Shown here piece by piece: positions 1 through 64,000 of a stretch of 64,000 bases of DNA. The translations under genes were made by a program, and so were the position numbers. The DNA is from Nanobdellota archaeon. Lineage in GTDB: Archaea > Nanobdellota > Nanobdellia > Pacearchaeales > GW2011-AR1. How positions within the stretch are numbered: position 1 is the first letter of the stretch; each line of letters begins with the position of its first letter. The stretch is from the NCBI GenBank assembly GCA_038045385.1, contig JBBSYE010000008.1, forward strand, positions 11,208 to 75,207. Direction: 5' to 3'. The notes below the pieces were generated by a model. It ran no database searches. It was not told the origin of the DNA and saw only the letters and a program-made list of their open reading frames with translations.

Positions 1-384
1 AACCAGACGACTACAAGCGATATTCCGCTTTTGTTGAATAATACTGGAAATAAGAATATTTCAGATATGAATATCCAGATTAATGCTACTGATCTAGTTG
101 GAGAAGTTGATAGTGGTAAGGCTATTTATGCTAAGAATTTCTCGGTTAGTATCTTTTCAGGGGTTGGGAGTGCTTGTGCTTTGAATACAAATATGACTTC
201 TCAGTTGAATAAGTCTGATTTCCAGTATATTGCTAATGCGACTTTGACTAGGGGTAATTTTACTATTAATGATGGGACTGGGCAAAGAAATCTTTATACC
301 TGTCTTAGACTTGTTGGAAATGAATTAACTCAACAGCCTTACTCTACTCTTTCTCAAGGATCATGGACGGTGAAAATAGTATGA
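1..384 (+). CDS. Surface/secreted protein, 5'-truncated by window edge
   Basis: Frame 1 is open from base 1 to the TGA at 382-384. It is Asn/Thr-rich with N-x-S/T sequons, and its stop overlaps the next start (ATGA). Confidence 0.4.
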   Translation, partial: NQTTTSDIPLLLNNTGNKNISDMNIQINATDLVGEVDSGKAIYAKNFSVSIFSGVGSACALNTNMTSQLNKSDFQYIANATLTRGNFTINDGTGQRNLYTCLRLVGNELTQQPYSTLSQGSWTVKIV

Positions 385-917
385 TGACAAAAAATATCTT
401 ATTTGGAGTTCTTGTAAGCTTTCTTCTTGTTTCTTCAGTTAGTGCATTCGGAGTTACGACTCCTTACTGGGATGAAAATCCATTACAACTTTCAAGCGGA
501 CAGACGCATGAATTTAATTTTGAATTACAGAATTTTGTAGGAAGTCAAGATTATATAGTTAAAGCTTCTCTTTTCAAAAATGAGGGAATTGCTACTCTTA
601 TAGACCCTCAAGAGACTTATTCTGTTCCTTTGGGTACTAAAGATACTAAAATTCCGATAAGAGTTAAGATTCCTGATGATGCTATTCCTGGACAGAAATA
701 TACTATTGGAATTTCTTTTACAACAATAACGACAGACCAACCAGGTTCCTTTGGGTTAGGTAGCGCTGTTGAGACTTATGTTCCTGTACAAGTTGTTGCA
801 GAGACTCCCTCGGCTAGTTCTTTTAATGTGTCCTCTAATTTGGTATATATTGGCGTTGCTATTGTAATTGTTCTTTTTGTATTCTTCGTCTGGAAAAGAA
901 GAAAGTCTAATTCTTGA
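381..917 (+). CDS. Surface protein with signal peptide and C-terminal TM anchor plus basic tail
   Basis: N-terminus MMTKNILFGVLVSFLLVSSVSA resembles a signal peptide. C-terminus is SSFNVSSNLVYIGVAIVIVLFVFFVWKRRKSNS. The ATG at 381 overlaps the upstream stop. Confidence 0.55.
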   Translation: MMTKNILFGVLVSFLLVSSVSAFGVTTPYWDENPLQLSSGQTHEFNFELQNFVGSQDYIVKASLFKNEGIATLIDPQETYSVPLGTKDTKIPIRVKIPDDAIPGQKYTIGISFTTITTDQPGSFGLGSAVETYVPVQVVAETPSASSFNVSSNLVYIGVAIVIVLFVFFVWKRRKSNS

Positions 918-967
918 AGGGCTTATTTTTACTTAATATTTATATAATCTAAAAATAGGTAAATCTA

Positions 968-2668
968 ATGAGGGGTAAAAGATATCTGCTTTTTTTATTG
1001 CTTTTTACCTTTTGTTTATTTCAACTCTCTTTTTATTTAGCTTATGGACTGACTATAACTGGAAGAGCTGTAATGCAACAGGCTACTGTGAATATAACTA
1101 TTGTATCAACGGCTCCCTCTTTGAACATTAGTCGTCCTCTCAATGCGACTTATTTTACTAATCAGTCCCTTCCTTTAGCTTATTCTGTTAGTGGCGCTCT
1201 TAACGTGTGGTTCAACATTGATAATGGGGTAAATATTTCTCTTCCTGCTTCTTCTTATCAAGGTAATTTTAGTACTGGTGCTGGAAGTCATACGCTTTTT
1301 ATATTTGCTAACAACAGCGATTCTGTATTAACAAAAAAGAATGTTAGTTTTTTTGTTAATCTTACCGAGCATTATATAAATTATAGTGAATTCCAGGGAA
1401 ATTATTCTGGAAATTCTACAAACTTTGGCAGTTATAGTGAAGATGAACTTCAAAACTTGACTGGAATTAGATTTCAAGACATAAGGGCTGGGCAAATTTT
1501 CTTTCCAGGAGCAATAAATGTGACTAATGTTGGAGAATCTAATGTGGATATAAGCCAGTTCATAAACATTTCATTTAATCGCGTTGAGCTTAACTCTACG
1601 GGCTTGGGAAATTTTAATACTAGCGCGACTTTGTCTATTTATGATTTGAGCTTTTCTAATCCTTCTATATTAAGAGATGGCTCTGAATGTCCTTCTTCTA
1701 TTTGTACAGAACAGAGTTATTCTGATGGGAATTTTGTTTTTAACGTCACTGGATTTAGTACGTATAGTGCAGAAGAAAGTTCTTCTGATGACGATGGCGG
1801 TTCTGGTTCAAGTGGAAGCTCTGGAGGTTCTGGAGGCGGTGGCGGTGGTGGCGGAGGAGGAGGTGCAAGCGCAAAACCTACTCCGAAGATAACTGTTGAC
1901 CCTGAAACAATTTCAATTGGATTGGAACAAGGAGAAACTAAAGAAGGAGAATTTATGGTGAAAAATATAGATTCAAAGCTGAAAGATGTAAAAATTAAAG
2001 TTCTGAAAATAGAGGACATAATAAAATTAAATGAAGAAAATTTTATTCTCGAACCTGGGGAAGCTAAATCTGTGGGATTTGATGTGATTGCAAAAGAAAA
2101 TGCACTTGCTGAGACGAGAATTGGAAAAATAATCGTTTCGGCTTTCGGAGAGGCGCATGAAATCTTAGTAGCGATTAACATAAATCCGAGCGGGGCTCTT
2201 TTTGACTTAAAAGTGGGAATACTGAAGAAATACGAAACTGTGTTACCAGGAGAAGAGATAATAGCTACCTTGGATATATTTAACCTTGGGCAGCTTGGTG
2301 CGGTTGATGTGCTTATTGTTCATGAGCTTATTGATGAAAATGGGAATAGTGTTTCGAGGCAAGAGCAAAGCGTTGCTGTTGAGACTCAAGCAAGTTTCAT
2401 TATAAATCATAAAGTTCCGCTCGGACTTGAGCTTGGAAGATATGCTCTCGTAGTTTCTGTGGATTATGATGGGGGGAAGCAAGCTTCTACTAGCCACTGG
2501 GTAAATATCGGCAAAGAAGATTCTTTTTTTGATAATATTTCAATATCTGTTTCTCTGGGGATAACTATTGCTTTGATTTTGGTAATCGCGATTATCTTTG
2601 CTATAATAATTTTTGAGGATAGAAGAATGTTAGAAAATCTAAGGAAGGGCTCGAGGTATAAGAAGTGA
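968..2668 (+). CDS. Large surface protein with poly-Gly/Ser linker and C-terminal TM anchor
   Basis: 566 aa with a hydrophobic N-terminus and many N-x-S/T sequons. It has a GGSGSSGSSGGSGGGGGGGGGGG linker and a C-terminal TM followed by a basic tail. Confidence 0.6.
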   Translation: MRGKRYLLFLLLFTFCLFQLSFYLAYGLTITGRAVMQQATVNITIVSTAPSLNISRPLNATYFTNQSLPLAYSVSGALNVWFNIDNGVNISLPASSYQGNFSTGAGSHTLFIFANNSDSVLTKKNVSFFVNLTEHYINYSEFQGNYSGNSTNFGSYSEDELQNLTGIRFQDIRAGQIFFPGAINVTNVGESNVDISQFINISFNRVELNSTGLGNFNTSATLSIYDLSFSNPSILRDGSECPSSICTEQSYSDGNFVFNVTGFSTYSAEESSSDDDGGSGSSGSSGGSGGGGGGGGGGGASAKPTPKITVDPETISIGLEQGETKEGEFMVKNIDSKLKDVKIKVLKIEDIIKLNEENFILEPGEAKSVGFDVIAKENALAETRIGKIIVSAFGEAHEILVAININPSGALFDLKVGILKKYETVLPGEEIIATLDIFNLGQLGAVDVLIVHELIDENGNSVSRQEQSVAVETQASFIINHKVPLGLELGRYALVVSVDYDGGKQASTSHWVNIGKEDSFFDNISISVSLGITIALILVIAIIFAIIIFEDRRMLENLRKGSRYKK

Positions 2669-3060
2669 AAGAGATCCTTTATATTTTAGTGATTTTTGGT
2701 CTTGCCCTTTCTATTTATTCAAGTTATGTTACCAGCAGGATAAAAAGAAACATAAATTATAGGCCATTTTGTGATGTAAACAATAGAGTATCTTGCACTA
2801 AAGTTTTTAATAGCCTTTATGGATCTCACTTTGGCATTCCTAATTCTTGGTGGGGAGTAATATTCTATATTTTTATTTTTGTCTTATTGACCTTTGGGTA
2901 TTTGGAGATATTATTTTTTTCTGCAATGGTTTCTGTTTTTTTCTCTCTTTACCTAGGTTATCTGATGTATTCTAGAATAGGTAAATTTTGCTTTATTTGT
3001 AGCCTTATCTATCTAATTAATATCGCTCTTGCGATTATATCGTATAATGTTGCCTTTTGA
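2665..3060 (+). CDS. Vitamin K epoxide reductase (VKOR) family disulfide oxidoreductase
   Basis: Four hydrophobic segments. The loop has a Cys pair CDVNNRVSC followed by conserved Ser/Gly (FNSLYGSHFGIPNSWWG), and the last TM carries CFIC (CXXC). The GTG start overlaps the upstream stop. Confidence 0.7.
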   Translation: MKEILYILVIFGLALSIYSSYVTSRIKRNINYRPFCDVNNRVSCTKVFNSLYGSHFGIPNSWWGVIFYIFIFVLLTFGYLEILFFSAMVSVFFSLYLGYLMYSRIGKFCFICSLIYLINIALAIISYNVAF

Positions 3061-3115
3061 TTGTTTTGAGCGGTTTGGACACAATCTTTATAAAACATAT
3101 TCGCTTGGCTAGAAG

Positions 3116-3412
3116 ATGAAAAGAGAGGAAATTGTTGATAATAGTTTTGGCATTTCATCAGTTATCTTTTCTATATTAGGAATTTTGTTTTCTATTGTTA
3201 TCCCCTTTGTTGGTTTGATATTGGCAGTTCTTGGGCTTGGTTTTGGGTTGATGCAAAAGAAGAGAACTAAGAATAAATGGAGCAAATTGGGGATTATTCT
3301 TGGAGTTATTGGAATTTTATTAGGATTAGTTTTTAGCGTTTTAACTGTAATCTATGCGTTTAAGATTGCTCAAGAAAGCGGGGCTTTGCCTTTTGGAGTG
3401 GATTATGGTTAA
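3116..3412 (+). CDS. Small integral membrane protein
   Basis: 98 aa with two long hydrophobic Gly/Leu-rich segments separated by KKRTKNKW. Confidence 0.45.
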   Translation: MKREEIVDNSFGISSVIFSILGILFSIVIPFVGLILAVLGLGFGLMQKKRTKNKWSKLGIILGVIGILLGLVFSVLTVIYAFKIAQESGALPFGVDYG

Positions 3413-3956
3413 AAGAGGAGCGCTTGAGCTTTCTGTTGGGACTATTGTTATTTTAGTTTTAGCTATGAGTATGTTGATTCTTGGAATAGTTCTCATAAGG
3501 AATATCTTTGATTTTGGAAATGAGGCTGTTGAACTTATTGATAGTAATGTAAAGGCACAAATTAATGATTTATTTAACGAAGATGATAGTCAAAAGACTA
3601 CCGTGTATTTGCCTGGAGGGGAGGCTGTGATTCAACCTGGGAATAGATATAATATTAGATTTGCTATCAAAAATGTTCTTACTGGGGTAAGCGGTGCTCA
3701 AGAGTTTAGATATGCTGTTTCTGTTGCTGAAATTGAGCCTGGATGTCAGCTCACTCTTGCAAAAGCTAATGGATTTATAGTTCAAGGTAAAAGCAGTAGC
3801 GTTAAAATTGCTCCTGGCGCAGCTCCTGAAGAAAGGACAATTGTTATTTCTGTTCCAGAAGGATCGCCACTATGCACTTTGACATATAACATAGATGTGA
3901 CGCAAGCAGGCACATTCTATGATGGATCTTCTTTCCTTGTTACAATAACGAGTTAA
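3405..3956 (+). CDS. Pilin-like protein with archaeal class III (type IV prepilin-like) signal peptide
   Basis: The internal ATG at 3405 gives MVKRGALELSVGTIVILVLAMSMLILGIVLI: a short basic N-terminus, Gly, then a roughly 20 aa hydrophobic helix. Confidence 0.55.
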   Translation: MVKRGALELSVGTIVILVLAMSMLILGIVLIRNIFDFGNEAVELIDSNVKAQINDLFNEDDSQKTTVYLPGGEAVIQPGNRYNIRFAIKNVLTGVSGAQEFRYAVSVAEIEPGCQLTLAKANGFIVQGKSSSVKIAPGAAPEERTIVISVPEGSPLCTLTYNIDVTQAGTFYDGSSFLVTITS

Positions 3957-4009
3957 TTATTGAAATTTTTCACAGATTTATTTATATAGTCTAATGGTGG
4001 GAAAATAAG

Positions 4010-4348
4010 GTGGTTGCAATAAGCAAAGAAAATGAAAGGTGGGTTTTGAAAGCCGTTAGAGATCTTAGTGAATTTAGCGGGCTCATGATGCAGGCAGTTA
4101 ATCTTCCTCAAAAAGGTGTTACTATGAGAAGTGGAAATACTCATTATTTCTCGCCTTATGACATCTATCGCCATGGGAATAATATAAAATTTGAGGATCT
4201 TGATGAGATATTTATCGCACCACATGCAAGTAATGTTCCAGATGTACTAGAAAGTTTAATCAAGAAAGGTAATGTTGATAAAATATATGCTGGAGGATAT
4301 CCTTATTATCGGGCATGTATAAGAAATAAATCTTCCAATAAACCTTAA
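4010..4348 (+). CDS. Hypothetical protein
   Basis: 112-aa ORF in an otherwise empty gap. No motif recognised. Confidence 0.35.
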   Translation: MVAISKENERWVLKAVRDLSEFSGLMMQAVNLPQKGVTMRSGNTHYFSPYDIYRHGNNIKFEDLDEIFIAPHASNVPDVLESLIKKGNVDKIYAGGYPYYRACIRNKSSNKP

Positions 4349-4371
4349 AAACTGCCTTTCTCTAGAATTAT

Positions 4372-4938
4372 ATGAAAAATTTTGCTAAATATCGCTGGTT
4401 TTACACTTCAAAAGGAACGCTTGTTGTTGGGGGAAAAAGCGCTGAACAGAATGATTTGCTTTTGAATGAGATTAAAAACTCTGGAAAGAGATATTACATT
4501 ATGCATACGTCCTCTCCAGGAAGTCCTTTTTCTGTTATTATAAAAGAGCCTTCAAAAATCGGAGAGGGGGAGCTTGAGGAATGTGCGATTTTTACTGCTT
4601 GTTTTAGCCAAGATTGGAAACGCAAAAAGAAAACTAGTGAAATACATATTTTTGAAAGTGGGCAGATTTCTAAGCCTTCTGGTTTAAAGAGCGGTAGCTG
4701 GAAAGTTGAAGGAAAGGTTAAGAAGATTTCCGTCCAATTGGGCTTGGTTTTGAGCTTGCAGGAAGATATATTGAGGGCAGTACCTGAAAAAAGCGCTAAA
4801 GAAAAACTTGCATTTATTAAGCCAGGAGATTCTGATAAGAAAGAACTTGTGGCTGAAATAAAAGAGATTATTGGCAAGAAATTTTCAGAAGAAGAGATTA
4901 TTTCTGCTCTGCCTGCGGGGGGTATAAAAATATGTTAA
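4372..4938 (+). CDS. NFACT-R (DUF814) domain RNA-binding protein
   Basis: GTLVVGGKSAEQNDLLLNE...YYIMHTSSPGSPFSVII matches the DUF814/NFACT-R pattern (v.GkNa.qNe.l....H....GS.v.i) recalled from memory. Confidence 0.55.
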   Translation: MKNFAKYRWFYTSKGTLVVGGKSAEQNDLLLNEIKNSGKRYYIMHTSSPGSPFSVIIKEPSKIGEGELEECAIFTACFSQDWKRKKKTSEIHIFESGQISKPSGLKSGSWKVEGKVKKISVQLGLVLSLQEDILRAVPEKSAKEKLAFIKPGDSDKKELVAEIKEIIGKKFSEEEIISALPAGGIKIC

Positions 4939-5180
4939 GAATATTAAAGTTTCAAATTGGAAAGCTAGGATTGAATGAGGGAGTTATCTTGAGCTTGAAG
5001 AATGCTTTGAAAACTCATAAAATAATTAGGATCTCTGTTTTGCGGGGAGCTACGCCTAGCAAAGAAAAAGTTAAAGAAATGGCTTTGAAAATTGAGGACT
5101 CTATAGAAGGGGTTTCGACGAGAACTGTTGGTTTTACTATCATTTTAAAGAGAACAAAAGCCTTTATTTCTGAAAAGTAG
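4932..5180 (+). CDS. CRM/YhbY-like RNA-binding domain protein
   Basis: 82 aa. FQIGKLGLNEGVILSLKNALKTHKIIRISVL resembles the YhbY/CRS1 signature. It sits upstream of rps19e, as in many archaea. Confidence 0.55.
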   Translation: MLRILKFQIGKLGLNEGVILSLKNALKTHKIIRISVLRGATPSKEKVKEMALKIEDSIEGVSTRTVGFTIILKRTKAFISEK

Positions 5181-5224
5181 AGGGCTAAAGTAAGATTTAT
5201 AAGGCATCTTTTGCATGCTCAAAC

Positions 5225-5632
5225 ATGACAGATATTCGCACCATGCCTGCAACGGAATATAACGCTCGCTTGGCGATAATGATAAAAGAATTAGATGAAT
5301 TTGAAGTGCCTGAATGGGTTGCTTTTGTTAAAACAGGAGTAGCAAAGCAAAGGCCGAATATAGATCCTGATTTTTGGTACAAACGTGCTGCAAGTATAAT
5401 GAGACAAGCATATACTAGGGGAATTATTGGAGTTGGCCGATTAAGGACGAGATTTGGAGGTAGAAAGAATAGAGGAATGAGGCCTGCAGAATTTAGGCCT
5501 GCGGGTGGAAAAATAATTAGAAAAATACTACAACAGGCAGAGAGTGCTGGATTACTTGAAAAAGCTAAAGGAAGCAAAGCTGGAAGACAACTTACTGCTA
5601 AAGGGAAGAGCTTTATGGAGAGTGTGAAATGA
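5225..5632 (+). CDS. rps19e: Ribosomal protein eS19
   Basis: VPEWVAFVKTGVAKQRPNIDPDFWYKRAASIMRQAY...GGKIIRKILQQAESAGLL is a typical S19e sequence. Confidence 0.9.
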   Translation: MTDIRTMPATEYNARLAIMIKELDEFEVPEWVAFVKTGVAKQRPNIDPDFWYKRAASIMRQAYTRGIIGVGRLRTRFGGRKNRGMRPAEFRPAGGKIIRKILQQAESAGLLEKAKGSKAGRQLTAKGKSFMESVK

Positions 5633-5829
5633 GAAATGCTTATCAGAAAAAAATTACTTTAGGGACACACGCGAAACATACTAAATGGGCTCCAATTTGG
5701 GCGCTTGTTAGAAAACTTGGAAAGGGAAAGAAAAAACATCCTTCTGAAATAACTGCACAAAGAAGAAGCTGGAGACATACTAAATTGAAAGTTGGGCCTA
5801 GAATAACCGGCAAGAAACATTTAGGATAA
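5629..5829 (+). CDS. rpl39e: Ribosomal protein eL39
   Basis: Small basic protein. APIWALVRK...RRSWRHTKLKV fits the L39e pattern (vP.W...k...R.WRr.kl). It lies between rps19e and rpl31e, the conserved archaeal order. Confidence 0.75.
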   Translation: MRNAYQKKITLGTHAKHTKWAPIWALVRKLGKGKKKHPSEITAQRRSWRHTKLKVGPRITGKKHLG

Positions 5830-5830
5830 A

Positions 5831-6352
5831 ATGGCAGAGACTACGCAAAAAACAGATAGTGAAAGAAGTTATATTATTCCTTTGAGAGATGCTTGGAGAA
5901 ATAAATCGAATTATAAGAGATCAAGAGCTGCCGTGCAAGAGGTTAAGAGATTTGTTGCTAGACATATGAAGCTACAAGGAGATATTGAGAGAGTTAGCGT
6001 TGATATACATTTAAATAATGAAATTTGGCATCGCGGTTCTAGAAAACCTCCGGCAAGAATTGAAGTTAAAGTTAAGAGAGATGGTGAGAATGTTATTGTA
6101 ATGCTTGTTAAAGAGCCGAAACATCTTGAGTTTGTTAAAGCTAGACATGTTAAGAGACATAAAAAAATAGATTCAAAGAAGGTTAAGGAGCCAGAAAAAG
6201 AAAGAACTCAAGAAGAGAAGAAGGCTGAAGAAGAAAAGGAAAAGTCTGTTGCCATTGCTAACGAGAAACTGGCGGAAGATAATGCTAGAGCAATAAAACA
6301 TACTACTAAGATAAAGACTCCAAAGATAAATAGAATGGCTTTGCAGAAGTAA
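5831..6352 (+). CDS. rpl31e: Ribosomal protein eL31 with Lys/Glu-rich C-terminal extension
   Basis: ERSYIIPLRDAWRNKSNYKRSRAAVQEVKRFVARHMK...IWHRGSRKPPARIEVKV is the L31e core. About 80 extra K/E-rich residues follow. Confidence 0.85.
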   Translation: MAETTQKTDSERSYIIPLRDAWRNKSNYKRSRAAVQEVKRFVARHMKLQGDIERVSVDIHLNNEIWHRGSRKPPARIEVKVKRDGENVIVMLVKEPKHLEFVKARHVKRHKKIDSKKVKEPEKERTQEEKKAEEEKEKSVAIANEKLAEDNARAIKHTTKIKTPKINRMALQK

Positions 6353-6379
6353 TTTAAAGACAGCTCTTTTTTCTAGATA

Positions 6380-7087
6380 ATGAACGAATTGTTAGATATA
6401 AAATCTGAACTGAAAAGATATTCTAGCCCTGAACGATCTCAAGGAAGCATTCGATTTTTTAAAACTGGGCCTGGAGAATACGGCGAAGGAGATAAATTTA
6501 TTGGAGTTAGCGTGCCTGATACGAGAAAGGTTGCTAAGAAATATTATTCCGCTGATCTTGCGGATGTAGGAACTCTTATGTCTTCTGTGATACATGAGGA
6601 AAGATTGCTTGGGCTTTTTATACTTGTTAATAAATATAAGAAAAATCCAAAAATGAGAGATAGGATATTCAATTTTTATTTGGATAATATCTCGAGAGTA
6701 AATAATTGGGATCTTGTTGATTCAAGTGCAGATAAGATAGTCGGAGAGTTTCTTCTTGCACAGGGAGATTTATCTTTTTTAAAGAAACTTGCCCTATCGG
6801 ATAATCTTTGGGAGAGAAGAATCGCCATAGTAAGCACATTTGCGCATATAAGGGCTAAGTCTTATGGGGCTAGTCTTTATATTTCAGATTTACTTTTGAA
6901 AGATAATGAGGATTTAATCCACAAAGCATGCGGATGGATGCTACGTGAGGTTGGGAAGCGCAATCTTGAAATCTTAAAGACTTATTTAATTGAAAGATAT
7001 AAAATTATGCCGAGAACGATGCTTAGATATTCTATTGAGAGATTTCCTGAAGCTGAAAGGAAACGATATTTGAGGGGAGAAATATGA
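6380..7087 (+). CDS. DNA alkylation repair protein (AlkD/AlkC-like HEAT repeat)
   Basis: N-terminus LKRYSSPERSQGSIRFFKTGPGEYGEGDKFIGVSVPDTRKVAKKY, with helical repeats through the C-terminus, typical of the PF08713-type family. Confidence 0.65.
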   Translation: MNELLDIKSELKRYSSPERSQGSIRFFKTGPGEYGEGDKFIGVSVPDTRKVAKKYYSADLADVGTLMSSVIHEERLLGLFILVNKYKKNPKMRDRIFNFYLDNISRVNNWDLVDSSADKIVGEFLLAQGDLSFLKKLALSDNLWERRIAIVSTFAHIRAKSYGASLYISDLLLKDNEDLIHKACGWMLREVGKRNLEILKTYLIERYKIMPRTMLRYSIERFPEAERKRYLRGEI

Positions 7088-7905
7088 AGCCTTTTTCAGA
7101 GTTGCTCGAATTTTCTATTATAAATCTTGATAAGCCAGCGGGCCCGACGAGCTTTGAAGTTGCTCTTAAAGTTAAAGATATTTTTGAGATTGATAAAGTT
7201 GGACATTGCGGTACACTTGACCCCGGAGTGAGTGGAGTATTGCCTTTAACTCTTGGAAGAGCTTGCAAGATTTCGGAATACTTTAAGAGTAGAGATAAAA
7301 AATATGTTGGGATTATGAGATTGCATGAGGAAATTAAAGATAAAGAGCTGAAAAAAATTATAGATAATTTTATTGGAAAAATAAGGCAAATGCCTCCAGT
7401 AAGAAGTAGTGTGAAGCGAGAGGAAAGAGAAAGGGAAATTTATTCTTTTGATATTCTTGAGCGCGAAGATAAAGATGTGCTTTTTGAATGTCATGTTGAG
7501 GCTGGGACTTATATTCGTAAGCTTATTCATGATATTGGACTTGAGATTGGAGGAGCACATATGTTGGAGTTAAGGAGGACTGGCGCGGGATTTTTTGATG
7601 AGCTAGAAAGTGTGACATTATATCAGCTTGAAGAGGCAATTGACGAATATAAGAAAGGCAAAGAGGGAAAGATAAGGAAAATATTAATTCCTGCTGAAGA
7701 AGCAATTGCGGAGATAATGCCTTCTGTTCAGCTTAAAAATAATGTTGAGCAGATTCTCAAGGGCAAACCGCTTATGATTGGAGATGTTGGTAATTTGCCT
7801 GAAAGCGAGAGATTTGCTCTTTTTTATAATAAGAAATTTATTGCTATTATGCGGAAGTCTTTAGAGGGAGAAATTATAGCAAGAGCTGAATTTGTTTTTA
7901 ATTAG
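7084..7905 (+). CDS. cbf5: tRNA/rRNA pseudouridine synthase Cbf5 (TruB family) with PUA domain
   Basis: INLDKPAGPTSFEV...VGHCGTLDPGVSGVLPLTLGRACK carries the TruB catalytic Asp motif. The C-terminus is PUA-like. Confidence 0.85.
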   Translation: MKPFSELLEFSIINLDKPAGPTSFEVALKVKDIFEIDKVGHCGTLDPGVSGVLPLTLGRACKISEYFKSRDKKYVGIMRLHEEIKDKELKKIIDNFIGKIRQMPPVRSSVKREEREREIYSFDILEREDKDVLFECHVEAGTYIRKLIHDIGLEIGGAHMLELRRTGAGFFDELESVTLYQLEEAIDEYKKGKEGKIRKILIPAEEAIAEIMPSVQLKNNVEQILKGKPLMIGDVGNLPESERFALFYNKKFIAIMRKSLEGEIIARAEFVFN

Positions 7906-7937
7906 ATTTATATATTAATTAAATTGTATTTTGAACC

Positions 7938-8138
7938 ATGGAAAAAATAGGTAAGAGAGAAAAATATGCAGAGTTATTTTCTGGTCTAATTATTGGAATT
8001 GGTTTGGGTTACGGGGGAGTTATCTGCTCTTATGTGCTCCCGTATAATGTTTTGCAGATTAATGGGTCTAAGATTATTGCAGAAACTAATGACCGAATAG
8101 AAGAGAGTCCTCTTTTAGTTAAACTACGGAAACCTTAA
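7938..8138 (+). CDS. Small hypothetical membrane protein
   Basis: 66-aa ORF with one Gly-rich hydrophobic segment. Confidence 0.3.
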   Translation: MEKIGKREKYAELFSGLIIGIGLGYGGVICSYVLPYNVLQINGSKIIAETNDRIEESPLLVKLRKP

Positions 8139-8161
8139 AAGCTGACTTTATTCTTAATTAA

Positions 8162-8782
8162 ATGAGAGAATTTGTTTATTATTCGCGCACAGCGCCTACA
8201 AGTGGAAACTTCGGAGAAGATTTGCAAAAAGCTGGAAGAATTGATATTGCTATACATACAGTTATAGGAGTTTTCTTTTTGAGTCATAAGCTAAGAAGTG
8301 ATGCTAAATTGCATTTAATTTTTGCTGGTCCGCCTGATCCGACTAAACATCTTGAGTTGCATCCCGTTGTTGAAGGCAAAACTGGGGTTGATAAGATTTA
8401 TCTTGGGAAAAAAGATGTCGGAATAATCTTGAAAAAAATGCTTTACAAATATCGTGAAGGCGAGAAAAGAGAGGTCTTTCCGGGATTTTGGATTGAAAAG
8501 AAGAATTTCCATGACGTTGTTAATGGACTTGATGATGAAGGAAGGAATTTGTATATTTTAGATAAAGATGGGGAGGACATAAGAACTGTTGATATAAAGG
8601 AGAATCCTGTTTTTATTTTGGGAGACCATAAAGGGCTACCTGAAAAAGAATATAAGAGACTTGCGAGAATTTGCACGCCAGTTTCAATAGGTAAGAGAAT
8701 GTATTTTGCTTCGCAGGCTGTTGCTATTGTGAATAACGAGCTGGATAGACGAGAAGATGAGGGAAGATTAAAAAAAGAATAA
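8162..8782 (+). CDS. trmY: tRNA (pseudouridine54-N1)-methyltransferase TrmY (SPOUT, DUF358)
   Basis: MREFVYYSRTAPTSGNF...AGRIDIAIHTVIGVFFLSHKLRSD...FILGDHKGLP parallels Mj1640-type TrmY along its whole length. Confidence 0.75.
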   Translation: MREFVYYSRTAPTSGNFGEDLQKAGRIDIAIHTVIGVFFLSHKLRSDAKLHLIFAGPPDPTKHLELHPVVEGKTGVDKIYLGKKDVGIILKKMLYKYREGEKREVFPGFWIEKKNFHDVVNGLDDEGRNLYILDKDGEDIRTVDIKENPVFILGDHKGLPEKEYKRLARICTPVSIGKRMYFASQAVAIVNNELDRREDEGRLKKE

Positions 8783-8811
8783 GAAAAAAATAAATTTTAG
8801 TTTAAATCTTT

Positions 8812-9123
8812 TTAAACGCAACGACCTGCAGAGCAAGTTTTATTGAGTTGTGCACAATTTTGATTCCATTGCTGTTTATAGATTGTTCCGTTAACATTAG
8901 AACAAGCATATTCAATCAATGTTGAATTGTTTGTGCAGAAATCTGTTAGGGTGAAATTTGAACCGCTTAACTCGACGCCGTAAGTGATGCCTAATCTTGT
9001 GACATTCACTCCTCCGTCGGTATCCAAACAGCTTTGAACTTCTGATTGCTTGACGAGAGTTGCTGCAAAAGCTATTGTTGATAAAATCAATACTGCTGCA
9101 AAAACCATGACGATTTTTTTCAT
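8812..9123 (-). CDS. Secreted Cys-rich protein with a CxDTDGG domain
   Basis: The ATG at 9123 gives the signal peptide MKKIVMVFAAVLILSTIAFA. The mature part has CLDTDGG and 6 Cys. The upstream ORF extension is AT-rich junk. Confidence 0.55.
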   Translation of the reverse strand: MKKIVMVFAAVLILSTIAFAATLVKQSEVQSCLDTDGGVNVTRLGITYGVELSGSNFTLTDFCTNNSTLIEYACSNVNGTIYKQQWNQNCAQLNKTCSAGRCV

Positions 9124-9254
9124 TTTTATTACCTCCTTATAAATTTTGTTTTTTATAGAATAAATGATATATATAGATTGTTGTTGAATTTTAGCCAATT
9201 CAGAATAATTTTTAATCACCGAAATATATATATAGGTAAAAATTATATTTGCTT

Positions 9255-10055
9255 ATGGAAAAGAGTGAGTTGGGTGTTTTTGCTTTTACTATTTTAGCTT
9301 TATCTTTGATTTTTATCGTTAGTTCTAGCGTTTCTTTTGTAAGTGCTACACATAATGCTACGCATAATTCTACTAATCAGACAGCAAGTTGCGTTGATAG
9401 TGATGGGGGTTTGAATTATTATGTGTTTGGAAGAGTTACGCAAAATGGCTCAAATGGTTCAACTGTCACTAACGATGTATGTAGTGGTTCTGCTATTGTT
9501 GAGGCTTATTGTAGCGGTGTAAATACACGAGTTGAATGGTGGAGCTGCCCTTATGGATGTGCTAATGGTGCTTGTCTTTCCAATCCTGGGGGAAATTCAA
9601 CAAATCAAACACATCGTGCTTGTGTTAACAACACTTGTGCTTTAGTTAATGGTAGCGGGTCAAATCAATGTTCAACGTTAGGGGCAAGCTGTGGAAATCA
9701 AACTGCTATCTGCGGTAATGGTGTTGTTGAAAGCGGAGAAGTTTGCGATCCTCCTGGAAGTTCTATTTCTTGTACATCTCAAGGAGTTGCTGGGACTAGG
9801 ACTTGTAATGCTCAATGTACAAGCTATGGTTCTTGTATAATTCCTTATCATAATGAATGTAGAGAAGTGAATGGAACAAAAAGTTGCGTTCCTATTCCTG
9901 GAAATGGGACTGTTCAATGCAGAAATGATGCTGGATGTCAGACTGGTCCTCTAAAGGGCGGAAATACTGGTAGAGGGTCTTCAACAAGCGTACAATACTC
10001 TCCTCCTTCTGCTTTATTTGCAAAGTTGATGTGTTTTTTTAGTAGCAAGTGTTAG
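9255..10055 (+). CDS. Secreted Cys-rich protein: CxDSDGG domain plus CGNG..E.GE.CD repeat
   Basis: Has a signal peptide. CVDSDGGLNYY...EAYCSG...CANGAC is paralogous to 8812-9123. CGNGVVESGEVCDPPG resembles the Myxococcus-type cysteine-rich repeat. Confidence 0.55.
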   Translation: MEKSELGVFAFTILALSLIFIVSSSVSFVSATHNATHNSTNQTASCVDSDGGLNYYVFGRVTQNGSNGSTVTNDVCSGSAIVEAYCSGVNTRVEWWSCPYGCANGACLSNPGGNSTNQTHRACVNNTCALVNGSGSNQCSTLGASCGNQTAICGNGVVESGEVCDPPGSSISCTSQGVAGTRTCNAQCTSYGSCIIPYHNECREVNGTKSCVPIPGNGTVQCRNDAGCQTGPLKGGNTGRGSSTSVQYSPPSALFAKLMCFFSSKC

Positions 10056-10148
10056 TTTGAGAAATTAATAGAGTAGTTTTGATATTGACTTTTGTATCTA
10101 TAATTGAAACGCAATAAAACTTAAATAGAGGAGAGTAAAAATATAAAC

Positions 10149-10910
10149 ATGACAAAGGGTGTGGCGATAAAATTTAAGTCTTATGATGAGACTGTTCCTG
10201 CACTTCTTAGAGTAATAAAGCTTGATGAAGAGCTAAAGAAGCATGATAAGATTGTGTTGAAGCCTAATTTGCATTCTAACTCTGAGCACTTTACACCGAC
10301 TGATTTTGTTGAGCAAGTTGTGAGATTTTGTGTGCAACATAAAAATCCTGGAGCTGAAATCGTTATAGCTGAAGGATCTGATGGGCATGATACTCTTGAT
10401 TTGTTCGAAGAGCGAGGATATAGAGTAATAGCAGAGAAATATGGAGTTGGACTTGTTGACTTGAATAGAACCGATGTTGAAGTTGTTAGCGATAGTGATT
10501 TTTTGATTAAAGATAGCGTTATGTATCCGAGGGTTATGAAGAATTCTTTTGTCATTTCGCTTCCATTGTTAAAGAAACATGATAGCTTTGGGCTAACTGG
10601 CTCTTTGTATAATCTACTCGGAGTTTATCCTGGAAGCCATTATAGGGGATTTTTCTCAAGGAATAAGAATAAGCTTGTTGGGCCTGTTAAGTATCAGATT
10701 CATGATATAGTTAAGGCTAAAATGCCTGGGCTATCGCTAGTGGATGCTCACGAGCAGGGATATATTCTTGCAGGTCATCCTCTTGAGACTGATAAGCAGG
10801 CAGCGAAGATTTTAGGGCTTGATTGGCGTTCGGTTGGACATTTGAGATTGGTTGATGAGAGCTTGAAGCCTAAGAAAGCTGAAATTATGCCTGTTCTTGA
10901 AAGACAATAA
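10149..10910 (+). CDS. DUF362 domain protein
   Basis: VAIKFKSYDETVPALLRVIKLDEELKKHDKIVLKPNL and the overall layout resemble DUF362 family proteins. Confidence 0.55.
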   Translation: MTKGVAIKFKSYDETVPALLRVIKLDEELKKHDKIVLKPNLHSNSEHFTPTDFVEQVVRFCVQHKNPGAEIVIAEGSDGHDTLDLFEERGYRVIAEKYGVGLVDLNRTDVEVVSDSDFLIKDSVMYPRVMKNSFVISLPLLKKHDSFGLTGSLYNLLGVYPGSHYRGFFSRNKNKLVGPVKYQIHDIVKAKMPGLSLVDAHEQGYILAGHPLETDKQAAKILGLDWRSVGHLRLVDESLKPKKAEIMPVLERQ

Positions 10911-10941
10911 ATTATATTAACCCAGGTATTTGAGGAATTAT

Positions 10942-11217
10942 ATGAAAAAGAGCGTAAGATTGTTGATTAGTGGCTCATTACAGCCGATGTTTTATAATGA
11001 ATATATTAAGAAAAATGCAGATATACTTAATCTTAGAGGATATTTGAGAAATCTTGAGGATGGGAGAGTTGAAGTTTTTCTTGAGGGAGATATGAAGGCC
11101 ATTGAAGAGATGCTTGAGGTTTGTAAGCAAGGGCCTTATAATACGCAGATTAGAAATATTGAGAGGAAGGAAGAACGTTATCAGGACTTCAAAGATTTTA
11201 GAGTGATGAGGATTTAG
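10942..11217 (+). CDS. acyP: Acylphosphatase
   Basis: About 91 aa. VRLLISGSLQPMFYNEYIKKNADILNLRGYLRNLEDGRVEVFLEG fits the acylphosphatase signature (V.G.VQGV.FR......A..l.l.G.V.N..dG.Vev...G). Confidence 0.7.
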   Translation: MKKSVRLLISGSLQPMFYNEYIKKNADILNLRGYLRNLEDGRVEVFLEGDMKAIEEMLEVCKQGPYNTQIRNIERKEERYQDFKDFRVMRI

Positions 11218-11268
11218 GTATTTTTAATTCTCCAAACATTTAAAAACTTCTGTTTAACGCAATCAAAT

Positions 11269-12096
11269 ATGGAAGAATACAAATCTACTGAAAGATGTAA
11301 AACTTCAGGGTTAGATATGAGAGAAACTCTTGAATGGTATAAAGATTCTGGAATTGAAATGCCTGAAATTAATGAAATGAGTTTCCCTTATCCTATTGAA
11401 AATGGAGGATTAATAGAATTATCAGAACGAGAATTGGGTGGGCTTTTGGCTTTGTTTCCTGAAAATGCAAGGAGAAGATTGATTCTTAGGAAAGTGGTTG
11501 GACAACCATCTACTTGGTTTCATGGAAGTTCGACAAATGAACAACCGCGACCGACAACCAATCAAGCAGAGGCATTATCCCTAACAGCGATAATTCCTTC
11601 TTATATTGATTATACTCCTTGGACTGAATTAAAAGTGCCTACGGCAGATATTTGGTTGTATAAAATTCCGCAAAATTCTGCTTCTGAAGAGGTTAGAAAA
11701 ATTGTTTTGGCTGAGGGATTTATTCATGAACTTGGTCATGGCATAGTTCAGCCCGCTTTGTATGTAAAAGACCATAATCTAAAATTCCCAGATGGAAAAA
11801 TTGTTAATGGTTTGGATGCAATGTTGCATTTTGCTGAATTAGCAGAACAACATTCGCCTATTTCACACTATGCCTCAACATACAGGGGACTGAACAACAA
11901 ATTTGAAAGCGATAGACCAAATTATAATGCAAAAACTGCTATTAGCGAAGAAATGTGCGAGACTATAGCCGGGTATATTCTTGATTTCTCTTATTGTGGA
12001 AATGATGCAAGAGGGAAAAATCCATTTGCAGATAGACTAGAGATTAGAGATTTTGTAGGGAATTTTTTAAATGCAGAATTAGTAAAGAAAGATTAG
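11269..12096 (+). CDS. Putative zinc metalloprotease (HExxH)
   Basis: 275 aa with a single FIHELGHGIV zincin-like motif. No family recognised. Confidence 0.4.
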   Translation: MEEYKSTERCKTSGLDMRETLEWYKDSGIEMPEINEMSFPYPIENGGLIELSERELGGLLALFPENARRRLILRKVVGQPSTWFHGSSTNEQPRPTTNQAEALSLTAIIPSYIDYTPWTELKVPTADIWLYKIPQNSASEEVRKIVLAEGFIHELGHGIVQPALYVKDHNLKFPDGKIVNGLDAMLHFAELAEQHSPISHYASTYRGLNNKFESDRPNYNAKTAISEEMCETIAGYILDFSYCGNDARGKNPFADRLEIRDFVGNFLNAELVKKD

Positions 12097-12149
12097 AGCT
12101 TTATTAATGAACTCAATAATTATATAAACTACTTTTTTCTAAATCAATA

Positions 12150-14273
12150 ATGGGCAGACAAGACGAAATAATAAAAGAAAGAATGCGAAAGATTGAGGAG
12201 CTTCGCGCTAGTGGGATAAATCCTTATCCTTATTCTTATGACCAAAAAGATTCTGCCGCCGACTTGCAAGAAGAACATGCTAAACTTAAAACAGAAGGAA
12301 AATCTAAAAAAATTGTGAAAGTGGCTGGACGATTAATGAGCGTTAGAGATATCGGAAAGATTGCATTTGGTGTGTTGCAAGATGGCTCTGGGAGAATACA
12401 AGTTTTGTTGCAAGATGGAGAGACGCCAGATAAGACTTTTGAATTCTTTAAGAAATATGTTGATTCTGGAGATTTTATTGGCGTTGAAGGTCCTGTTCTT
12501 AGGACTAAAAGAGGGGAGTTAAGCGTGCTTGTTAAGAAGATGGAATTGTTATCTAAATCTATTTTGCCTTTACCTGATAAATGGCACGGACTAGAGGATA
12601 AAGAAGAGCGATATAGAAAGAGATATGTTGATTTGCTTATGAGTCCTGAAGTTAAAGAAGTTTTTTTAAAGAGAGAGAAAATTATTGATTCCATTCGCGA
12701 GTTCTTGAAATCTAAAAAGTTTAACGAGGTTGATACGCCTTACTTACAGAGTGTTTATGGCGGGGCAGCTGCAAGGCCATTTAAGACGCATTTGAATGCG
12801 CTGAACATTGAATTATTTTTGGCTATATCCCCGGAGCTATATTTGAAGAGATTGATTGTTGGAGGATTTGATAGAGTTTTTACTATCGCAAGAAATTTTA
12901 GAAATGAAGGAATTGATAGATGGCATAATCCTGAATTTACGATGATGGAAATCTATCAAGCTTATGCGGACTATAATGATATGATGACTCTGACAGAGGA
13001 TTTATTTGAGCATGTCGCTAAAAAGGTTAATGGGACTAGTAAAGTAAAAATTGGGGATAAAGAGATTGACTTTAAGGCTCCTTGGAAAAGAATGACTATG
13101 CTTGATGCAATAAAGAAATTTGCTAAAATTGATGCAGATAAAATGTCCTCAAGTGAGCTGGGAGATTTTATGCGAAAGAATAGAGTTGAGCCAAAAGGCG
13201 AGAGCTGGGGTTGGAGAGTGCAAGCGATATTCGAGCATTTTTGCGAGAAGCACCTAGAACAGCCGACTTTTATTATTGATCATCCTGTTGAGACTACGCC
13301 GCTATGTAAGACGCATAGAAGCGGGGATAAGAGATTGATTGAGAGATTTGAGCCTTTTGCTTTAGGTGCGGAGTTGGCTAATGCTTATTCTGAACTGAAT
13401 GATCCAGTTTTGCAGAGAAAAATGCTTGAGGATCAGCAGAGCGAATTGAGCAAGGGAAATGCTGAAGCAAATCCTTATGATGAAGATTTTGTTAATGCTA
13501 TTGAGACTGGACTTCCGCCTACTGGCGGATTGGGAATTGGAATAGATAGAATGGTGATTCTTATGCTTGGACAGGAATCTATCAGAGATGTAATATTATT
13601 TCCATTTATGAAACCTGTGCAGGAAGAAAAAAGACCTGAGCCTGTTGAAGATAAAAGCGTTCATATTGAGGGCAAAAGACATCCTGAATTGCCAAAAGAA
13701 ATTCCCGCTGGGAAAGCTGTGTCTAGAAAAGAGGCTTTAGCGCTTCTTATGGAGTATGTTAAATCGGATAGTCTTCAGCAACATTGCTTATCTTTAGAGG
13801 CCGTAATGAGGGCCTACGCCCGTAAACTTGGGGAGAATGAAGAGCTATGGGGAATTACTGGATTATTACATGATTTTGATTATGAGAAATTCCCTGAAAA
13901 GCACACTATTGCAGGAACTTCAATACTTATTGAGAAAAAATATCCAAAAGAGATAATCCATGCAATTCTATCTCACTACTCGTCTTTCACTGGAGTTCCA
14001 CGTAAGACTCGCATGGAAAAAGTTCTTTTTGCTGTGGACGAACTTGTGGGTTTAATTACTGCTTTGTCTAAAGTTAGAGCTGACAAATTTGCAGGAATGA
14101 CTCCTGAGTCTGTTGAGAAAGCAATGAAAAAGAAAGATTTTGCTGCTAAGATAGATAGAAAAGATATTGAACTTGGTATTGCTGAAATGGAAAGTATTGG
14201 GGTAGACAGAGAAGAACATTTTAACCTTGTTATTGAAGCTCTTAGAAATTGGCATATGGGGAAAAATGGTTGA
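12150..14273 (+). CDS. lysS: Class II lysyl-tRNA synthetase fused to a C-terminal HD-superfamily hydrolase domain
   Basis: N-terminal OB fold plus class II core (FRNEGIDRWHNPEFTMMEIYQAY, GGLGIGIDRMVILM) ending near FPFMKP. A further roughly 215 aa carry LLHDFDYEKFPEKH...ILSHY (HD, COG2316-like). Confidence 0.9.
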   Translation: MGRQDEIIKERMRKIEELRASGINPYPYSYDQKDSAADLQEEHAKLKTEGKSKKIVKVAGRLMSVRDIGKIAFGVLQDGSGRIQVLLQDGETPDKTFEFFKKYVDSGDFIGVEGPVLRTKRGELSVLVKKMELLSKSILPLPDKWHGLEDKEERYRKRYVDLLMSPEVKEVFLKREKIIDSIREFLKSKKFNEVDTPYLQSVYGGAAARPFKTHLNALNIELFLAISPELYLKRLIVGGFDRVFTIARNFRNEGIDRWHNPEFTMMEIYQAYADYNDMMTLTEDLFEHVAKKVNGTSKVKIGDKEIDFKAPWKRMTMLDAIKKFAKIDADKMSSSELGDFMRKNRVEPKGESWGWRVQAIFEHFCEKHLEQPTFIIDHPVETTPLCKTHRSGDKRLIERFEPFALGAELANAYSELNDPVLQRKMLEDQQSELSKGNAEANPYDEDFVNAIETGLPPTGGLGIGIDRMVILMLGQESIRDVILFPFMKPVQEEKRPEPVEDKSVHIEGKRHPELPKEIPAGKAVSRKEALALLMEYVKSDSLQQHCLSLEAVMRAYARKLGENEELWGITGLLHDFDYEKFPEKHTIAGTSILIEKKYPKEIIHAILSHYSSFTGVPRKTRMEKVLFAVDELVGLITALSKVRADKFAGMTPESVEKAMKKKDFAAKIDRKDIELGIAEMESIGVDREEHFNLVIEALRNWHMGKNG

Positions 14274-14350
14274 ACTTATTAGTAGAAAATCTTCGGGATA
14301 AAATTTATGACAACATTTATAAATCTGGTTATATTGGTATAATCAATACT

Positions 14351-14575
14351 ATGACAATAGAATTTGAAGCAGGATTGAAGCGATGGGGAAGGTCGTTTGG
14401 AATAGTCGTGCCTATGGAAAAAGTAAGACTTGGAGATTTCAGGGAGAATGAAAAGCTACGAATAGCTATAGTGAAAGAGAAAACTCCTTTAAAGAAGCAT
14501 TTCGGAAGTCATACGTTCAGTAGATCTGTTGAGGAAATCTTAAATGAAGGAGATAGAGAATCCTGGGACGAATAA
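14351..14575 (+). CDS. AbrB/SpoVT-type antitoxin (VapB-like)
   Basis: The ATG at 14351 gives MTIEFEAGLKRWGRSFGIVVPMEKVRLGDFRENEKLRI, which looks like a swapped-hairpin fold. It overlaps the downstream PIN gene. Confidence 0.5.
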   Translation: MTIEFEAGLKRWGRSFGIVVPMEKVRLGDFRENEKLRIAIVKEKTPLKKHFGSHTFSRSVEEILNEGDRESWDE

Positions 14576-14936
14576 AGAGACATATTTTTTTGATACTTAT
14601 GCTCTTTTTGAAATAATCGGGGGAAATCTTAACTATCAGAAGTATTCAGATTGCAATATCGTAACAACCATTTTTAATCTTGCAGAGTTTAATTATAACC
14701 TGAAGAAAGATATGCCTAAAAAGAAAGCTGATGATTATACAGAAGATTATTACGATTTCATGGTTGAAGTTGAACTTGAAGATGTGAAAAAAGCTATGGA
14801 TTTAAAATCAGCAATGAGAGAGCTGTCAATTCCTGATGCAATTGGCTATATCGTAGCGCAGAGACTTGGAGTTAAGTTTCTTACAGGAGATTCTGATTTT
14901 GCTGACATGAAGAATGTTGAATTTGTTAAGAAATGA
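14544..14936 (+). CDS. PIN-domain toxin (VapC-like)
   Basis: YFFDTYALFEI (N-terminal Asp) and LTGDSDFADM (C-terminal Asp) are PIN hallmarks. The gene overlaps the antitoxin by 32 nt. Confidence 0.65.
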   Translation: MKEIENPGTNKETYFFDTYALFEIIGGNLNYQKYSDCNIVTTIFNLAEFNYNLKKDMPKKKADDYTEDYYDFMVEVELEDVKKAMDLKSAMRELSIPDAIGYIVAQRLGVKFLTGDSDFADMKNVEFVKK

Positions 14937-14975
14937 AGACAATAGATTTAAAACTATATTTTTCTTTGCTGGACT

Positions 14976-15149
14976 ATGGGTGATGTAGAATTAATTATTA
15001 AGAGCAAGATTAAGTCTGCAGTTCCTGAATTAAGCGTTGCTAGTGAGGTGCCTGAAGCGTTGAATAAAAAAGTTCTTGAGCTTTTGAGAGTGGCTAGTGA
15101 GAGAGCAAAGGCTAATGGGCGGAGAACTTTACAGGCGAGAGATTTGTGA
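14976..15149 (+). CDS. DUF1931 histone-fold-like small protein
   Basis: 57-aa ORF absent from the track: MGDVELIIKSKIKSAVPELSVASEVPEALNKKVLELLRVASERAKANGRRTLQARDL. The ending ANGR.T..ARDL is typical of DUF1931/histone-fold proteins. Confidence 0.5.
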   Translation: MGDVELIIKSKIKSAVPELSVASEVPEALNKKVLELLRVASERAKANGRRTLQARDL

Positions 15150-15264
15150 GATTAAATGATAAGCAGGTTTTATTTTTTCCTTGTAAAATAGCTATTGCGC
15201 GTGCTTTTCTGGAAGTTAATTGAGCAAGATAATCTTTAGTTTCTTTTGCGTGAATTTTGTCAAT

Positions 15265-15975
15265 TTATTCTAGAGCTCTAGCTTCAAAATCGGCGCGCGT
15301 GCCTTCGGCACGAACGAAATCCACACGACCACTCGCACTGGAGCCCGCGACGCCCCAATCCGCGTTCCAATGGCCGCCCCTATAGCGGTCCAGCCTGCGA
15401 AGACCTGAATATCCAACAGGACTAAATCTTCTAAGGGCTTCTTTTGCTTGCTCTCCGTGTATGATTAAAGAATCGTCTTCACTAAAAGCAAATTCTAGCC
15501 CTTTATTTTTTAGGACAAAACTTGAGGGATGAGCTAATATTGGTAACTGCCAATTTCTTTTTTGTGCTTCAATTATTAGAGGGGTGGCTAGTTCTTTATT
15601 TGGGGATCCATCTGAATATATTGCTAAACCCAAGTCTCTATAAACTCCGTTGGTTAATTTGCCTTGTTTATCTAATTGCATTGCTTCGTCAAAAGTTAGT
15701 GTTCTCTTTTTTGATGGTGCTAAAACTTCGTTTGCAACCACCATAAGCTGAAAGTTTGAACCATTTATTTCTCCTGTTTCTTTATTATATTGCCAGTATG
15801 CGTTTGCCCATGGGGCGTTTGCATATTTTTCTTTGATTTTTTCAACGACGCCTTGATGCAAATCTCTTGCGCCATCATGTATTAATTTTTCTGCATAGCT
15901 AATGCGTTGGACTGGCTCTAATAAAACAATTCTTTCTGCTTCTTGCGCTTGGTTTGTCATGTTTTTTCTACTCAT
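15265..15975 (-). CDS. Candidate DGR target protein with GC-rich VR-like C-terminus
   Basis: 236 aa with no signal peptide. The C-terminus RRLDRYRGGHWNADWGVAGSSASGRVDFVRAEG is encoded by a sharply GC-rich patch and resembles the VR of 25286-26068. Confidence 0.6.
   Translation of the reverse strand: MSRKNMTNQAQEAERIVLLEPVQRISYAEKLIHDGARDLHQGVVEKIKEKYANAPWANAYWQYNKETGEINGSNFQLMVVANEVLAPSKKRTLTFDEAMQLDKQGKLTNGVYRDLGLAIYSDGSPNKELATPLIIEAQKRNWQLPILAHPSSFVLKNKGLEFAFSEDDSLIIHGEQAKEALRRFSPVGYSGLRRLDRYRGGHWNADWGVAGSSASGRVDFVRAEGTRADFEARALE
15298..15312 (-). other. Hairpin just 3' of the VR-like region (6-bp stem, GAA loop on coding strand)
   Basis: The plus strand reads cgtgcc-ttc-ggcacg, a perfect 6-bp stem. 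The position and GAA loop match the hairpin at 25302-25314. Confidence 0.5.
15316..15399 (-). repeat. VR-like variable region (orphan: no matching TR in this window)
   Basis: GC-rich island in an AT-rich gene. It shares RLD..G..W...G.A.G..(V/F) spacing with the TR/VR at 24987-25421 but differs at non-adenine TR positions and in length. Confidence 0.5.
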
Positions 15976-16075
15976 ATCGGGTATTTAAAGATAATTATTA
16001 TTGAATTTAGACGATAGCAAGTATTTTATACCTTAAGATATTGTGTTTTTTATGAAGATGAAAGGAGGATATAAT

Positions 16076-16852
16076 ATGAATAGACTATATGTTGCTTTGA
16101 TAATTCCATTACTTTTGCTTTCAATAGCGGGATTTGCGATTGCTGAATCTGTTGATATTGAAGATGGAGATGATGACTCTGATTCTGTAAGCGGGGTTGA
16201 TGATTCTGAAGAAACAAGCGATCCATTTGAATCAAGCGATGAGACTAAAGATGTTGAGGATGCGCTTGAAGAGAATGAGGTTGATGACGATGATGTTAAG
16301 AGTGTCTTATCTGGAGATAGTGCCGTTACTCATGTGATAACACACGGACAAGGATACTTAGTTTCAAGTTCTGGGGAAATTTCACTGACAAGTGGATTTT
16401 GGAATTCGTTTACTAGGGCTGAAGTCTCTAGGGGAAAGGGATTCTTGAATATCGGTGGAGCGAAGTTTGTGCTTAAGGCGACAAGTTCAAGCGAAACTGA
16501 AAAGAAATTCGACCTTTATAGAAGAGAGGTTAAAGTTGGAAGCGCTACATTTACTAGAACTAAGACTGATAATAATAAGGCCTTGTGGGATGTTGATGTT
16601 AGCATAACTACTGATGAAAGAAGCGTAACTGCTGAAGGGGTATTTGCTACGGCTACTAGAAGCGTGACTAAATCTCAGGAGCGAGATGATGACTCTGATA
16701 ACGAAAAGGTTAGCGACAGAATCAAAGAAGCAAGAGAATTAGCTAAAGAGGAAGCTAAGCAAACTCAGGAAACTTCAAAGAGATGGTTCCAGTTCTGGAA
16801 GAGAGAAGCTAAAGAAGTGGGGCAGAATAATGCTGACTCTGATGCTGAATAA
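16076..16852 (+). CDS. Secreted acidic protein
   Basis: The ATG at 16076 gives the signal-like MNRLYVALIIPLLLLSIAGFAIA, followed by a long Asp/Glu/Ser-rich stretch. No family recognised. Confidence 0.5.
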   Translation: MNRLYVALIIPLLLLSIAGFAIAESVDIEDGDDDSDSVSGVDDSEETSDPFESSDETKDVEDALEENEVDDDDVKSVLSGDSAVTHVITHGQGYLVSSSGEISLTSGFWNSFTRAEVSRGKGFLNIGGAKFVLKATSSSETEKKFDLYRREVKVGSATFTRTKTDNNKALWDVDVSITTDERSVTAEGVFATATRSVTKSQERDDDSDNEKVSDRIKEARELAKEEAKQTQETSKRWFQFWKREAKEVGQNNADSDAE

Positions 16853-16924
16853 GGATATTTTTATTTTTCTTTTTTTCCTTTAGTTTTGAGTTGGTTTTTT
16901 ATACTCTCGAGCTTTCTAATTTTT

Positions 16925-17335
16925 ATGAATGAAAGGTCTGAAAAGGGTAGGAAGGGTAGAGTAAATGGTAGAATTTTTGAGCTTAAAGTTAGAAAAGATT
17001 TGGAAAAAAAAGGGTGGGTTGTTGCGAAGTGGAGTAATAATGTTGAGTTAAACGAAGAAGATGGGGAGCTTATACCTGCAAAGCGAAAGTATAATCCTTT
17101 TACTAAATTTGCTTCTTTTGGAAATGGATTTCCTGACTTTATAACTTATAAGCTACTTGAATCGGGAAGTTATGAGGTTATCGGCGTGGAAGTTAAGTCA
17201 AGGGGTTATTTGGATAAAGAAGAGAGAATAAAATGTTCATGGCTTCTCAAGAATAAGATATTTAATAGTGTTTCAATTGCCAAGAAAGGTAAGCAAAGAG
17301 GAGAGATAATTTATGATAAGTTTAACACTGGCTGA
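16925..17335 (+). CDS. PD-(D/E)xK nuclease, Holliday junction resolvase Hjc-like
   Basis: GRIFELKVRKDLEKKGWVV...GFPDFI...YEVIGVEVKSRG matches the Hjc layout (G..fE..l...L...G..v...D.....iEvK). Confidence 0.45.
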   Translation: MNERSEKGRKGRVNGRIFELKVRKDLEKKGWVVAKWSNNVELNEEDGELIPAKRKYNPFTKFASFGNGFPDFITYKLLESGSYEVIGVEVKSRGYLDKEERIKCSWLLKNKIFNSVSIAKKGKQRGEIIYDKFNTG

Positions 17336-17397
17336 AAATGCCTATAGACTATGGGTTGTATCATAAGTTATTTATAATGAAAAAATCTGTTATTTAA

Positions 17398-18120
17398 ATG
17401 AGCCAAGATAAGAGATTCAAGGGGAAATTAAGCGATGATTATGACTTGTTTAGCAAAGTTTCTCTTCATGAAGATGAAATTCAAGAAACTGTAGCGATAG
17501 CAATAAAGGAATATTTCGCAAATAAAAATCAAGAAATTATAACAGTTTTGGAATTGGGAAGCGGCACCGGGCTTACAACTTCAGTTATATTAAACTCTGA
17601 TAAGAGAACGATAGTTACTGCGGTAGATAATGAGAAATCTATGATGAATCAGATTAATGAAAAAATGAAGAAAGATATAGAAAAAGGTAGAGTCAAGCCA
17701 ATAAGAGAAGATTGCTTAGAATATCTTAGAAATATTGATCAGGATAGCTTTGATGTTTTTGCTAGCGCTTGGACACTTCATAACTTTAACAAAGATTATA
17801 GAAAATTGGTTTTAGAAGAAATATACAGAGTCCTAAAGAAAGGGGGATTTTTCGTTAATGCAGACAAATATGCCTTAGATAATCCAGAAGAACAAAAGAA
17901 GGAATCTAAAACACATATTGCTCGATTTGCAGAGTTTGAAAGGCTAGGTAGACCTGATTTAAAAGAAAAATGGACTCAACACTATCTTGAAGATGAAAAG
18001 CCGGAAATAATTATGATTGAGGGAGAAGCAATATCGCAAATGGAAGAAATTGGCTTTATGAACATTAAGATTCCTTACAGAAAAAGTATAAATGCGACAA
18101 TAACTGCAGAAAAACATTAA
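17398..18120 (+). CDS. Class I SAM-dependent methyltransferase
   Basis: Motif I VLELGSGTGLTT, an acidic loop at VTAVDNE, and post-I/II motifs (FDVFASAWTLHNF, LKKGGFFV). Confidence 0.7.
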   Translation: MSQDKRFKGKLSDDYDLFSKVSLHEDEIQETVAIAIKEYFANKNQEIITVLELGSGTGLTTSVILNSDKRTIVTAVDNEKSMMNQINEKMKKDIEKGRVKPIREDCLEYLRNIDQDSFDVFASAWTLHNFNKDYRKLVLEEIYRVLKKGGFFVNADKYALDNPEEQKKESKTHIARFAEFERLGRPDLKEKWTQHYLEDEKPEIIMIEGEAISQMEEIGFMNIKIPYRKSINATITAEKH

Positions 18121-18159
18121 CTTTTAAACTTAGGCACTTTTTTCTTTAGCTTGTATGTG

Positions 18160-19107
18160 TTAATTTATTGATTGTTTTGTAATGTATTCATAAGCGCTAT
18201 ATGCGGCAGTGCAACCTTCAGCAACGCCAGTTATGGCTTGTTTGAATGGTTTGTCTGCGACATCGCCTGCTGCGAAAATGCCTTCTATGTTTGTAGCGGA
18301 GGTTTTATGGTCAATTATTATCTCGCCCTTGTCATTGAGCTTGACGCCAAGTGGCCTGGCAAGATCAGAAAGGAAGATATGGCCTATTGCGACGAATACG
18401 CCATCTAGCACTAGCTCTTTTGAGCCATTATAAGATTTGTCAAGAATAACTTTTTCTACTTTTTTTGTGCCGATGATTTGAGTTATGTTAGTGTTGTTGA
18501 TAATCTCTATTTTCTTATTTTGTTCTATTCTCTTTAAGTTAATTGGCTCTGCGCGAATCTTATCTTTACGATAGATTATGTAAACTTTTTTTACATGACC
18601 TGCAAGTAATAGAGCATCTTTTGCTGCGCTGTCCGAGCCCCCTACAACTGCAACGACTTTATTTTTGTATAATGGAGCATCACATAAGGCGCAATAGGCA
18701 ACACCGCGATTTTCAAGCTCTTTTGAACCAGGGACTTCAAGCTTGCGCCATTTTGTGCCTGTTGCAAAGAGAATTGATTTTCCTTGATAAATTGAACTTG
18801 AGGTTTTTACGCTGAAGCTGGATTTACTTTTTGCTATTGATTCTACACGTTCGTCTTTTATGCTCACTAGGTCGTATGACTCTGCATGTTCACGAATTTT
18901 ATCCGCAAGTTCCGTCCCTGTTAGCTTGATAAAACCAGGATAATTTTCGACGATATCGGTAGTTGTTATTACCCCTCCTAAAGCGAGTTCAGAGCTGAAT
19001 GAACTGCCCAGACATATGGTCTTAAGGCCTAGACGAGCGGAATACATTGCGGCTGCAAGTCCAGTAACGCCTGCACCAATAATTATTGAATCGTAATTTT
19101 CTGCCAT
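18160..19107 (-). CDS. trxB: Thioredoxin-disulfide reductase
   Basis: FAD motif IIIGAGVTGLAAA, redox CALCDAP, NADPH motif VAVVGGSDSAAKDA, and C-terminal GIFAAGDV. Confidence 0.85.
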   Translation of the reverse strand: MAENYDSIIIGAGVTGLAAAMYSARLGLKTICLGSSFSSELALGGVITTTDIVENYPGFIKLTGTELADKIREHAESYDLVSIKDERVESIAKSKSSFSVKTSSSIYQGKSILFATGTKWRKLEVPGSKELENRGVAYCALCDAPLYKNKVVAVVGGSDSAAKDALLLAGHVKKVYIIYRKDKIRAEPINLKRIEQNKKIEIINNTNITQIIGTKKVEKVILDKSYNGSKELVLDGVFVAIGHIFLSDLARPLGVKLNDKGEIIIDHKTSATNIEGIFAAGDVADKPFKQAITGVAEGCTAAYSAYEYITKQSIN

Positions 19108-19353
19108 TTACTTTTTCCCCTTTAATACCCGGTCTAGTTTTTTATTTATCTCAGCCACATTTTTTTCTATTGAACGTACTCTGAATCCCAATTTTATTCT
19201 AATTATCGCCTGAATTATCATTATTACCATATAGATTATGAAGATTATACCTGCGGTTTTTGCTAAAGTTAGAATAAAAGATAAATCTGGAGAAAATGCT
19301 TGGAATATATTTTCGCTTAAAGCAGCGATAATTGAAGATGAATTTTCTGCCAT
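19108..19353 (-). CDS. Small membrane protein
   Basis: 81 aa with one central TM. It abuts the trxB start directly. Confidence 0.4.
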   Translation of the reverse strand: MAENSSSIIAALSENIFQAFSPDLSFILTLAKTAGIIFIIYMVIMIIQAIIRIKLGFRVRSIEKNVAEINKKLDRVLKGKK

Positions 19354-19402
19354 CTAATCTTATGGATAATTAGGGTTAAAAATCTATTTGCCTTTGTTTT
19401 AT

Positions 19403-20125
19403 ATGGAAAAACTTGGGGCTATTTTTATATGTCTGGTTTTGACTTCTAGTTTTTATTTAGTTTATCAATTTGCAGAGAAAGATAAAGAGCAAGTTATGAT
19501 CGTGAGAGTTATTGATGGAGATACTTTTGTTCTTGAAGATGGGAGAACTATAAGACTTTTAAATATAAATTCGCCTGAAAAAAAGACTTTTGCTGCGCAA
19601 GAAGCGACTGACTTTTTAGAAGAACTAGTTGGAAAGGATATTGAAATTGAAGTGACTGGTATGGAAAAATATGGGAGATTTTTAGCTAGAGCTTACGTAC
19701 CGGAATATCTTAATCTTGAAATTGTAAATAGAGGTTTTGCGAGTATTTTTCTTGTTGATGATTCTGAAACTAGAAAATTTTACAAAACTCAAGAGAAAGC
19801 TATTCTTGAGGGAGTTGGAATGTGGAAACATTCTCAATATTTTGGTTGTTTAGATGCTGAAATTAATAAGAAAGATGAATTTGTTGATTTTGAGGTTAAT
19901 TGTAAAAATAACTTGTTAAAATGGAGTGTGAAAGATGAAAGCACAAAGACTTACACTATTAAACGCTCGATTTCGGAAGATTTTATGCTTTATTCTTACG
20001 AGGGAGAGGACTCTGAAGCTAAAAGATTTTGGAATGAAGGGAATGTATGGAATAATGATAGAGATTCGATATTCGTGCGTGATGAGAAAGGAGAGTTGGT
20101 TTTTTATGAAAGTTACGGATACTAG
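19403..20125 (+). CDS. Membrane-anchored staphylococcal-type nuclease (SNase) fused to a lamin-tail-like domain
   Basis: N-terminal TM. VRVIDGDTFVLEDGRTIRLLNINSPEK...GRFLARAY is SNase-like. C-terminal EFVDFEV...LLKWSVKD...NVWNNDRDSIFVRDEKGELV is LTD-like. Confidence 0.65.
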   Translation: MEKLGAIFICLVLTSSFYLVYQFAEKDKEQVMIVRVIDGDTFVLEDGRTIRLLNINSPEKKTFAAQEATDFLEELVGKDIEIEVTGMEKYGRFLARAYVPEYLNLEIVNRGFASIFLVDDSETRKFYKTQEKAILEGVGMWKHSQYFGCLDAEINKKDEFVDFEVNCKNNLLKWSVKDESTKTYTIKRSISEDFMLYSYEGEDSEAKRFWNEGNVWNNDRDSIFVRDEKGELVFYESYGY

Positions 20126-20312
20126 ATTATTTTTTCTGTTTTTCATGGTCATTATGCTTGCTAGCGGAGTTTTAGCAGAGAAAATTGTGCTCACTCATTC
20201 AGAAACTGAGGAAGAAATTACGCCTTATGGGTTCATAGTTTTGAATTTTCAATTTATCTTTGGAGCTTTTTGTCTTCTACTTGTGATTTTTATAATTTGG
20301 CGATTGCTCTAG
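20106..20312 (+). CDS. Small two-TM membrane protein (tentative)
   Basis: The internal ATG at 20106 gives a 68-aa protein with N- and C-terminal hydrophobic segments. The longer ORF upstream lies inside the SNase gene. Confidence 0.3.
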   Translation: MKVTDTRLFFLFFMVIMLASGVLAEKIVLTHSETEEEITPYGFIVLNFQFIFGAFCLLLVIFIIWRLL

Positions 20313-20353
20313 AGGTTAGAAAGAATTTAAAAGGGGCTTGAACTGAAGGAAAT

Positions 20354-20791
20354 ATGGAAAAAATTGAATCAAGAATGATATTAGAGATTCTTGGTAGACC
20401 TGCTGAACATATAGTTGTTGCATTAAATGAGGTTATAGATAAAATCGGGAAAGAGCAAGGCGTTAAGCTAGTTAGCCGTAAAGTGCACGAGCCGAAGGCC
20501 TTGAAAGATACTAAAGATTTGTTCACTACTTTTGCGGAAATTGAGGTTGAATTTGATTCTGTTATAAATTGTTTCAGAATTGTATTCACTTATCTCCCGG
20601 CTAATGTTGAGATTATATCTCCTGAAACTTTTAAGATGAAAAATGACGATTTGAATACTCTTGTTAATGCTCTTGCGGCCAGATTGCATGATTATGATTC
20701 TATTGCGAAGAGACTCGTTGGGGAGCGAGAGATATTAATCAATAAGCTTAATGAAAAGAAAAAAGATGATAAACCTGCGGAAAAAATTTAA
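20354..20791 (+). CDS. Hypothetical cytoplasmic protein
   Basis: 145-aa ORF with clean coding appearance. No motif recognised. Confidence 0.45.
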   Translation: MEKIESRMILEILGRPAEHIVVALNEVIDKIGKEQGVKLVSRKVHEPKALKDTKDLFTTFAEIEVEFDSVINCFRIVFTYLPANVEIISPETFKMKNDDLNTLVNALAARLHDYDSIAKRLVGEREILINKLNEKKKDDKPAEKI

Positions 20792-21981
20792 CCCAAATCT
20801 TTTTCTGCTTTTGATACTTTTGAGCTAAATGCCGAACTAGATTTATTGGTTTTATAGTACCTGAATATTATCCATAATAAGCCTAATAATACGATTGTGC
20901 CTATAACATAGCCTAACCAAGAGTAACTTGATTCTGTTTTTGGCTCGCAAACGCTAATGCAACATTTGCTTTCGTCTAAAGATTCAATAGTATCTGTTGA
21001 ACAGACTTTATCTGCAGAACAGGATATTCCAGATAATTCTGCGCAATAATATCCTTTTGTATTTGATATCAAGTCTGGGCTGGATACTTGAGATTGATTT
21101 TCCGTAAAAAGTATTTCAATTGGGAGTTCGTAAGTTTCATTGCCTAATTCAAATGAGATTGTATCTATTATTGCTTTGTCTCGCGATTTTGGCTCTATTT
21201 CAATTTCTAAAGAGCCATTTTCTTCTATTCCAATTTTTGCTGGTTTAATTGTGAACAGCTCGTCATTATAATTGAAAGATACGTCGGTTAAAGACTCGCC
21301 AAAATTTGTTATTCTGAATTTTATTGGAGTTCTATCTGAAATTAGATATGTTCCATAAATCTTTCTTGGTAGAAATTTGATTCGCTCGTATCTATCTGTT
21401 GAGCTTTCAGAGTTTGAATATACAAATATATCGTAGGTTCCGACTTTTAGCTTGTTTAGACCTTGTGGAAAATTGGAAAACTGGAAAGATATGCTGTTCT
21501 CTCCTGGAGAGAGGATTATGTTTTGATGATTTGGAATTGAAGTTTGGATTTCAGTATTTGCATTTGCAAAAGAGTTAATTATAATACTCGCTTGGGTTGA
21601 GCCTTCAAATAGAGCAGGACGGACGTTATAATCTGCATTTTCTGAAGTGGTAAATATTGGTATTTCTATATCTGAAATTTCTTGTGTTCCTTGCTGTACT
21701 ACTTGGGCGTCTTTTATTATTAATGTGTAATTTGCCTCGTTTGATGGCGCTAGGCCATAAACATAATAGTCTCCGTTGAAGCGTTTAATTCCGTGTTCAA
21801 ATGGAACTTCAACATTTATTCTTTTTAATATAACTTGCTCTTGTGATATTGAATTTTGTATTTGAATTGGGAGTTTGATTACGAAAGTTTCTTGTTGTTT
21901 TAATGTTATATTTAAGTCCAGAGATAGAGAGCTTGCAAAGGGCATAAGCAAAAATAGGGCTATGAAAAATAATCCTTTCAT
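20788..21981 (-). CDS. Surface protein with Cys-rich stalk and C-terminal TM
   Basis: Signal peptide MKGLFFIALFLLMPFASS. C-terminus is YYCAELSGISCSADKVCS...KCCISVCEPKTESSYSWLGYVIG-TM plus a basic tail. Confidence 0.55.
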   Translation of the reverse strand: MKGLFFIALFLLMPFASSLSLDLNITLKQQETFVIKLPIQIQNSISQEQVILKRINVEVPFEHGIKRFNGDYYVYGLAPSNEANYTLIIKDAQVVQQGTQEISDIEIPIFTTSENADYNVRPALFEGSTQASIIINSFANANTEIQTSIPNHQNIILSPGENSISFQFSNFPQGLNKLKVGTYDIFVYSNSESSTDRYERIKFLPRKIYGTYLISDRTPIKFRITNFGESLTDVSFNYNDELFTIKPAKIGIEENGSLEIEIEPKSRDKAIIDTISFELGNETYELPIEILFTENQSQVSSPDLISNTKGYYCAELSGISCSADKVCSTDTIESLDESKCCISVCEPKTESSYSWLGYVIGTIVLLGLLWIIFRYYKTNKSSSAFSSKVSKAEKDLG

Positions 21982-22017
21982 GGAATTATTATTGGAAAGA
22001 GGTTTATATGTATTGCG

Positions 22018-23835
22018 TTATTTCCCAATTTCTCTCAACTTCTTTAGAGTTTCTTCCATTTCTTTATCTAATCTAGAAGGCGCTCTTCTTTGAGGCTGTG
22101 ACGATACTGGAGCATATGGTCTAGTTTGCGAGGGTAGCATTGGGGGGAATGGAGGTCTTCTTGTTATAACTTGGGAAGACTTTAGTCCGCCGCGGTTTCT
22201 GAATTTGAAATACCAAAGCTGAAGCTTCTTACGATAAACTATGGCCAATACTACTAAGACTATTAGCAGAAGAAGTAAAATTATCCAGCCGTAGCTGCTC
22301 CCTGAAGAGCTTTCTGTATCTTTTGCGAAACAGCAAACTTCGCTAGATAAAGAGCATTGATCTGAACTTTCATCTTCAAATTCAAGGTCACATGAACTTT
22401 GACAGAAACCTCCTGATGATGTACATTGGTCTTCGCTTGTAGTTGAAGGCTCGCAAACTCCAGTGCAACAGCTTCCGTCTGATGAAGGAAGTTCTGTGCT
22501 TGAGCAGCGCTCATTGGATGTACAAACTTGCCCAAGAAGCTGAGAGCAAGATTTTCTGCTTGACTCTAGAGAACAGCATTTTAGTGAGCCTGAACAAACA
22601 TAATTGCCTAAAATTTCTCCGCCGCCATCAAGACATTCAAGAAGAGGGCTACATGAAAAACCTGCGGTTTGGCATTGTTCTATACTCCCTCCGCCCCCTA
22701 TTGAACCTGAACGGGAGGAATCTGGAAATGCGCTATAAAGGACGAATGCCGTGTCTCTTATGTTATTGTTGTTCCAGCAGCCTTTTGGAGTTTGAATGCT
22801 TTGTAGATAGGACTTTGCATTGTCTGATTCTGTTGACTGGCGACCTTGTAAAGCTAATAGTGCTAGCGATGTATCGTAGAATTTATTGTAAGGAGTGGTT
22901 GGAGCTTCCCAGAACTTGCTCTGCTTCTGTGCTTGGACAAGAGTTGAATAATGGTCATCTGCATTTGTAAGTTTGAAGATGAAAGAACTTGGAAGAAGAT
23001 TTTGATTCTCTGGAGCTAAAGCGAGAAGATATGGGATATAGGCAGAGATGTCGTCGCCAGCCTGTTGTAATGCAAGGGCTGCCCAAAGTGTTCCTTCATA
23101 ATCGCAGGAGCTAGAGAGCTTGAAGCATTTTGCATTTACTTGTTCTATTGTTGTGCCTGAAGATGAAGCTGAATGTGTATCTGGAGAAATGAATATGGTT
23201 TCTATTCCTGACTTTTGATATACTAATGTGCTAATAAAATCTTGATTGCAAGAGATTTCAAATTTCTGTTCTAGACAGCTTGAGGAAATTTGGAGCCAGA
23301 AGCCTGAAGGAATTACAGAAAGACAACTTCCTGCATCGCCTGAAATTTTTTGATCTTCTCCTATGTTAATCGTCCTTGTTGTTGAGCCTTGCTTTATTGT
23401 GCATGTGCTTGAGATGTGATTTGAAATGTCAATCATCACAAACCAGCTAAGATCGCTCGTGGAGCCATTGCGCTCATAAAGATATTTTTTTATGTCATTA
23501 GTATTTTTGCCGATATGATCATAGGCCAATAAAACTTGGGCAGTTTCTTTTAGTTTACAGGATGATTTTGGCCAGCAATTTTTGTTTGAACGCTCGTCTT
23601 CAATTTTATCTCTAGTTTTTTGGCTTTCTCCGAGAGCTAGAGTGCTGAATATTGCTTCACTTAAAGAGAGAGAGGAAGAGGTTTTGTTACCTAGCTCTGA
23701 TTCAAGGCATTGGTATGCTTTGTCTATTGAGTCGTCTGAAATATCTGCTGACGGGGAGGTTTGATTATCCGCCGCAAAAACTTGAGAGATAGATATCAAA
23801 AGAACTAATGTAAACAAAAAAACACCTTTTTTCAT
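22018..23835 (-). CDS. Surface protein: alpha/alpha-toroid (prenyltransferase/terpene-cyclase-like repeat) ectodomain, Cys-rich stalk, TM, Pro-rich cytoplasmic tail
   Basis: Has a signal peptide. Repeats include LWAALALQQAGDD, TSLALLALQGRQS and DTAFVLYSAF. A stalk with about 30 Cys (CCTGVCEP) precedes SSYGWIILL-TM and RRPPFPPMLPSQTRP. Confidence 0.6.
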   Translation of the reverse strand: MKKGVFLFTLVLLISISQVFAADNQTSPSADISDDSIDKAYQCLESELGNKTSSSLSLSEAIFSTLALGESQKTRDKIEDERSNKNCWPKSSCKLKETAQVLLAYDHIGKNTNDIKKYLYERNGSTSDLSWFVMIDISNHISSTCTIKQGSTTRTINIGEDQKISGDAGSCLSVIPSGFWLQISSSCLEQKFEISCNQDFISTLVYQKSGIETIFISPDTHSASSSGTTIEQVNAKCFKLSSSCDYEGTLWAALALQQAGDDISAYIPYLLALAPENQNLLPSSFIFKLTNADDHYSTLVQAQKQSKFWEAPTTPYNKFYDTSLALLALQGRQSTESDNAKSYLQSIQTPKGCWNNNNIRDTAFVLYSAFPDSSRSGSIGGGGSIEQCQTAGFSCSPLLECLDGGGEILGNYVCSGSLKCCSLESSRKSCSQLLGQVCTSNERCSSTELPSSDGSCCTGVCEPSTTSEDQCTSSGGFCQSSCDLEFEDESSDQCSLSSEVCCFAKDTESSSGSSYGWIILLLLLIVLVVLAIVYRKKLQLWYFKFRNRGGLKSSQVITRRPPFPPMLPSQTRPYAPVSSQPQRRAPSRLDKEMEETLKKLREIGK

Positions 23836-23877
23836 GTATATGTCTTAACTCTGCGATATTTAAAAAGGTTCTGTCAG

Positions 23878-24348
23878 TTATTTATTATCCTGGGTTGGGG
23901 AATATATCTTCTGCACTATTTTTCTCCTTACCTTAAGACTATTCGCCCATTTGGCGTAAGCGTTCCAACCTTGAAAACTTTCTAAAATTTTGTCTTTGGA
24001 AATTTTTCCATTTTTATAATCAGCGATTTTTGCAACCATCTTTCTGATATTTCTCTTTCTTAGAAGCCTGAAATAGTAAAAATTACGAAAACCTATGAAG
24101 TCAATACCTCTTGAAAGTTGAGTAATTTTTGATTTTTGAGGATGTAATTCTAACTTTAATTTATCTGCTAAAAATAGATTAATTTGTTCTTTCCAGATTT
24201 CAAGCTGTTCTTTGCTTTCATGTAAAATTACAAAATCATCAACATATCTTATGTAATATTTTACTTTCAGTGAGTGTTTGACAAAATAGTCCAACTCATT
24301 CAAATAGACATTTGCAAAGAATTGGCTTGTGAGATTGCCGAAAGGCAT
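23878..24348 (-). CDS. DGR reverse transcriptase, C-terminal segment (after frame break)
   Basis: Contains the DGR-RT hallmark GNLTSQFFANVYLNELDYF and the catalytic YVDDF. The frame stays open upstream through LIFWLEPKG into the (AG)8 tract. Confidence 0.8.
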   Translation of the reverse strand: MPFGNLTSQFFANVYLNELDYFVKHSLKVKYYIRYVDDFVILHESKEQLEIWKEQINLFLADKLKLELHPQKSKITQLSRGIDFIGFRNFYYFRLLRKRNIRKMVAKIADYKNGKISKDKILESFQGWNAYAKWANSLKVRRKIVQKIYSPTQDNK

Positions 24349-24371
24349 CCCCTTTGGCTCCAGCCAAAAAA

Positions 24372-24965
24372 TTAACTCTCTCTCTCTCTCTTCGTTTCGG
24401 AGTTCGCAACAATTTTTTTGATTAGACCGATAATATTTTCATCTTTAATCTTTTTTGAGAGAATTTTGACTAGAATTTTATGGTTAACCTTTTCAAAATA
24501 ATGTTTTATATCTGCTTTTAAACAATATCCTTTTATTTGGTTATGAGTGAAAGTTCCATTAGTTTTTCCGTTTTGAGAAATTTTTCTTACAAATTGTTCA
24601 AATCTCTTTAATGCAAATAAGTTGCATTTACCTTTTTGGTTTGCACATGAATCATAAATAAAAGTTGTACCGAAAATTGGTTCAATAATTTGAATTAGTG
24701 CGTGATGTACAATTCTGTCAGGAAAAGCTGATTTAGAGATTTTTCGGGTTTTAGGGTCTCGCAAAATAAAAGTTTTCAATTGCTCTGGTTTGTAAGTTAA
24801 ATTTTCAAGCTCTTCTTTAAGCTTAGTAAGATTTTTTCTTAGAGAGGTTTCAAATTCAAGCACATAGTTTTTCTTTGTTTTGCCCTTTCGTGCATTTTTC
24901 CATGCAAGATTCAAGTTTTTAGGTGTGAAAATTTTTTTATAAAGGTTATTGTATGTTTTTGCCAT
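24372..24965 (-). CDS. DGR reverse transcriptase, N-terminal segment (before frame break)
   Basis: The ATG at 24965 gives MAKTYNNLYKKIFTPKNLNLAWKNARKGK...RDPKTRKISKSAFPDRIVHHAL (RT motifs 1-2). It terminates just after the (AG)8 tract. Confidence 0.8.
   Translation of the reverse strand: MAKTYNNLYKKIFTPKNLNLAWKNARKGKTKKNYVLEFETSLRKNLTKLKEELENLTYKPEQLKTFILRDPKTRKISKSAFPDRIVHHALIQIIEPIFGTTFIYDSCANQKGKCNLFALKRFEQFVRKISQNGKTNGTFTHNQIKGYCLKADIKHYFEKVNHKILVKILSKKIKDENIIGLIKKIVANSETKRERES
24376..24391 (-). repeat. (AG)8 dinucleotide tract at the RT frame break
   Basis: The plus strand reads ctctctctctctctct. The two RT segments are in different frames on either side. Losing one AG unit (or gaining two) would join them. 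Confidence 0.9.
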
Positions 24966-24986
24966 ATTTGGTCTTAGTGCTAGAGC

Positions 24987-25083
24987 CATTCCAAAAGCAT
25001 AGCCGTTGTTGTCGTTCCAGTTGTTGCCATTGACGTTCAACCTGTTGCTGTCCGCGTTCCTGTTGGAATTCAAATCCGCAACC
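24987..25083 (-). repeat. DGR template repeat (TR)
   Basis: 97 nt, AAC-rich (reads N-S-N-R-N-A-D-S-N-R-L-N-V-N-G-N-N-W-N-D-N-N-G-Y). It ends 22 nt upstream of the RT ATG and aligns to 25322-25421. Confidence 0.85.
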
Positions 25084-25285
25084 GGACTATGTAGCCTTTT
25101 GCTCTAAAGTAAAATCACCAATGCTTCATTGTTCGCTCTGCTCATTTTCGTTCCTTCATCGCTACCAAATGTTGCATCTGCATTTCATACCCTTACGAGC
25201 ATAAGCAAAAGGCGTGTGGCCCTAGCGTGGTTTTATACCAAACTAAGACAAAATAATAGAGAAATCTCTTGTTAATAAGTGTTTA

Positions 25286-26068
25286 CTAATTTTTTTGCGC
25301 AGCCGCTTCGCGGTCATCTAACACCCCAAAAGCACAGCCGCCGTCGACGTCGTACCAGTAGTCGCCAACGACGTCCAACCTGCCGCTGCCCGCGCCCCTG
25401 TCGGAATCCAAACCCGCAACCTTTAATATAGATTCTTTAGTAGGCTCAAAGGCATACACATTAACTCCTCTTGGATAATTCGTTTTGCAAGCAATTAGTT
25501 TTAGAATTTTGGTCTTCGGAGCATGCTCTAAAATCCTTGCTAGTCCGCCTTCTAAAAAGACATCTTGTTCTTGGACTCCTCTTTCAAAAGAAGCGTAATC
25601 TGCGAAGCCAAAGTCTCTTAAATTTTCTGAATTTTCTACTAAATAGACTTGTCCTTTGCCTGTTTTTATTGGAGAGATTCCATTTAGATATTGTTTAAGA
25701 ATTGCTTCATTAGTTATTGGGTCGCCTTGCTCATCTTTCGGAGGATTAGCAAACACTCCTTCGTTTGTTCTTACTATCCATCCTGCTTGGAGCCATCTTG
25801 GGTCAAATATCTGAGGTTTAGCTCTATTTGCAAAATCGCATGATGCAACTAGAATAGATTCTCTTGTAGTTGGTGCTCTAAATGTTATTTCTTCTCCTGT
25901 TTCGGGATGTGAATAAAGTTTTTGCATTTCTTTAGCATTGTTACTAAAATACTCAGGACCGAAAGCTTTTGCACTTGCTATTCGGTTATGTTTTTTAATT
26001 AGTATTAGACTTCTTGGCGGAGCCTTTGGCTTTCCTGCTTCAATTATTTCGTATCCTGTTTCTGTCAT
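25286..26068 (-). CDS. DGR target (variable) protein
   Basis: 260 aa with no signal peptide. The C-terminus GLDSDRGAGSGRLDVVGDYWYDVDGGCAFGVL is encoded by the VR. Confidence 0.8.
   Translation of the reverse strand: MTETGYEIIEAGKPKAPPRSLILIKKHNRIASAKAFGPEYFSNNAKEMQKLYSHPETGEEITFRAPTTRESILVASCDFANRAKPQIFDPRWLQAGWIVRTNEGVFANPPKDEQGDPITNEAILKQYLNGISPIKTGKGQVYLVENSENLRDFGFADYASFERGVQEQDVFLEGGLARILEHAPKTKILKLIACKTNYPRGVNVYAFEPTKESILKVAGLDSDRGAGSGRLDVVGDYWYDVDGGCAFGVLDDREAAAQKN
25302..25314 (-). other. Hairpin 8 nt 3' of the VR (4-bp GC stem plus G-U, GAA loop on coding strand)
   Basis: The plus strand reads g-ccgc-ttc-gcgg-t. Its position is analogous to hairpins described downstream of the VR/IMH in characterised DGRs. 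Confidence 0.5.
25322..25421 (-). repeat. DGR variable repeat (VR) at the 3' end of the target gene
   Basis: Aligns to the TR with 20 substitutions, all at TR adenines, plus one extra GGC codon. It is GC-rich relative to its flanks. Confidence 0.85.
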
Positions 26069-26137
26069 ACTTTATTTAGAAATAATCCCTATTTAAATCT
26101 TTCTATTATATTGTATCTTGGTAGTGGTAACTAAATA

Positions 26138-26458
26138 TTATTGTTGTCCTGAAAACAAAGAAACCAGTGTTTTATCTATCTCTTTATCAATTAGCTGAAA
26201 TTTTCTTTCATTCAAGAAAGTTCTTTTTGACAGCTCATCGTGAAGCCTTTTTTTAAGCAGAGCTTTAATTTCAGCTTTATCTTGCGTATTCCAATTATAA
26301 TCGAGAGCTAGTTTTTCTGCTTGAATAAGATAATTCTGAGATTCTTTTTTGTACTTATCTGCATACATATCGCCACTATTTACGATAGAACCAATGCTGT
26401 GGGCTAAGGCTAAGGATAAGAATACTACTAAATTTTTTATTTTATCTTTTTTTGTCAT
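26138..26458 (-). CDS. Hypothetical small protein downstream of the NTase gene
   Basis: The ATG at 26458 gives MTKKDKIKNLVVFLSLALAHSIG..., a hydrophobic N-terminus followed by a helical region. It overlaps the NTase gene end by 17 nt. Confidence 0.4.
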   Translation of the reverse strand: MTKKDKIKNLVVFLSLALAHSIGSIVNSGDMYADKYKKESQNYLIQAEKLALDYNWNTQDKAEIKALLKKRLHDELSKRTFLNERKFQLIDKEIDKTLVSLFSGQQ

Positions 26459-27236
26459 GATTAAGAATAGCGTAAATTTCTGCAATTTCTTTTCTTAATA
26501 TGTTTTGAAGCTCTTTCTGTGTTTTTTTGGCTAATTGATGGTCATTTTTCATAACGCTAAAAATTTTTTCTCCAATGGTTTCTTTAATCTCTAAATCTAT
26601 GTTTTTTTGAGAATATTCTTTTCTTTCGAGAAAATGTTTTATTGATAATAGCTTTCTTAAAGAATCATAAAAAACCTTTCCAGAATCTAGAGGATATTTT
26701 GATAGGTCTTCTGGAAACATCAATAAATATTTTATGTGGTTTTCATCAATTATTATTGGGGGCATCTTTGGAATAGGCTTATTTGAAAGAGAATTATAGA
26801 GCATGCTTCTAACTAATGGAGAAATTTTTAACTGTTCAGATAGTTCTTTTTCATTAACGCAGATTAAATGCATTTTAAAATTAACTTCTTTTGTAATTAT
26901 TGAATGAAATTTCTCTTCTAAATTTTTGATTTCAGAAACAATCATAACATCTATATCGTTATAGTCTAAGTCTTTTGTAAGAAAAGAGCCGAAAATAAAA
27001 ACTTGCTTTATTTCGGGATATCTTGTAAGAACGGAGAAAATTTTCCTTGTTATTTCTTCTTTGAATGGACTCAATTTTTGCGTATTTTTTGAATAATAAA
27101 ATTTTGAACCCTTCTCTAAAAGATTTACTTCAACAAGGTCTCCGACTTCAAAGTAAGGCATTTTATCTTTTGGTATGTAAATCTGATTAAACCTGCTCCC
27201 TCGTGAGATTACATGAGTAAAGGTCTGATTGTTCAT
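26442..27236 (-). CDS. AbrB-like N-terminal domain plus minimal nucleotidyltransferase domain protein
   Basis: IYIPKDKMPYFEVGDLVEV is AbrB/SpoVT-like. VFIFGSFLTKDLDYNDIDVMIVS is the GS...D.D polymerase-beta NTase motif. Confidence 0.6.
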   Translation of the reverse strand: MNNQTFTHVISRGSRFNQIYIPKDKMPYFEVGDLVEVNLLEKGSKFYYSKNTQKLSPFKEEITRKIFSVLTRYPEIKQVFIFGSFLTKDLDYNDIDVMIVSEIKNLEEKFHSIITKEVNFKMHLICVNEKELSEQLKISPLVRSMLYNSLSNKPIPKMPPIIIDENHIKYLLMFPEDLSKYPLDSGKVFYDSLRKLLSIKHFLERKEYSQKNIDLEIKETIGEKIFSVMKNDHQLAKKTQKELQNILRKEIAEIYAILNHDKKR

Positions 27237-27305
27237 AATACGGACTAAGTACGTACTATTTATAAGGTTTGTGGTATGTCTGAATAAATGAAATTAATAA
27301 GAATC

Positions 27306-28868
27306 TTAGTTTTTCTGCATGTGTCTTAATTTTCTCAAAACGTCTACAATTGGATTTTTCGTTTGTGGCTCTTTATCCAATAAATTGAGGTCTTTATAGA
27401 AACTTGCATTTGAATAATTTGGCGGGAGAATTTTGCGTTTTTGTCTAAAATTCCAATCTATCTGACTTTTTATGTACCCTTCTTTTAAGGGGATTTTATT
27501 TTTTTTGTTCCATTCATATATTTTTGCAACAATATAATCTTCTGGGAATTCAAGACAGCGTAAGAAAGTAAGAAGTATGAATAACCCTCTCTTTCTGCCG
27601 TCTGTTAAACCTTGGAGAAGTTTTTTTATTGCGGGAGGAAAATCTTTTTCAGAAACCCCTGAAAAATCTGCGCTTTGAGTGTATTCTGATTTCTTTTGAT
27701 AAGATTTTTCTTCAAATTGCTTTTTTTCTTTATAGTATGCGAGGGCTGCGTTCAAAAGAAATAGGGCTTCATTTTCTTCTGCAACTGGATAAAAGTCCCT
27801 TATTATAACTTTTAGAGGGTCTGCGTCTCTTGGACTAAATTTATCTATTTCTTCTTTTTTTATCACAATACTTGCAAGAGCGGTTTTTTCATGAAGAGAG
27901 TATGGCATTCTGAATAGATGTCTTGGGGAAACAAGCACAAGGTCTAAAGAGCCTAACTTGTTGGCATCAAACTCTTCTTCGAATTTTGCTGACTGGTTAG
28001 AGCCTTTTTCATAGATTATTTTTTGGGGATTTGTGATATCTTGAGTTTTATTGAAAGAACTTGTTTTGCAGTTCTCGCAATAATAGTATTTCTTTCTTTC
28101 AATTTCTTCAAAGAAACCAGGACAAGTAGGGTCAGTGCATTTTAACTTGCGCTTTGTAGGTTGATAGTCTGGCCTTTCATATGGAGTATTGCAGCGGTTA
28201 CATTCAAAGCGTACACTCTGTTTTTCTATTGATCTTGAGCCACATGAAGGGCACTTGGCTTCAAATAAATCGGATTTTGCAAGATTAGTCTTTCTTTGTA
28301 AGGCTTCAAAATTAACTCCCGTTTCAGAGACTAGACGATTATATTTTGGCTTTATTGAATGAGTAATATATTCGACAAGGGCTCTTGGCCACTCTGGAAA
28401 GGTTTTTCTTACTTCTTGACCGAGGTGAATTTCTGGAAATGCGCTTGAAGGAACTATTATATGGAAACCTTTATTGCCGGAGAATTTTATTCCATAAGAA
28501 AAGACTTTGTTTAATTCAAGAAATTCTATTACTAACTTTAGAGCAATTTTTGAATAATCTATATATGGGGAGTCTATATCTATTAGTAAGTCCCATCCGC
28601 TTCTTAATTCAGACATTTCATCTGGAGTCATTTCAGTAGTTAGTTTTAGGGGGTCAGACCATAATTCCTCAGAACCATGGAAAGAAGTTGCTCCGCGTGC
28701 AACAAGATTGGTTATATCATTTTCATAGCTTAACATATCTGGTCGCTTGCCGAAGCCTTCACCATAGCGTGGAACAACTTCACGATTTTTTGAAAATGAT
28801 AATATTGCTTTTACAACCTTGGGATTTGAATAGTAAAGGTTTGTGATTTTATTTATTTTTTCGCTCAT
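27306..28868 (-). CDS. priS: DNA primase catalytic subunit PriS with Zn-ribbon insert and C-terminal helical extension
   Basis: GFGKRPD, WDLLIDIDS (DxD) and KFSGNKGFHIIVP are AEP motifs. Also CPSCGS...CNRC, and a C-terminal roughly 120-aa helical domain (GRKRGLFILLTFL). Confidence 0.8.
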   Translation of the reverse strand: MSEKINKITNLYYSNPKVVKAILSFSKNREVVPRYGEGFGKRPDMLSYENDITNLVARGATSFHGSEELWSDPLKLTTEMTPDEMSELRSGWDLLIDIDSPYIDYSKIALKLVIEFLELNKVFSYGIKFSGNKGFHIIVPSSAFPEIHLGQEVRKTFPEWPRALVEYITHSIKPKYNRLVSETGVNFEALQRKTNLAKSDLFEAKCPSCGSRSIEKQSVRFECNRCNTPYERPDYQPTKRKLKCTDPTCPGFFEEIERKKYYYCENCKTSSFNKTQDITNPQKIIYEKGSNQSAKFEEEFDANKLGSLDLVLVSPRHLFRMPYSLHEKTALASIVIKKEEIDKFSPRDADPLKVIIRDFYPVAEENEALFLLNAALAYYKEKKQFEEKSYQKKSEYTQSADFSGVSEKDFPPAIKKLLQGLTDGRKRGLFILLTFLRCLEFPEDYIVAKIYEWNKKNKIPLKEGYIKSQIDWNFRQKRKILPPNYSNASFYKDLNLLDKEPQTKNPIVDVLRKLRHMQKN

Positions 28869-28963
28869 GGAAAATCCAACTTGGAGTATTATATATTGTT
28901 TGCTGTTGGCTTCTAACACTCAAACATCATAAAGCTTAAAAGTGATATATGCTCGGAGGTAAT

Positions 28964-29692
28964 ATGATGTTAAAATTGGATGACCCTAAGTTGTTTGCGA
29001 ATATAATATCCATTATATCTGAGCTAGTTACGGAGGTAAGATTAAAGATTACAAAAGAGGGAATGGGGTTGGTTGCTATTGACCCTGCGAGCGTTGCTAT
29101 GGCTTATTTCCATATTCCTGCAGAGCTATTCTCGATATTTGAAGTTGAAAAAGATGAAGTTTTGGGAATTAATTTAGATAATCTACATTCAGTCTTAAGA
29201 AGGTGCGGACTTGGGAGCTCATTGACTTTGGAAAAACATGAAAATACTTTGAGATTGGGAATTCATGATAAAATAAAGCGCGACTTTACCTTGGCGCTGA
29301 TTAGCGTTGAAGGCGAAGATAGGGAGTTTCCAAAATGGGAATTTACAAGTGTGATAAAGATGGATGCTCAAGCTTTTGTTGAAGTAATTGAAGATTGTAT
29401 GGTTGTTTCTGATGCATGTACATTTTTTGCAGAGCCAAATAAGTTCTCTGTTGAAGCGAGAGGATTAAATTCTGCAAGAGCTGAATTTTCAAGTGATGAA
29501 ATTGAGATTTATTCTGATACTAGCTCCGCTCGTTTCTCGCTGGAATATTTGAGCAAGTTTGTTAAGGGAGCAAAGATAGCTTCAAGAGTTGAGATTAATT
29601 TTTCAGATAATAAACCGATGAGAATAAACTTCCCTTCTGGAAAAGTTATGTTGTCTTTTGTTCTTGCACCGAGAGTTGAGCAGGACGATTAA
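28964..29692 (+). CDS. pcn: DNA polymerase sliding clamp PCNA
   Basis: MMLKLDDPKLFANIISIISELVTEVRLKITKEGMGLVAIDPASVAM with a two-domain length of about 243 aa. The exact start (28949, 28964 or 28967) is uncertain. Confidence 0.85.
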   Translation: MMLKLDDPKLFANIISIISELVTEVRLKITKEGMGLVAIDPASVAMAYFHIPAELFSIFEVEKDEVLGINLDNLHSVLRRCGLGSSLTLEKHENTLRLGIHDKIKRDFTLALISVEGEDREFPKWEFTSVIKMDAQAFVEVIEDCMVVSDACTFFAEPNKFSVEARGLNSARAEFSSDEIEIYSDTSSARFSLEYLSKFVKGAKIASRVEINFSDNKPMRINFPSGKVMLSFVLAPRVEQDD

Positions 29693-29720
29693 TTTAAATA
29701 TTATCAGAATTTAGCTTGTT

Positions 29721-30089
29721 ATGCCTTTCTCAAGAATGATTAGGAACTCGGTTATTATCGGAATAATCCTTGCAATAGTCTTTCCTATTTTGTTTTTATT
29801 TTCAGATATTGATATTTTGTCAGAAGGTTTACTTTATTTGGGATTTTCTGCTTTAAGCATTTTAATATTTGGAGGATTTGGAGCATTTTTTGAATCTCCT
29901 ATTGCTCTATTTTACTTAGTCTTGCATTTTGGAATATTTGTCTTGCTAAGCTTAGGAATTTCTTTTTTATATAATCATTTTAGAAAAAGTAAAGAAATTT
30001 CATTTTTACATCAAATTTTGGTTGCTTTCATTGTAACTTTAATTATATCTTTTTTAGTTGGACTAATTAGCTATTCTTTTTTGATTTAA
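29721..30089 (+). CDS. Integral membrane protein
   Basis: 122 aa with four hydrophobic segments. Confidence 0.45.
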   Translation: MPFSRMIRNSVIIGIILAIVFPILFLFSDIDILSEGLLYLGFSALSILIFGGFGAFFESPIALFYLVLHFGIFVLLSLGISFLYNHFRKSKEISFLHQILVAFIVTLIISFLVGLISYSFLI

Positions 30090-30111
30090 TACTTCGTAAT
30101 ACTTTTTAAGA

Positions 30112-30129
30112 TAAAGTATATAAAGTATA
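30112..30129 (+). repeat. Tandem 9-nt duplication taaagtata x2 in the promoter region of the RHH/pilin-like operon
   Basis: taaagtata occurs at 30112-30120 and again at 30121-30129. It is TATA-like and lies about 20-30 nt upstream of the GTG at 30146. Confidence 0.6.
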
Positions 30130-30145
30130 TTTTGTGTTATTTTAT

Positions 30146-30286
30146 GTGAAAACTAGAGTTTCATTTACTATTGAAGAGGATTTAGATAAGAAGCTTGATG
30201 CTAAACTCAAGGATACAAAATATAGAAATAAGTCTCATTTGATTGAAATTGCTCTACGTAAATTTATTGAGGAGAAAAATGATTAA
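30146..30286 (+). CDS. Ribbon-helix-helix (CopG-like) DNA-binding protein
   Basis: 46-aa ORF absent from the track: VKTRVSFTIEEDLDKKLDAKLKDTKYRNKSHLIEIALRKFIEEKND. It starts at GTG (start uncertain) and overlaps the next gene by 8 nt. Confidence 0.5.
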   Translation: MKTRVSFTIEEDLDKKLDAKLKDTKYRNKSHLIEIALRKFIEEKND

Positions 30287-31031
30287 AAGAGGACAAGTAG
30301 TTATTTTTGTTATAATTGCGCTTTTGCTTATCGGAGCTTTGCTTTTATTTTTTACTCTGCGAAATTCCCCAAGTGTAGCGATTGGGGAAGAATTTTCTGC
30401 ACAAGCTTTCTTAGGGCAATGTTTACGTCCTGAAATAGTGAAAAATGTTGATTCTCTTCTTGCTAAAGGCGGATTTGCTGAGCCGAATGATACAATTATT
30501 TACGATGATAAAAAAATAATTTATTTGTGTAAAAATATAAATTATTATGAAAAATGTATAATGCAACATCCAACTTATATTGATGAAGTCAGAAACGAAC
30601 TTGAGCGAGAACTTGGGGATGAGATTACGAATTGTTTTACTCTTTTGAACGATGAATTGAATAGAAGAGGATTTAATGTATCTGAAAAAGAACTTGAGTA
30701 TTCTGCTGTTCTAAAACAGGGCTCTGCTGAAATTTCTATTGACAAAGAACTTGTTTTATCAAAGGGAGAAACAAGCGAGAGTTTTGATAATTTTATTATT
30801 ATCGCAAAAAGCCCTATTTATGAGCTTCTTGATGCTGCTCAAGAAATAGCTCGGCAAGAGGGACAGTTCTGTTATTTTGAAAACCTTGGATATAGTTTAA
30901 TTTATCGGGATATAAGTATCGATAAAGATATCATGTCAGAAGCAACAAAGATTTATACACTTACCCATAAGGAAAGTGGGAAGAAACTGATGATTGCAAT
31001 AAGGGGGTGTGCTATTCCAGCCGGACTATGA
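30279..31031 (+). CDS. Pilin-like protein A1 (class III signal peptide plus ~220-aa globular domain)
   Basis: MIKRGQVVIFVIIALLLIGALLLFF. Paralogous to 34735-35496 (for example LGQCLRPE/MRSCLKSK, IIYLCKN/IQYLCYT, and a PAG ending). Confidence 0.6.
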   Translation: MIKRGQVVIFVIIALLLIGALLLFFTLRNSPSVAIGEEFSAQAFLGQCLRPEIVKNVDSLLAKGGFAEPNDTIIYDDKKIIYLCKNINYYEKCIMQHPTYIDEVRNELERELGDEITNCFTLLNDELNRRGFNVSEKELEYSAVLKQGSAEISIDKELVLSKGETSESFDNFIIIAKSPIYELLDAAQEIARQEGQFCYFENLGYSLIYRDISIDKDIMSEATKIYTLTHKESGKKLMIAIRGCAIPAGL

Positions 31032-34000
31032 AATTAACTGCTTTATTTGAGATTGCGCTTCTAGTTGTTGCGATTGCTTCTTTTTCTTATATCATTGGCC
31101 AGTATGATGCTCAAATAGGAGAGATAGAAGAAGAGGGGAAATTTGTTAAGGCCGCTAGAGGAATAATAATAGGTTTACTTGATGATAATTTAGTTTCTGC
31201 GGCAGATGGTATTTGGACTTGTGCGCAAGATAAACAGGGAAGTGTTTGTCAAGAATATCCTGCAATTAATTGTAATGCAAATTGCAACGTTCCATGTTTT
31301 ACTGGGAGAAGAGCTGACTTTGGGGATTGTCGCTTGGGAACTTGTATTGATAAAATAGAAGGAACTTGCTCTCCGCAGAGTCCAAAAAAACTTTGTGAAT
31401 CCGGAAGTGGGGTGTGGAAAGCTGATGAGACTTCTGAGCTTGTTGAATGTAGAAGAGGATGCTGTCTTATTGGGGATGGAGCTCAATTTTTAACCGAAAA
31501 AAGTTGTCAGACTTCACAGGCGAGATTGGGGCTTGCGGGAGAATTTAGGCCCGTTGATAATGAACTTCAATGCCTTGCTTTAGCAAATAGGGAAGTTGAG
31601 GGGGCGTGTGTATTTGGCTTAGAAGAAGATAGAAGTTGTAAATTCATTAAAAAGGGAAGCTGTCTTGATCAGGGAGGACAATTCTTTGAGAATAAGCTAT
31701 GTTCAAGTGCTGAATTGCAAACTGATTGTGAAAAACAAAAAAGAATTGGATGCTTTCCAGATAGAGATGAAGTCTATTGGTTTGATAGTTGTGGAAATCG
31801 CGAGAATATATATGATGCGAATAAAGATAAAAGTTGGAATAACGGTTTAATCTTGGCTAAAGGGGGCAGTTGTGAATTAGCCATAGGAAATAATTTGCTG
31901 GCTAGACAGGGAAGTTGTGGAAATTGTAATTATCTTTTAGGTAGTGTTTGTGGTGTGCCTAGAGCGCAGGATGAAAAGCCTTCTGCTGGAAATGCTGTAT
32001 GTCGCGACTTAAATTGTATTGATGAAAAGGGAAATAAGAGAAAACATGGAGAGGCCTGGTGTGCTTTTGAAAGTCAAATTGGGATAGAAGGAACTGGTAA
32101 TGCGCAGAGAAGTGTTGACGTGCCGGGAAGCACTCATTACAGAAAGGTTTGCTTTGAAGGGGAGATAAAAATTGAGCCTTGTCAGGGTTTTAGAAATGAA
32201 GTTTGCGTTGAATCTAGAGATGAAGTAGCTAAGTTTTCGCAGGCGCAATGTAGAGTTAATTTATGGCAGAAATGTCTTGAAGCAAATGGCGATAAGGATA
32301 AACTTGCTGATTGTGAGAAAACTACAGATTGTAAGATAAAAACTGTTGACTTAGGAAAAGGATTTAAGTTTGACAGATGCGTTCCTAAAACTCCACCTGG
32401 TTTTGATTTATTAGCTAACGCAGGAGGAGAAGTCTCAGAAGGTCTTTGTAGTCTTGGGACGCAGACTTGTACAGTAGTTTATCAGAAAAGCATTACCGGA
32501 AAATGGAAGTGTAAACAAAATTGCGATTGTAGAAAAGCAAAGTTTACGGAAACTATGAATAATCTTTGTATGAGTTTGGGAGATTGTGGGGCTAGTGTTA
32601 ATGTTGCTGGAGAATTTACTGATGCAGGTTATAGTGTTAAGAAAGCGCCTAAGTTATCGCAGGCTTACATTGCCGCGCTGAAAACGCTAGCGACGCCAAA
32701 AGAGGGGCAGAAAGTTGCGCCTTTATCTGAAGCGGAAATTACGGCGCTCTTTAATTTGGACCCTTCACAATCATCAAGTTCAAAGCAAAGTAAAATTGGC
32801 GAATATCTTGGATATCTTGGCCTTGGAGCTACAGGCACTGCTTATGCTGCGGGGGCAATTCTTGGTCCTTCTGTAGGGCCTGGAGCGATAAGTTATACCT
32901 TTGGTCAATTTGGCGCTTGGGGAAATGCTCTCGGTTCTGTCGCAGCTGGGGCTGCAATAGGTTTTGTCATTGGAAAAGCTCTTGGATTAGAGGGGGATGC
33001 TTTGACGGCAGTTGTTTTAGCGAGCGCAATTACGGCGGTAGTAGTCACGCAATTTTTCAATGTTGCTCTATTAAGTTTTGCATTCCTTGCTTGGGTTGGA
33101 GGTGTTGGATTAGTAGTAGGTATTGGTCTTTTACTTATTGGAGTTGGTAAAACTAAGAAAGTAAAAGTTGAATTTACATGTAATCCTTGGCAACCGCCTA
33201 AAGGAGGAGCAAGTTGTGATAAATGTGGAAAAGATGGATTACCTTGTAATAAATATCAATGTCAAAGTCTCGGGCAGTTATGTGAGTTTGTAAACGAAGG
33301 GACAAAAGATGAAGCCTGTATAAATGTAAATCCAAATGATGTTCTTTCGCCGATAATAAAGCCATATCAAGACGCGCTTATTGGAGGTTTTAGTTATACT
33401 AATATCGGAGATAATGGATATACTTTGAAAGGGTCTGGAAGCGATGGATGTGTTCCTGCATACCAACAAGTTCGCTTTGGAATTTCTCTAAATGAAAGAG
33501 GAGCTTGTAAGATTGATAGCGTGAGAAAAGTGAATTTTGATGCTATGGAATTTAATTTTGGAGGAAGTAGTTTGTATAAATTTAATCATACACAAATTCT
33601 ATTCCTTCCATCCCTTGATGCTCTTGCTCAAGCGCAAAGCGAGGGTGTTGTGCAAGATAATGAAGAGCCAATTGATACTGACTTGACAGTTGTTATTGAT
33701 CCTACAAAGAGAAATGATTTTACTATTTATGCAAGATGTCAAGATAAATCGGGAAATAGTAACGTGAATGAATATGCTATTAACTTCTGTATTTCTGCTG
33801 CGCCAGATAGAACTGCGCCAATAATAAATGAATTCATTCCTGCTTCGCCAGGATATATTGCTTTTGGAGGAACTGGAAGAAATGTTACATTTTTTGTTAA
33901 TGAGCCATCTGAATGTCGCTGGGCTAGCATTGATAGCGATTATGATTCAATGACTCAGCAAGCAATATGTAATAGCGACGTGGAAGATGTAACAATAAAA

Positions 34001-34696
34001 GGATTTGAATGCTCGACAAACTTGCCTGTTACGACTGATGTGAGTAATTACTATTTCAGATGTAAAGATCAACCTTGGCTGACTGGAAATGTGACTTTGG
34101 ATAATGGAAAGACTAGAAATAAGAATGCACAAAGCGCTCTTTATGTTTTAAGAAAGACTGCTATTCCATTGACTATTGTTTCTATAAATCCAAATAATAA
34201 AACGATAAGTTCTGGCGGAATTCCGATTGTTGTTGACTTGGAAGTTCAAACTGCTGGAGGGCAAGGACCAAGATATTGCGAATTTAGTAGTGCGGGGCAG
34301 TTTGTAACCTTCTTTGAAAATTCTGGAGATAGACATAAACAGCCAGGATTACAATTTATTGAACAGAGAGCTTATGATATCCCTATTAGATGTAAAGATG
34401 AGGCAGGGAATGTTGCTAGTTCTTCTGCGAAATTTACAACATATATTGATAATCAAGGGCCAAGGATAACTAGGGCCTTTAGACAAAATGGATTGACTAT
34501 TGTGACTAATGAAAATGCAAGATGCGCTTATAGCTTGAGAGATTGCACATTCTTATTTTCAAATGGAACTTTGCTGACTGGAAATGAACTTGTGCATAGC
34601 ACTTCATTTAATATTACGGCGACACATTACGTTTCTTGCAGAGATAGATTTGATAATCCTGGAGCTTGTATAGCAGTCAGAGCAGGAGAATTTTGA
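31028..34696 (+). CDS. Giant Cys-rich surface protein B1 (fused form): N-terminal Cys-rich ectodomain, Gly/Ala-rich multi-TM core, C-terminal Cys knot plus four Ig/HYR-like repeats
   Basis: The ATG at 31028 overlaps the A1 stop (ATGA). The N-terminal half is paralogous to 35493-37034 and the C-terminal half to 38830-41283. RC(K/R)D..GN motifs recur. Confidence 0.7.
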   Translation: MKLTALFEIALLVVAIASFSYIIGQYDAQIGEIEEEGKFVKAARGIIIGLLDDNLVSAADGIWTCAQDKQGSVCQEYPAINCNANCNVPCFTGRRADFGDCRLGTCIDKIEGTCSPQSPKKLCESGSGVWKADETSELVECRRGCCLIGDGAQFLTEKSCQTSQARLGLAGEFRPVDNELQCLALANREVEGACVFGLEEDRSCKFIKKGSCLDQGGQFFENKLCSSAELQTDCEKQKRIGCFPDRDEVYWFDSCGNRENIYDANKDKSWNNGLILAKGGSCELAIGNNLLARQGSCGNCNYLLGSVCGVPRAQDEKPSAGNAVCRDLNCIDEKGNKRKHGEAWCAFESQIGIEGTGNAQRSVDVPGSTHYRKVCFEGEIKIEPCQGFRNEVCVESRDEVAKFSQAQCRVNLWQKCLEANGDKDKLADCEKTTDCKIKTVDLGKGFKFDRCVPKTPPGFDLLANAGGEVSEGLCSLGTQTCTVVYQKSITGKWKCKQNCDCRKAKFTETMNNLCMSLGDCGASVNVAGEFTDAGYSVKKAPKLSQAYIAALKTLATPKEGQKVAPLSEAEITALFNLDPSQSSSSKQSKIGEYLGYLGLGATGTAYAAGAILGPSVGPGAISYTFGQFGAWGNALGSVAAGAAIGFVIGKALGLEGDALTAVVLASAITAVVVTQFFNVALLSFAFLAWVGGVGLVVGIGLLLIGVGKTKKVKVEFTCNPWQPPKGGASCDKCGKDGLPCNKYQCQSLGQLCEFVNEGTKDEACINVNPNDVLSPIIKPYQDALIGGFSYTNIGDNGYTLKGSGSDGCVPAYQQVRFGISLNERGACKIDSVRKVNFDAMEFNFGGSSLYKFNHTQILFLPSLDALAQAQSEGVVQDNEEPIDTDLTVVIDPTKRNDFTIYARCQDKSGNSNVNEYAINFCISAAPDRTAPIINEFIPASPGYIAFGGTGRNVTFFVNEPSECRWASIDSDYDSMTQQAICNSDVEDVTIKGFECSTNLPVTTDVSNYYFRCKDQPWLTGNVTLDNGKTRNKNAQSALYVLRKTAIPLTIVSINPNNKTISSGGIPIVVDLEVQTAGGQGPRYCEFSSAGQFVTFFENSGDRHKQPGLQFIEQRAYDIPIRCKDEAGNVASSSAKFTTYIDNQGPRITRAFRQNGLTIVTNENARCAYSLRDCTFLFSNGTLLTGNELVHSTSFNITATHYVSCRDRFDNPGACIAVRAGEF

Positions 34697-34734
34697 TGCG
34701 TAACTATTATAAACATTTGTCAGCTTCTAGAAAG

Positions 34735-35496
34735 ATGAAAAGAGGACAGGTAGCAATTTTTGTGATAGTTGCTATTGTGCTTGTAGGATTTGTTCTAGCT
34801 CTTTTCTTTTTACCGCAAGCTCGTGTTCTGCTACCTGGGGGAGAATCTCAAGATCCTGGAAGTTTTATGCGTTCATGTTTGAAGTCTAAATTAGAAGAAG
34901 GATTGGGGAAGCTGGCTGAACAGGGAGGCTCTTTGAATCCGTCTCCTTCTACTTCTTATCAAGGAAAAGAAATTCAATATCTATGTTATACTGATGAAAA
35001 TTATCTTCCTTGTATTGTGCAGAAACCGCTTCTTGTAAAAAGTTTTCAACAAGAACTTGAGAATTATGTTCGTTCAGATGTTAAAAGATGTGTCTCTGAT
35101 TTAAAAAGCGATTATGAATCTAGAGGTTACACTGTAAGCTCGAGCAGTGGAGATTTTAACGTAAGCATAATTCCAGGAAGAATATCTCTTGAACTTGAAG
35201 AGGGAATTACGATAAGCAAGGAAACTACGCAAACTTTTAAGTCATTTTCAGCGACGCAAAGCAGCGAGCTTTACAACTTATTATTGATTGCTACGAGTAT
35301 AGTGGATTTTGAATCTAAACTTGGAGATTCAGAAACAACTTTATATATACAATATTACCCTGAATTAAAGATAGAGAAAATGAGAAGAGATGCTGATAAA
35401 ATTTATACTTTAACTAACGTGAATAGTGGAGAGAGCTTTACTTTTGCTACACGAAGTTTAGTCTGGCCTGCGGGCTTTGGAGGAGAGTTATCGTGA
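34735..35496 (+). CDS. Pilin-like protein A2 (class III signal peptide), paralog of A1
   Basis: The ATG at 34735 gives MKRGQVAIFVIVAIVLVGFVLALFF. A TATA-like ctattataaa lies about 26 nt upstream. The stop overlaps the next GTG start. Confidence 0.6.
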   Translation: MKRGQVAIFVIVAIVLVGFVLALFFLPQARVLLPGGESQDPGSFMRSCLKSKLEEGLGKLAEQGGSLNPSPSTSYQGKEIQYLCYTDENYLPCIVQKPLLVKSFQQELENYVRSDVKRCVSDLKSDYESRGYTVSSSSGDFNVSIIPGRISLELEEGITISKETTQTFKSFSATQSSELYNLLLIATSIVDFESKLGDSETTLYIQYYPELKIEKMRRDADKIYTLTNVNSGESFTFATRSLVWPAGFGGELS

Positions 35497-37034
35497 AGAA
35501 ATTTATTTTTGCTTTGGGGTTTTTTACTTTGTTTATTTTTACTTTTAGTCTTTCTTCAGCCTTGACTGCAACGGTTTGTTGTGAGAAGACTAAACTTGGA
35601 GCTTTTTGTCAGAATGCTCCTGCTGAACAATGTGATTCTGCTTTTCAACAAGTGCAGACTAGTTGCGATTCAACAAGCTTTTGCAAGGCAGGAACTTGCT
35701 ATGACTCTAGCGAGGGAACTTGCTTGGATAATACTCCACAAAGAGTATGCAATGCTAATGGCGGAGTTTGGAGTGCAGAGGCGCCAGCTCAATGTAACCT
35801 TGGATGTTGCGTTCTTGGAGACCAAGCTGCTTTTGTTTCGCTTGTGAGATGCAAAAGATTATCTTCTTTTCTTGGATTACAAACTAATTTTAATAGTGGA
35901 ATTGGAAATGAAGTTTCTTGTATAGCTTCAGTTCAAGCACAAGATAAAGGGGCGTGTGTTTATGAGTTTGAATTTGAGAAAACCTGCAAGTTTACGACGA
36001 GAGCTGAATGTTCTGCAAGTACAGGAACAAGTAATGGAACTACTTCTGGAGGAAATTTTTATAAGGATAAATTATGCTCGGCTGAAGAACTTGGAACTAT
36101 TTGTGGACCTTCACAGAAGACTACTTGCGCTCCTGGAAAAGATGAAGTCTATTTTGTTGATACTTGCGGAAATCCTGCGAATATTTATGACTCAAGTAAG
36201 GCAAGCGATAAAGAATATTGGACTAATGTAAAGCAAAAGAGTGAGAGTTGTGCTCCAAATAGCGCGAATGCTGGAAGTTCAAGCTGCGGAAATTGTAATT
36301 ATCTTCTTGGAAGTTTTTGTAGAAGTGAAAGTGCCTCTAATGGGAGAGCTAGAATTGGGAACAATATTTGTGCTGATTTGAATTGTGTTGATGAAAATAA
36401 TGTGGAAAGAAAACATGGAGAGTCTTGGTGTTTGAATGATGATAAGCAGACTGGAAAAGCAGCAAATAGTGTTGGAAGTAGATTCTTTAGAAGGATATGT
36501 ATGAATGGGGAAGTCGTTACCGAACCTTGCGGAGATTTTAGAGCGCAAGAATGTGTTCAAGATGAGATTGAAACTTCTCTTGGTAAATTCTCACAGTCTG
36601 CTTGTCGTGTTAATAGATGGCAAGATTGCTTAGCTCAAACTGAAAAGCTAGATTGTGAAAATACGGATAGAAGAGACTGTATATGGAAAGCTGGGTTGGA
36701 ATTGGCGAATGAAACTATAAATGGCGTTTGTGTTCCGGCTAATACTCCTGGACTGAATTTTTGGAATAGCGAAGAGACAAAGACAATTTGTGGACAGGGA
36801 AATAAAGCTTGCGTTGTGACTTATGAAAAAGGATTATTTGGGGGAGAGGAGTGTGTTGATAATTGTGAATGTCTTGAAACTGGATGGGAACAGAATTATG
36901 CTAACCTTTGTTCGTCTTTGGGAGATTGCGGGCCTAAATTGAATTGGGCTGGAAGTAAGGGATTCAAAGAAGGATACAAGAAGCAAATTGGCGGGGAAAA
37001 GCTCTTGAAAGAGCTTGGACTTGCTGAAGAATAG
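35493..37034 (+). CDS. Cys-rich secreted protein B2N, paralog of the N-terminal half of B1
   Basis: Has a signal peptide. Blocks shared with B1 include GCCVLGDQAAF, SSCGNCNYLLGSFC, CADLNCVDENNVERKHGESWC, FSQSACRVNRWQDC and LCSSLGDCGP. Confidence 0.65.
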   Translation: MKKFIFALGFFTLFIFTFSLSSALTATVCCEKTKLGAFCQNAPAEQCDSAFQQVQTSCDSTSFCKAGTCYDSSEGTCLDNTPQRVCNANGGVWSAEAPAQCNLGCCVLGDQAAFVSLVRCKRLSSFLGLQTNFNSGIGNEVSCIASVQAQDKGACVYEFEFEKTCKFTTRAECSASTGTSNGTTSGGNFYKDKLCSAEELGTICGPSQKTTCAPGKDEVYFVDTCGNPANIYDSSKASDKEYWTNVKQKSESCAPNSANAGSSSCGNCNYLLGSFCRSESASNGRARIGNNICADLNCVDENNVERKHGESWCLNDDKQTGKAANSVGSRFFRRICMNGEVVTEPCGDFRAQECVQDEIETSLGKFSQSACRVNRWQDCLAQTEKLDCENTDRRDCIWKAGLELANETINGVCVPANTPGLNFWNSEETKTICGQGNKACVVTYEKGLFGGEECVDNCECLETGWEQNYANLCSSLGDCGPKLNWAGSKGFKEGYKKQIGGEKLLKELGLAEE

Positions 37035-37077
37035 CGAAAAAAGAAAAGTTTATATACCCCTCGTAAGTAGTGTTTTT

Positions 37078-37641
37078 ATGAGTAAGTTTAGTAGAAGTGC
37101 TAAAGTAGGAATTTCTGGATTATTGTTAGGCGGTGCTGTATCTTTGCAAGGTTGCGGAGAAATTATCGCTGGGTTGCTTATTTCAGAGGCCATTAATGGC
37201 CAAACTAGAGCATTAAATCAGAATGCTGCTCAAATGGCTAATACTCCTCAAGGTAACGTGCCAGCTTCAAACTATAATCAGAATTATCCAGTAGGAGTTC
37301 CTTCTCAAGCTTCTTTTGTTTGTAACTCTGTTTCTGATGAAAATAGGAATAATTTATTTGATAAATGGGAGATTTCTGGCGAAAAAAATAGTTTTTCTGC
37401 TCATGAAAATGTGAACTTGGGACTTAATGTCTCCGGACGTCAAGGACAAAATTTAATTGTTCGTATTTTTGATGTTTCAACTTTTAATAACGTAGATTCT
37501 ACAAGAATTGGTAGTGTAATTACTAATCCTTCGGCTTTTGTATATACTTTGGAATCTGGTAAGTTAGGGAAGGGCAAATATAAGGCAGAATGGTATGCAG
37601 ATAATAGAGAAATTTGTAGCTCTGTATTTTCAATAAATTAA
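37078..37641 (+). CDS. Lipobox-type secreted protein L1
   Basis: MSKFSRSAKVGISGLLLGGAVSLQGC: signal peptide ending in L-Q-G-C. A TATA-like gtttatata lies about 25 nt upstream. Confidence 0.55.
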   Translation: MSKFSRSAKVGISGLLLGGAVSLQGCGEIIAGLLISEAINGQTRALNQNAAQMANTPQGNVPASNYNQNYPVGVPSQASFVCNSVSDENRNNLFDKWEISGEKNSFSAHENVNLGLNVSGRQGQNLIVRIFDVSTFNNVDSTRIGSVITNPSAFVYTLESGKLGKGKYKAEWYADNREICSSVFSIN

Positions 37642-37662
37642 TTTTTCTTTCGTCTAAATCGG

Positions 37663-37674
37663 AAAATATAAATA
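37663..37674 (+). promoter_or_regulatory. TATA-box-like promoter element for L2 (leaderless)
   Basis: aaaatataaata lies about 25-28 nt upstream of the ATG at 37696. The surrounding roughly 37 nt are near-identical to 38331-38366. Confidence 0.4.
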
Positions 37675-37695
37675 CTATTAATTAACTTTAAAGTG

Positions 37696-38304
37696 ATGAA
37701 ATTAGCTAATAGATTGGTCGCTGGGAGTGTTGGATTAGCTGGGATGTTGAATCTGACTGGATGTATCCCGTTTATGGCCGGATATATTGGTGGTTCGCTA
37801 GCAAACCCTAGAAATCCTGTTTATGTTCCAGTTCCTACGCCTGCTCCGCAACAGAATCCAACTGGATTTTCCATTAAGAATGGTTATTTTAGAGCGGAAG
37901 GAGAAACTCCTTTTAAAAAATGGATTGATGGTGCTAACGGGGGTTTGATTAATGGAATTATGGAAGGAAATGAATTTGTTAATTTTTATCCCGAAGTTGA
38001 AATTAATACGCAAGTTCAAGTCTATATTACGGCTCATTTAATTAACGCTAAAGGATCTACTCTTAATGGAGAGATGAGAACAGCAGAGGGCATCTTAGCG
38101 TATACTGCTTCTCCTTCTTTTGTTGGAGAGGATGGTGAAGTTCTCTTGCCTTGGCCAATTCAATTAAAAAAAATTGTGGAAGAGAGTCCTTCGGAGTCAT
38201 ATTCAACAAGAATGTATATGAACGGTAAATCTGTTGAAGAATTTAGATTTAAGAATACTAATTTTCAACAATTTCAACAAAGCAGTTTGCGTTTTGGTAA
38301 TTAA
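37696..38304 (+). CDS. Lipobox-type secreted protein L2
   Basis: MKLANRLVAGSVGLAGMLNLTGC: signal peptide ending in L-T-G-C. Confidence 0.55.
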   Translation: MKLANRLVAGSVGLAGMLNLTGCIPFMAGYIGGSLANPRNPVYVPVPTPAPQQNPTGFSIKNGYFRAEGETPFKKWIDGANGGLINGIMEGNEFVNFYPEVEINTQVQVYITAHLINAKGSTLNGEMRTAEGILAYTASPSFVGEDGEVLLPWPIQLKKIVEESPSESYSTRMYMNGKSVEEFRFKNTNFQQFQQSSLRFGN

Positions 38305-38332
38305 TAGTAAGAGAATATTTGGTCCTAAATAG

Positions 38333-38345
38333 AAAAATATAAATA
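38333..38345 (+). promoter_or_regulatory. TATA-box-like promoter element for L3 (leaderless)
   Basis: aaaaatataaata lies about 27 nt upstream of the ATG at 38367, within a duplicated intergenic block shared with L2. Confidence 0.4.
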
Positions 38346-38366
38346 CTATCAATTCACTATAAAGTA

Positions 38367-38735
38367 ATGAAAAAGTATAATAGGTTCGCAATAGGAAGTC
38401 TTGGATTAGCTGGAGTTTTAGCTATACAAGGTTGTGGACCTCTTCTTAATGCTGGTGGGCAGTCTGCAATTTATGCAGGAAACGCTGGAGTTGGTATTCC
38501 CTTATCTGCTTTAGGACAAGGCATTGGCGCGATTGAGGCAGGTAGAGCTTCTAGTTCAAATGTTAATGTGAATAATAATTTTAATGGAAATAGTCAATCG
38601 GATAATCGCAATAAAAATTATAGTGATGTTCCATATAAAATGCCTCCAAATCCTTATGAGCCTAAATATAGTGATGTTCCGTATAAGATGCCTGATAATA
38701 ATCCTTATTATAAAAATGCAGATCATAATCCCTGA
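38367..38735 (+). CDS. Lipobox-type secreted protein L3 with YSDVPYKMP repeat
   Basis: MKKYNRFAIGSLGLAGVLAIQGC: signal peptide ending in I-Q-G-C. The tail is Asn/Pro/Tyr-rich. Confidence 0.55.
   Translation: MKKYNRFAIGSLGLAGVLAIQGCGPLLNAGGQSAIYAGNAGVGIPLSALGQGIGAIEAGRASSSNVNVNNNFNGNSQSDNRNKNYSDVPYKMPPNPYEPKYSDVPYKMPDNNPYYKNADHNP
38619..38693 (+). repeat. Two copies of a 27-nt direct repeat, 48 nt apart
   Basis: tatagtgatgttccatataaaatgcct at 38619-38645 versus tatagtgatgttccgtataagatgcct at 38667-38693 (2 mismatches). It encodes YSDVPYKMP. Confidence 0.8.
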
Positions 38736-38829
38736 CGTGCTCTGAGAATAATCTCTATAAAGATTAAAAATAAGATATTCTTGTTCCGCTACACAATATG
38801 TTTATAAGTATGTGTTCTTTTTTAGTTTT

Positions 38830-41283
38830 ATGCTAAAGAGGGCGAATAATTTTGTTGTTTGTGCAACTTTATTTCAAGTAGCGCTTATCGTTTCATTTTC
38901 TATTGCGATTAGTTTCTTAATTGCACAAACAATTCCTTCTGTAATAGCAAATACTAGTCCAGCAGTAAGTGTAGTTCCTGTTAGTCATGTTCCAACTTAT
39001 ACCACTTCTTCAGGTCCGTATGTCTTTGACATTGATTTTGGAAAGGGATCTGTTCCAGTAAAATGGACAGGCACTAATCCAGAGACTGGCATTGCTAATG
39101 GAATTCTTGCTGATGGAACTCCTACTTCATGGAAATCTATTCCCAACTCTGAAATAGCACAGGCAGATATTACCAATAAGTTTTCTGCAGGACAACTTGA
39201 TAATTGGGGTAAAACCACTTTAATTGGTGGAAAGTCTGTTGCTAATGTAGATTTTTTAGGAGATCCTAATAAATTTGGACTAGTTAGAGATGGACAACTT
39301 ACCCCAGAAGGAATAGAAATCGCTGAAAAGGCTGGAATTAAAAACCCTGCAATTGACCCTACAGGAGCCATTGTTGGAAACGGAGAAAGTTATTCATATT
39401 CTCTTTTGGGATATCAAATAACTAGTAACTTCTTTTTGGGTCACCTTATTGAAGGGGCTTCGTGGGCATTGTTTGTTGTTGGGGCTATTCAGTTAGTTGG
39501 AGGAATTGCAGGACTTGATCCAAAATTAACTAATACATTAAGTATTGCTGCGGCTTCTGGAATAATTGGGGGTAAGGCGATTTACGGACTTTTTGGACAA
39601 GCAACTCCTGGTTTAAGTGGAAGCGGTGGAATTGCTGGGGCAGGAGCCCAAGTATTAAGTCCGTTGCAAGCAGGCCTCATCGGCATTGGCATCGCAGCTA
39701 TCGTCTTCGTATTATTATATAAAGATGAAAAGAAAAAAGTTGTTACGCTACAATGCTTGCCGTGGGAAGCGCCACTTGGCGGATCTAAATGCGAGCAATG
39801 TAACGGAGATCCTCTAAAGCCGTGTTCTGAATATCGTTGTAAATCTCTTGGGCAGGCGTGCGAGATTGTTAATAAGGGAACTGCTGAAGAGAGATGTGTT
39901 TGGGTTGCGCGTAATGACGTGAGTAGCGCTACAATTGAACCTTGGGCTGAATCGCTTAAACCGTTGAATCAAGGCTTGAGATTTACTCCTGATAGCACAA
40001 TAAGACCGCCAAATAGAGGAGTTAAGATTGTTAGCAATAAGGCTGGGGGATGCGTTATGCCTTTCACTCCACTTGAATTTGGAATAAGAACTAATGAGCC
40101 GACTCAATGTAAGATAGATACCGAGAGACCGAATGGAACTACTGCTTTTGATAGTATGCAATTTTACTTTGGAGATAGTAATTATTATGCATATAATCAT
40201 ACGCAAACTATGAGATTGCCTTCACCGAATGCTATTGCTGATGAGGCAGGATTAGAGCTTGAGAATAATGGGGCGTTTAATTATTTTGTAAGATGTAGAG
40301 ATGCTAATGGTAACGAAAACGTTGATGATTTTGTAATAAACTTCTGCGTTGATAAAAGTCCTGATACTACTCCTCCTGTGATTGAGTCTACTTCGATAAA
40401 TAGCGGAAGTCCCGTTGGTGCGGGAGTGCAGAATTTATCTTTGGGAGTTTATGTTAACGAACCTAGCCAATGTAAATGGAGTATTCAAGATAAGAACTAT
40501 AATGATATGGAGAATACTATGAGTTGTGTAAGCAAGATTTATCAGCAGAATGCAAAACAGTTGTATCCTTGTGTGGCTAACTTGAATGGGATTAAAGATA
40601 GAGCGACGAATACTTTCTATTTCAGATGTAAAGATCAACCCTTGAAGAATGATAGTGAAAGAAATGTTAATAGCGAGAGTTATGTATTTATTCTAAAAGG
40701 CAGTCAGGCCCTAAATATTATTAAGACTTCTCCTAATTCGACGATAACTGGAAGTACTGATGTTGTGCCTGTTAATTTGAGCGTTGAAACTAGCAATGGG
40801 GCTGAAGAAGGCAAGGCAATATGTTACTTTAGTCCAACTGGAGTTGAGGGAAGTTATGTTTTGATGTTCCAGACTAATAGCTATAAACACACACAGATAT
40901 TATCGTTGACTTCTGGAAATTACAATTATAGATTTAGATGTGTTGATGCTGGAGGAAATGCTGCTGAATCAAGTTCGAGCTTCAACGTCTTGACGGATAG
41001 GCAGGCGCCTTTTGTCACTAGAGTTTATCGTGAGGGAACTGATGCTCTAAAAGTTGTAACTAATGAAGACGCTGAATGCACTTACTCGACTACGAGCTGT
41101 AACTATAATTTTGCTGAAGGTCTTAAATTTATTTATAATCCTGTAACGACTAAGAATCAGCATTTTGCAAGATGGGAATCTAGCAAGACTTACTATATCA
41201 AATGTAAAGATGGATATGATAATCAGCCTGCACCAAATGCTTGTAGCGTTATCGCTAGTGCAACTAATGTTAAACAGAAATAG
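38830..41283 (+). CDS. Cys-rich membrane/surface protein B2C, paralog of the C-terminal half of B1
   Basis: The ATG at 38830 has a TATA-like tttataag about 26 nt upstream. It has a Gly/Ala-rich TM core, then LQCLPWEAPLGGSKCEQCNGDPLKPCSEYRCKSLGQACE, then four RC(K/R)D..GN repeats as in B1. Confidence 0.7.
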   Translation: MLKRANNFVVCATLFQVALIVSFSIAISFLIAQTIPSVIANTSPAVSVVPVSHVPTYTTSSGPYVFDIDFGKGSVPVKWTGTNPETGIANGILADGTPTSWKSIPNSEIAQADITNKFSAGQLDNWGKTTLIGGKSVANVDFLGDPNKFGLVRDGQLTPEGIEIAEKAGIKNPAIDPTGAIVGNGESYSYSLLGYQITSNFFLGHLIEGASWALFVVGAIQLVGGIAGLDPKLTNTLSIAAASGIIGGKAIYGLFGQATPGLSGSGGIAGAGAQVLSPLQAGLIGIGIAAIVFVLLYKDEKKKVVTLQCLPWEAPLGGSKCEQCNGDPLKPCSEYRCKSLGQACEIVNKGTAEERCVWVARNDVSSATIEPWAESLKPLNQGLRFTPDSTIRPPNRGVKIVSNKAGGCVMPFTPLEFGIRTNEPTQCKIDTERPNGTTAFDSMQFYFGDSNYYAYNHTQTMRLPSPNAIADEAGLELENNGAFNYFVRCRDANGNENVDDFVINFCVDKSPDTTPPVIESTSINSGSPVGAGVQNLSLGVYVNEPSQCKWSIQDKNYNDMENTMSCVSKIYQQNAKQLYPCVANLNGIKDRATNTFYFRCKDQPLKNDSERNVNSESYVFILKGSQALNIIKTSPNSTITGSTDVVPVNLSVETSNGAEEGKAICYFSPTGVEGSYVLMFQTNSYKHTQILSLTSGNYNYRFRCVDAGGNAAESSSSFNVLTDRQAPFVTRVYREGTDALKVVTNEDAECTYSTTSCNYNFAEGLKFIYNPVTTKNQHFARWESSKTYYIKCKDGYDNQPAPNACSVIASATNVKQK

Positions 41284-41319
41284 CGAAACCTTTAATTAGC
41301 TTTTTCTTCTTTTGCTAGT

Positions 41320-41793
41320 ATGAGAAAGAGAGGTTTTGAAATGTCCTTTAACTTTATACTTTCAATAATAATAATTGCATTTATTATTGCAGCTGCAGGA
41401 TATGCTGTAAGTCATTTTTTAAGTTTGAGAGATTGTGCTGAAGCGGGACTTTTTTATCAAGAGCTTAAAAGAGAGATAGATAAATCTTGGACTTCTGAAA
41501 TTGCAAGTCAGACTTTTTCTTCGAGTGTGCCTTCTGGTATAGAGAGCATTTGTATTGGTAATGTTAGCACAAGCTCTGATTTGAAAGAGTATGATTCTTT
41601 GAAGAGATATAGACGGCAAGGGTATCTGCTTTTCTTCTATCCTGTTGAGAAAGCTTGCGGTCAGGCAGCATATAAATTGGAACATCTTGATTTGCAGACA
41701 ACTGGAACACTCAAATGCTATCAAGTCAAGGAGGGCAAGGTGAACTTTGTTATTAGTAAAGATAGTGCGGCTTCTCTTGTTTCTATAAAATGA
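41320..41793 (+). CDS. Pilin-like protein (class III signal peptide)
   Basis: MRKRGFEMSFNFILSIIIIAFIIAAAGYAV. The stop overlaps the next start (ATGA). Confidence 0.55.
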   Translation: MRKRGFEMSFNFILSIIIIAFIIAAAGYAVSHFLSLRDCAEAGLFYQELKREIDKSWTSEIASQTFSSSVPSGIESICIGNVSTSSDLKEYDSLKRYRRQGYLLFFYPVEKACGQAAYKLEHLDLQTTGTLKCYQVKEGKVNFVISKDSAASLVSIK

Positions 41794-42722
41794 AGCGCGG
41801 ACTTGAGGTAAGCTTTGCTTGGATTTTTGCAATAATTGTCGGGGCTTTTATTTTATTTCTCGCAGTCTATGGGGCTTTTAATTTTATTTCACAAGGAGAA
41901 GTGCAAACAAATACAGAGACTTCGGCACAACTTGTTGCACTCTTGAGCCCGGTTGAAACTAGAATTGAAAGTGGAAAATATTCTAAAATTGATTTTGGAA
42001 ATGAAATTAGAGTGACGAATAAATGTAGTAGTCTTGGAACTTTTGGAGACCAAACTATCTCGACTCAAGGAAAATCTGGCTTTTCTGGGGGATGGACTGA
42101 ATCAGGAGTTCCTATAAGGATGATTAATAAATATTTTTTCTCCGATTCTATTGAAGAAGGCAAGACTTTGCATATTTTTACTAAGCCTTTTTATTCGCCT
42201 TATAAAATTGGAGACTTAATTATCGCTAGTGCGGATAACTATTGTTTTGTGAATGCTCCTGAAGACATTGTTGATGATTTGAAATCTATGGGCTTACCTC
42301 ATATCTCTTTTACTGACAAAATTAGCAAATGCGTTCAAAATGAGCGAGTTGTTTGCTTTTCGGGGACTTGTGAAATTAAAGTAGATTTAGCTAGAGGGGC
42401 TGTTGTAAAAAATGGGAAAATTGCTTATTATGTTGAAGATGAAAATAACGCAATATTTTATGCGGCAATATTTTCGGACTTGGTGATTTACGAATGTCAA
42501 ATAAAGAGATTGATGAAGAGAAATGCTGAACTAGCGGAACTCTATGCAAGGAAAGCTGAATTTTTACAAGGTAGCGGATGCTCGAGCAACCTTGCGCAAG
42601 AATTAAGAGCTTATTCAAACTTCGCGGGTTCTATAACTGGCTCGGGAGCACTTGGTAGCATAATGCAGGAGGCAGAAAGACTTGGAGATGAAAATGAAGT
42701 CCTTAGCTGTAGATTATTCTAG
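41790..42722 (+). CDS. Pilin-like protein (class III signal peptide), 310 aa
   Basis: MKRGLEVSFAWIFAIIVGAFILFLAVYGA. Confidence 0.55.
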   Translation: MKRGLEVSFAWIFAIIVGAFILFLAVYGAFNFISQGEVQTNTETSAQLVALLSPVETRIESGKYSKIDFGNEIRVTNKCSSLGTFGDQTISTQGKSGFSGGWTESGVPIRMINKYFFSDSIEEGKTLHIFTKPFYSPYKIGDLIIASADNYCFVNAPEDIVDDLKSMGLPHISFTDKISKCVQNERVVCFSGTCEIKVDLARGAVVKNGKIAYYVEDENNAIFYAAIFSDLVIYECQIKRLMKRNAELAELYARKAEFLQGSGCSSNLAQELRAYSNFAGSITGSGALGSIMQEAERLGDENEVLSCRLF

Positions 42723-43206
42723 AGGGCAGTTGAAAATACAGCAGATGGCTTTTGTACTAGTCGCCTTAATGATATTATTTGGAATTGTTATTATATTTTA
42801 CGTTTCAATAAAAACTGCCTCGCTTAAAAGTAGCGCTGAGGATATAGGAGATTTGAGATCTAGAGAGCTTGCTCGCAAACTTGCTGGAAGTCCTGAATTT
42901 ATTTATCCTTCTGGAGAGTGTGCCGCGTGTATTGATTTTGATAAAGTATTCGTGCTTAAGGAGAAAGCGCAATCTGGAGAGTATAGCTCATTTTGGGCAT
43001 CTCCACTTATTCAAGTAAGAAAGTTGGGATATGGGGAAGATTGTAATAGGCAAAACTACCCGAATTGTGGAGTTATAACGCTTAGTAACACGAGCGATGA
43101 TTTTAGCTCTGTAAGTTCTTTTGTAACTTTATGTCATTATGACTCTGCTATAAATGCTGAAAGATGTGAATTGGGTAAGATTGTTTTGGGGGTTAAAAGG
43201 CAATGA
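42688..43206 (+). CDS. Pilin-like protein (class III signal peptide)
   Basis: MKMKSLAVDYSRGQLKIQQMAFVLVALMILFGIVIIFYV. The start (42682, 42688 or 42694) is uncertain. It overlaps its neighbours on both sides. Confidence 0.5.
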   Translation: MKMKSLAVDYSRGQLKIQQMAFVLVALMILFGIVIIFYVSIKTASLKSSAEDIGDLRSRELARKLAGSPEFIYPSGECAACIDFDKVFVLKEKAQSGEYSSFWASPLIQVRKLGYGEDCNRQNYPNCGVITLSNTSDDFSSVSSFVTLCHYDSAINAERCELGKIVLGVKRQ

Positions 43207-43706
43207 AAAGAGGGCAAGAAGAGATAATTGGATTTGTTGCCATAGTAATTTTGCTTGCAGTAATTTTTCTTGTTTTTCTTGTGATATCATTTAGAAGCCC
43301 GGTTGAGGATATAAGAGAAAATAGTGAGGCGTATTACTTCTTATCAAGTGTCATGGAAGTTACAAGTAACTGCACTCGAGGACTTGATAATCAAGCTCTG
43401 AAGATAGCGGAACTTGCAAGTTCTTGTAGGCAAAATGATAAGTGTAACAATGACTTGGGCTCATGTGATGTGCTGAACATGACGTTAAATTATCTTGTTC
43501 AAGAAGGATTCAGACCTGGAGAAGATAGCGTGACTAAAGGGTATGTTTTAAAGACTAGATATGTTAGTAATTTAAGTTCTGGGCAAACTGGACAGGATAT
43601 TTCATCTATTAGCTCCGGAGTGTGTGGAAATTCTTTTAGCGGGGCTAGTTATTCAGTGCCAGATTATCCTGGGGTAATTACTTTTGAGTTAAAACTTTGC
43701 TCTTAA
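43203..43706 (+). CDS. Pilin-like protein (class III signal peptide)
   Basis: MKRGQEEIIGFVAIVILLAVIFLVFLV. The mature part contains several Cys. Confidence 0.55.
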   Translation: MKRGQEEIIGFVAIVILLAVIFLVFLVISFRSPVEDIRENSEAYYFLSSVMEVTSNCTRGLDNQALKIAELASSCRQNDKCNNDLGSCDVLNMTLNYLVQEGFRPGEDSVTKGYVLKTRYVSNLSSGQTGQDISSISSGVCGNSFSGASYSVPDYPGVITFELKLCS

Positions 43707-44059
43707 ATTTTAATTTCTATATGTACTGTATCTGCTAAAATTGAAGGTTTAAGACGAGTTCTTTTTCCAGTGCCTTCTTTTTTTAACTCTATAAATCCGA
43801 AGCGTTCTAGAAGTTTTACATCTTCGTATACTGACTTAAAGTTTCTTGAGACTAATTTAGCTAGCGCATAAACTGAAGATGGCTTCTTTGCTTTTATTGT
43901 ATGTAGTATTCTCGCTTTCTCATTTGAAAGTAGTTTCCTTAATGCTGAAAGTCCTTCGAAATCATATGGACTTTCATTGCCGAACATCTTGAAGAATGTT
44001 GAAAATGTTCCTTTGTCGTCGGTGATTGTTATCTCTCTAACTTTAGTTTTTGTGGCCAT
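43703..44059 (-). CDS. Winged-helix transcriptional regulator (ArsR/MarR-like, COG4190-type)
   Basis: ARILHTIKAKKPSSVYALAKLVSRNFKSVYEDVKLLERFGFIELKKEG is an HTH plus wing. The gene is convergent with the pilin-like operon and divergent from the S-layer gene. Confidence 0.55.
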   Translation of the reverse strand: MATKTKVREITITDDKGTFSTFFKMFGNESPYDFEGLSALRKLLSNEKARILHTIKAKKPSSVYALAKLVSRNFKSVYEDVKLLERFGFIELKKEGTGKRTRLKPSILADTVHIEIKI

Positions 44060-44427
44060 TTTTATCTATACTTATAATACCATATATCTTATAAATGTTG
44101 TTATTTTATATATGTTATTATCTGAATATATTACCCCTATACCATATATATGCCATATAACCATTTGAACGCGAGTGTCACTTACGCGAGTAATAGCAAA
44201 AGGTTTATAAAGGAATGATAGAGATTTGTCGGTAGCGAAGATAAAATGCGAATTTTATAAGAAAGGTTTTTAAAGGCCGATTAACTGGGTGATATACTCT
44301 AGAAAGCTTAGTACTAGAGAAACTCTATGATAAGTAGAGTCACTTGACGGGCTTCACAGCCTCCTCTATGGGGGGTCCTGCGGGACTGTTAAGGGTACAA
44401 AGCTGAAAGGGGGTTAGAAAAAAGAAA

Positions 44428-47121
44428 ATGTTTAAATTTAAAAAAATTGCGTCTGTTATGGCATCAACTGCCTTAATGTTATCAACTGTTGGACTAGCAC
44501 TTGCTGCAAATTATCCTCAACCTTTCGAGAGTGCGGGTACTGCTGCAGTAGTCTGGGGAACCAATGCTGATAGCTCTGACATCGCTGCTGCTGCTAGTAT
44601 TGCAACTGGTTTGCAATCTGCACTAGGTGATGGAGGAAGTACAACGACGACAACTATAACTGGCGAAGCATTCCCATTATTTACTAGTGGAACTGAAATT
44701 TATTTGAACGATACACTTAACGTTGCTAGAACAACTGTAACTGATGATAACCTTCCTACAATCTTGGAGGATGGAGACTTTTCAGGTAATGTTGATGCGG
44801 AATACACACAAACTATTGTGATTCCAAGTAATAGCCGTGTTTTGTTCGGACAACAGCCTAGTAGTAATGATGATCCTACGGTTTTTGTAAATCTTGGAAC
44901 TAGCTCAACTGCTATTGTTTATAATACAACAATAACTTTTGATAGAGCGGTTAACTTGACTCATGCAGATTCTGAAGGAGAGGCATTAAACTTGTTTGGA
45001 ACTGAATGGACAATCGGAGCAGACACTGATGGAGATACAATTGTATTGTATCAATCTTCAGAGCGTATAGCTCTTTCCTTAGGCGGAAGTAGTCCTAATC
45101 CTTCTGCAACTGTTGAAGTTGAAGGCAATAGTTATACTATTGAACTTGTTTCTGCTAGCGATTCTGATGCAACTATTAGGGTAACTGATAGTAGTGGAGG
45201 TACGCAAAGCAAAGAAATCAATGAGGATGATTCAAAGCAAATAAATGGAATAGAAGTTTCTGTTTCATATGCTGATGAATCTGATGCGACTGGAACTGTT
45301 TCTGCTGAAGTTACTGTAGGTAGTCAAAAGATTATCTTGGAAACTGGGCAGGCGGTTAAAGTTGGTTCTGATGAAGAATCTCTTGATGGAACTCTTGTTA
45401 GCTTTAATGGTGGAACTGTTGGAGCAATGACTAAATTAGTTATCCAAACTTTCTCAGATGATACTGATGAAGATGCTCTTATTACTGGAGGCACTTTTGC
45501 AGACCCTACATGGGGATCTTTTATCATGCAATTCACAGAGACTAGCTCTGATTTGGATGATGAAGGAAGAGATATGATTACTGTTTCAGCTAATGGTGAC
45601 GATGAAATGAAAATTTCATTCACGGACCATCGAAGTGATACAAATTCATTCGTTTGGCTTAATAACCAATCTCAAACTATGAGGCTTGCTAATAGCAATG
45701 ATGGTAAGGAACTTCTAAAAGTTGCAGAAGGAACTGCTTTAAACAGGTCTATGTTCGCAGTTGTTGGAAATCAGGATGAGGGAACTTTGGTTCGCTTGAA
45801 GACTGTTTCCAATAGTAGCGGAGATACTAATGACGATATTGTTTTTGAGAATGTCTTTGACACATCAACAACATATAAAGCGTCTATAACTAGCGAGGGA
45901 GCTGGAACTATTGATATAGGTGGTCAAACATTTGCTGTATCATATGTTGGAGCTTCAACTTCTCCACAAGACATAGTTGTCAGGTTAAATTATCCTGATA
46001 CTACTGACTCTGGAAATATTGTTCTTTATCCTACGATAGAGACAGACAAGGGGGCCAAGGTATCATTCTATGAACCTTTGACCATGAACTTGACTGCAGG
46101 ATCTACAAGCGCGACTGTCGGATCTGTTAATGCGGCTATGCAGAATTATACTGTTGTTAATTCTGGAACGACAAATATCACTGGATTATTATTCCCTGAT
46201 GGAGATAACTATAACACAGCAACTGCTGTGTCATACTACCTTGGAGGGGGAGTTAACGCTAACGGTAACGTTACAGTGGGTGGCGTTTCTTTGAATGCGA
46301 CAATAAACTCTACACAGGGCCCAACAAGCACGACAATCACTTCAGGTAGACTTACCTATAACGTGACTATTTCGGGTCATAACACAGTTACTGTGTTCTT
46401 ACTCGATCCAGTTAATGGAGGAAATATTGTTACTCCTTCTGTTGTTATTTGGGAAGAAACTGAAGATAGAACTGACAATGAAGAAGCTCTTGTAGTTACA
46501 CTTACTGGTGGAGGAACAAGTGCATCTGAAACAGAGGTTGATACCGTTGTTTCAACTGCTACTACCCCTGGAACCACAACTGGAAATGGAAATAGCTATA
46601 CCACATTAGAATCTAACGATGATTTGTCTCAAATTTTGACCTTGTATGGAACACTTGTCACACTTGACAATCCTACAAGCGGACAAAAGAGTGCGAAATT
46701 ATCATATCCTGACGATCAAGTTCAGGCAATGGTATACTTCACTGAGGCAACTGCTTCGGTAGGTGATGGTGCTACAAACACTGGCGTTGTTACAATCAGA
46801 GACTCGGAAGCAAGCACATATTCCTCAAGGAATATGGTTGTTGTTGGAGGAAGCTGCGTAAACACTGTAGCTGCTCAATTATTGGGCTCAAGTTGCGGAT
46901 CAAGCTTTACAAGCAGTACTGGAGCAGGTTCTGGTGAGTATATCATCGAGACCTTCACTTCACCTTTCTCAAGCAGCAAAGTTGCTGTACTTGTGGCTGG
47001 TTACAATGCTGATGACACTGAGAATGCCGCTACATACCTAAGAACACAGACTGTTGACACAACTGTCGGCAAGAAGTACAAAGGTACAACCGGAACTCAG
47101 GCGATACTTCAAACTGTTTAA
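44428..47121 (+). CDS. Probable S-layer protein
   Basis: Signal peptide ...STVGLALA. 897 aa, Thr/Ser/Asn/Gly-rich, with many N-x-S/T sequons. C-terminal VVVGGSCVNTVAAQLLG and VAVLVAGYNADDTENAATYL match archaeal S-layer domains. Confidence 0.6.
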   Translation: MFKFKKIASVMASTALMLSTVGLALAANYPQPFESAGTAAVVWGTNADSSDIAAAASIATGLQSALGDGGSTTTTTITGEAFPLFTSGTEIYLNDTLNVARTTVTDDNLPTILEDGDFSGNVDAEYTQTIVIPSNSRVLFGQQPSSNDDPTVFVNLGTSSTAIVYNTTITFDRAVNLTHADSEGEALNLFGTEWTIGADTDGDTIVLYQSSERIALSLGGSSPNPSATVEVEGNSYTIELVSASDSDATIRVTDSSGGTQSKEINEDDSKQINGIEVSVSYADESDATGTVSAEVTVGSQKIILETGQAVKVGSDEESLDGTLVSFNGGTVGAMTKLVIQTFSDDTDEDALITGGTFADPTWGSFIMQFTETSSDLDDEGRDMITVSANGDDEMKISFTDHRSDTNSFVWLNNQSQTMRLANSNDGKELLKVAEGTALNRSMFAVVGNQDEGTLVRLKTVSNSSGDTNDDIVFENVFDTSTTYKASITSEGAGTIDIGGQTFAVSYVGASTSPQDIVVRLNYPDTTDSGNIVLYPTIETDKGAKVSFYEPLTMNLTAGSTSATVGSVNAAMQNYTVVNSGTTNITGLLFPDGDNYNTATAVSYYLGGGVNANGNVTVGGVSLNATINSTQGPTSTTITSGRLTYNVTISGHNTVTVFLLDPVNGGNIVTPSVVIWEETEDRTDNEEALVVTLTGGGTSASETEVDTVVSTATTPGTTTGNGNSYTTLESNDDLSQILTLYGTLVTLDNPTSGQKSAKLSYPDDQVQAMVYFTEATASVGDGATNTGVVTIRDSEASTYSSRNMVVVGGSCVNTVAAQLLGSSCGSSFTSSTGAGSGEYIIETFTSPFSSSKVAVLVAGYNADDTENAATYLRTQTVDTTVGKKYKGTTGTQAILQTV

Positions 47122-47135
47122 GGATAGTAATATTA

Positions 47136-47161
47136 TTTTTTTCTTTTTTTTTCTTTTTTTT
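47136..47161 (+). terminator. Oligo-T archaeal termination signal after the S-layer gene
   Basis: T7-C-T9-C-T8 begins 15 nt after the stop codon. Confidence 0.45.
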
Positions 47162-47246
47162 ATCTCCTGCTGTCAAGCTTCGGAGAAAAATATTCATTAT
47201 TTTAGACATACATTAAATTTTTAAAAGGTAATTTGTTTTACCCTTT

Positions 47247-47780
47247 ATGAGAGCAATTGAAAGTTTTGAAGTGAGAGAGAAAAGAAGCAAAAGGAATAGA
47301 CTGATTATGGGCGTTCTTCTTATTGGCCTTATGGTGCTAAGTACAGCGGGTTACGCTTTTTATGGCGTGACTGATGCATCCGATTCTAATGTTTCAAGTG
47401 GGGGAATAAGATATGACGGAAGCTATTGGATATTTCCCTCAAGTTACTCGGATTTATATCTTTTTAATGACCCAACGAATATTGTTAAAGTTAATCTGAA
47501 TAATAGGGCTTTGAACTATGGGGGAAAGATCTTGTATATTGATTCTGAAGATAGCTTCGTTAGAGAGCATTTGGCTCTTAACTTGGGGACTTATTTTAAT
47601 GGAGTTTATGAGGCATGTTATGGTCCTTGCTTGAGAGACTTGCCTGAAAAAGATTGTAGTGAACCAATAATAATCTATCGAGATAGCTCAGAGAACTCTA
47701 TAAGGCAGGAACAGAATTGCTTTTTCATTAACGGAGATACAGGAGAGGTGGATAAGTTCATATTGAGCTTTACGCAATAA
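47247..47780 (+). CDS. Membrane-anchored hypothetical protein
   Basis: 177 aa with an N-terminal basic stretch plus TM (LIMGVLLIGLMVLSTAGYAF). Confidence 0.45.
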   Translation: MRAIESFEVREKRSKRNRLIMGVLLIGLMVLSTAGYAFYGVTDASDSNVSSGGIRYDGSYWIFPSSYSDLYLFNDPTNIVKVNLNNRALNYGGKILYIDSEDSFVREHLALNLGTYFNGVYEACYGPCLRDLPEKDCSEPIIIYRDSSENSIRQEQNCFFINGDTGEVDKFILSFTQ

Positions 47781-47821
47781 AAATACTTAAGATTTTTAAA
47801 CCATGAATGAGGGAATAATAG

Positions 47822-48496
47822 ATGACTGAAGACACTAAAATAGAAACTAAAGGAGAGAAAAAGAAGGAGAGAAAAATTGAGCATGAAATAATGTGGATAG
47901 TGGGTTTTGCAGTTGTGCTAGTGCTTATTTTTTTGGGAACTCAGCAGATTGTAAAATGGAATACTCAATTTGATTATGAGGGGCTGCATTTTACTAAAAC
48001 TAAAATAGGGAAAATTCCATTATATCATTATTATTATAACTTTGTTGATTCACAAGAAAATACTATAAGATATAATATGTATTTAAGAACAGATCCTAGA
48101 AAGAATGATATTCCTATTGATAGACCAGTGTTGATGACTACTAAACTCGCTTATGTTGCACTTGATTTAACGAGTGATTTGGAGGGATGTTCTGATAGTA
48201 ATCTTGCCGTCGGAGATTTTGCTTTATTTTTGCAACAGAATCAATTTGCCGTCAAGTCAGGTATTACTAATGAAAGTCTCGCGGACGAACTTGGGAAGGA
48301 TTATGTTACGTGTGAGCTTAAAGATACTGTTGAGGTTTTTGAAATAACTAGAGGTGAAGAAACTAGAATTGAATCTGAAGGTTTATGTACTAAAATTATT
48401 GTTGGTCCAGATTGCGAGATATTAAATGCTATAGAAAAGCTTAAAGTTTCAATAGTCTCTGATGCTCGTTCTAGAGCTCAAGGTCTTATTGGGTAG
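47822..48496 (+). CDS. Membrane-anchored hypothetical protein
   Basis: 224 aa with a K/E-rich N-terminus, then a TM (IMWIVGFAVVLVLIFLG). Confidence 0.45.
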   Translation: MTEDTKIETKGEKKKERKIEHEIMWIVGFAVVLVLIFLGTQQIVKWNTQFDYEGLHFTKTKIGKIPLYHYYYNFVDSQENTIRYNMYLRTDPRKNDIPIDRPVLMTTKLAYVALDLTSDLEGCSDSNLAVGDFALFLQQNQFAVKSGITNESLADELGKDYVTCELKDTVEVFEITRGEETRIESEGLCTKIIVGPDCEILNAIEKLKVSIVSDARSRAQGLIG

Positions 48497-49110
48497 CGTT
48501 TGCGTATCGTTCTATAAAGGAAGATTATTGGAATTAAAGCAATTATTAGTACAATTAATATCTCGCTGATGTAATCTTTAATTAATAATAAATTATTTCC
48601 AAAGAGTATGCCTAGATAAATTAATAATGCGCTCCAGAGTCCCGCGCCTATGGCTGTAAAAAGACTAAACTTGAATAAATTCATCCTAGTAAAACCTGCT
48701 GGGAGCGAGACGAAAGAGCGAAATGCTGGAATTAGACGACCAATTAAAGTGGTTATCTCACCATGATTATCAAAAAACTTTTCTGCGGTTGTTATATGCT
48801 CATGTTTGATGAAGAATATTTTTTCATATTTGAATAGAAGTTTATTTACTGCTCGCCTGCCTAGATGCCAGGCAAGAGAATAGTTTATTAGTGCGCCCGC
48901 GACGCTACCAAGAATGGCCATTAAAAGGACTAAAGTAAAAGATAACTGGCCTTGCGAGACCAAAACGCCAGCGGGAACTAATATTATTTCCGCTGGAAAG
49001 GGAATTATTGTGCTTTCAATAGTCATAAGAATAAATATTCCAAAGTAGCCCAAAGAACCTACGAGCGAAATCATGAGGTTTACAAATTGTTCTAATATCG
49101 CATTAAGCAT
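48478..49110 (-). CDS. DedA family membrane protein
   Basis: GYFGIFILMTIESTIIPFPAEIILVPAG and RLIPAFRSFVSLPAG are DedA/SNARE-associated signatures. Confidence 0.75.
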   Translation of the reverse strand: MLNAILEQFVNLMISLVGSLGYFGIFILMTIESTIIPFPAEIILVPAGVLVSQGQLSFTLVLLMAILGSVAGALINYSLAWHLGRRAVNKLLFKYEKIFFIKHEHITTAEKFFDNHGEITTLIGRLIPAFRSFVSLPAGFTRMNLFKFSLFTAIGAGLWSALLIYLGILFGNNLLLIKDYISEILIVLIIALIPIIFLYRTIRKRYPIRP

Positions 49111-49130
49111 AATTTATCTAATTAAACGTG

Positions 49131-49652
49131 CTATAAAAACTTGCTCTCGACTAAAAGAGATTTTATATCGCTGTAAATAGGAATCTCTTTTATTTTTAAT
49201 AGATATATATTCGCAAACCAAAGAAGAACTACGAAGATTGTGCTACCAATATACCAAGTCCATAGATGTGTAAAGTCAAAATACTTGAAACCTTTATAGA
49301 AGAAAATGCCGAAAACTATTATTCTTGCTACATTTACTAGATAGAAAGAAAAGAGAAGAAAAACTAGACTCTTTAGTCTTTTAGCTAAACTCATGGGAGT
49401 TGTTAAATTTAATATTAAGAGGAAATAATATGCAGAGCCTGCGATACAAGCATCGACTATATGTGCAAAATAGCCTTTGAAGCCAATTACATTACCTCCA
49501 TAGAGAGTTGCATCATAGAGATAATCGAATGCGTAGAAGACTGGATAGACCGTTAGAGGAGTGGCTATCGTGTATATTATCGCGATGTTTATCCCTAGAA
49601 TAAGAAGGATAATATAACGAATTGATAGAGAAACTGATTGATTATAGTCCAT
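49131..49652 (-). CDS. Small archaeosortase/exosortase-family protein
   Basis: 173 aa, polytopic. FAHIVDACIAGSAYYF gives a candidate Cys69, LVNVARII gives Arg110 (41 residues after the Cys, as I recall for ArtA), and FTHLW gives His129. Confidence 0.55.
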   Translation of the reverse strand: MDYNQSVSLSIRYIILLILGINIAIIYTIATPLTVYPVFYAFDYLYDATLYGGNVIGFKGYFAHIVDACIAGSAYYFLLILNLTTPMSLAKRLKSLVFLLFSFYLVNVARIIVFGIFFYKGFKYFDFTHLWTWYIGSTIFVVLLWFANIYLLKIKEIPIYSDIKSLLVESKFL

Positions 49653-49696
49653 TAAAGGTATAAAAAATTGAACTATAAATTGTTATCTATGAAGAT

Positions 49697-51337
49697 TTAT
49701 CTTTTAGCAAGTCTTATTGCTACAACGATAACAAGTATCAATAGTATTACATTGATAGCCCCGATTATCCAGATAAGATTGTTTCCGCCAAAGTCAAACG
49801 ATAAGCTCTTACTTGTAACATCGACTTCAACTTCTTGTCTGTCAACAGAGCCATTTGAATCTGTTTCAATGAAGAAGCTTTGTGTTCCGTCTGCATCTTC
49901 ATCTACATTGAACACGATTGTTACTTCAGCTGATTCGCCAGCATCAAGATTCAATAATCTCTCTGATACGTCGTCTAATGAAGCCCAGTCTTCATAACCG
50001 CTTAAAGCTATAATGAAAGTTCCATCGCTATCGCCAGTATTTCTAACTCTTGCAGTGATAGTCAATTGTTCTCCTGCTTTTGCATCTGAATCAAGAGATG
50101 CTGTTATGCTTGCTGAACCGCTATCTACATTACCAGGATTTCCAGTATTATCTGGAGAACAACCGATAACTTTCAAAGTTCCTAAGAACTTATCTTCAGA
50201 TTCAACATCGTAATCATCGCTATTGTCGTCATAGTCGTAGAATGTTGTGAACTCAAGATTATAGTTTCCATCGGTAGCGCTATCAGGGATTTCAAAGTTG
50301 AACTCTAGAGTTTTATCATCGCCTTCATCAAGATCTTCTCTTATTACAAAGTCTTGACTTATGCCTAGTTGAGCGTTTCTCATTTGAATTTTAACTTGAT
50401 CTTCATTCTGGCTTCCGATATTGAATACCGTGAAAGCTCCGCTTATTGTTTCTCCACATGTTGCTTGAGCTGGTAGCTCTATATCATCAACTACTATTGT
50501 TTTTTCGTCATCTGTTTCTTTCTTTACAGAGATACTTGTGAAAACTTTTCCTTGGAATTCATCTGAACAATCTCTTGCTTGGCCAGTATCATCACTATAT
50601 GCTTTGAATGCTAGCTTGTAGTTTCCTGAATCAAAATCTGCAGGAACTTTGAATTCGAAAGAGACTGTGTCGTCATCGTCATCGCCAAGATTACCAAGAT
50701 CTGCTTCTTCTTCATCAGAACTTGTGAAATCAAGATCATTAACAACATTTCTTCCTGCGCTATCGAATAAGCCCATTTCTACAATAACGTCATCAATGTC
50801 GTCATTTCCGTTGTTTTCAACATCAACATCAATAGATAAAACATCAAGAGGCATCCATTCCTCATCTTTATCTCCGCTATTGCTAACATCAACATCTTTG
50901 ATTGAAAGATTTGCGCCAGCTGGTCCGTTTGAACAGAATCCAGTTTGGAAATTAAGAGTTACTATCTTTGTAAAAGGAGCGCTTCCTGCATTTGAAATTC
51001 CAGTTATATTAAGTGTTCTTGAGAATTCTGAAACTGGAAAGCTTGTTAAATCGCTTCCTGTTAAGGTAATATTATATCTAAGACTTGTAGCCACATTATC
51101 TGCTGAACCGATTGGAGTTACTGCAAGATTGATTGTTTTTCCATCAAGAGTTTGACTTGAACCGCCAATTAAAGTAGCTGTGAAGTTTGTAACTTCTCCA
51201 GTGTTATCTACTTGAAGAGTAGTGCCTTTCTTTGTTACAGCAACAGAATCTGGAGCAGTAAATACAACTGCAGCGAAAACTAGACTTGATAATAGAACTG
51301 CTGTAATCAAAAATGCTGAAAGTAATTTCATATTCAT
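49697..51337 (-). CDS. Acidic surface protein (CARDB-like repeats) with C-terminal motif-TM-basic tail
   Basis: Signal peptide MNMKLLSAFLITAVLLSSLVFA. C-terminus is SLSFDFGGNNLIWIIGAINVILLILVIVVAIRLAKR. It lies immediately upstream of the sortase-like gene on the same strand. Confidence 0.65.
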   Translation of the reverse strand: MNMKLLSAFLITAVLLSSLVFAAVVFTAPDSVAVTKKGTTLQVDNTGEVTNFTATLIGGSSQTLDGKTINLAVTPIGSADNVATSLRYNITLTGSDLTSFPVSEFSRTLNITGISNAGSAPFTKIVTLNFQTGFCSNGPAGANLSIKDVDVSNSGDKDEEWMPLDVLSIDVDVENNGNDDIDDVIVEMGLFDSAGRNVVNDLDFTSSDEEEADLGNLGDDDDDTVSFEFKVPADFDSGNYKLAFKAYSDDTGQARDCSDEFQGKVFTSISVKKETDDEKTIVVDDIELPAQATCGETISGAFTVFNIGSQNEDQVKIQMRNAQLGISQDFVIREDLDEGDDKTLEFNFEIPDSATDGNYNLEFTTFYDYDDNSDDYDVESEDKFLGTLKVIGCSPDNTGNPGNVDSGSASITASLDSDAKAGEQLTITARVRNTGDSDGTFIIALSGYEDWASLDDVSERLLNLDAGESAEVTIVFNVDEDADGTQSFFIETDSNGSVDRQEVEVDVTSKSLSFDFGGNNLIWIIGAINVILLILVIVVAIRLAKR

Positions 51338-51449
51338 TTTGTGTTGTAACTCTGCAATTACTATGGTATTTAAACTTTTCTATTATAGAGAAGATACTAG
51401 ATTTTGAGAGTTTAGGCAATTATATATACTTTAGTCGTCTCTATTTTTT

Positions 51450-51827
51450 ATGGCTTTGAAAGCGAGAGAAAATCTTTTTAGTGCTTGGGCTTTACTTGTT
51501 GGAGTTGTTATTGCGCTTATTGGAGGCATTTTACTTAGTTTTGGAGGACAGGCGAATCCATTCATCTTGGGGGTTCTTCTTGTGCTTGGGCTACTACTAG
51601 GATTCTTTGTTGAAATCAATCAGCATGAGGCTAGTACATTCATGCTTGCTTCGCTTTCTCTTGTGATAGTGAGCTTTGCAGGGCAACAGGGCATTGCTAA
51701 TATTCAATTTGGAGAGATTGCATTGGGTAATATTATAGCTTCAACACTATCCGGATTGCTTGTAATGCTTGTGCCTGCGACGATTGTAGTTGCTATAAGA
51801 AGTATATTTTTGATTGCTAGGCGATAA
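51450..51827 (+). CDS. Integral membrane protein
   Basis: 125 aa with four hydrophobic segments. Confidence 0.45.
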   Translation: MALKARENLFSAWALLVGVVIALIGGILLSFGGQANPFILGVLLVLGLLLGFFVEINQHEASTFMLASLSLVIVSFAGQQGIANIQFGEIALGNIIASTLSGLLVMLVPATIVVAIRSIFLIARR

Positions 51828-51829
51828 AG

Positions 51830-52159
51830 TTACCCTGCGCTAAATTTGTAAATATTTCCTTGCAGTAACCCTGAAAGAACTTCAAGTTCCCATTTTTTAT
51901 TAATGCCTTCTTCCCAGGAATCGTACTCTTTAGAATAGGAAACTTCAACGCCAGCAAGTGATGCTTGATAAGGGAGAACTTCAAAGTCAGATTTTGTTTT
52001 TATTGGTAAATCAACCAGATGATTGGTCTCGCCAGATTTAATATTTAAGGTAACTAAACTCTCCATATCAGTTCGGTGACCTCCAGGCCTTCCACGAGTT
52101 AGAGAGATTACTTTTCCTCTTGTTCTGAAATTACTATCTGAATGTAGGGGTTCCATCAT
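51830..52159 (-). CDS. Hypothetical protein
   Basis: 109-aa ORF. No motif recognised. Confidence 0.4.
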   Translation of the reverse strand: MMEPLHSDSNFRTRGKVISLTRGRPGGHRTDMESLVTLNIKSGETNHLVDLPIKTKSDFEVLPYQASLAGVEVSYSKEYDSWEEGINKKWELEVLSGLLQGNIYKFSAG

Positions 52160-52246
52160 TCTTTTTTCCTAAACGTAAGGATATATAAATGTTATCATTT
52201 AATAATGATTATCTTTATTCAATTTAAAAAAATCTAAAAATAAGAA

Positions 52247-52627
52247 CTAATAGTCTTCTAAAGGATTAACTTTCTTCTCTGGAGCTAAAGCTTTGTGAAC
52301 TTCAGCGAATTGAGGAGTAGCGATTATTGTGTTTTCTCCGAAGCCTGCGATTGAGCCTTCAAGAGCTTCAATTGTCTTCTTGATTTTAGCGATTGCACGC
52401 TTTAGCTCTACAATATCCTTAGATTTTAGAGGTTTTATATCAATTATAGCTATTGTATAGCCTTCTCTTAGTGAATTTAGAATTTCATTGATATCGTCAT
52501 ACTGCTTTAACGAGAAAGGACGAACGATTACTTTGTTCTTTGACTCTTGAGCTTGAGTAACGTCAATTTCAAGGTAGTCTTCCGAAGGTCTTGAACCTCC
52601 GAACACGCTCTTTAAGTTAAATGCCAT
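52247..52627 (-). CDS. sepF: Cell division protein SepF (DUF552)
   Basis: VIVRPFSLKQYDDINEILNSLREGYTIAIIDIKPL...LKRAIAKIKKTIEALEGSIAGFGENTIIATP matches the SepF core. Confidence 0.7.
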   Translation of the reverse strand: MAFNLKSVFGGSRPSEDYLEIDVTQAQESKNKVIVRPFSLKQYDDINEILNSLREGYTIAIIDIKPLKSKDIVELKRAIAKIKKTIEALEGSIAGFGENTIIATPQFAEVHKALAPEKKVNPLEDY

Positions 52628-52708
52628 GTCGTATTATAGAGCATCAGTATATAAATATTATCGTTCTGAATTCGTAACTTTATAGGATATAATTAAAAAA
52701 TTATTTTT

Positions 52709-53029
52709 CTAATTTATCGGAGACTTTTCTATTTCTCGACGGATATCTTCAGATTTTTTTTCAAGAATTTTTTGTTGTTTTTCAAAACTTTGCATTTTAG
52801 TCTCAACTATAGTCTTTTTTTTCTGTAAATCCTCAAGAACTTTCTTCTTATCTGCTCTTATCATTACTGAACTAACTACTTGATAGACCTCTCCGGTTGA
52901 TGATTTGACTTCTCCTAGTGCAGTATTGAGTTCATTTAGCTCCATTTCTGAAGTTTGGAACTGCATTAAGATAGCTTGAAGATTTTGTTCTATAATTCCT
53001 AATTCTTGTATGTGCCTTGATGGGTTCAT
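52709..53029 (-). CDS. pfdB: Prefoldin beta subunit
   Basis: 106 aa with coiled coil, beta hairpins, coiled coil: QNLQAILMQFQTSEMELNELNTALGEV...VYQVVSSVMIRADKKKVLEDL. Confidence 0.7.
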   Translation of the reverse strand: MNPSRHIQELGIIEQNLQAILMQFQTSEMELNELNTALGEVKSSTGEVYQVVSSVMIRADKKKVLEDLQKKKTIVETKMQSFEKQQKILEKKSEDIRREIEKSPIN

Positions 53030-53163
53030 AGAGCTTTTACCTTTACAATGTGCTTTCTAGGTTTAAAGAATATTTTTGAATTGCAATGTGGACAGACAAA
53101 TCTTTTTTCTAATATCTTATTAGTTATTCCTTTGCCGCACTTGAAACATTTGTATTGAGCCAT
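53026..53163 (-). CDS. rpoP: RNA polymerase subunit Rpo12 (RpoP)
   Basis: 45-aa ORF absent from the track: MAQYKCFKCGKGITNKILEKRFVCPHCNSKIFFKPRKHIVKVKAL, a C4 zinc ribbon. The stop overlaps the pfdB start. Confidence 0.6.
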   Translation of the reverse strand: MAQYKCFKCGKGITNKILEKRFVCPHCNSKIFFKPRKHIVKVKAL

Positions 53164-53187
53164 TTTGTTATTTTGTGTTATAGGTTT

Positions 53188-53415
53188 TTAAGTCTGTCTA
53201 TTGAGCATGTAAGCATGTCCTGCAAAACGCTTTCCGCATCTTCTACATGACCAAATTCCAACAGATTCGCGCTTTGCGCCTGGGCGATTGCAGTAAGGAC
53301 AAGTTTGCTTTTTTCTTTGTAAAGCTTCTACTTGGTTTAATCTGTTACGAACGTTAGTGCCTGCGCGAACTCCAAATCTTCCTGCTGCTTTTGTCTTCTT
53401 TAATTTTGAACCCAT
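53188..53415 (-). CDS. rpl37ae: Ribosomal protein eL43 (L37Ae)
   Basis: KAAGRFGVRAGTNVRNRLNQVE...CPYCNRPGAKRESVGIWSCRRCGKRFAGHAY. The ATG at 53415 is preferred over the TTG at 53427. Confidence 0.85.
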   Translation of the reverse strand: MGSKLKKTKAAGRFGVRAGTNVRNRLNQVEALQRKKQTCPYCNRPGAKRESVGIWSCRRCGKRFAGHAYMLNRQT

Positions 53416-53513
53416 ATTTACTTTCAATCTATATGGTTTTTAAATTATGCGGTTTGTATGGATTCAAAATTAAGTTATGAGATGGGAAATAATTTGAGCT
53501 ACTTTTTATAGAA

Positions 53514-53696
53514 TCAAATCTGGTCATATTTTATCTCTTTTATTAAAAAATATTCTATTAGTATCAAAAGTAGAATAAAAGATATCATTTTCCACAAAGT
53601 AAAATTATTATTAAGACTATTAAGAAATGCTCCTATAATCCCTCCGATGATAGAAGATGTAATAATTAATCTTGCTTTTCTCCTTTCTTTGTTCAT
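53514..53696 (-). CDS. Small membrane protein (tentative)
   Basis: 60 aa with two hydrophobic segments. No other support. Confidence 0.25.
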   Translation of the reverse strand: MNKERRKARLIITSSIIGGIIGAFLNSLNNNFTLWKMISFILLLILIEYFLIKEIKYDQI

Positions 53697-53780
53697 CTTA
53701 TTTAATAAATTTAATGTTTACCTATTTATTATCCTTTCTTTCATTCTAGTATCTAAATCTTTAAATTGTCCCCAAGGGCT

Positions 53781-54290
53781 ATGGTCTTGATGGTTGAGAT
53801 TGATGAAAAGTGGTTTGATGGATGGCCTAAAGATAAATTCACACTTTATCTTGCTCATGCTTCTGCAAGTCGTCAACTTGTGAGACAATGGGAACTTGCA
53901 TTTGAGGCAAAACATCCTGAAATCGCTCTTGTAAATCCTTTTTATGATGTTGGGGGTCCTGGAGGAAGAGAGGACGTTAAGATTGCTGATATGGGAGGAT
54001 CGCCGATAATTCATAATAATCAGCACATACTTGTAGTTGAGAGAGATAAAGAAGTAATTAGAAGATGCTTTGGAATACTTGCTGTTCTCGATAAGAGTTT
54101 TACTATTGGTGCTCCACAAGAGATAGTATATGCACATATGTGGAATAAAAGACCGAGAATTTGCGTTTGCACTAATGGGCTTCATACTAATCCTTGGTTA
54201 TTATTCCATGCTGAAAAAGAATTTGTGTTTGCTTCTTTTGAAGAACTTGATGCTAGAATAAATGAGATTGTTGCGAAGTTTAAAATTTAG
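53781..54290 (+). CDS. Nucleoside 2-deoxyribosyltransferase-like protein (tentative)
   Basis: FTLYLAHASASRQ...LVNPF and RDKEVIRRCFGILAVLDKSFTIGAPQEIVYAH resemble the NDT-like Rossmann layout. This is a weak by-eye call. Confidence 0.4.
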   Translation: MVLMVEIDEKWFDGWPKDKFTLYLAHASASRQLVRQWELAFEAKHPEIALVNPFYDVGGPGGREDVKIADMGGSPIIHNNQHILVVERDKEVIRRCFGILAVLDKSFTIGAPQEIVYAHMWNKRPRICVCTNGLHTNPWLLFHAEKEFVFASFEELDARINEIVAKFKI

Positions 54291-54478
54291 TTTCTTAAAT
54301 AATTTTTAATTCTATTAGCGTATTTTATTATCTTTTCTCCGATAGTTTGAGATGAGCGAAATTCTTCTATTCTTTGGAACATATCATCCAAATCTCTTCT
54401 TGTTAGAACTTTTCCTGCTCTGTAAAGATAGTCATCGGAAGTTCGAGCACATTCGCAACCAAAATCATCAGCAGACAT
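54287..54478 (-). CDS. Small hypothetical protein
   Basis: The ATG at 54478 gives 63 aa. The longer ORF N-terminus (to 54550) runs through the tRNA gene and is discounted. Confidence 0.3.
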   Translation of the reverse strand: MSADDFGCECARTSDDYLYRAGKVLTRRDLDDMFQRIEEFRSSQTIGEKIIKYANRIKNYLRN

Positions 54479-54510
54479 AATATTAGAAATTTTTTTACTA
54501 TAAATAATTA

Positions 54511-54584
54511 TGGGGATACCCGGATTTGAACCGGGGCCGCGACTTCCCAAAAGTCGAATCCTAACCGAGCTAGACTATATCCCC
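54511..54584 (-). tRNA. tRNA-Pro (anticodon UGG)
   Basis: Folded by hand. There is a 7-bp acceptor stem (GGGGATA/TATCCCC), a D arm with G-U pairs, an anticodon stem CGACT/AGTCG with loop TTTGGGA, and a T arm CCCGG-TTCAAAT-CCGGG. The discriminator is A and no CCA is encoded. Confidence 0.9.
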
Positions 54585-55379
54585 AATTGCTTTAAGCGGT
54601 TTTATATCATTAATAAACTTTGGCACTTCATTTTTCCGATACAAACACACATTCTTTTTGTTTGCACTCACAAAATGATAGCCGAGATGAAGCGCTAAGT
54701 CTCTAAATTCTTCAAGTAATCTACGATTAAAATTAGTAAATTTGACATATCGTTGCTTTTCTCTTTTGCAGACATAGATACACCCGTCTGTATCAATAAG
54801 GCCTCGTATGCATCGTTTTGCATATATTTCTTTGCTCTTTATCCAATCTGGAATTCCGACATTGTTTTTGATTTTATCTCCTTGAATAAGACCAAAACTA
54901 GTCAATTCTTCGGCAAACTTAGAACTATAAAAATAGAGATAGCCTTGATTCGTGGTTTTAACGATATATGGTCTTAAGCCGGCCCCGGTTATCTTTTTGA
55001 AAAGAGCACCTACATAATCCATATAATTCGTGTTTCTTTTATCGAACGCGATTTTCACGCCGCCTTTATGAAAGTGCCCGTCTCCTAACATAATTCCAAC
55101 AAATTCTGCCAAATGCTCATCTTTTTTCAATTGATTCGTAACAGGTTGGCCATGGGCATATTTTCCAAGATTTCGCTCATAATTCATTATAGCTTCCGAT
55201 AAGTCAAATGAGCGATTAAGCAATCTCGATATCTTTTCTAGATGGCTTTCTTTAATCGTTTTATTAGCGAATAACAAATTTTTAACTTGAAAACCTGCTC
55301 TTTGTCCTAGTTGTTCCAGACTGTAACCGTTATTTCTCAAAGCAGTTTTAAGTTCTTCGGTAATAATATAGCGCTTCAT
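54570..55379 (-). CDS. Free-standing LAGLIDADG homing-endonuclease-like protein with N-terminal HTH
   Basis: Two LAGLIDADG motifs (LAEFVGIMLGDGHF and IRGLIDTDGCIY). N-terminal HTH at GYSLEQLGQRAG. The last 4 codons plus the stop lie inside tRNA-Pro. Confidence 0.75.
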   Translation of the reverse strand: MKRYIITEELKTALRNNGYSLEQLGQRAGFQVKNLLFANKTIKESHLEKISRLLNRSFDLSEAIMNYERNLGKYAHGQPVTNQLKKDEHLAEFVGIMLGDGHFHKGGVKIAFDKRNTNYMDYVGALFKKITGAGLRPYIVKTTNQGYLYFYSSKFAEELTSFGLIQGDKIKNNVGIPDWIKSKEIYAKRCIRGLIDTDGCIYVCKREKQRYVKFTNFNRRLLEEFRDLALHLGYHFVSANKKNVCLYRKNEVPKFINDIKPLKAIGDIV

Positions 55380-55438
55380 GTCAATTAAAAGAGCATCTAA
55401 AATATATATTTGCTGAAGTAACTTTACCGTCGTAAAAT

Positions 55439-56155
55439 TTATTTCTTCTTCGCTGGAGCCTTTTCTGCTGGGGCTTTAGCGCCTGCTACTGGGGCAGATG
55501 CTGGAGTTGAAGCGGATGCTATTGCTGCCGTTGCAGGTGTTGCTGCAGCTAATGCCGCCTTAGCGGCATCTTCAGCCAGTTTAGCGGCTTCTTCAGCTGC
55601 TTTTGTCGCTTCCTGTTTAGCTTTAACTGTTGCGAATGTTCTTGTCAAACGGGCTTTCTTATCTGGAGAAACATCTGTTTTTTCCTGTTTGATTTCTTTG
55701 TCATAAACGCCAGAGTCTATGTCTTCATTGACTTCTTTTGCGTTCTTGTCCTCTATCATTACGCCAAGAGAAACACAACTACCAATTACTAGTTTGACTG
55801 CATTTTTCAAATCTTTTGCTAACATATTTGGTAATTTTGTCTTCGCAATGGATATTATTTGTTCGATGGCTAAATTTCCGATTTTTACCTTTTCAGGTTG
55901 TCCAGAGCCTTTTTCAGCACCAAGTTCTTTTTTAATAAGTTCGGCAGTTGGAGGAGAGAAAACTTTTATTGTGAATGATTTTGTTTTTGTGTTAACATCT
56001 ATTTCTACTGGAACTTTAACGCCTTTGAAATCTGATGTTGCTGTATTAACGTCTGTAATTACTTTTCCTAAATTGACGCCAGTTGGGCCAAGCTGCTGAG
56101 CTATAGTTGGACCTGGCTTCATCGCCCCGCCTTCAATAATCATCTTAACTATCAT
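55439..56155 (-). CDS. rpl11: Ribosomal protein uL11 with Ala/Lys-rich C-terminal extension
   Basis: MIVKMIIEGGAMKPGPTIAQQLGPTGVNLGKV...FTIKVFSPPTAELIKKE. About 75 extra residues end in AKAPAEKAPAKKK. Confidence 0.85.
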   Translation of the reverse strand: MIVKMIIEGGAMKPGPTIAQQLGPTGVNLGKVITDVNTATSDFKGVKVPVEIDVNTKTKSFTIKVFSPPTAELIKKELGAEKGSGQPEKVKIGNLAIEQIISIAKTKLPNMLAKDLKNAVKLVIGSCVSLGVMIEDKNAKEVNEDIDSGVYDKEIKQEKTDVSPDKKARLTRTFATVKAKQEATKAAEEAAKLAEDAAKAALAAATPATAAIASASTPASAPVAGAKAPAEKAPAKKK

Positions 56156-56621
56156 TAGTTTCTTCTCCTGGAGTTTCAGGCTCGTTTTCACGCCTTATAA
56201 CTCTTACGTTATCCATTTTAACTGTTACTGGAATTGGAACTGCTGCGCCTAACAAAGAGACAACTACTTCCCGCTTTTGTTTATCCACACGAAGAACTTT
56301 TCCTTTTTCTTTCTTGAATAAATCTGCAATCATTTCAACTATATCTCCGACTTCAATCTTATAGTCTTCGACTTCTGGCTGGACCATGTTCTTTATTTCT
56401 TCAAATGTAACTGTCTTGCCGATTATTCCTTTTACATAAGGAAGATTGAAAACTGCATCTTCTGCTGCATCTCTGTCTGCTGCTTCAAGAATAATATATC
56501 CTCTTAATCCGTGAGGTCTAGCGACGGCGTAAACTGCAAGCTGTTTTTTTAGAACCTTGTCGGTAATCATTTCAATTGCTTTGTCTTCTTTATTTGTTGT
56601 GACTTTTATGATGTAAATCAT
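56145..56621 (-). CDS. spt5: Transcription elongation factor Spt5 (NusG)
   Basis: NGN domain (VYAVARPHGLRGYIILEA) plus KOW (GDIVEMIADLFKKEKGKVLRVD). It lies in the conserved secE-spt5-rpl11 order. Confidence 0.8.
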   Translation of the reverse strand: MIYIIKVTTNKEDKAIEMITDKVLKKQLAVYAVARPHGLRGYIILEAADRDAAEDAVFNLPYVKGIIGKTVTFEEIKNMVQPEVEDYKIEVGDIVEMIADLFKKEKGKVLRVDKQKREVVVSLLGAAVPIPVTVKMDNVRVIRRENEPETPGEETNDS

Positions 56622-56688
56622 GCTCTGCTACCTCGTGAACTTGCAAGAAGTAGTAATGAAGAAGATTTTAATCGGTATATAAATCTTA

Positions 56689-56859
56689 TCATACTATCGC
56701 TTTCATTATTAGAGAAACTGCAAAGCCACAGAATCCTAATAAGAGAACTCCAATTGCGGATACTTTAGCAACCAGCTTGAATTCTTCTCCAGAAGGCTTG
56801 CGTAAGACTCGCCAAACTCTTAATGATTGATTGAAAAAATTCTTGAATTTCTGATACAT
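56689..56859 (-). CDS. secE: Preprotein translocase subunit SecE (Sec61 gamma)
   Basis: 56-aa ORF absent from the track: MYQKFKNFFNQSLRVWRVLRKPSGEEFKLVAKVSAIGVLLLGFCGFAVSLIMKAIV. It has the KP..eEf motif plus a single TM. Confidence 0.65.
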   Translation of the reverse strand: MYQKFKNFFNQSLRVWRVLRKPSGEEFKLVAKVSAIGVLLLGFCGFAVSLIMKAIV

Positions 56860-56888
56860 TATTCTATGAGCTTTGAGATGTTTTTAAA

Positions 56889-57533
56889 TTAATCGCCTTC
56901 TTTAATTTCCTGGCCACATCTTAAGGTATTGTTTATTTGATCGATTAAAGTATATTTTTCCTTTGAAAGAGTTCTCATTGTTGAAGGAATCTTCATTAAG
57001 ATCAATCCTACAAACCCTCCAATTACTCCGCCAGCCATAGCACTTAAAATTGGAATTCCTGCTTCAACAAGACCTGCTATTGGTGCTAAATAATGAGAAG
57101 CTCGTTCTAGATAGTTTCCTGCAGAAACCGCTGGAGAACAAGTATAAATATAAGCCGCAACTCCTGAACCTAATCCTGCAAGTAATCCGCAAGTTCCTTC
57201 AAAATTATTAATGTCATTTGCTCTTATTTTACGAATATTTGCTTCATCATAAATAGTCCTGAAAGACATTAAGAATTCTTCTTTTCCCTCGCCATTCAAC
57301 TCAAAAGAGCAAGTTGCTGAGGAAGCATTTTTCTTGCTATCATCTAAGATTGCCTCAATTGTTCTTTGAACTCTATAAATTGAAGATTTTGGATCTGTAA
57401 AAGCAGGAAATGTAGAAGTATCAATATTATAACTCACCGAGAATGTCTTTGGCTCGTATTTTCTGGTAACGCCTAAGTTAGATAAGCGATCATATTTTGA
57501 AGAGCCCGTTGGAGAAAAGTCTGCTGAGTCCAT
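56889..57533 (-). CDS. Hypothetical membrane protein (soluble N-terminal domain, Gly-zipper TMs)
   Basis: 214 aa. The C-terminal third is Gly/Ala-rich and hydrophobic. Confidence 0.4.
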   Translation of the reverse strand: MDSADFSPTGSSKYDRLSNLGVTRKYEPKTFSVSYNIDTSTFPAFTDPKSSIYRVQRTIEAILDDSKKNASSATCSFELNGEGKEEFLMSFRTIYDEANIRKIRANDINNFEGTCGLLAGLGSGVAAYIYTCSPAVSAGNYLERASHYLAPIAGLVEAGIPILSAMAGGVIGGFVGLILMKIPSTMRTLSKEKYTLIDQINNTLRCGQEIKEGD

Positions 57534-57576
57534 ATTTTTCCTTAGAATTCTATCTTTTAATCTTTTCTATACTCTG

Positions 57577-58674
57577 CTAATCGCCATTTTCAACAAAATC
57601 TATGCCTAACTCGCTACTTATTGTTCCCGATTTATCTTTGAAGTTGAAATTTGTGCCTAGAATTTGAGAGCTTTGAACGCCAGTTATTATGAGAAGAACT
57701 TTTATTGATTTCTCCATGTCTGCCGAAATTTGAGCTCCTGAAATTATTTTTGCATCTGGTGATATTCTACTTCCAATTTCTTCCATTACTAATTTGTATT
57801 CATTTAGAGACATGTCTGGACCGCCAATTATATTGACTAGAGCGCCTTTTGCTTCTCTTATGTCTGCTTCGAGAAGAGGATTATTTATTGCTCGTTCTAC
57901 CGCTTCTATTGCTCGATTATGTGCTGAATCTGATTCGCCAATGCCAATCATTGAAACTCCTCCATTGGACATTACTGCTTTGATGTCTGCAAAGTCTAGA
58001 TTTACTAGGCCAGATGTTGTTATTAGTTCGGCGATTCCTTTCACGGAGTTAGTTAAAATTTCATCTGCTACTTTGAATGCTGTGTGTAATGGGAGTTCTG
58101 GAGCTAACTCAAGTAGCTTGTCGTTTGGAATTACTATTAATGTATCTGCTACTGCAGCCATTCTCTCTAAGCCATATTGAGCGTTTTCAATTCTCTTTTT
58201 TCCTTCTACAGTGAAAGGTAATGTGACTATTCCGATTGTTAAAGCTCCTTGTTTTTTTGCTAAATCGGCGACTACTGGCGCTGCGCCAGTTCCAGTTCCT
58301 CCGCCTAGACCGCAAGTGACAAAAACTAGATCACTATTACTAATTCTCTTTTTTATTTCCTGCTCTGACTCACGAGCAGCTTCTTCTCCGATTTTAGGAT
58401 TGCTTCCTGCGCCTAGTCCATGAGTTAATTCACGACCAATGAGAATTTTATGATCTGCATTGGAGTATAATAAATCTTGAGCGTCGGTATTTAATGCTAT
58501 GACCTCACAGCCTTTAATTCCGGTTTCTTTCATTCTTGAAACTGAATTTCCTCCACCGCCTCCACAACCAATAACTTTTATTCTCGCCACTTGATTTTGT
58601 ACTAAAGTTTCAAGCTCTTTATCTATTTCATGCGTGGCGCTTGAATGCCCTCTTTTTTCTATTGTCAATGCCAT
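57577..58674 (-). CDS. ftsZ: Cell division GTPase FtsZ
   Basis: IKVIGCGGGGGNSV, NTDAQDL and the tubulin signature GLGGGTGTGAAPVVA. Confidence 0.9.
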   Translation of the reverse strand: MALTIEKRGHSSATHEIDKELETLVQNQVARIKVIGCGGGGGNSVSRMKETGIKGCEVIALNTDAQDLLYSNADHKILIGRELTHGLGAGSNPKIGEEAARESEQEIKKRISNSDLVFVTCGLGGGTGTGAAPVVADLAKKQGALTIGIVTLPFTVEGKKRIENAQYGLERMAAVADTLIVIPNDKLLELAPELPLHTAFKVADEILTNSVKGIAELITTSGLVNLDFADIKAVMSNGGVSMIGIGESDSAHNRAIEAVERAINNPLLEADIREAKGALVNIIGGPDMSLNEYKLVMEEIGSRISPDAKIISGAQISADMEKSIKVLLIITGVQSSQILGTNFNFKDKSGTISSELGIDFVENGD

Positions 58675-58696
58675 TATTAATATAAAGATAGTTCGT

Positions 58697-59386
58697 TTAT
58701 AAGGATTGTTGTGTTTCTACTTCGGGATTTTGCAATTCTTCTGATTTAATAGGTTTCTTTTCTTCTTCTTTAAAAGATAATTTTTTACCGACTAATTTTT
58801 CAAATTTTTCGGCGAATGCATTTATGAATGGCTCTAGAGGTTTTTGCGCTGTTACTATTACTTCTTTCTCGTGGACTTCAAAATTTGGAATAAATCTAAA
58901 AAAAAAGCCAAAAAATGTTTCTGCACGCTCTTTAACGTCATGAACAATATGAAGAATTTTAAAATCATAAGATAAATCTTTTCCGGCAAGAGGATGATTA
59001 AAATCGGCTATTACTCTTGAGCCTGAAACTGCGCTTATTCTTACTAATGCTCCATCTAAGGCAAGAGTCATGCCTGCTTTAGGATAAACATTTTTTTCTA
59101 TGAATGCTTTCATTGGAATAGTTCTTATTAGTTCTGTTCTTCTTGGGCCAAACGCTTCTTTTGATGGAACTTCTATTGAATATTTTTTATTGAACTCTTT
59201 GCCTTCAAGAGCATTATCAAAGCCCTGATTAACCATGTGTTCTCCGACTATTAAGATTACTTTTCTTGGAGGATTTTCTGAATCTATTTCTTTTATATGT
59301 TCTTCATCGTTGGTATCGAAGATTTTTCCTTGGGTTCTTCCTGTGAAAACTATCTGGATAAAATCTCCTTTCTTGGTATTTTCCAT
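58697..59386 (-). CDS. FKBP-type peptidyl-prolyl cis-trans isomerase (SlyD/long archaeal FKBP type)
   Basis: GDFIQIVFTGRTQGKIFDTN...FNHPLAGKDLSYDFKILHI with an inserted flap and a C-terminal domain. Confidence 0.8.
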   Translation of the reverse strand: MENTKKGDFIQIVFTGRTQGKIFDTNDEEHIKEIDSENPPRKVILIVGEHMVNQGFDNALEGKEFNKKYSIEVPSKEAFGPRRTELIRTIPMKAFIEKNVYPKAGMTLALDGALVRISAVSGSRVIADFNHPLAGKDLSYDFKILHIVHDVKERAETFFGFFFRFIPNFEVHEKEVIVTAQKPLEPFINAFAEKFEKLVGKKLSFKEEEKKPIKSEELQNPEVETQQSL

Positions 59387-59436
59387 GTGTGCGTGTGTTT
59401 AGTAAGTTTTATAAACGTTTCTTGTGGGATTGTGTC

Positions 59437-59826
59437 ATGGTGTTGAAATTAATTAATGCTACAGAAGCTAAACCTGGCACAACTATTCTTGTTGATGGAG
59501 AAGCATACACGGTTAGAACTAACGATATTAGCAAAACTGGAAAACATGGGGCTAGTAAATGTCGTATTGAAGCTATTGGGGTTTTGAGTGATAAGAAGAA
59601 AGTTCTTGCTGTGCCTGGACATGAAAGATTTGAAGTTCCTATGATTACAAAGCGCAAAGCGCAAATTTTGAGTTTCAATGATGAGAGTGCTTCAGTTATG
59701 GATTTAGAAAGCTTTGAGACTATGGACTTACCTTACGCTGAAGAAGTTAAAGGCCAACTTGAGGCTGAAAAGACTGTTGAATATTGGAATGTTGAAGGTA
59801 AGAAAGTTATTAGGAGAGTATTCTAA
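59437..59826 (+). CDS. eif5a: Translation initiation factor 5A (aIF5A)
   Basis: ILVDGEAYTVRTNDISKTGKHGASKCRIEAIGV carries the hypusine-site motif STSKTGKHG-like. The ATG at 59437 is preferred. Confidence 0.85.
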   Translation: MVLKLINATEAKPGTTILVDGEAYTVRTNDISKTGKHGASKCRIEAIGVLSDKKKVLAVPGHERFEVPMITKRKAQILSFNDESASVMDLESFETMDLPYAEEVKGQLEAEKTVEYWNVEGKKVIRRVF

Positions 59827-59996
59827 TGGCTACAAAACTTGTTGTTGCTCATAATAGAATGTTCCGAAATGTTTTCGTTTGTAGAAATTGCAATCAGAAG
59901 ACGAGAACAGAACCTATCAGAGTCGCGAATAAGTCTGTCTCGTGCAGAAGATGCCACGGGCGAGTCTTCAGACCTGTTCGGACTAAAAAGAAGTGA
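59826..59996 (+). CDS. rpl40e: Ribosomal protein eL40
   Basis: 56-aa ORF absent from the track: MATKLVVAHNRMFRNVFVCRNCNQKTRTEPIRVANKSVSCRRCHGRVFRPVRTKKK, a C4 zinc ribbon. The start overlaps the aIF5A stop (TAATG). Confidence 0.6.
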   Translation: MATKLVVAHNRMFRNVFVCRNCNQKTRTEPIRVANKSVSCRRCHGRVFRPVRTKKK

Positions 59997-60001
59997 GTTA
60001 A

Positions 60002-61390
60002 ATGAGCTTTGTACTATACGATTTGACGTTTTTAGTAGTGTTTACATTAGCGGTAGTTCTTTTCCTTTATACTCACAGAGCGAAATTGCAGAGACAGGGA
60101 GTTTTGTATTTATATCGAACTAGCATTGGGTTGAAAATTATTGAGACTACAAGCAAAAAATATGCTAAAATTTTGAAACCATTACAATATGTTGTTGTTG
60201 CTACAGGATATTTACTGATGGGGCTTATGATTTATTTTCTTGTTACCCTTGTGAAACTTTATACTTCTAATGCCGTAGTTAGAGAGACTAAAATTCCGCC
60301 TATCTTACCTTTAATTCCTTACCTGCCTGATTTATTCAAAGTAGATTTTCTTCCGCCTTTCTACTTTACCTATTGGATTTTGATTATCGCTGTTGTTGCT
60401 ATTGTTCATGAATTTGCACATGGAATTTATGCTAGATATTATGGGATAAAAGTTCATGCGACTGGCTTTGGCTTTTTAGGTCCTTTCTTGGCTGCTTTCG
60501 TAGAGCCTGATGAAAAGCATATGCAGAAAGCTAAGAAATTTCCGCAATTAGTTATTCTCGGAGCGGGAGTATTTACAAATATAATTGTTGCTTTTCTATT
60601 TCTTGCGGTGATGTGGGCATTTTTCAGCGTTAGCTTTGTTCCTGCGGGAGTTAATTTTAATGCTTACGGAACTTCCGTGCTAAACCTTGATGATATTCAA
60701 AGCATAAACGGTTTACCTCTGAGTCAAGCTGGTATTTTTGCGGAGAATGATTCATTACAAAGAATTTTCGCTAACAATCAGAGTTATTTGACTAGTGGAG
60801 TTATTTTCTCTAAAGCGCTAGAACAAAATGCTGAAGCTATAATTGTTTATGATGATGCGCCTGCGATAAATGCGCAGTTTAAAGGGCCTATACTTGCCGT
60901 GGATAATGAGAAAATTGAAAATATTGATAGTCTTAGAGAAATTCTTTCTGATAAGCTCCCAGGAGAGACAATTGAAATTTTAACAATTGTTGATGATGAA
61001 AAGGAAACAATCTTGATTACTCTTGATGAGAAAGATGGAAATGCATATTTAGGAATTGGAATTCGACCGCCAAGAGGAAAGCTAATTGGTGCGATTTATT
61101 TTGTTGTCTCTAAAATAAAAGACCCTTTTGTTTATTATGAGCCGTTATATGGAGATTTTGCTGTATTCATTTATGATTTTCTATGGTGGATGGTAATAAT
61201 AAACTTCAGCGTTGCTTTAATGAATATGCTTCCCGTTGGTATATTTGACGGTGGGCGTTTCTTCTACCTCACAATTTGGGGCTTAACCGGAAGAGAAAAA
61301 TGGGGCAAGTGGGCTTTTGCGATAGCGACTTACGCTATACTTGCCGTTTTCGTTTGGATGACGTTGCGTTGGGTTTGGGTTTTCTTCTAG
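60002..61390 (+). CDS. Site-2 protease (M50 family) with PDZ domain
   Basis: HEFAHGIYA (HExxH) in a TM, NMLPVGIFDGGRF (NxxPxxxxDG), and a PDZ-like insert between them. Confidence 0.8.
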   Translation: MSFVLYDLTFLVVFTLAVVLFLYTHRAKLQRQGVLYLYRTSIGLKIIETTSKKYAKILKPLQYVVVATGYLLMGLMIYFLVTLVKLYTSNAVVRETKIPPILPLIPYLPDLFKVDFLPPFYFTYWILIIAVVAIVHEFAHGIYARYYGIKVHATGFGFLGPFLAAFVEPDEKHMQKAKKFPQLVILGAGVFTNIIVAFLFLAVMWAFFSVSFVPAGVNFNAYGTSVLNLDDIQSINGLPLSQAGIFAENDSLQRIFANNQSYLTSGVIFSKALEQNAEAIIVYDDAPAINAQFKGPILAVDNEKIENIDSLREILSDKLPGETIEILTIVDDEKETILITLDEKDGNAYLGIGIRPPRGKLIGAIYFVVSKIKDPFVYYEPLYGDFAVFIYDFLWWMVIINFSVALMNMLPVGIFDGGRFFYLTIWGLTGREKWGKWAFAIATYAILAVFVWMTLRWVWVFF

Positions 61391-61491
61391 GGGATTGGTT
61401 TTTTGTATTTTGATGAGATAGATAGATTTTGAAATAAGGTTATTAAATTACGAAAAGAAATGATTATAAATAAACCTTGCTCTTAGAAAAG

Positions 61492-61893
61492 ATGGTTATT
61501 TGTCCATTATGCGATCAAAAAATTTCTCTATTCCAAACTTGGAAAAATATAGATGGTGAAAAATACCATGAAAAGTGTTGGAAAAATCAAGAAAAAAGGG
61601 TTCTTTCAGGAAAGAAAGGAGAAAAAGTCGCAAGAGAATACAAAAGGAAATGTAACCGATGTGGCAAAATTTGGTATGTCCCTGTGGGAAAAGAATCTTC
61701 TATGAAGAGAGGGAACGCTTTAAACGCTTTAGTTGGAATAGGTACTGCTCTCCAGGGAAATTTTGATGCGAGCACACAAGCTACAAGAAACATTGATGCT
61801 CGAAATGAGACGCTTAGTAGAATCGGTAATTGTCCCGAGTGTCATTCTTCGAATTATAAACAAGAAATAGTTGCTTATTCTAAAAAGAGATAA
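61492..61893 (+). CDS. Zinc-ribbon protein, hypothetical
   Basis: Three CxxC pairs (CPLC, CNRC, CPEC). No family recognised. Confidence 0.4.
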   Translation: MVICPLCDQKISLFQTWKNIDGEKYHEKCWKNQEKRVLSGKKGEKVAREYKRKCNRCGKIWYVPVGKESSMKRGNALNALVGIGTALQGNFDASTQATRNIDARNETLSRIGNCPECHSSNYKQEIVAYSKKR

Positions 61894-62003
61894 ATTGGTA
61901 TATTATTGCAAATTTGTACCCTGCCCTGAAAAAAATATTATAGCGCAATTTCGCTGTAACCCTCTTAAAGAAAAGTCTTTAAGTGTGTCCGAGCTATAAT
62001 TTT

Positions 62004-62546
62004 ATGGCTAAAAAATTTGGATGGAAGAAGAAAGAAGGAGAAGAGTGGTATGAACTAAGGGTTGATCTCCCTTCCTTAAGTTTGAATCAATCTTTAAAGG
62101 TGCAAGAGATGTTCGATAATAAGAATCATCAGAGATTACAAGAAAGATTTAATTTATTGATAGTTGTGTTGACAACTTTTACTGTTCTTGGAGTATTTTT
62201 CAATTTTATCATCACTTCATACAATCATTTTTGTAAAGACCCCTCAGTTTGGTATTGGATATTTTTGGTTGCCTTTGTAATATCGGCTATTTGCTTTTTG
62301 TATATTGTATTACCTAAATCCTTTTTCAAAATACGAAAAAAGACTGCAACTTATACAAATAAAATCGATAATCCGTTTAGTATTTGGTTATTTTTGGATT
62401 TATTTGTTAATATCTTAACTATGTTGGCAGTTGTAACAATATTAGCTCAGTATTATAACGGAGGAAGGTTATTCTTTCTAATTGCCTTATTTATCTTTTG
62501 GGCTTTTCGACCCCTTTATTTGGCCTTAAAACAACTAAAAAAATAA
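62004..62546 (+). CDS. Hypothetical membrane protein
   Basis: ATG at 62004. Four hydrophobic segments. Confidence 0.4.
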   Translation: MAKKFGWKKKEGEEWYELRVDLPSLSLNQSLKVQEMFDNKNHQRLQERFNLLIVVLTTFTVLGVFFNFIITSYNHFCKDPSVWYWIFLVAFVISAICFLYIVLPKSFFKIRKKTATYTNKIDNPFSIWLFLDLFVNILTMLAVVTILAQYYNGGRLFFLIALFIFWAFRPLYLALKQLKK

Positions 62547-62547
62547 T

Positions 62548-63024
62548 ATGCGAAAAAATATTATTGTAGATATTGAAAGTTTTATTCTATTCCATAAAAA
62601 TAGAATTTCTTTGTTAAAGGAATTTGCAAAAAATAAATCTCACGGAAAACTCATCTTTCAAATTTCTTTTCTTGGATTTGAAAGCCTTGCCAGACTCTTA
62701 TATCCTAAAGAAAACGACTCGTCAAAGAGGTTTATTGATCTTCTTTCTCTTCCTAATATGGGGGTCGATAGAAATACAGCTACAGAACTTTATGGTTTTT
62801 GGAGAAATTCTTTAACTCATCAAGGATTCATTGCTTATCCTTGGACAACCTTAGAGGCATGGAGCGAATATGATATTCCCTTTTTATCTTATCCGGAAAA
62901 TAAATTAAGAACTTCAACTGAGTTTCCGCCGGAATCAATGATTGCTATCTACGAGAGTCGGATTGAATATTTAGAAGACTTTTTTAAGAAAACAGAGGCT
63001 AAGAAATTAGAATTTTACCCTTAA
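62548..63024 (+). CDS. Hypothetical protein
   Basis: 158-aa ORF that starts 2 nt after the upstream stop. Confidence 0.4.
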   Translation: MRKNIIVDIESFILFHKNRISLLKEFAKNKSHGKLIFQISFLGFESLARLLYPKENDSSKRFIDLLSLPNMGVDRNTATELYGFWRNSLTHQGFIAYPWTTLEAWSEYDIPFLSYPENKLRTSTEFPPESMIAIYESRIEYLEDFFKKTEAKKLEFYP

Positions 63025-63034
63025 TTTTAGAAGA

Positions 63035-63577
63035 TTAGTCTTTTAGGCTGAATATCTCTTTTTTAAAAAAATCTTCAACTTCTGAGATTAACCTAATGCT
63101 AGAATTATAGACTCCATCTAACATAATAAAAGAACCTCGTGCATCTTCAATAGTCCATATTTTATTTCCTTTATTGTCTGTGGGATATCTAAACCCTTCA
63201 AGTTCTAAGAAATATCTATTTTCATTTATTAAGTCATTATCTGTTATCAAAAGACGTGGCAATTTGCTTAGTTTAAAATTTGGATAGGCTTTTTCTATTT
63301 CTCCCAATAGTTTTCTTAAATCGTGAGTTGGTAAGTTCTTTCCAATCTTTCCTAATAAAGACTTAAAAGAAAGCTCAATATAATGATGAAAAAGATGAAG
63401 CGCGGGTAAAACATCTTCATCATCATATAGACTACCGAGGAAGGCTTCTTGTCTTTCTTTTTCTATCAAATTCAAAAAAGCCTTTCTATAAGAAACAGCG
63501 AACCTTCTGAACTGCATCCAAGATTCCTCTTCTTCCCCTATTTTGTCCCAAACTTGATATTCTCTATTTGTCATCAT
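63035..63577 (-). CDS. Hypothetical protein
   Basis: 180-aa ORF that looks helical. No motif recognised. Confidence 0.4.
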   Translation of the reverse strand: MMTNREYQVWDKIGEEEESWMQFRRFAVSYRKAFLNLIEKERQEAFLGSLYDDEDVLPALHLFHHYIELSFKSLLGKIGKNLPTHDLRKLLGEIEKAYPNFKLSKLPRLLITDNDLINENRYFLELEGFRYPTDNKGNKIWTIEDARGSFIMLDGVYNSSIRLISEVEDFFKKEIFSLKD

Positions 63578-63615
63578 CCCATAGAATTTAAATAGTTAAA
63601 ATATTTTGCTTTTTT

Positions 63616-63831
63616 ATGCAAAGACATTGGTCAGATAATGCGATAGATGATATTGTAGGGGCTTTCAGAGTTTTTGCTATATCTGCAATAGTAATATATG
63701 TTGCTTTAGCAATAGCAAAGGCTTTGTATCCGTCATTCCCTTTAAGCAACACTTCTTCTGGAATAGTTGCTATAATCTTAGGTATTTTCATTGTTCTTAT
63801 AAAATATATCAAAGGTAAAAATAATTATTAA
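63616..63831 (+). CDS. Small membrane protein (tentative)
   Basis: 71 aa with two TM segments. Preferred over the overlapping minus-strand ORF 63588-63812, which has no features. Confidence 0.25.
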   Translation: MQRHWSDNAIDDIVGAFRVFAISAIVIYVALAIAKALYPSFPLSNTSSGIVAIILGIFIVLIKYIKGKNNY

Positions 63832-64000
63832 AATGAGTTCAAAACTAATAAAGCCATATAATTCCGATGGTGGTGAACATGAGAATTTATACGAAATAAG
63901 CACAGAAGAGTCGCTAGAATGCCCTTTTTGCTTTATTCAAATAGAAATACAGATATTGCGAGGAATATTTTGGCCAGCGAAAGATTTACAACTTTTCTTG

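Follow-up and report, generated by a model that had tools for sequence, protein, structure and literature searches.

Related systems and organization of the locus

Several described systems combine pilin-like proteins with larger or more elaborate surface proteins. In bacterial type IVa pili, varied minor pilins are encoded in a fixed order beside PilY1, a surface protein that is not a pilin and exceeds 1000 residues (FimU-PilVWX-PilE), while the pseudopilus tip in the type II secretion system (T2SS; GspH-I-J-K) and the Com minor pilins (ComGD-GG) each comprise four co-transcribed pilin-like proteins, of which one is much larger, with conserved cleavage-site residues. In Sulfolobus, the bindosome (Bas system) carries class III signals on globular, cell-associated surface proteins that form no long filaments; its cargo is made up of sugar-binding proteins that come with ABC transporters, and an ATPase and a membrane protein of its own are encoded in the Bas locus. 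In the archaellum, ArlF and ArlG (FlaF/FlaG) bear a beta-rich, S-layer-contacting domain on a pilin-like N-terminal helix; to our knowledge they do not occur as a set of four. FlaF carries an S-layer-binding beta-sandwich on such a helix (PMC4425475). Dedicated adhesins are also known from archaeal type IV filament loci; in subsystems 4A and 4B, pilins are accompanied by a large adhesin-like protein, which in 4B is formed by Ig folds (preprint 10.64898/2026.04.22.720090). For DPANN archaea, two type IV pilus (T4P) systems have been described in Nanoarchaeota sensu stricto (PMC6142677), FlaI, FlaJ and FlaK have been annotated in Woesearchaeota (PMC8407392), where archaellins are highly expressed (PMC11606122), and T4P components have been said to be missing from DPANN genomes (preprint 10.1101/2020.05.14.094862).

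The window analyzed here (the whole stretch of 64,000 nucleotides) contains a run of 13 plus-strand genes at positions 30134–43706, all in the same direction and frequently overlapping. An earlier note on this DNA had correctly placed this run of pilin-like and giant Cys-rich genes, but had counted twelve genes and had put the start of the first at 30112, upstream of the open reading frame. The genes, which are followed by a convergent winged helix-turn-helix (wHTH) regulator and an S-layer gene, are in order:

30134..30286, plus strand: RHH, a CopG-type small DNA-binding protein and the first gene of module 1 (Pfam RHH_1, E 7e-8)
30279..31031, plus strand: A1, 250 aa; its signal is of class III type (MIKRG|QVVIF...) and its globular domain contains Cys
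31028..34696, plus strand: B1, a membrane protein of 1222 aa
34735..35496, plus strand: A2, a paralogue of A1 (MKRG|QVAIF...)
35493..37034, plus strand: B2N, a secreted protein of 513 aa, rich in Cys (43 residues) and led by a Sec-type signal peptide, equivalent to the B1 N-domain
37078..37641, plus strand: L1, a lipobox-type protein (..SLQGC)
37693..38304, plus strand: L2, a lipobox-type protein (..LTGC)
38367..38735, plus strand: L3, a lipobox-type protein (..IQGC) with an Asn/Pro-rich tail
38812..41283, plus strand: B2C, a membrane protein of 823 aa
41320..41793, plus strand: P1, pilin-like, 157 aa (MRKRG|FEMSF...)
41790..42722, plus strand: P2, pilin-like, 310 aa (MKRG|LEVSFAW...), in ATGA overlap with P1
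42682..43206, plus strand: P3, pilin-like, ~170 aa (..SRG|QLKIQQMAF), start codon uncertain
43203..43706, plus strand: P4, pilin-like, 167 aa (MKRG|QEEIIGF), in ATGA overlap with P3
43703..44059, minus strand: convergent wHTH regulator (HVO_A0114 family, Pfam E 2e-18)
44428..47121, plus strand: S-layer-like gene; signal peptide present, C-terminal anchor absent

The stop of A1 and the start of B1 likewise share an ATGA overlap, and the end of A2 and the start of B2N a GTGA overlap; such overlaps suggest a fixed stoichiometry of the products. With the exception of the two regulators, all proteins of the locus are predicted to be secreted, lipid-anchored or membrane-embedded, and the products of the cluster probably build a cell-surface structure. 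A DGR retroelement is located 4 kb upstream.

The locus resembles each of the systems above in part. Like the type IVa minor-pilin set, it encodes varied pilin-like proteins in a fixed order beside a surface protein of more than 1000 residues, but here each B protein has its own A partner, the A-B and P1–P4 groups are separable, and no ATPase, platform or peptidase gene is nearby. The B proteins furthermore differ from PilY1 in that they contain neither a beta-propeller nor a vWA domain (Pfam, Foldseek) and are integral to the membrane. As in the T2SS tip and the Com pilins, four pilin-like proteins are encoded together, one of them (P2) much larger than the others, their cleavage-site residues are conserved and a short, non-extended structure is plausible; in contrast, neither sequence nor HMM comparison shows similarity to those proteins, the acidic residues are found at +2/+3 and not at +5, and the organism, an archaeon, has an S-layer but no outer membrane or secretin. 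P1–P4 always adjoin an S-layer gene where the sequence reaches that far, which recalls ArlF/ArlG, but the locus includes no archaellum operon, and HMMs show no similarity to them. Neither the sugar-binding and ABC transporter genes nor the ATPase and membrane protein of the bindosome were seen in the locus. Subsystems 4A and 4B are defined by ATPase and platform genes in cis, of which there are none here, and their pilin and adhesin families differ from the present ones; the preprint that defines them (10.64898/2026.04.22.720090) does not describe this locus.

Class III-type signals of the pilin-like proteins

A motif scan of the whole window for class III-like N-termini returned nine matches. 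Six of the seven good candidates fall in this cluster (A1, A2 and P1–P4) and the seventh starts at 3405; of the remaining two matches, the one at 9261 resembles an ordinary signal peptide and the one at 51459 a small hydrophobic protein.

Among 150 homologues of the A proteins, the residue at position −1 is invariably small (Gly in 119, Ala in 21 and Ser in 10), position +1 is Gln in all 150, and Lys or Arg is found at −2 in 129 and at −3 in 132; the leader, in its shortest possible form, is mostly 4–12 residues long. Homologues of P3 (n = 22; Gly, Ala and Ser at −1 in 15, 6 and 1) and of P4 (n = 20; 14, 5 and 1) also have Gln at +1 without exception and a basic residue at −2. Within positions +1 to +7 of the P3 sequences, Q, K, I, Q, Q and M of the motif QxKIQQMAF are each present in 21–22 of the 22 sequences; P4 homologues read QEEIVGF. 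In the pilin-like proteins a hydrophobic stretch of ~20 residues directly follows the predicted cleavage site. This conservation strongly backs the earlier reading of the N-termini of A1, A2, P3 and P4 as class III (type IV pilin-like) signals, of which the predicted architecture is textbook. P1 and P2 share this layout, but with Glu or Asp at +2 or +3; the acidic residue at +2 in P1, P2 and P4 is atypical for archaeal class III signals.

P1 is homologous to P2 across its first 80 residues (hhalign probability 95.7%), and P4 aligns with the A family at a probability of 80%. P4 has 406 homologues, and the A family comprises 557 clusters at E ≤ 1e-30. The A, B and P proteins gave no match in Pfam, NCBIfam, PHROGs, PADLOC or PDB sequences, and profiles of A, P2 and P4 searched against PDB sequences found nothing. 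None of these pilin-like proteins of the window matched the curated pilin models (Pfam Class_IIIsignal, Pilin_N and archaellin; NCBIfam). Among family members there were faint, sub-threshold matches to archaeal pilin N-terminal families (Pilin_N and DUF7288 in 1 of 19 each, DUF7289 in 2 of 19, and DUF7287 in 1 of 66), which point to a pilin-like nature.

The giant B proteins

B1 corresponds to B2N and B2C joined in one chain, with 37% identity to the former (E 8e-93) and 32% to the latter (E 2e-89), and A1 and A2 are 31% identical (E 8e-40); the duplicated A-B modules proposed earlier are therefore real. The three B proteins contain 65 (B1), 43 (B2N) and 22 (B2C) cysteines, dozens of which are invariant over 90 homologues. 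A VKOR gene is also present in the window, which fits oxidative folding outside the cell.

B1 comprises, in order, an N-terminal transmembrane helix, a ~500-residue Cys-rich ectodomain, a Gly/Ala-rich hydrophobic core, a Cys knot and four beta-sandwich domains, such that the disulfide-rich ectodomain and the four Ig-like domains flank a glycine-zipper-like core. The N-terminal helix contains a conserved Glu (Glu or Gln across relatives), and the small residues of the core are conserved. In B2C the B-type N-terminal helix is retained, as are the Gly/Ala-rich core and all four beta-sandwich domains, and the Cys-rich N-domain is absent. The B1 core, of three to four predicted helices, was modeled by AlphaFold2 with low confidence. 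A Lys-rich stretch comes after the last helix of the core, and the predicted side of the C-terminal half depends on the number of membrane passes that the core makes.

AlphaFold2 and Foldseek both uphold the Gly/Ala-rich core and C-terminal tandem beta-sandwich repeats that had been described from sequence. The proposed ending of each repeat, RC(K/R)D..GN, is only approximate (RCQDKSGN, RCKDQPWL, RCKDEAGN and SCRDRFDN in B1). Foldseek related B to generic Ig, cadherin and titin arrays only; the Pfam HYR model had no match in the B proteins, and a Big_13 match in B2C was weak (E 0.005, under its cut-off), with the beta-sandwich fold itself backed by AlphaFold2 and Foldseek. The model of the N-domain (pLDDT 92.4) had no PDB or BFVD match at E ≤ 1e-3, the best being E 0.49 in the PDB and E 6.9e-3, at a probability of 0.08, in BFVD. 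The N-terminal ectodomain would therefore appear, from this model, to be a novel, disulfide-rich fold, and the earlier statement that the A and B families were not recognized holds for B, which matched no characterized family, related or unrelated, in the sequence and structure searches that we ran. A PilY1/PilC-type tip adhesin was rejected, given that there was no match to Neisseria_PilC or any other Pfam family and that AlphaFold2 predicted tandem beta-sandwiches and a novel Cys-rich domain.

Conservation and modularity

Relatives of B are encoded in at least 492 species genomes, and the cluster is near-universal in the Woese-/Pacearchaeota-type clade. The same gene order is found in Woese-/Pacearchaeota genomes in which identity is only 33–66%. 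The order and overlaps of P1–P4 are kept down to ~33% identity, and the analogy drawn earlier to four minor pilins encoded as a set is thus a fair one. Across essentially all of 83 related loci A and B are paired, each B being preceded by an A.

The locus consists of two modules, RHH-A-B and P1–P4-wHTH-S-layer, that lie apart in many genomes. At least seven inspected loci have Hjc or aaRS genes after B2C, and in one locus (L086) the P1–P4-wHTH-S-layer module is present without A-B. The linkage of P1–P4 with the wHTH and S-layer genes is tighter than that with A-B, and wherever the sequence reaches far enough the S-layer gene follows P1–P4-wHTH, even when A-B is elsewhere. The S-layer-like protein of the window has no Pfam match; its gene is a conserved neighbor of P1–P4 and wHTH, and orthologous neighbors carry Pfam S_layer_C.

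B2N is the most conserved protein of the cluster, with a median identity of 59% (primase, 55%); the S-layer protein can mostly not be aligned. Conservation of the B ectodomains at such a housekeeping level argues against a host-specific adhesin.

Assembly and possible functions

Searches with motifs, Pfam and NCBIfam agreed with the earlier statement that the window holds no ATPase, platform protein or prepilin peptidase. There was no T2SSE-type Walker A motif anywhere in the 64 kb, and no T2SSE, T2SSF or Peptidase_A24 match in Pfam or NCBIfam among open reading frames of at least 365 aa and several membrane open reading frames. The 83 related loci contained no T2SSE Walker A signature (including ~10 kb of flank) and no A24-like multi-pass open reading frame with a GxGDxK motif; their annotated neighbors included no T2SSE, T2SSF or FlaJ Pfam family, and the called genes in the 10 kb beyond one end of the window included no T4P Pfam family.

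The explanation that we favor, with considerable reserve, is a pilin-based envelope complex assembled in trans, forming a core envelope complex of Woese-/Pacearchaeota-type DPANN archaea. Its parts would be the six pilin-like subunits and the two paralogous giant membrane proteins. A prepilin peptidase of the FlaK/PibD type, encoded elsewhere, would cut the leaders ahead of the invariant Gln, and the freed hydrophobic N-termini of P1–P4, and probably of A1 and A2, could then pack together as a short filament or a stalk of pseudopilus type, similar to the tip complex formed by minor pilins. The A subunits would link this stalk to membrane-embedded B1 and to the B2N/B2C pair, and the B ectodomains would sit at or beyond the S-layer, their ligand being a conserved one on some other cell or surface. 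The earlier note had proposed a pilus- or pseudopilus-associated adhesion device; the class III signals and the P1–P4 set speak for the pilin-like part of that proposal, whereas the lack of a nearby ATPase or peptidase, the separable modules and the slowly evolving B ectodomains weaken it. A role as a host-attachment organelle is put forward here as a hypothesis only.

The main rival, which we consider rather unlikely, is an S-layer anchor or pseudoperiplasmic scaffold working without a pilus motor. In it, the pilin-like N-termini would be membrane anchors, cleaved or not, and P1–P4, possibly with B, would space an anchorless S-layer protein from the membrane, as ArlF/ArlG or SlaB do elsewhere. 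The FlaF precedent described above (PMC4425475) agrees with such an arrangement, as do the constant succession of P1–P4, wHTH and S-layer gene, the signal peptide and missing C-terminal anchor of the S-layer protein, the absence of an ATPase adjoining the cluster in any genome examined, and the housekeeping-level conservation of a near-universal locus. A plain signal anchor, however, requires neither Gly, Ala or Ser at −1 nor an invariant Gln at +1, the far faster divergence of the S-layer protein relative to P and B is awkward for a tight structural partnership, and the 500-residue Cys-rich domains are left unexplained. An uptake apparatus, in which bindosome-like class III proteins and a glycine-zipper channel formed by B import host-derived compounds, appears quite improbable. 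It has a precedent in the Sulfolobus bindosome, and the conserved small residues of the B core, the Glu/Gln of its N-terminal helix and a rate of evolution slow enough to suit a generic ligand can be reconciled with it; but the locus has neither a substrate-binding-protein fold nor an ABC transporter, the core is modeled with low confidence, and the pore is putative. The minimal metabolism of Pacearchaeota would also be in keeping with uptake (preprint 10.1101/2020.05.14.094862).

Still less probable, and by a wide measure, is membrane fusion or a cytoplasmic bridge, in which B, as a Cys-rich fusogen comparable to fusexins or viral class II proteins, would open a host connection. Cytoplasmic connections between DPANN archaea and their hosts have been described, with the responsible proteins unidentified (PMC11329633), and the large disulfide-rich ectodomain of B does adjoin several membrane helices. 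Against this, no fusion loop or trimerization feature was found, the cluster is absent from IMG/VR contigs, and a fusexin or class II fusogen was rejected on the Foldseek result given above, in which the confident N-domain model had no relative of any kind. That the genes form an island that was acquired horizontally and stems from viruses, mobile elements or defense systems, as the earlier term "island" might imply, is scarcely credible even with the DGR retroelement nearby: G+C (0.35–0.40) equals that of the flanks, there are no PHROGs or PADLOC matches and no relatives in viral contigs, and chromosomal synteny across the clade, which in distant relatives has the locus flanked by PCNA/primase on one side and the S-layer gene on the other, effectively refutes it.

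Beyond the pilin-based complex assembled in trans, a bolder proposal, which we regard as unlikely, is a clade-wide envelope organelle without a canonical pilus motor, in which the pilin-like helices and a five-helix glycine-zipper B would form a trans-envelope stalk or conduit, and disulfide-rich heads of novel fold would dock on a conserved feature of the partner cell. If true, such a motor-free organelle would serve these uncultivated symbionts as their device for host contact or uptake.

Lipobox proteins and regulators

L1–L3 have signal peptides that end in a lipobox with Cys (LQGC, LTGC and IQGC) and are putative lipoproteins. L2 and L3 have no homologue in the related loci, and L1 has 35, usually between B2N and B2C, nearly all with a signal peptide ending in (S/T/G)GC. 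The two regulators, RHH and wHTH, would control expression of the cluster. The 83 related loci contain 49 open reading frames homologous to RHH, of 47–65 aa and upstream of A1, and the wHTH gene always follows P4 in the loci compared.

Gene organization and duplication

The locus (positions 30134–43706) comprises 13 genes, all on the plus strand and separated by short gaps or 4-base overlaps, in the order RHH, A1, B1, A2, B2N, L1–L3, B2C and P1–P4. The RHH product matches Pfam RHH_1 (7e-8), and P4 is followed by a convergent wHTH gene (Pfam HVO_A0114, 2e-18) and then by a long S-layer-like gene. An earlier note had described this cluster correctly in all but two points: it counted 12 genes, and it placed the start 22 bases ahead of the RHH ORF.

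The A and B proteins occur in two copies. B1, which is 1222 aa long when counted from the ATG overlapping the A1 stop, aligns over residues 45–535 with B2N (37% identity, E 8e-93) and over residues 600–1224 with B2C (32% identity, E 2e-89), while A1 and A2 share 31% identity end to end. The B proteins are rich in cysteine (65 in B1, 43 in B2N and 22 in B2C). Searches of all cluster proteins against Pfam, NCBIfam, PHROGs and PADLOC returned only the RHH and wHTH domains and a weak Big_13 match, and neither B1 nor the A, P2 and P4 profiles had a significant match among PDB sequences; an archaeal flagellin N-terminus scored no better than E 1.6 with the A profile. These results agree with the earlier note, whose author had recognised neither the A nor the B family.

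Signal sequences of the pilin-like proteins

Alignments of 150 A, 22 P3 and 20 P4 sequences revealed a strictly constrained N-terminal site. Only Gly, Ala or Ser occurs immediately ahead of the hydrophobic stretch, and in every sequence Gln comes next; Lys or Arg occupies positions −2 and −3 of a short leader. Beyond the site the sequence hardly varies (P4 has QEEIVGF, P3 has QxKIQQMAF and A has Q(V/I)(T/A)IF(V/I)I), and P1 and P2 are built on the same plan, in which (E/D)-x-S-F comes next. Judged from these alignments, the N-termini of A, P3 and P4 display class III signal architecture, as the earlier note had suggested for the A and P proteins; a simple membrane anchor would have no need of such a conserved site.

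A class III motif scan of the window gave nine matches, six of which are A1, A2 and P1–P4. A seventh good candidate lies outside the locus (3405–3956, plus strand; 183 aa, MVKRG|ALELSVGTIVILVLAM); its product has no match in Pfam, NCBIfam or PHROGs and could be a major pilin.

Profile comparisons related P1 to P2 (probability 95.7%) and A to P4 (probability 80% over ∼117 columns). No curated pilin model matched the A or P families above threshold, and a few family members gave faint matches to Pilin_N and DUF7287–7289. Profile searches with A and P4 listed the best matches, with more distant relatives, possibly beside an ATPase, out of their reach; at that depth A comprises 557 clusters at E≤1e-30 and 5002 at E≤1e-3, and P4 has 406 homologues, all of ∼160–180 aa among the matches listed.

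Structure and conservation of the B proteins

We modelled B1 (residues 31–1229) with AlphaFold2 from a 90-sequence alignment, obtaining a mean pLDDT of 83.9. The model begins with a confident Cys-rich N-domain that opens with four hairpin-helix modules, and continues with a low-confidence Gly/Ala-rich region of three to four helices, a Cys knot and four beta-sandwich domains. Foldseek related the whole model only to generic tandem Ig, cadherin and titin arrays (TM ≤0.14). The N-domain modelled alone reached a pLDDT of 92.4; its best PDB match had an E of 0.49, and BFVD contained no match at E≤1e-3. Because neither search returned a specific match, only generic Ig arrays or nothing at E≤1e-3, we dropped fusogen, PilY1, lectin and toxin identities for B, and the comparison with PilY1 drawn in the earlier note found no backing in either the full model or the N-domain.

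The hydrophobic core of B contains four hydrophobic segments with small-residue zipper patterns. Together with the N-terminal helix, these segments would make both large domains extracellular; a Lys-rich stretch after the last core helix renders that placement tentative. The N-terminal helix itself (31028–31130 in B1, 38812–38950 in B2C) carries a conserved acidic or amide residue within the membrane span (..LFEI.. in B1, ..S(E/Q)IF.. in B2C), preceded by a small residue (A/S/G/C), and ends in ..ES. This may reflect either cleavage at this site or the packing of the helix.

B has about 50 invariant cysteines. The window also encodes a VKOR-family protein (2665–3060, plus strand; Pfam E 1.3e-26), which implies disulfide formation outside the cytoplasm and fits the many Cys-rich surface proteins of the window.

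Pairwise identity among B proteins is higher in the ectodomains (0.40–0.53) than in the linker and hydrophobic core (0.30–0.33). This pattern looks like that of a core machine or a generic-ligand binder, and not of a fast-evolving host-specific adhesin. The S-layer protein could be aligned in the closest relative only.

Median identity to the window proteins over 22 loci
PCNA: 72%
B2N: 59%
wHTH: 59%
Primase: 55%
B2C: 46%
A2: 46%
P3: 45%
B1: 42%
P2: 41%
A1: 38%
P4: 38%
P1: 37%

Distribution and modular arrangement

B1 has at least 448 homologues, nearly all of 1200–1390 aa, in bins of Nanoarchaeota, Pacearchaeota and Woesearchaeota. None of those listed carries a meaningful annotation; public names such as ‘Yip1 family’, ‘glycine zipper family’ and ‘DMT family transporter’ seem to be artefacts to which the hydrophobic core gave rise. 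With one genome scanned per species, at least 492 genomes proved to encode a B relative.

Across 83 related loci, the order is primase (minus strand), PCNA, RHH, A, B, A, B2N, lipobox protein and B2C, and it is still kept at ∼33% identity, so that the synteny comparison across DPANN bins proposed in the earlier note bore out a shared arrangement. The G+C content of the locus is the same as that of its flanks. The locus is thus a conserved chromosomal region rather than the island it had been called.

A split second B copy is the usual state. It is unsplit (1330–1357 aa) in three loci (L046, L087 and L088), B2C is missing in L006–L008, and two loci (L043 and L083) contain three A-B pairs. B2C retains a B-type N-terminal helix (consensus ..(E/Q)IF.L....SFAF.I.ES) and B2N bears a Sec signal peptide of its own. 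This makes the split a functional rearrangement and not decay, and we rejected a pseudogene reading of this common state.

Wherever the sequence reaches far enough, the wHTH gene comes after P1–P4 and the S-layer gene after that. P1–P4 do not always lie downstream of B2C: at least seven of the loci inspected have Hjc and tRNA-synthetase genes there, and among the 40 loci whose sequence runs on for 3.2 kb or more past the last B-type ORF, 14 have all four P genes in that stretch. In one locus (L086) the P1–P4-wHTH-S-layer block stands without A-B. Because P1–P4 are separable from B2C, the 14-kb unit consists of two modules, adjacent here and in many, not all, relatives.

Search for pilus machinery

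The earlier note had reported no assembly ATPase, platform protein or prepilin peptidase in the window. Consistent with this, regular-expression searches of the window and the 83 loci detected no Walker A signature of the T2SSE type, and Pfam and NCBIfam searches of window ORFs of at least 365 aa and several membrane ORFs revealed no pilus machinery. The note's suggestion to look elsewhere was unrewarded: flanks of 5.7 kb and 10 kb to either side of the window on its 244-kb source contig (CAYHJE010000001.1 of GCA_964356955.1) contained no such genes, and the 83 loci no multi-pass ORF carrying an A24-like GxGDxK motif.

Machinery may act in trans, a possibility based on a literature that is itself conflicting. 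One preprint (10.1101/2020.05.14.094862) describes T4P components as missing in DPANN and Pacearchaeota as unusually firmly host-attached, whereas FlaI/J/K (PMC8407392) and high archaellin expression (PMC11606122) are reported for Woesearchaeota, and two T4P systems for Nanoarchaeota proper (PMC6142677). A survey of type IV filament systems in archaea from 2026 (10.64898/2026.04.22.720090) places adhesins in subsystems 4A and 4B and does not mention this locus, and we found no paper describing the locus or the A, B or P families.

Interpretation

The locus is best described as a pilin-like set plus large surface proteins; there is a modest chance that it is something more distinct. It belongs only in part to the type IV filament class: its signal features agree, and membership is partial because locus-level features and curated models do not. 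The best-supported model, which we hold tentatively, is a pilin-based envelope complex. Peptidase and assembly machinery encoded elsewhere would process and assemble the subunits, P1–P4 would make up a minor-pilin-like stalk, with every A subunit linked to a B protein that would display its Cys-rich and Ig-like domains.

The main rival is a scaffold that anchors the S-layer. The strict linkage of P1–P4 to the S-layer gene, an S-layer protein without an anchor, and the lack of an ATPase at the locus and in the 83 related loci all favor it; we consider it less likely than the pilin-based complex. An uptake device is improbable and a fusion device very improbable, and descent from a virus, a mobile element or a defence system can effectively be excluded, since a viral-contig scan yielded no B relatives and PHROGs and PADLOC no matches.

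Few uncultivated archaea are as widespread as Woesearchaeota and Pacearchaeota, which probably live attached to other cells. To our knowledge, none of the proteins at their contact surface has so far been identified. The locus supplies concrete candidates that are nearly universal: the six pilin-like proteins, the two giant membrane proteins and a conserved lipoprotein, beside the S-layer gene. The 500-residue Cys-rich domain of B has a confident model and no structural relative in PDB or BFVD. All these proteins are open to expression, structure determination, cryo-ET localisation in enrichments and metaproteome searches. Should pilin-like subunits indeed work without a nearby pilus ATPase, or any, the known uses of class III signals would widen.

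Other elements of the window

Three further ORFs of the window encode unannotated type I surface proteins, each with a C-terminal TM helix as well as a signal peptide, and a 1587-aa protein lies just beyond the window start:
968–2668, plus strand: 566 aa
20788–21981, minus strand: 397 aa
22018–23835, minus strand: 605 aa, 28 Cys
L084:273–5036 (locus L084), just beyond the window start: 1587 aa

The genes for the 605-aa and 397-aa proteins are syntenic upstream of primase in a related locus (L002).

Further genes follow the S-layer gene:
47247–47780, plus strand: N-terminally anchored Cys-containing protein, 177 aa
47822–48496, plus strand: N-terminally anchored Cys-containing protein, 224 aa
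49131–49652, minus strand: pacearchaeosortase (NF033505, 195.8 bits)
49697–51337, minus strand: CARDB protein, 546 aa, with a C-terminal TM helix and basic tail

The 177-aa and 224-aa proteins have no Pfam match; similar-sized genes occupy the same position in three related loci (L007, L086 and L087), and the two may be members of the S-layer module. The pacearchaeosortase bears out the lineage of the window. Its C-terminal TM helix and basic tail make the neighbouring CARDB protein a likely sortase substrate, and the sortase-CARDB pair also follows the S-layer gene in L086.

A complete diversity-generating retroelement (DGR) occupies 23878–26068 on the minus strand:
24372–25073 and 23878–24348, minus strand: RT, split into two ORFs, with FGNLTSQ and YVDD motifs
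25002–25083: template repeat
25086–25248: RT-16 RNA (Rfam, 88.8 bits)
25286–26068: target ORF, 260 aa
25340–25421: variable repeat, encoding residues 216–243 of the target

All 17 mismatches between the repeats fall at template adenines (17 of 28 adenines).

Follow-up and report, generated by a model that had tools for sequence, protein, structure and literature searches.

Rosetta-stone pairs, related by gene fusion or fission, have reportedly been used to infer protein-protein association. In the locus described here, two proteins (B2N and B2C) likewise match non-overlapping parts of one chain, and this is true of the paralogue B1 as well as of orthologues encoded at the equivalent position. 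However, the relationship is nested instead of end-to-end, the base (B2C) keeps a copy of the helix that precedes the head in the fused form, and the state has changed more than once in one lineage. The same functional unit can be one chain or two in the autotransporters (type Va) and the two-partner secretion systems (type Vb). The likeness is an analogy only: an exported head is joined to a membrane module or made separately and encoded adjacently, but there is no homology, and in the archaeon there is no outer membrane and no beta-barrel, the membrane module being predicted to be helical.

Archaeal T4P loci include large proteins predicted to be adhesins (Makarova et al. 2016, PMC4858521). 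As in T4P minor-pilin sets with a PilY1-type adhesin, small proteins with class III signals here adjoin very large Cys-rich surface proteins. However, the B proteins are predicted to be integral to the membrane (TM0 plus core) and lack a DUF2341/PilY1 domain, and the window showed no match to a pilin family and no ATPase or platform gene. The C-terminal part of B2C is, like multi-Ig adhesins and stalks (Big_13 repeats, the GhpA grappling hook, receptor ectodomains), predicted to be a string of beta-sandwiches, but this match is to a generic fold only.

Pacearchaeota are abundant, uncultivated archaea with minimal genomes, and a block of about 14 kb is large for genomes of this size. We know of no described mode by which they attach to hosts or surfaces, and a search of the DPANN and Pacearchaeota literature found nothing specific on a protein family of this kind.

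Organization of the locus

The window is a 64-kb stretch (positions 1-64,000) from a Nanobdellota archaeon of the Pacearchaeales, and all coordinates refer to it. The features are as follows.

30243..31031, + strand: A1, prepilin-like partner gene of copy 1, class-III-type signal KRG↓QVVIFVII...
31028..34696, + strand: B1, fused giant protein, 1222 aa from the ATG
~31040-31108, + strand: TM0 helix of B1
~31139-32611, + strand: Cys-rich head (Nd) of B1
32804-33154, + strand: glycine-rich hydrophobic core of B1
33176-34693, + strand: Cys knot and Ig-like stalk (Cd) of B1
34666..35496, + strand: A2, prepilin-like partner gene of copy 2
35493..37034, + strand: B2N, stand-alone Cys-rich head, 513 aa
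37015..37641, + strand: L1, lipobox-like protein (...VSLQGC), probable ATG 37081
37693..38304, + strand: L2, lipobox-like protein (LNLTGC)
38367..38735, + strand: L3, lipobox-like protein (AIQGC)
38812..41283, + strand: B2C, membrane base and stalk, 823 aa, NCBI start 38830
~38857-38940, + strand: TM0 helix of B2C
~38950-39429, + strand: Cys-free variable linker of B2C
39430-39720, + strand: glycine-rich core of B2C
39754-41280, + strand: Cys knot and Ig-like domains of B2C
41320-41793, 41790-42722, 42682-43206 and 43203-43706, + strand: P1-P4, four prepilin-like genes
43703..44059, - strand: small regulator of the HVO_A0114 family (PF25212, E 2e-18), position conserved
44428..47121, + strand: putative S-layer protein, signal peptide, Thr/Ser-rich, orthologues match S_layer_C

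The A1 stop overlaps the B1 ATG at 31028 (ATGA), and the likely ATG of A2, at 34696, overlaps the B1 stop by 1 nt. An alternative GTG start at 31007 would lengthen B1 to 1229 aa. P1-P4 come after B2C in every complete locus.

A1, A2 and P1-P4 all have the basic residues, G/A cleavage site and hydrophobic stretch of about 20 residues of a class III signal peptide, and a [KR]G↓Q(F/L) motif followed by a hydrophobic stretch is found in 60/65 A1 orthologues, 72/80 A2 orthologues and 20-22 of the 22 orthologues of each of P1-P4. They are called prepilin-like from this N-terminal motif. A1 has no family in Pfam or NCBIfam, and neither the window proteins nor the L084/L087 orthologues matched a pilin or archaellin family at E <= 0.1 in Pfam or NCBIfam. 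Among the approximately 30 window ORFs scanned, none encodes an assembly ATPase, platform protein or prepilin peptidase, and no other ORF in the window is long enough to encode an assembly ATPase.

Relationship of the fused and split copies

The preliminary description of these ORFs had B2N aligning in blocks with the N-terminal part of B1, B2C supplying an equivalent core, knot and C-terminal part, and three lipobox genes lying in the gap of copy 2. All of this is borne out. Residues 3-487 of B2N align with 45-535 of B1 (37 % identity, E 8e-93, BLASTP), and all four motif pairs originally quoted fall inside this alignment. Residues 208-814 of B2C align with 600-1224 of B1 (32 % identity, E 2e-89, BLASTP), a span that includes the hydrophobic core and the knot (CNPWQPP/CLPWEAP). 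Although B1 and copy 2 have 41/43 Cys columns in common in the N part and 21/21 in the C part, the similarity is not confined to Cys spacing: the non-Cys identity is still 35 %, and with every Cys masked to X the BLAST E values are 2e-44 (N part) and 4e-61 (C part). Comparison of the B1 and B2C profiles for the C part gave E 2e-133 (hhalign). B2N and B2C are thus homologous to distinct, non-overlapping parts of B1, as in a Rosetta-stone pair. A1 and A2 are also paralogues (31 % identity, E 7e-41), and the duplicated unit was therefore A+B.

The two versions separate cleanly. In trees of either half, B1-type and B2-type sequences form a bipartition in 30/30 bootstraps, and the median identities are 44 % (B1-B1), 58 % (B2-B2) and 36 % (B1-B2) for the N part and 40 %, 51 % and 34 %, respectively, for the C part. 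B1 on one side and B2N+B2C on the other represent the same uncharacterised envelope protein, as paralogues that separated long ago. In the core region, the pairwise BLAST alignment passes through but the profile comparison is not significant, and the correspondence between the B1 and B2C cores is positional rather than proven homology.

The equation of B1 with B2N plus B2C, as originally proposed, needs modification. Both halves are homologous to B1, but residues 1-206 of B2C, an N-terminal TM helix and a Cys-free linker, fall outside any simple concatenation, and the relationship is nested rather than an end-to-end sum. The helix is TM0. The TM0 logos of B1 and B2C are identical position by position, and hhalign comparison of the two gave Prob 98 % and E 5.5e-14, with signal-peptide controls at 46-53 %. 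An HMM trained on the TM0 of B1 sequences only scored at least 10 bits in 94/117 B2C and 40/58 other fused proteins, and in just 2/120 B2N and 6/78 other stand-alone heads. At a cut-off of at least 12 bits, among the 2852 ORFs of the loci it found B1 and B2C plus only two others. B2C therefore keeps its own copy of the N-terminal TM0 of B1, followed by a variable linker. This linker is 75-380 aa long in the relatives, and a search of the longer ones revealed no domains. The idea that it is a degenerate head was rejected for lack of similarity (hhalign Prob 0.1 %, and a local alignment no better than shuffled sequences). B2N has an ordinary Sec-type signal peptide at residues 1-~25 (...SLSSA↓LTATVCCEKT) that looks cleavable, and no anchor; all 43 of its Cys are conserved at >=90 % across 76 orthologues. 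Pairwise BLAST aligns the B1 spacer between TM0 and head (residues 36-69) with the signal peptide of B2N, but the profile comparison gave a Prob of 6 %, and derivation of the spacer from such a signal peptide is unsupported.

The AF2 model of B2C (pLDDT 81) has an N-terminal helix, three core helices with a Lys-rich stretch after the last, and then a string of beta-sandwiches, with pLDDT mostly >85 over residues 400-815, where the fold is that of tandem beta-sandwiches. Foldseek matches of the stalk (the C-terminal 500 aa) to multi-Ig ectodomains reach E about 1e-13 to 4e-13, at ~10 % identity and TM 0.15-0.2, and Big_13 stays below threshold in Pfam, B2C scoring 17.7 bits and its orthologues 21-26 bits where the gathering score is 27. 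The head is modelled with moderate confidence (pLDDT 74, pTM 0.48), and it had no match among Pfam and NCBIfam families, PDB sequences or the folds of the PDB and of viral proteins (BFVD). Generic fold matches were obtained for the Ig-like stalk only, and the head, knot and membrane module have no known relatives. The topology of the B2C model is uncertain: with TM0 and three core helices, the stalk would lie in the cytoplasm, or outside if one of the glycine-rich helices is not transmembrane.

In other Pacearchaeota (L084, L085, L088 and L089), copy 2 is itself a single ORF of 1227-1351 aa (proteins P0363, P0365, P0370 and P0386). In L085 it follows A, and in the other three it lies between A2 and P1. 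The N part of these proteins is nearer to B2N and the C part nearer to B2C; P0363 is collinear with the split copy 2 of L073 and shares 65 % and 57 % identity with its B2N and B2C, respectively. An orthologous Rosetta stone at the same position is stronger evidence than the paralogue B1. The earlier proposal that the two halves belong together gains from this, and from the fused orthologues at the same chromosomal position we conclude that the two pieces of copy 2, head and base, very likely belong to a single structure, a machine at the cell surface.

Age, origin and evolution of the split

The survey covered 83 loci, namely 80 fetched from GTDB genomes and three found earlier. Wherever the contig is long enough, the genes run in the order A1, B1 (fused), A2, B2N, gap, B2C, four prepilin-like genes, regulator and S-layer gene. 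A B2N relative is present in 232 species genomes. The B2N search gave 1633 matches, the best 120 of which are all stand-alone (493-565 aa), and the best 120 of the 448 B1 matches are all of fused length (1199-1386 aa). Stand-alone B2C relatives are 565-992 aa long. The cluster is found throughout Pacearchaeota-type DPANN archaea, and the split of copy 2 is ancient and fixed across the lineage, being neither recent nor peculiar to one genome.

The preliminary description had allowed for a misassembly of copy 2. Beyond the unusual gene structure, nothing suggests that copy 2 is a product of the assembly, or a pseudogene in decay with a cassette inserted into it, and the probability of either is negligible. 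Misassembly is excluded by the recurrence of the same split, with intact ORFs, in the independent assemblies of all surveyed relatives with sufficient contig, and each ORF has a proper N-terminal signal, with conservation higher in B2N and B2C than in B1.

Nor does the split depend on the L1-L3 cassette, with whose insertion a fission after the duplication had been linked as one option. Five loci, of which three belong to the first-diverging B2 subclade, have B2N and B2C 1-76 nt apart with no gene between, and among loci with L a single gene is the usual state. Each of L1-L3 has a signal peptide ending in a lipobox-like sequence (LQGC, LTGC and IQGC, respectively, fitting [LVI][ASTVIQ][GAS]C) at residues ~23-47. 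A lipobox-like protein occurs in 43/48 loci with an ORF in the gap, and 43/53 of these lipobox-like proteins, L1-L3 included, form one family. L2 and L3 share an 89-nt repeat of the upstream region and 5' end (37654-37742 and 38325-38413, 78 % identity), and of the three it is L3 that can still be recognised in L001, the closest relative. The three copies here are a local expansion by duplication, and L itself is a separate, widely conserved, later addition. L is not a third piece of B1; an alignment of 42 members compared with the B1, B2C and B2N profiles gave Prob <= 5 % (hhalign).

It is also conceivable that B2N and B2C have been functionally independent since their separation, one a free secreted factor and the other a head-less membrane protein, with no association between them. 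The signal peptide and missing anchor of B2N fit such independence, as does the variable B2C linker with its lack of similarity to the head, and several genomes (L003, L026 and AUJ84) have the two genes unlinked. However, B2C is retained elsewhere in the genome in each of the three unlinked cases checked (NCBI locus tags IIA87, Q7S27 and AUJ84), the order A2-B2N-(L)-B2C is kept in 53 loci, and B2N and the B2C core and stalk evolve equally slowly (80 % and 79 % identity to L001). With fused orthologues in sister lineages at 57-65 % identity, we consider independence unlikely.

The rates also bear on the earlier suggestion that the divergence of B1 and B2 represents antigenic or host-range variation. 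Some components do evolve fast, with identities to L001 of 47 % for both the B2C linker and the S-layer protein and <=38 % for L, and B1 evolves faster than B2. However, each paralogue has conserved orthologues throughout the lineage, and antigenic variation is unsupported because no envelope protein of the locus evolves more slowly than B2N. A DGR lies nearby (TR/VR pair 25002-25083 / 25340-25421), but its variable repeat is in the ORF at 25286-26068, and it was rejected as a diversifier of B since it targets another gene. No other TR-like repeat was found within 24900-47200, and the B genes contain no cassettes or template repeats. Antigenic variation is thus a very improbable explanation.

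We see an even chance that the fused form is ancestral and that copy 2 was split by fission. A 5' piece (start codon and TM0) could have been copied to a site behind the head, or duplication of the whole gene could have been followed by complementary losses, with the TM0 of the head then decaying to a plain signal peptide. Copy 1 is fused in every genome surveyed, and in the head tree of known contexts every split copy 2 branches later than the fused ones of L085 and L084. The N-terminus of fused copy 2 is a good TM0 (14-16 bits) and a search found no internal TM0 relic, as expected if these proteins were never split. The signal peptide of the L074 B2N also aligns with the TM0 of the fused P0365 (KKIS...F..FAF). 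Set against this, the stalk tree mixes fused and split copy 2 in one basal group, the sister pair L073 (split) and L088 (fused) requires a second change of state, and gene fusions are generally commoner than fissions. The trees are moreover NJ trees with midpoint or paralogue rooting; a single-copy outgroup was sought, but both copies were present in every context examined.

If instead a secreted head gene and a base gene were the ancestral state, B1 and the fused copies 2 would be the products of several independent fusions of adjacent genes. Fused copies 2 are scattered among many split ones, and parsimony on the 179-sequence head tree requires ~8 fusions as opposed to ~16 fissions. The genes of the basal group abut, with 1-5 nt between them, and a small indel could fuse them, and the fused P0392 and P0408 have signal-peptide-like N-termini without TM0. 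However, read-through predicts an N-terminal signal peptide and an internal TM0, and most fused proteins show the opposite; repeated convergent gain of a 20-residue TM0 motif is also improbable. An ancestral split is thus quite possible, if on the doubtful side. In either direction, the lack of an internal TM0 relic in the fused copy-2 proteins leads us to reject simple read-through fusion or simple stop-codon fission as the mechanism.

Proposed assembly and its implications

We consider it fairly probable that the locus encodes one envelope protein in two paralogous copies, with the head of copy 2 re-associating with its base, and that the cluster builds a surface structure. The protein would have three modules, namely a membrane module (TM0 and the glycine-rich helical core), the disulfide-rich head (Nd), and a Cys knot with four to five Ig-like domains (Cd), the head sitting in the loop between TM0 and the core. 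Copy 1 would hold all three in one chain. In copy 2, here and in most relatives, the head would be secreted separately as B2N via its Sec signal peptide, and B2C would consist of TM0, a short variable linker in place of the head, the core and the stalk. Outside the membrane, the head most likely re-associates non-covalently with the base, and L may take part in holding or assembling the free head. Each copy would have its own prepilin-like partner (A1 or A2), with four more prepilin-like proteins and the S-layer gene downstream, and given these neighbours the cluster most likely builds an attachment or envelope structure.

The features not previously recognised are the orthologous fused copy 2, the nested TM0 and the occurrence of the split also without a lipobox gene between the halves. 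The fused/split series is a clear natural case of one gene that has switched between one chain and two more than once, the membrane helix being relocated each time. It predicts assembly partners, namely the head B2N with the base B2C, possibly through L, and defines domain boundaries for expression or structure work.

More tentatively, the 14-kb cluster may be an undescribed, lineage-wide surface machine of the Pacearchaeota, made up of two giant disulfide-rich membrane proteins with one prepilin-like partner apiece, a lipoprotein and, next to the S-layer gene, another four prepilin-like proteins. It could be an organelle with which these ultra-small archaea contact hosts or surfaces, with a new helical membrane module (TM0 and a glycine-zipper core) displaying a head of novel fold. 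If so, the toggling between head in cis and head in trans would demonstrate docking of the head to the base once it has been exported.

Gene content and homology of the two copies

The window has a low GC content (about 36 %), comes from a DPANN archaeon and carries genes for PCNA, archaeal primase and FtsZ. In NCBI, entries for the same proteins are listed under 'Nanoarchaeota archaeon' (tags AABW79_04625 and AABW79_04645, 244,533-bp contig).

Genes of the locus (window positions and strand)
30243-31031, +, A1, prepilin-like partner gene of copy 1
31007/31028-34696, +, B1, fused giant surface protein (copy 1)
34666-35496, +, A2, prepilin-like partner gene of copy 2
35493-37034, +, B2N, head of split copy 2
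37015-38735, +, L1, L2 and L3, lipobox genes
38812-41283, +, B2C, base of split copy 2
41320-43706, +, P1-P4, four small prepilin-like genes
43703-44059, -, HVO_A0114-type regulator
44428-47121, +, putative S-layer protein gene

The ORFs of B1, A2, L1 and B2C, when read from the first start, are probably 7-22 codons too long relative to the database entries. Start and stop codons overlap at A1/B1 (ATGA, 31007-31031), B1/A2 (1 nt, 34694-34696) and A2/B2N (GTGA, 35493-35496), which suggests translational coupling. Two genes of unassigned function (605 and 397 aa; 20788-23835, minus strand), with only a weak Cep192_D6/Ig-like match, have counterparts that adjoin the primase gene in the related loci L001 (602 and 399 aa) and L002 (590 and 397 aa), and may be part of the same envelope neighbourhood. 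A class II aminoacyl-tRNA synthetase at 12150-14273 (tRNA-synt_2 and OB anticodon domain) ends in an HD domain, an unusual fusion.

B2N aligns with residues 45-535 of B1 (37 % identity, E 8e-93), and residues 208-814 of B2C align with residues 600-1224 of B1 (32 % identity, E 2e-89), as the preliminary description had proposed. The motif pairs it quoted, the hydrophobic core and the Cys knot were all found where it placed them. Cys columns in common number 41 of 43 in the N-terminal part and 21 of 21 in the C-terminal part. However, the homology goes beyond Cys spacing, as identity outside Cys is 35 % and, with all Cys masked, the E values are still 2e-44 and 4e-61. A1 and A2 are also paralogues (E 7e-41), and the duplicated unit is thus A+B. 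NCBI entries for B1-type proteins bear names such as 'DMT family transporter, partial', 'Yip1 family protein' and 'glycine zipper family protein', which are not backed by any Pfam or NCBIfam model and probably stem from nothing more than the glycine-rich hydrophobic core.

Distribution of split and fused forms

Database searches with B1 returned 448 matches, the best 120 of which are all 1199-1386 aa. For B2N there were 1633 matches, the best 120 all stand-alone proteins of 493-565 aa, and the best 120 for B2C are all stand-alone proteins of 565-992 aa. Scanning a single genome for each species revealed B2N relatives in 232 species. ORFs were then surveyed in 83 loci (80 fetched and three found earlier). 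In every locus of sufficient length, the gene order is constant, namely (primase, PCNA) A1, fused B1, A2, B2N, gap, B2C, P1-P4, regulator and S-layer gene, and no split B1 was found among the loci surveyed. B1-type and B2-type sequences separate in 30 of 30 bootstraps in neighbour-joining (NJ) trees of both the head (142 sequences) and the stalk, the Ig-like C-terminal part (115 sequences). The constant order and clean bipartition exclude a misassembly, which the preliminary description had considered for copy 2, as well as pseudogenisation or a recent event. The split is ancient and lineage-wide. One locus (L066) has two A1-B1 modules ahead of A2-B2N.

A B2N profile searched against 1.84 billion representative proteins matched 1619 clusters (871 of them at E <= 1e-30), in which stand-alone heads and fused proteins are mixed. 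At least ten fused clusters are B2-type in both halves. For P0363, a fused copy-2 protein, the N-terminal part scores 479 bits to B2N versus 268 to B1, and the C-terminal part 530 bits to B2C versus 283 to B1. Fused copy-2 genes occupy the orthologous position in four loci (L084, L085, L088 and L089). In L084 (Ca. Pacearchaeota, 648-kb contig) the order is primase, PCNA, A1, B1 (1149 aa), A2, fused B2 (1287 aa), P1-P4, regulator and S-layer gene, and L088 and L089 are arranged similarly. That the copy-2 gene is a single ORF at the same position in other Pacearchaeota backs the earlier proposal that the halves belong together, and this orthologous Rosetta stone is stronger evidence for it than the paralogue B1. 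P0363 is collinear with the split B2N and B2C of L073 and shares 65 % identity with them in the head and 57 % in the base, but only about 50 % with other fused B2 proteins, indicating that the fused or split state changed more than once.

In L085 (4598-13726), both copies are fused and their heads are 62 % identical to each other, whereas B1 and B2 elsewhere are about 36 % identical, suggesting gene conversion or re-duplication. The two modules are separated by an inserted ParE/MazE toxin-antitoxin pair.

Chain anatomy, gap genes and conservation

The N-terminal 206 residues of B2C, left out of the preliminary description, comprise a membrane helix (TM0) and a Cys-free linker. TM0 agrees at each position with the helix at the N-terminus of B1 (consensus roughly F-E-I-F-L-L-V/I-x-A/S-S-F-A-F-A/S-Y/F-I-I/L-G-E-T/S-N; hhalign Prob 98 %, E 5.5e-14, versus 46-53 % for signal-peptide controls). 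An HMM trained on the TM0 of B1 alone scored at least 10 bits for 94 of 117 B2C N-termini and 40 of 58 from other fused proteins, but for only 2 of 120 from B2N and 6 of 78 from other stand-alone heads. Among 2852 ORFs in the 83 loci, only B1, B2C and two others reached 12 bits. TM0 therefore goes with whichever chain bears the core and stalk, and free heads start with ordinary Sec-type signal peptides. The linker, 75 to 380 aa long across species, has no resemblance to the head or to any Pfam family. The predicted anatomy is thus TM0, head, core, knot and stalk for B1, TM0, linker, core, knot and stalk for B2C, and signal peptide and head for B2N. Hence, the equation of B1 with B2N plus B2C holds for the homologous halves but not as an end-to-end sum.

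For the head model (pLDDT 74, pTM 0.48), neither the PDB nor a viral structure library gave a match, and each of the 43 Cys of B2N is at least 90 % conserved. The B2C model (pLDDT 81) consists of the TM0 helix, a low-confidence linker, three core helices and a well-predicted string of beta-sandwiches, for which only a generic match to multi-Ig ectodomains was found. Sequence searches of Pfam, NCBIfam and PDB gave nothing above threshold. A1, A2 and P1-P4 matched no pilin family; their conserved [KR]G|Q and hydrophobic N-terminus is of the kind that characterises class III (prepilin) signals in archaea.

As one of two routes, the preliminary description had tied the split to insertion of the L1-L3 cassette. 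However, in five loci, three of them forming the first-diverging B2 subclade, only 1-76 nt separate B2N and B2C, which are often in different frames and each have their own start and N-terminal signal. The split thus does not depend on lipobox genes. Other loci have between one and about ten genes in the gap. A lipobox-like protein occurs in 43 of the 48 loci that have a gap ORF, and a single BLAST-linked family that includes L1-L3 accounts for 43 of 53 such proteins. Derivation of L from a fragment of B was rejected. An 89-nt direct repeat (37654-37742 and 38325-38413, 78 % identity) takes in the A/T-rich sequence before L2 and L3 as well as their first codons, making the three L copies a local tandem expansion, and suggests that a lipobox gene was duplicated along with its promoter.

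Identities to the closest relative, L001, were used as a measure of rate: PCNA 90 %, B2N 80 %, B2C core and stalk 79 %, B1 head 71 %, B1 stalk 62 %, B2C linker 47 %, S-layer protein 47 % and L3 38 %. Of the envelope components, the B2 head is thus the most conserved. This speaks against the antigenic or host-specificity variation suggested earlier, and a diversity-generating retroelement 6 kb upstream is directed at a different ORF. Few genes of the locus evolve as fast as that for the putative S-layer protein; the divergently placed regulator is highly conserved (86 %).

The retroelement (23878-26068, minus strand) has a template repeat at 25002-25083 and a variable repeat at 25340-25421 (82 nt, 79 % identity), with all 17 mismatches at template adenines (coding strand). 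ORF 25286-26068 (260 aa, without a Pfam match) has the variable repeat at its 3' end, and an Rfam RT-16 RNA (25086-25248, 88.8 bits) lies between the repeats. The reverse transcriptase appears to be split into ORFs 24372-25073 and 23878-24348. L001 and L002 lack the block at the corresponding place.

Polarity and the proposed surface structure

The fused form may be ancestral, as copy 1 is always fused, the loci with fused copy 2 (L085 and L084) branch first in the head tree, and fused copy-2 proteins begin with a good TM0 and carry no relic of it further inside. Alternatively, the split form may be ancestral: the stalk tree has a basal group in which fused and split forms are mixed, the two are scattered in a larger head tree, and a few fused proteins have no TM0. 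A single-copy outgroup was looked for and not found. Either polarity must involve duplication or relocation of the 5' piece coding for TM0; simple gain or loss of a stop codon does not account for the data.

TM0 and the glycine-rich core may form one helical membrane module. In B1 and fused B2, the head would then lie in an extracellular loop between TM0 and the core, and in split copy 2, B2N would be exported separately and dock onto the B2C base, with L as a possible tether or assembly factor. We infer that the stalk is outside the cell from its fold, its invariant cysteines and Sec export of the homologous head; the number of spans in the core is ambiguous. Together with their prepilin-like partners and the product of the adjacent S-layer gene, the B proteins would make up a surface structure.

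Follow-up and report, generated by a model that had tools for sequence, protein, structure and literature searches.

Two adjacent minus-strand genes, one for a small membrane protein of 173 aa and the other for a surface protein of 546 aa, very probably constitute, mechanism included, the curated pacearchaeosortase/PACE-CTERM system of Pacearchaeota-type DPANN archaea, in which a single enzyme would be dedicated to a single substrate. The system as such is already known, since the two proteins fall into families curated in NCBIfam, and the present pair differs from that system in nothing material and is a member of it, as both proteins are full-length matches far over the curated cutoffs and the order substrate-then-sortase recurs in 75 of the 80 related loci. 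Public records label homologues “pacearchaeosortase” and “putative S-layer protein”, and a literature search on the name “pacearchaeosortase” found no paper.

The pacearchaeosortase and its invariant residues

The sortase gene occupies positions 49131..49652 (minus strand) of the window, i.e. of the whole 64,000-nucleotide stretch of DNA analysed, and encodes 173 aa with four membrane helices. The NCBIfam model NF033505, “pacearchaeosortase”, matches the protein with 195.8 bits (cutoff 80, E 5.4e-58) over its full length, with residues 7-170 aligning to positions 2-166 of the 167 in the profile. The exosortase/archaeosortase core model TIGR04178 gives 21.9 bits, which is just under its cutoff of 23 (E 1.6e-4), and is found at E <= 0.01 in 32 of 32 sortase homologues, the best at 1.1e-7. 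The view of the preliminary description that this is a miniature archaeosortase beside its substrate is borne out by these matches and by that of the neighbouring protein to NF033506; the lack of any match to an archaeosortase-family HMM, which it had named as a refuting outcome, did not occur, given the NF033505 score, and the coordinates and strand that it gave for both genes were correct. NCBIfam alone recognises the sortase, the Pfam search having given no match, and sequence and fold searches of the PDB found no relative (best fold match E 1.4). A public protein collection contains a protein identical to it (P0001).

Members of the exosortase/archaeosortase superfamily carry near-invariant Cys, Arg, and His residues, one at the outer end of each of three membrane helices that follow one another in the chain. 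An AlphaFold2 model of the 173-aa protein (pLDDT 83.6, pTM 0.77), taken together with hydropathy and the distribution of charge, predicts that both of its termini are cytoplasmic and that such a set of residues occupies the outer ends of the consecutive helices 67-83, 89-119, and 125-151, or positions close to them. Cys69, the proposed catalytic nucleophile (HIVDACIAGSA; codon tgt, 49446-49448, minus strand), is placed at the outward-facing end of membrane helix 2, Arg110 (LVNVARIIVFG; codon aga, 49323-49325, minus strand) in the outer half of helix 3, and His129 (YFDFTHLWTWY; codon cat, 49266-49268, minus strand) at the outer end of helix 4, which spans residues 125-151 in the model. All three had been picked out beforehand from their motifs, and they are invariant in the 32 homologues, which are 46-73% identical; the stretch from Cys69 to Arg110 is ungapped in every one of the 32 aligned sequences, the spacing being fixed at 41.

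The same spacing, attributed to ArtA in the preliminary description, is indeed found in the Haloferax volcanii enzyme, a polytopic membrane protein as well, the experimentally critical residues of which are Cys173, Arg214, and Arg253 (PMC9263693), such that Cys69 corresponds by spacing to Cys173. The Cys/Arg/His set is present in the 173-aa protein, but the third critical residue of ArtA is Arg253 and not a His, and a role for His129 is therefore presumed rather than carried over. The two enzymes also differ in size, ArtA having 277-303 aa (artA genes of 834-912 bp, PMC7157517), whereas the pacearchaeosortase, with 173 aa and four helices, is about the smallest archaeosortase known. The ArtA model TIGR04125 does not match the 173-aa protein at E <= 1, and does so at E <= 0.01 in just 4 of the 32 homologues. 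Closest by sequence among the other models of small archaeosortases are those of heimdallarchaeosortase (NF045528) and ArtE (TIGR04124, with a similar profile length of 153), which match 27 and 17 of the 32 homologues, respectively, at E <= 0.01; the 173-aa protein itself scores far below their cutoffs, with 17.9 against 130 and 15.7 against 95, and each of the two is a subfamily of its own, paired with a different cognate signal.

The probable substrate and its sorting signal

The substrate gene (49697..51337, minus strand) lies immediately upstream of the sortase gene, across a gap of 44 nt. Its product matches NF033506, “PACE-CTERM-PROT, putative S-layer protein”, with 486 bits (cutoff 110, E 1.9e-145) over residues 33-546, and contains CARDB/Ig-like domains, with Pfam matches to CARDB and DUF4352. 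Its earlier characterization as an acidic surface protein is upheld by a pI of 4.05, with 100 Asp and Glu against 33 Lys and Arg residues, and by a Sec-type N-terminal signal peptide read from the translation (MNMKLLSAFLITAVLLSSLVFAAVVFTAP, 51251..51337, minus strand); five N-x-S/T sequons are present. The protein, for which 79 homologues were found, ends in ...SLSFDFGGNNLIWIIGAINVILLILVIVVAIRLAKR. The last 36 aa (49700..49807, minus strand) make up the PACE-CTERM sorting signal, SLSFDFGGNNLIWIIG-AINVILLILVIVVAI-RLAKR, which consists of a signature, a membrane helix with a central Asn, and a basic end. The family consensus reads [FL]-G-[GD]-N-x-L-[IL]-W-x-I-G-x-x-N-x-x-L-I-I-L-I-I-x-V-A-V-R-x-S-R-R-end, in which the near-invariant helix comes after the conserved signature G-[GD]-N-x-L-[IL]-W-x-I-G. 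Such a tripartite C-terminal signal, on a main substrate of cell-surface or S-layer type, is also what characterizes the ArtA/PGF-CTERM system, where the signature is P-G-F, in place of the G-[GD]-N-x-L-I-W-x-I-G and invariant intramembrane Asn of PACE-CTERM. The earlier conclusion that the signal is unlike PGF-CTERM agrees with the absence of P-G-F from the tail and with the null result for TIGR04125.

A profile of the tail, built with the 546-aa protein left out, recovers that protein with 62.3 bits (E 4e-19), the runner-up among the ORFs of the window scoring 4.9 bits; the latter match, in the ORF at 22018-23844, was discarded as noise, since it is weak and internal to the ORF. Among 1.84 billion representative proteins searched, the profile found 514 representatives; in all of the best 150 of these the tail stands at the extreme C-terminus, and in 127 of the 129 testable among the best matches it is attached to the same protein body as in the PACE-CTERM family. 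The tail is thus confined to one protein family, and the pacearchaeosortase is matched to a single substrate family, unlike ArtA, for which 1 to 52 substrates per genome are described (PMC6098224). In 75 of the 80 loci, which come from different species, the substrate gene lies directly upstream of the sortase gene on the same strand as the only tail-bearing gene, with a median gap of 111 nt.

The tripartite organization is kept across the 79 homologues and 139 further database representatives, with conservation in the latter of 99% for the W and 100% for the central N and the L/I/A positions, percentages that are inflated because they were taken from the best-scoring matches. The helix nevertheless appears far more conserved than one that is to be discarded would seem to need, or than generic hydrophobicity calls for, which could mean that it is retained. 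The tail would then be a permanent anchor, with its Asn-containing helix remaining in the membrane, packed stably against a helix of the sortase-like protein or of some other partner. We consider this very unlikely: besides the inflation of the percentages, conservation of the helix may equally stem from the way in which a minimal enzyme of four helices recognizes it in the membrane, and catalysis is favoured by the outer-face location and ArtA-like spacing of the invariant Cys, Arg, and His.

The preliminary description had further proposed that an S-F-x..N..(I/L)G signal is common to the 546-aa protein and two other surface proteins of the window, of 184 and 566 aa, all of which would be read by the sortase as a multi-substrate system. 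The C-terminal ends of the latter two are as it quoted them, the three tails do fit the loose pattern, each has a membrane helix with basic residues after it, and the SSNLVYIG of the 184-aa tail slightly resembles N-x-L-I-W-x-I-G. The tail profile, however, scores the 184-aa and 566-aa proteins at -1.4 and -6.0 bits, and their relatives do not share a conserved tail: four homologues of the 184-aa protein keep its N-terminal domain and not the tail, while in the sole relative of the 566-aa protein among GTDB representative genomes the helix is followed by a cytoplasmic domain of ~85 aa. Both are generic membrane-anchored proteins, and sub-threshold matches of the 184-aa protein to GG_III-CTERM and LPXTG anchors reflect just a helix plus basic residues. 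The S-F itself is not conserved, in that the pattern, written as a regular expression fitted to the three tails of the window, occurs in only 8 of the 73 true PACE-CTERM tails of the related loci, and in none of the 165 other anchored ORFs there. It was set aside as post hoc, with 2 non-family matches observed against 0.68 in shuffled tails, the expression having been fitted to those same sequences. With the tail limited to one family database-wide and a second tail-bearing ORF within 10 kb in 0 of the 80 loci, a multi-substrate system is largely refuted already and is the least probable reading of all those considered.

Conserved neighbours of the pair

A gene for a DedA/VTT-domain membrane protein (48478..49110, minus strand), belonging to the UptA-like family of lipid or polyprenyl-phosphate transporters, starts 20 nt downstream of the sortase gene and is probably the third gene of the cassette. 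The VTT domain PF09335 is found in its product at E 1.7e-19, and a DedA gene adjoins the sortase gene downstream in 53 of 76 informative loci, in 50 of them on the same strand. In two loci (L059 and L066) the slot after the sortase is taken by a DUF368 gene in place of DedA. The two families, which are unrelated, are those of UptA and PopT, respectively, the two known undecaprenyl-phosphate flippases, and DUF368 genes are often located in archaeal S-layer glycosylation clusters; the proteins found here nonetheless score below the equivalog cutoffs, with 112 bits against 250 for UptA (NF052604) and 207 against 400 for the DUF368 transporter model. The presence of either of two unrelated families in the same slot would amount to a non-orthologous replacement, a sign that the function is required and the adjacency not due to chance.

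On this basis a different reading can be put forward, tentatively and with less than even confidence, in which the conserved unit is a three-gene module of the substrate, a minimal archaeosortase, and a polyprenyl-phosphate/lipid transporter, the last being DedA in ~70% of the loci and DUF368/PopT in two. The transporter could then make a lipid acceptor available in the outer leaflet for use by the sortase or, alternatively, recycle the dolichol-phosphate carrier used in glycosylating the same surface protein. The literature search found no published link of DedA/DUF368 transporters to archaeosortases, and a Pfam search of the conserved flank at 38.8-43.7 kb, made with glycosylation genes in view, gave no matches.

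Convergent with the cassette, and overlapping the 3′ end of the DedA gene by 19 nt, is a gene (47822..48496, plus strand) for a conserved 224-aa protein with an N-terminal membrane helix, homologues of which are present in 73 of the 80 loci, in 71 of them in the convergent orientation. Four Cys residues are invariant in this family (C123, C164, C189, and C198). The protein matched nothing in Pfam or NCBIfam, the profile of its family matched nothing in the PDB, and its single-sequence structure model was unusable (pLDDT 42). Farther along, the 897-aa S-layer candidate at 44428-47121 has no C-terminal membrane helix and a tail-profile score of -0.1 bits, in accordance with the earlier remark that it lacks the tail.

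Proposed processing of the substrate

In the mechanism proposed for the pacearchaeosortase pair, the 546-aa protein would be exported by Sec via its N-terminal signal peptide. Its C-terminal helix and basic end would keep it in the membrane for a time, and there the four-helix sortase would recognize G-[GD]-N-x-L-I-W-x-I-G and the near-invariant helix. Cys69, with Arg110 and His129 assisting at the outer surface, would then attack the chain near the signature, freeing the helix and the basic tail, following which the acyl-enzyme would most likely be resolved by a membrane lipid, such that the surface protein acquires a lipid anchor of the kind proposed in the case of ArtA. Cleavage, the thioester intermediate, and lipid attachment are all suggested here by analogy with the Haloferax volcanii enzyme. 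For ArtA, both the mechanism and a connection to lipid genes have been described, and an artA gene can itself adjoin lipid-related genes, as in the artA-pssA-pssD arrangement of Methanosarcina (PMC7157517).

The step from cleavage to lipid attachment is where another model could diverge, in which the enzyme is a peptidase only, cutting off the helix and releasing the surface protein or handing it over without a lipid, with retention at the surface through protein-protein contacts, e.g. with the conserved 897-aa or 224-aa neighbours. Proteolysis is the only activity that a Cys/Arg/His active site directly implies, the neighbour genes checked included no archaetidylserine synthase or decarboxylase, and lipid biosynthesis is generally reduced in DPANN archaea. 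The usual downstream neighbour of the sortase is, however, a lipid-transporter gene, and cleavage and lipid attachment are coupled in the one archaeosortase that has been studied (PMC7157517; PMC6098224), making a peptidase-only enzyme unlikely, though less so than a permanent anchor.

With both genes in curated families, the pair can be labelled with confidence for annotation. Having one substrate and a very well-defined signal, the pacearchaeosortase system offers a clean minimal model for the way in which exosortase-type enzymes recognize and cut their targets in the membrane. The recurrence of DedA or DUF368 downstream of the sortase suggests a connection, open to testing, between the anchoring of proteins by their C-termini and the transport of lipid carriers; should the three-gene module prove real, it would tie anchoring to the traffic of lipids in organisms that make few lipids themselves or none.

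The pacearchaeosortase and its substrate

Translation confirmed two open reading frames on the minus strand, at 49131-49652 and 49697-51337, with an intergenic gap of 44 nt. The shorter, downstream gene encodes the 173-aa protein that the preliminary description took for a miniature archaeosortase, and its product matches the NCBIfam pacearchaeosortase model NF033505 over the full length (195.8 bits, cutoff 80, E 5e-58). It has no match in a Pfam search and scores 21.9 bits with the TIGR04178 exosortase/archaeosortase core model, whose cutoff of 23 is slightly higher; TIGR04178 nevertheless matches 32 of the 32 aligned homologues at E <= 0.01, and the heimdallarchaeosortase and ArtE models match 27 and 17 of them, respectively. 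The 546-aa protein encoded upstream matches NF033506 (PACE-CTERM-PROT, putative S-layer protein) with 486 bits (cutoff 110, E 2e-145), while Pfam finds only CARDB/Ig-like domains in it. This protein is strongly acidic (pI 4.05) and carries a Sec-type signal peptide at its N-terminus; its C-terminal sequence is SLSFDFGGNNLIWIIGAINVILLILVIVVAIRLAKR. The pair is already curated, and homologues in public records are labelled “pacearchaeosortase” and “putative S-layer protein”; the former name is absent from papers in the literature searched. Relatives are encoded by 420 species-level genomes, all of them DPANN MAGs labelled Pacearchaeota, Woesearchaeota or Nanoarchaeota.

The three residues proposed for the sortase are present as described, in the peptides HIVDACIAGSA (Cys69, codon tgt), LVNVARIIVFG (Arg110, aga) and YFDFTHLWTWY (His129, cat), and do not vary among 32 aligned homologues with 46-73% identity. 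The alignment is gapless from Cys69 to Arg110, which fixes their spacing at 41. This equals the spacing in ArtA, as the preliminary description stated; in ArtA, Cys173, Arg214 and Arg253 are critical by experiment (PMC9263693). The third critical residue of ArtA is thus an arginine, whereas the pacearchaeosortase has His129. ArtA is 277-303 aa long (PMC7157517), and since the pacearchaeosortase is slightly more than half that size, “miniature” is a fair term. An AlphaFold2 model (pLDDT 83.6, pTM 0.77), together with the charge distribution, gives four predicted membrane helices with both termini cytoplasmic and a small β-sheet (residues 49-64) outside. Cys69 and His129 are thereby placed at the outer starts of helices 2 and 4, respectively, and Arg110 in helix 3, within its outer half. 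Neither sequence search nor fold search found a similar solved structure.

The pairing of the two genes is conserved: in 75/80 fetched loci the sortase gene is preceded, on its own strand, by exactly one tail-bearing gene, and the gap between them has a median of 111 nt. The five exceptions comprise two contig ends, a second sortase copy (locus L068) in a genome that also has a complete pair, and two loci (L054 and L066) with unrelated genes upstream.

In two MAGs the pacearchaeosortase gene is present twice, on separate contigs (L018/L068 and L020/L039), the copy at L068 having no adjoining substrate gene. Within the gap between the two window genes (49653-49696, minus strand) is a T6 run (ttttttata) that could reduce read-through into the sortase. 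A TTTAAATA box at 51365-51372 (minus strand), ~30 nt before the ATG of the substrate gene, fits an archaeal promoter. Apparent homologues of two plus-strand ORFs antisense to the substrate gene, at 49668-49997 and 50649-51155, occur in 32 and 54 loci, respectively; the ORFs were rejected as shadow ORFs of a conserved coding strand.

The C-terminal signal

Among 79 homologues of the 546-aa protein the tails are markedly similar, and the consensus of 139 further representatives reads [FL]-G-[GD]-N(88%)-x-L-[IL]-W(99%)-[VI]-I-G(79%)-x-x-N(100%), followed by x-x-L(100%)-I-I-L-I(100%)-I-x-V-A(100%)-V-[RK]-x-[SA]-[RK]-[RK]-end, the percentages being somewhat inflated because these representatives, clustered at 50% identity, are top-scoring matches. 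The membrane helix itself is conserved, including its central Asn, which is unusual among sortase-type signals. A divergent subgroup (P0178, P0180, P0182, P0185-P0189, P0193 and P0194 among the homologues) has longer tails of the form ...N-W-F-I-Y-x-I-I-x-x-N-I-I-L-I-I-A-I-I-x-V-x-R... with a non-RR ending, and may be paired with a variant sortase.

The observation of a sortase beside its substrate was real and its core interpretation correct, but the proposal that an S-F-x..N..(I/L)G signal is shared with two further surface proteins, of 184 aa (381-917) and 566 aa (968-2668, plus strand), found no support. The tails of these two proteins had been quoted correctly. The “S-F” lies outside the consensus signature. 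A tail profile was built from 42 family members, of which the final 42 residues were used; the 546-aa protein and a 93% twin of it were excluded. The profile scores 62.3 bits (E 4e-19) on the 546-aa protein, 4.9 bits on the second-best of 368 window ORFs, and -1.4 and -6.0 bits on the 184-aa and 566-aa proteins. A regular expression fitted to the three tails is present in 8/73 genuine tails and in 0/165 other anchored ORFs of the related loci. The four homologues of the 184-aa protein keep its N-terminal domain and have unrelated tails, and the sole relative of the 566-aa protein among GTDB representative genomes has a cytoplasmic domain of ~85 aa after the helix; the 566-aa protein is an ordinary type-I membrane protein. 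Its N-x-S/T sequons number 19, and at about residues 270-300 it has a long Gly/Ser run, GGSGSSGSSGGSGGGGGGGGGGGASAK.

The database-wide search agrees with these results. Among 1.84 billion proteins the profile matched 514 representatives, the top 150 all at the extreme C-terminus, and with the tail removed the family body was still matched in 127/129 top matches with enough testable sequence; the other two are apparent chimeric gene calls in which the family's last domain still stands at the end. The PACE-CTERM signal is thus confined to one protein family.

Neighbouring genes

Broad synteny among the loci extends over the region from ~41 to 53 kb. This region includes, on the plus strand, genes for an acidic, Thr/Ser-rich secreted protein of 897 aa (44428-47121; conserved in 54 loci, no family match), which lacks a C-terminal anchor, and for an N-terminally anchored 177-aa protein (47247-47780; 67 loci). 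By analogy with SlaB/SlaA of Sulfolobus, one may speculate that these two and the anchored PACE-CTERM protein form a two-component surface layer of anchor and canopy. A 224-aa protein of no known family (47822-48496, plus strand), convergent with the cassette in 73/80 loci and thus about as constant a neighbour as the substrate, has an N-terminal membrane helix and four invariant cysteines (C123, C164, C189 and C198); its single-sequence structure model (pLDDT 42) is unusable. Just upstream of the cassette, on the minus strand, lie genes for SepF (52247-52627; PF04472, E 8e-10) and prefoldin beta (52709-53029), whose presence at this place is conserved in 53 and 52 loci, respectively.

Proposed mechanism and the downstream transporter slot

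Building on the family membership, invariant residues, topology, conserved signal and pairing established here, the steps of export, retention, cleavage and lipid attachment can be modelled on ArtA (PMC9263693, PMC6098224, PMC7157517). In such a model, Sec would export the 546-aa protein, whose C-terminal tail would hold it transiently in the membrane; Cys69 would then attack near the G-[GD]-N signature, forming a thioester and freeing the helix and basic end, and a lipid amine or similar nucleophile would resolve the thioester to yield a lipid-anchored surface protein.

A DedA/VTT gene (48478-49110, minus strand) follows the sortase gene after 20 nt, and such a gene is adjacent downstream in 53/76 informative loci, on the same strand in 50. 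Given the broad synteny, adjacency alone is weaker evidence than replacement: neither L059 nor L066 has a DedA gene next to the sortase, and the gene downstream on its strand (L059, 4045-4950; L066, 7162-8082) encodes a DUF368 protein (PF04018, E 1e-66 and 8e-61; 207 bits with the polyprenyl-phosphate transporter model NF052564). DedA (UptA) and DUF368 (PopT), which are unrelated, are the two families for which transport of undecaprenyl phosphate has been shown, and archaeal clusters for S-layer glycosylation often include DUF368; the literature search found no papers linking either to archaeosortases. The exchange suggests a non-orthologous replacement in a functional slot. That the sortase is a peptidase acting without lipid attachment, or that the tail helix is permanently retained in the membrane, is in either case unlikely, since the catalytic residues do not vary and a lipid transporter is encoded next downstream. 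What remains of interest is the smallness and cleanness of the pair, and the DedA/DUF368 slot beside it.
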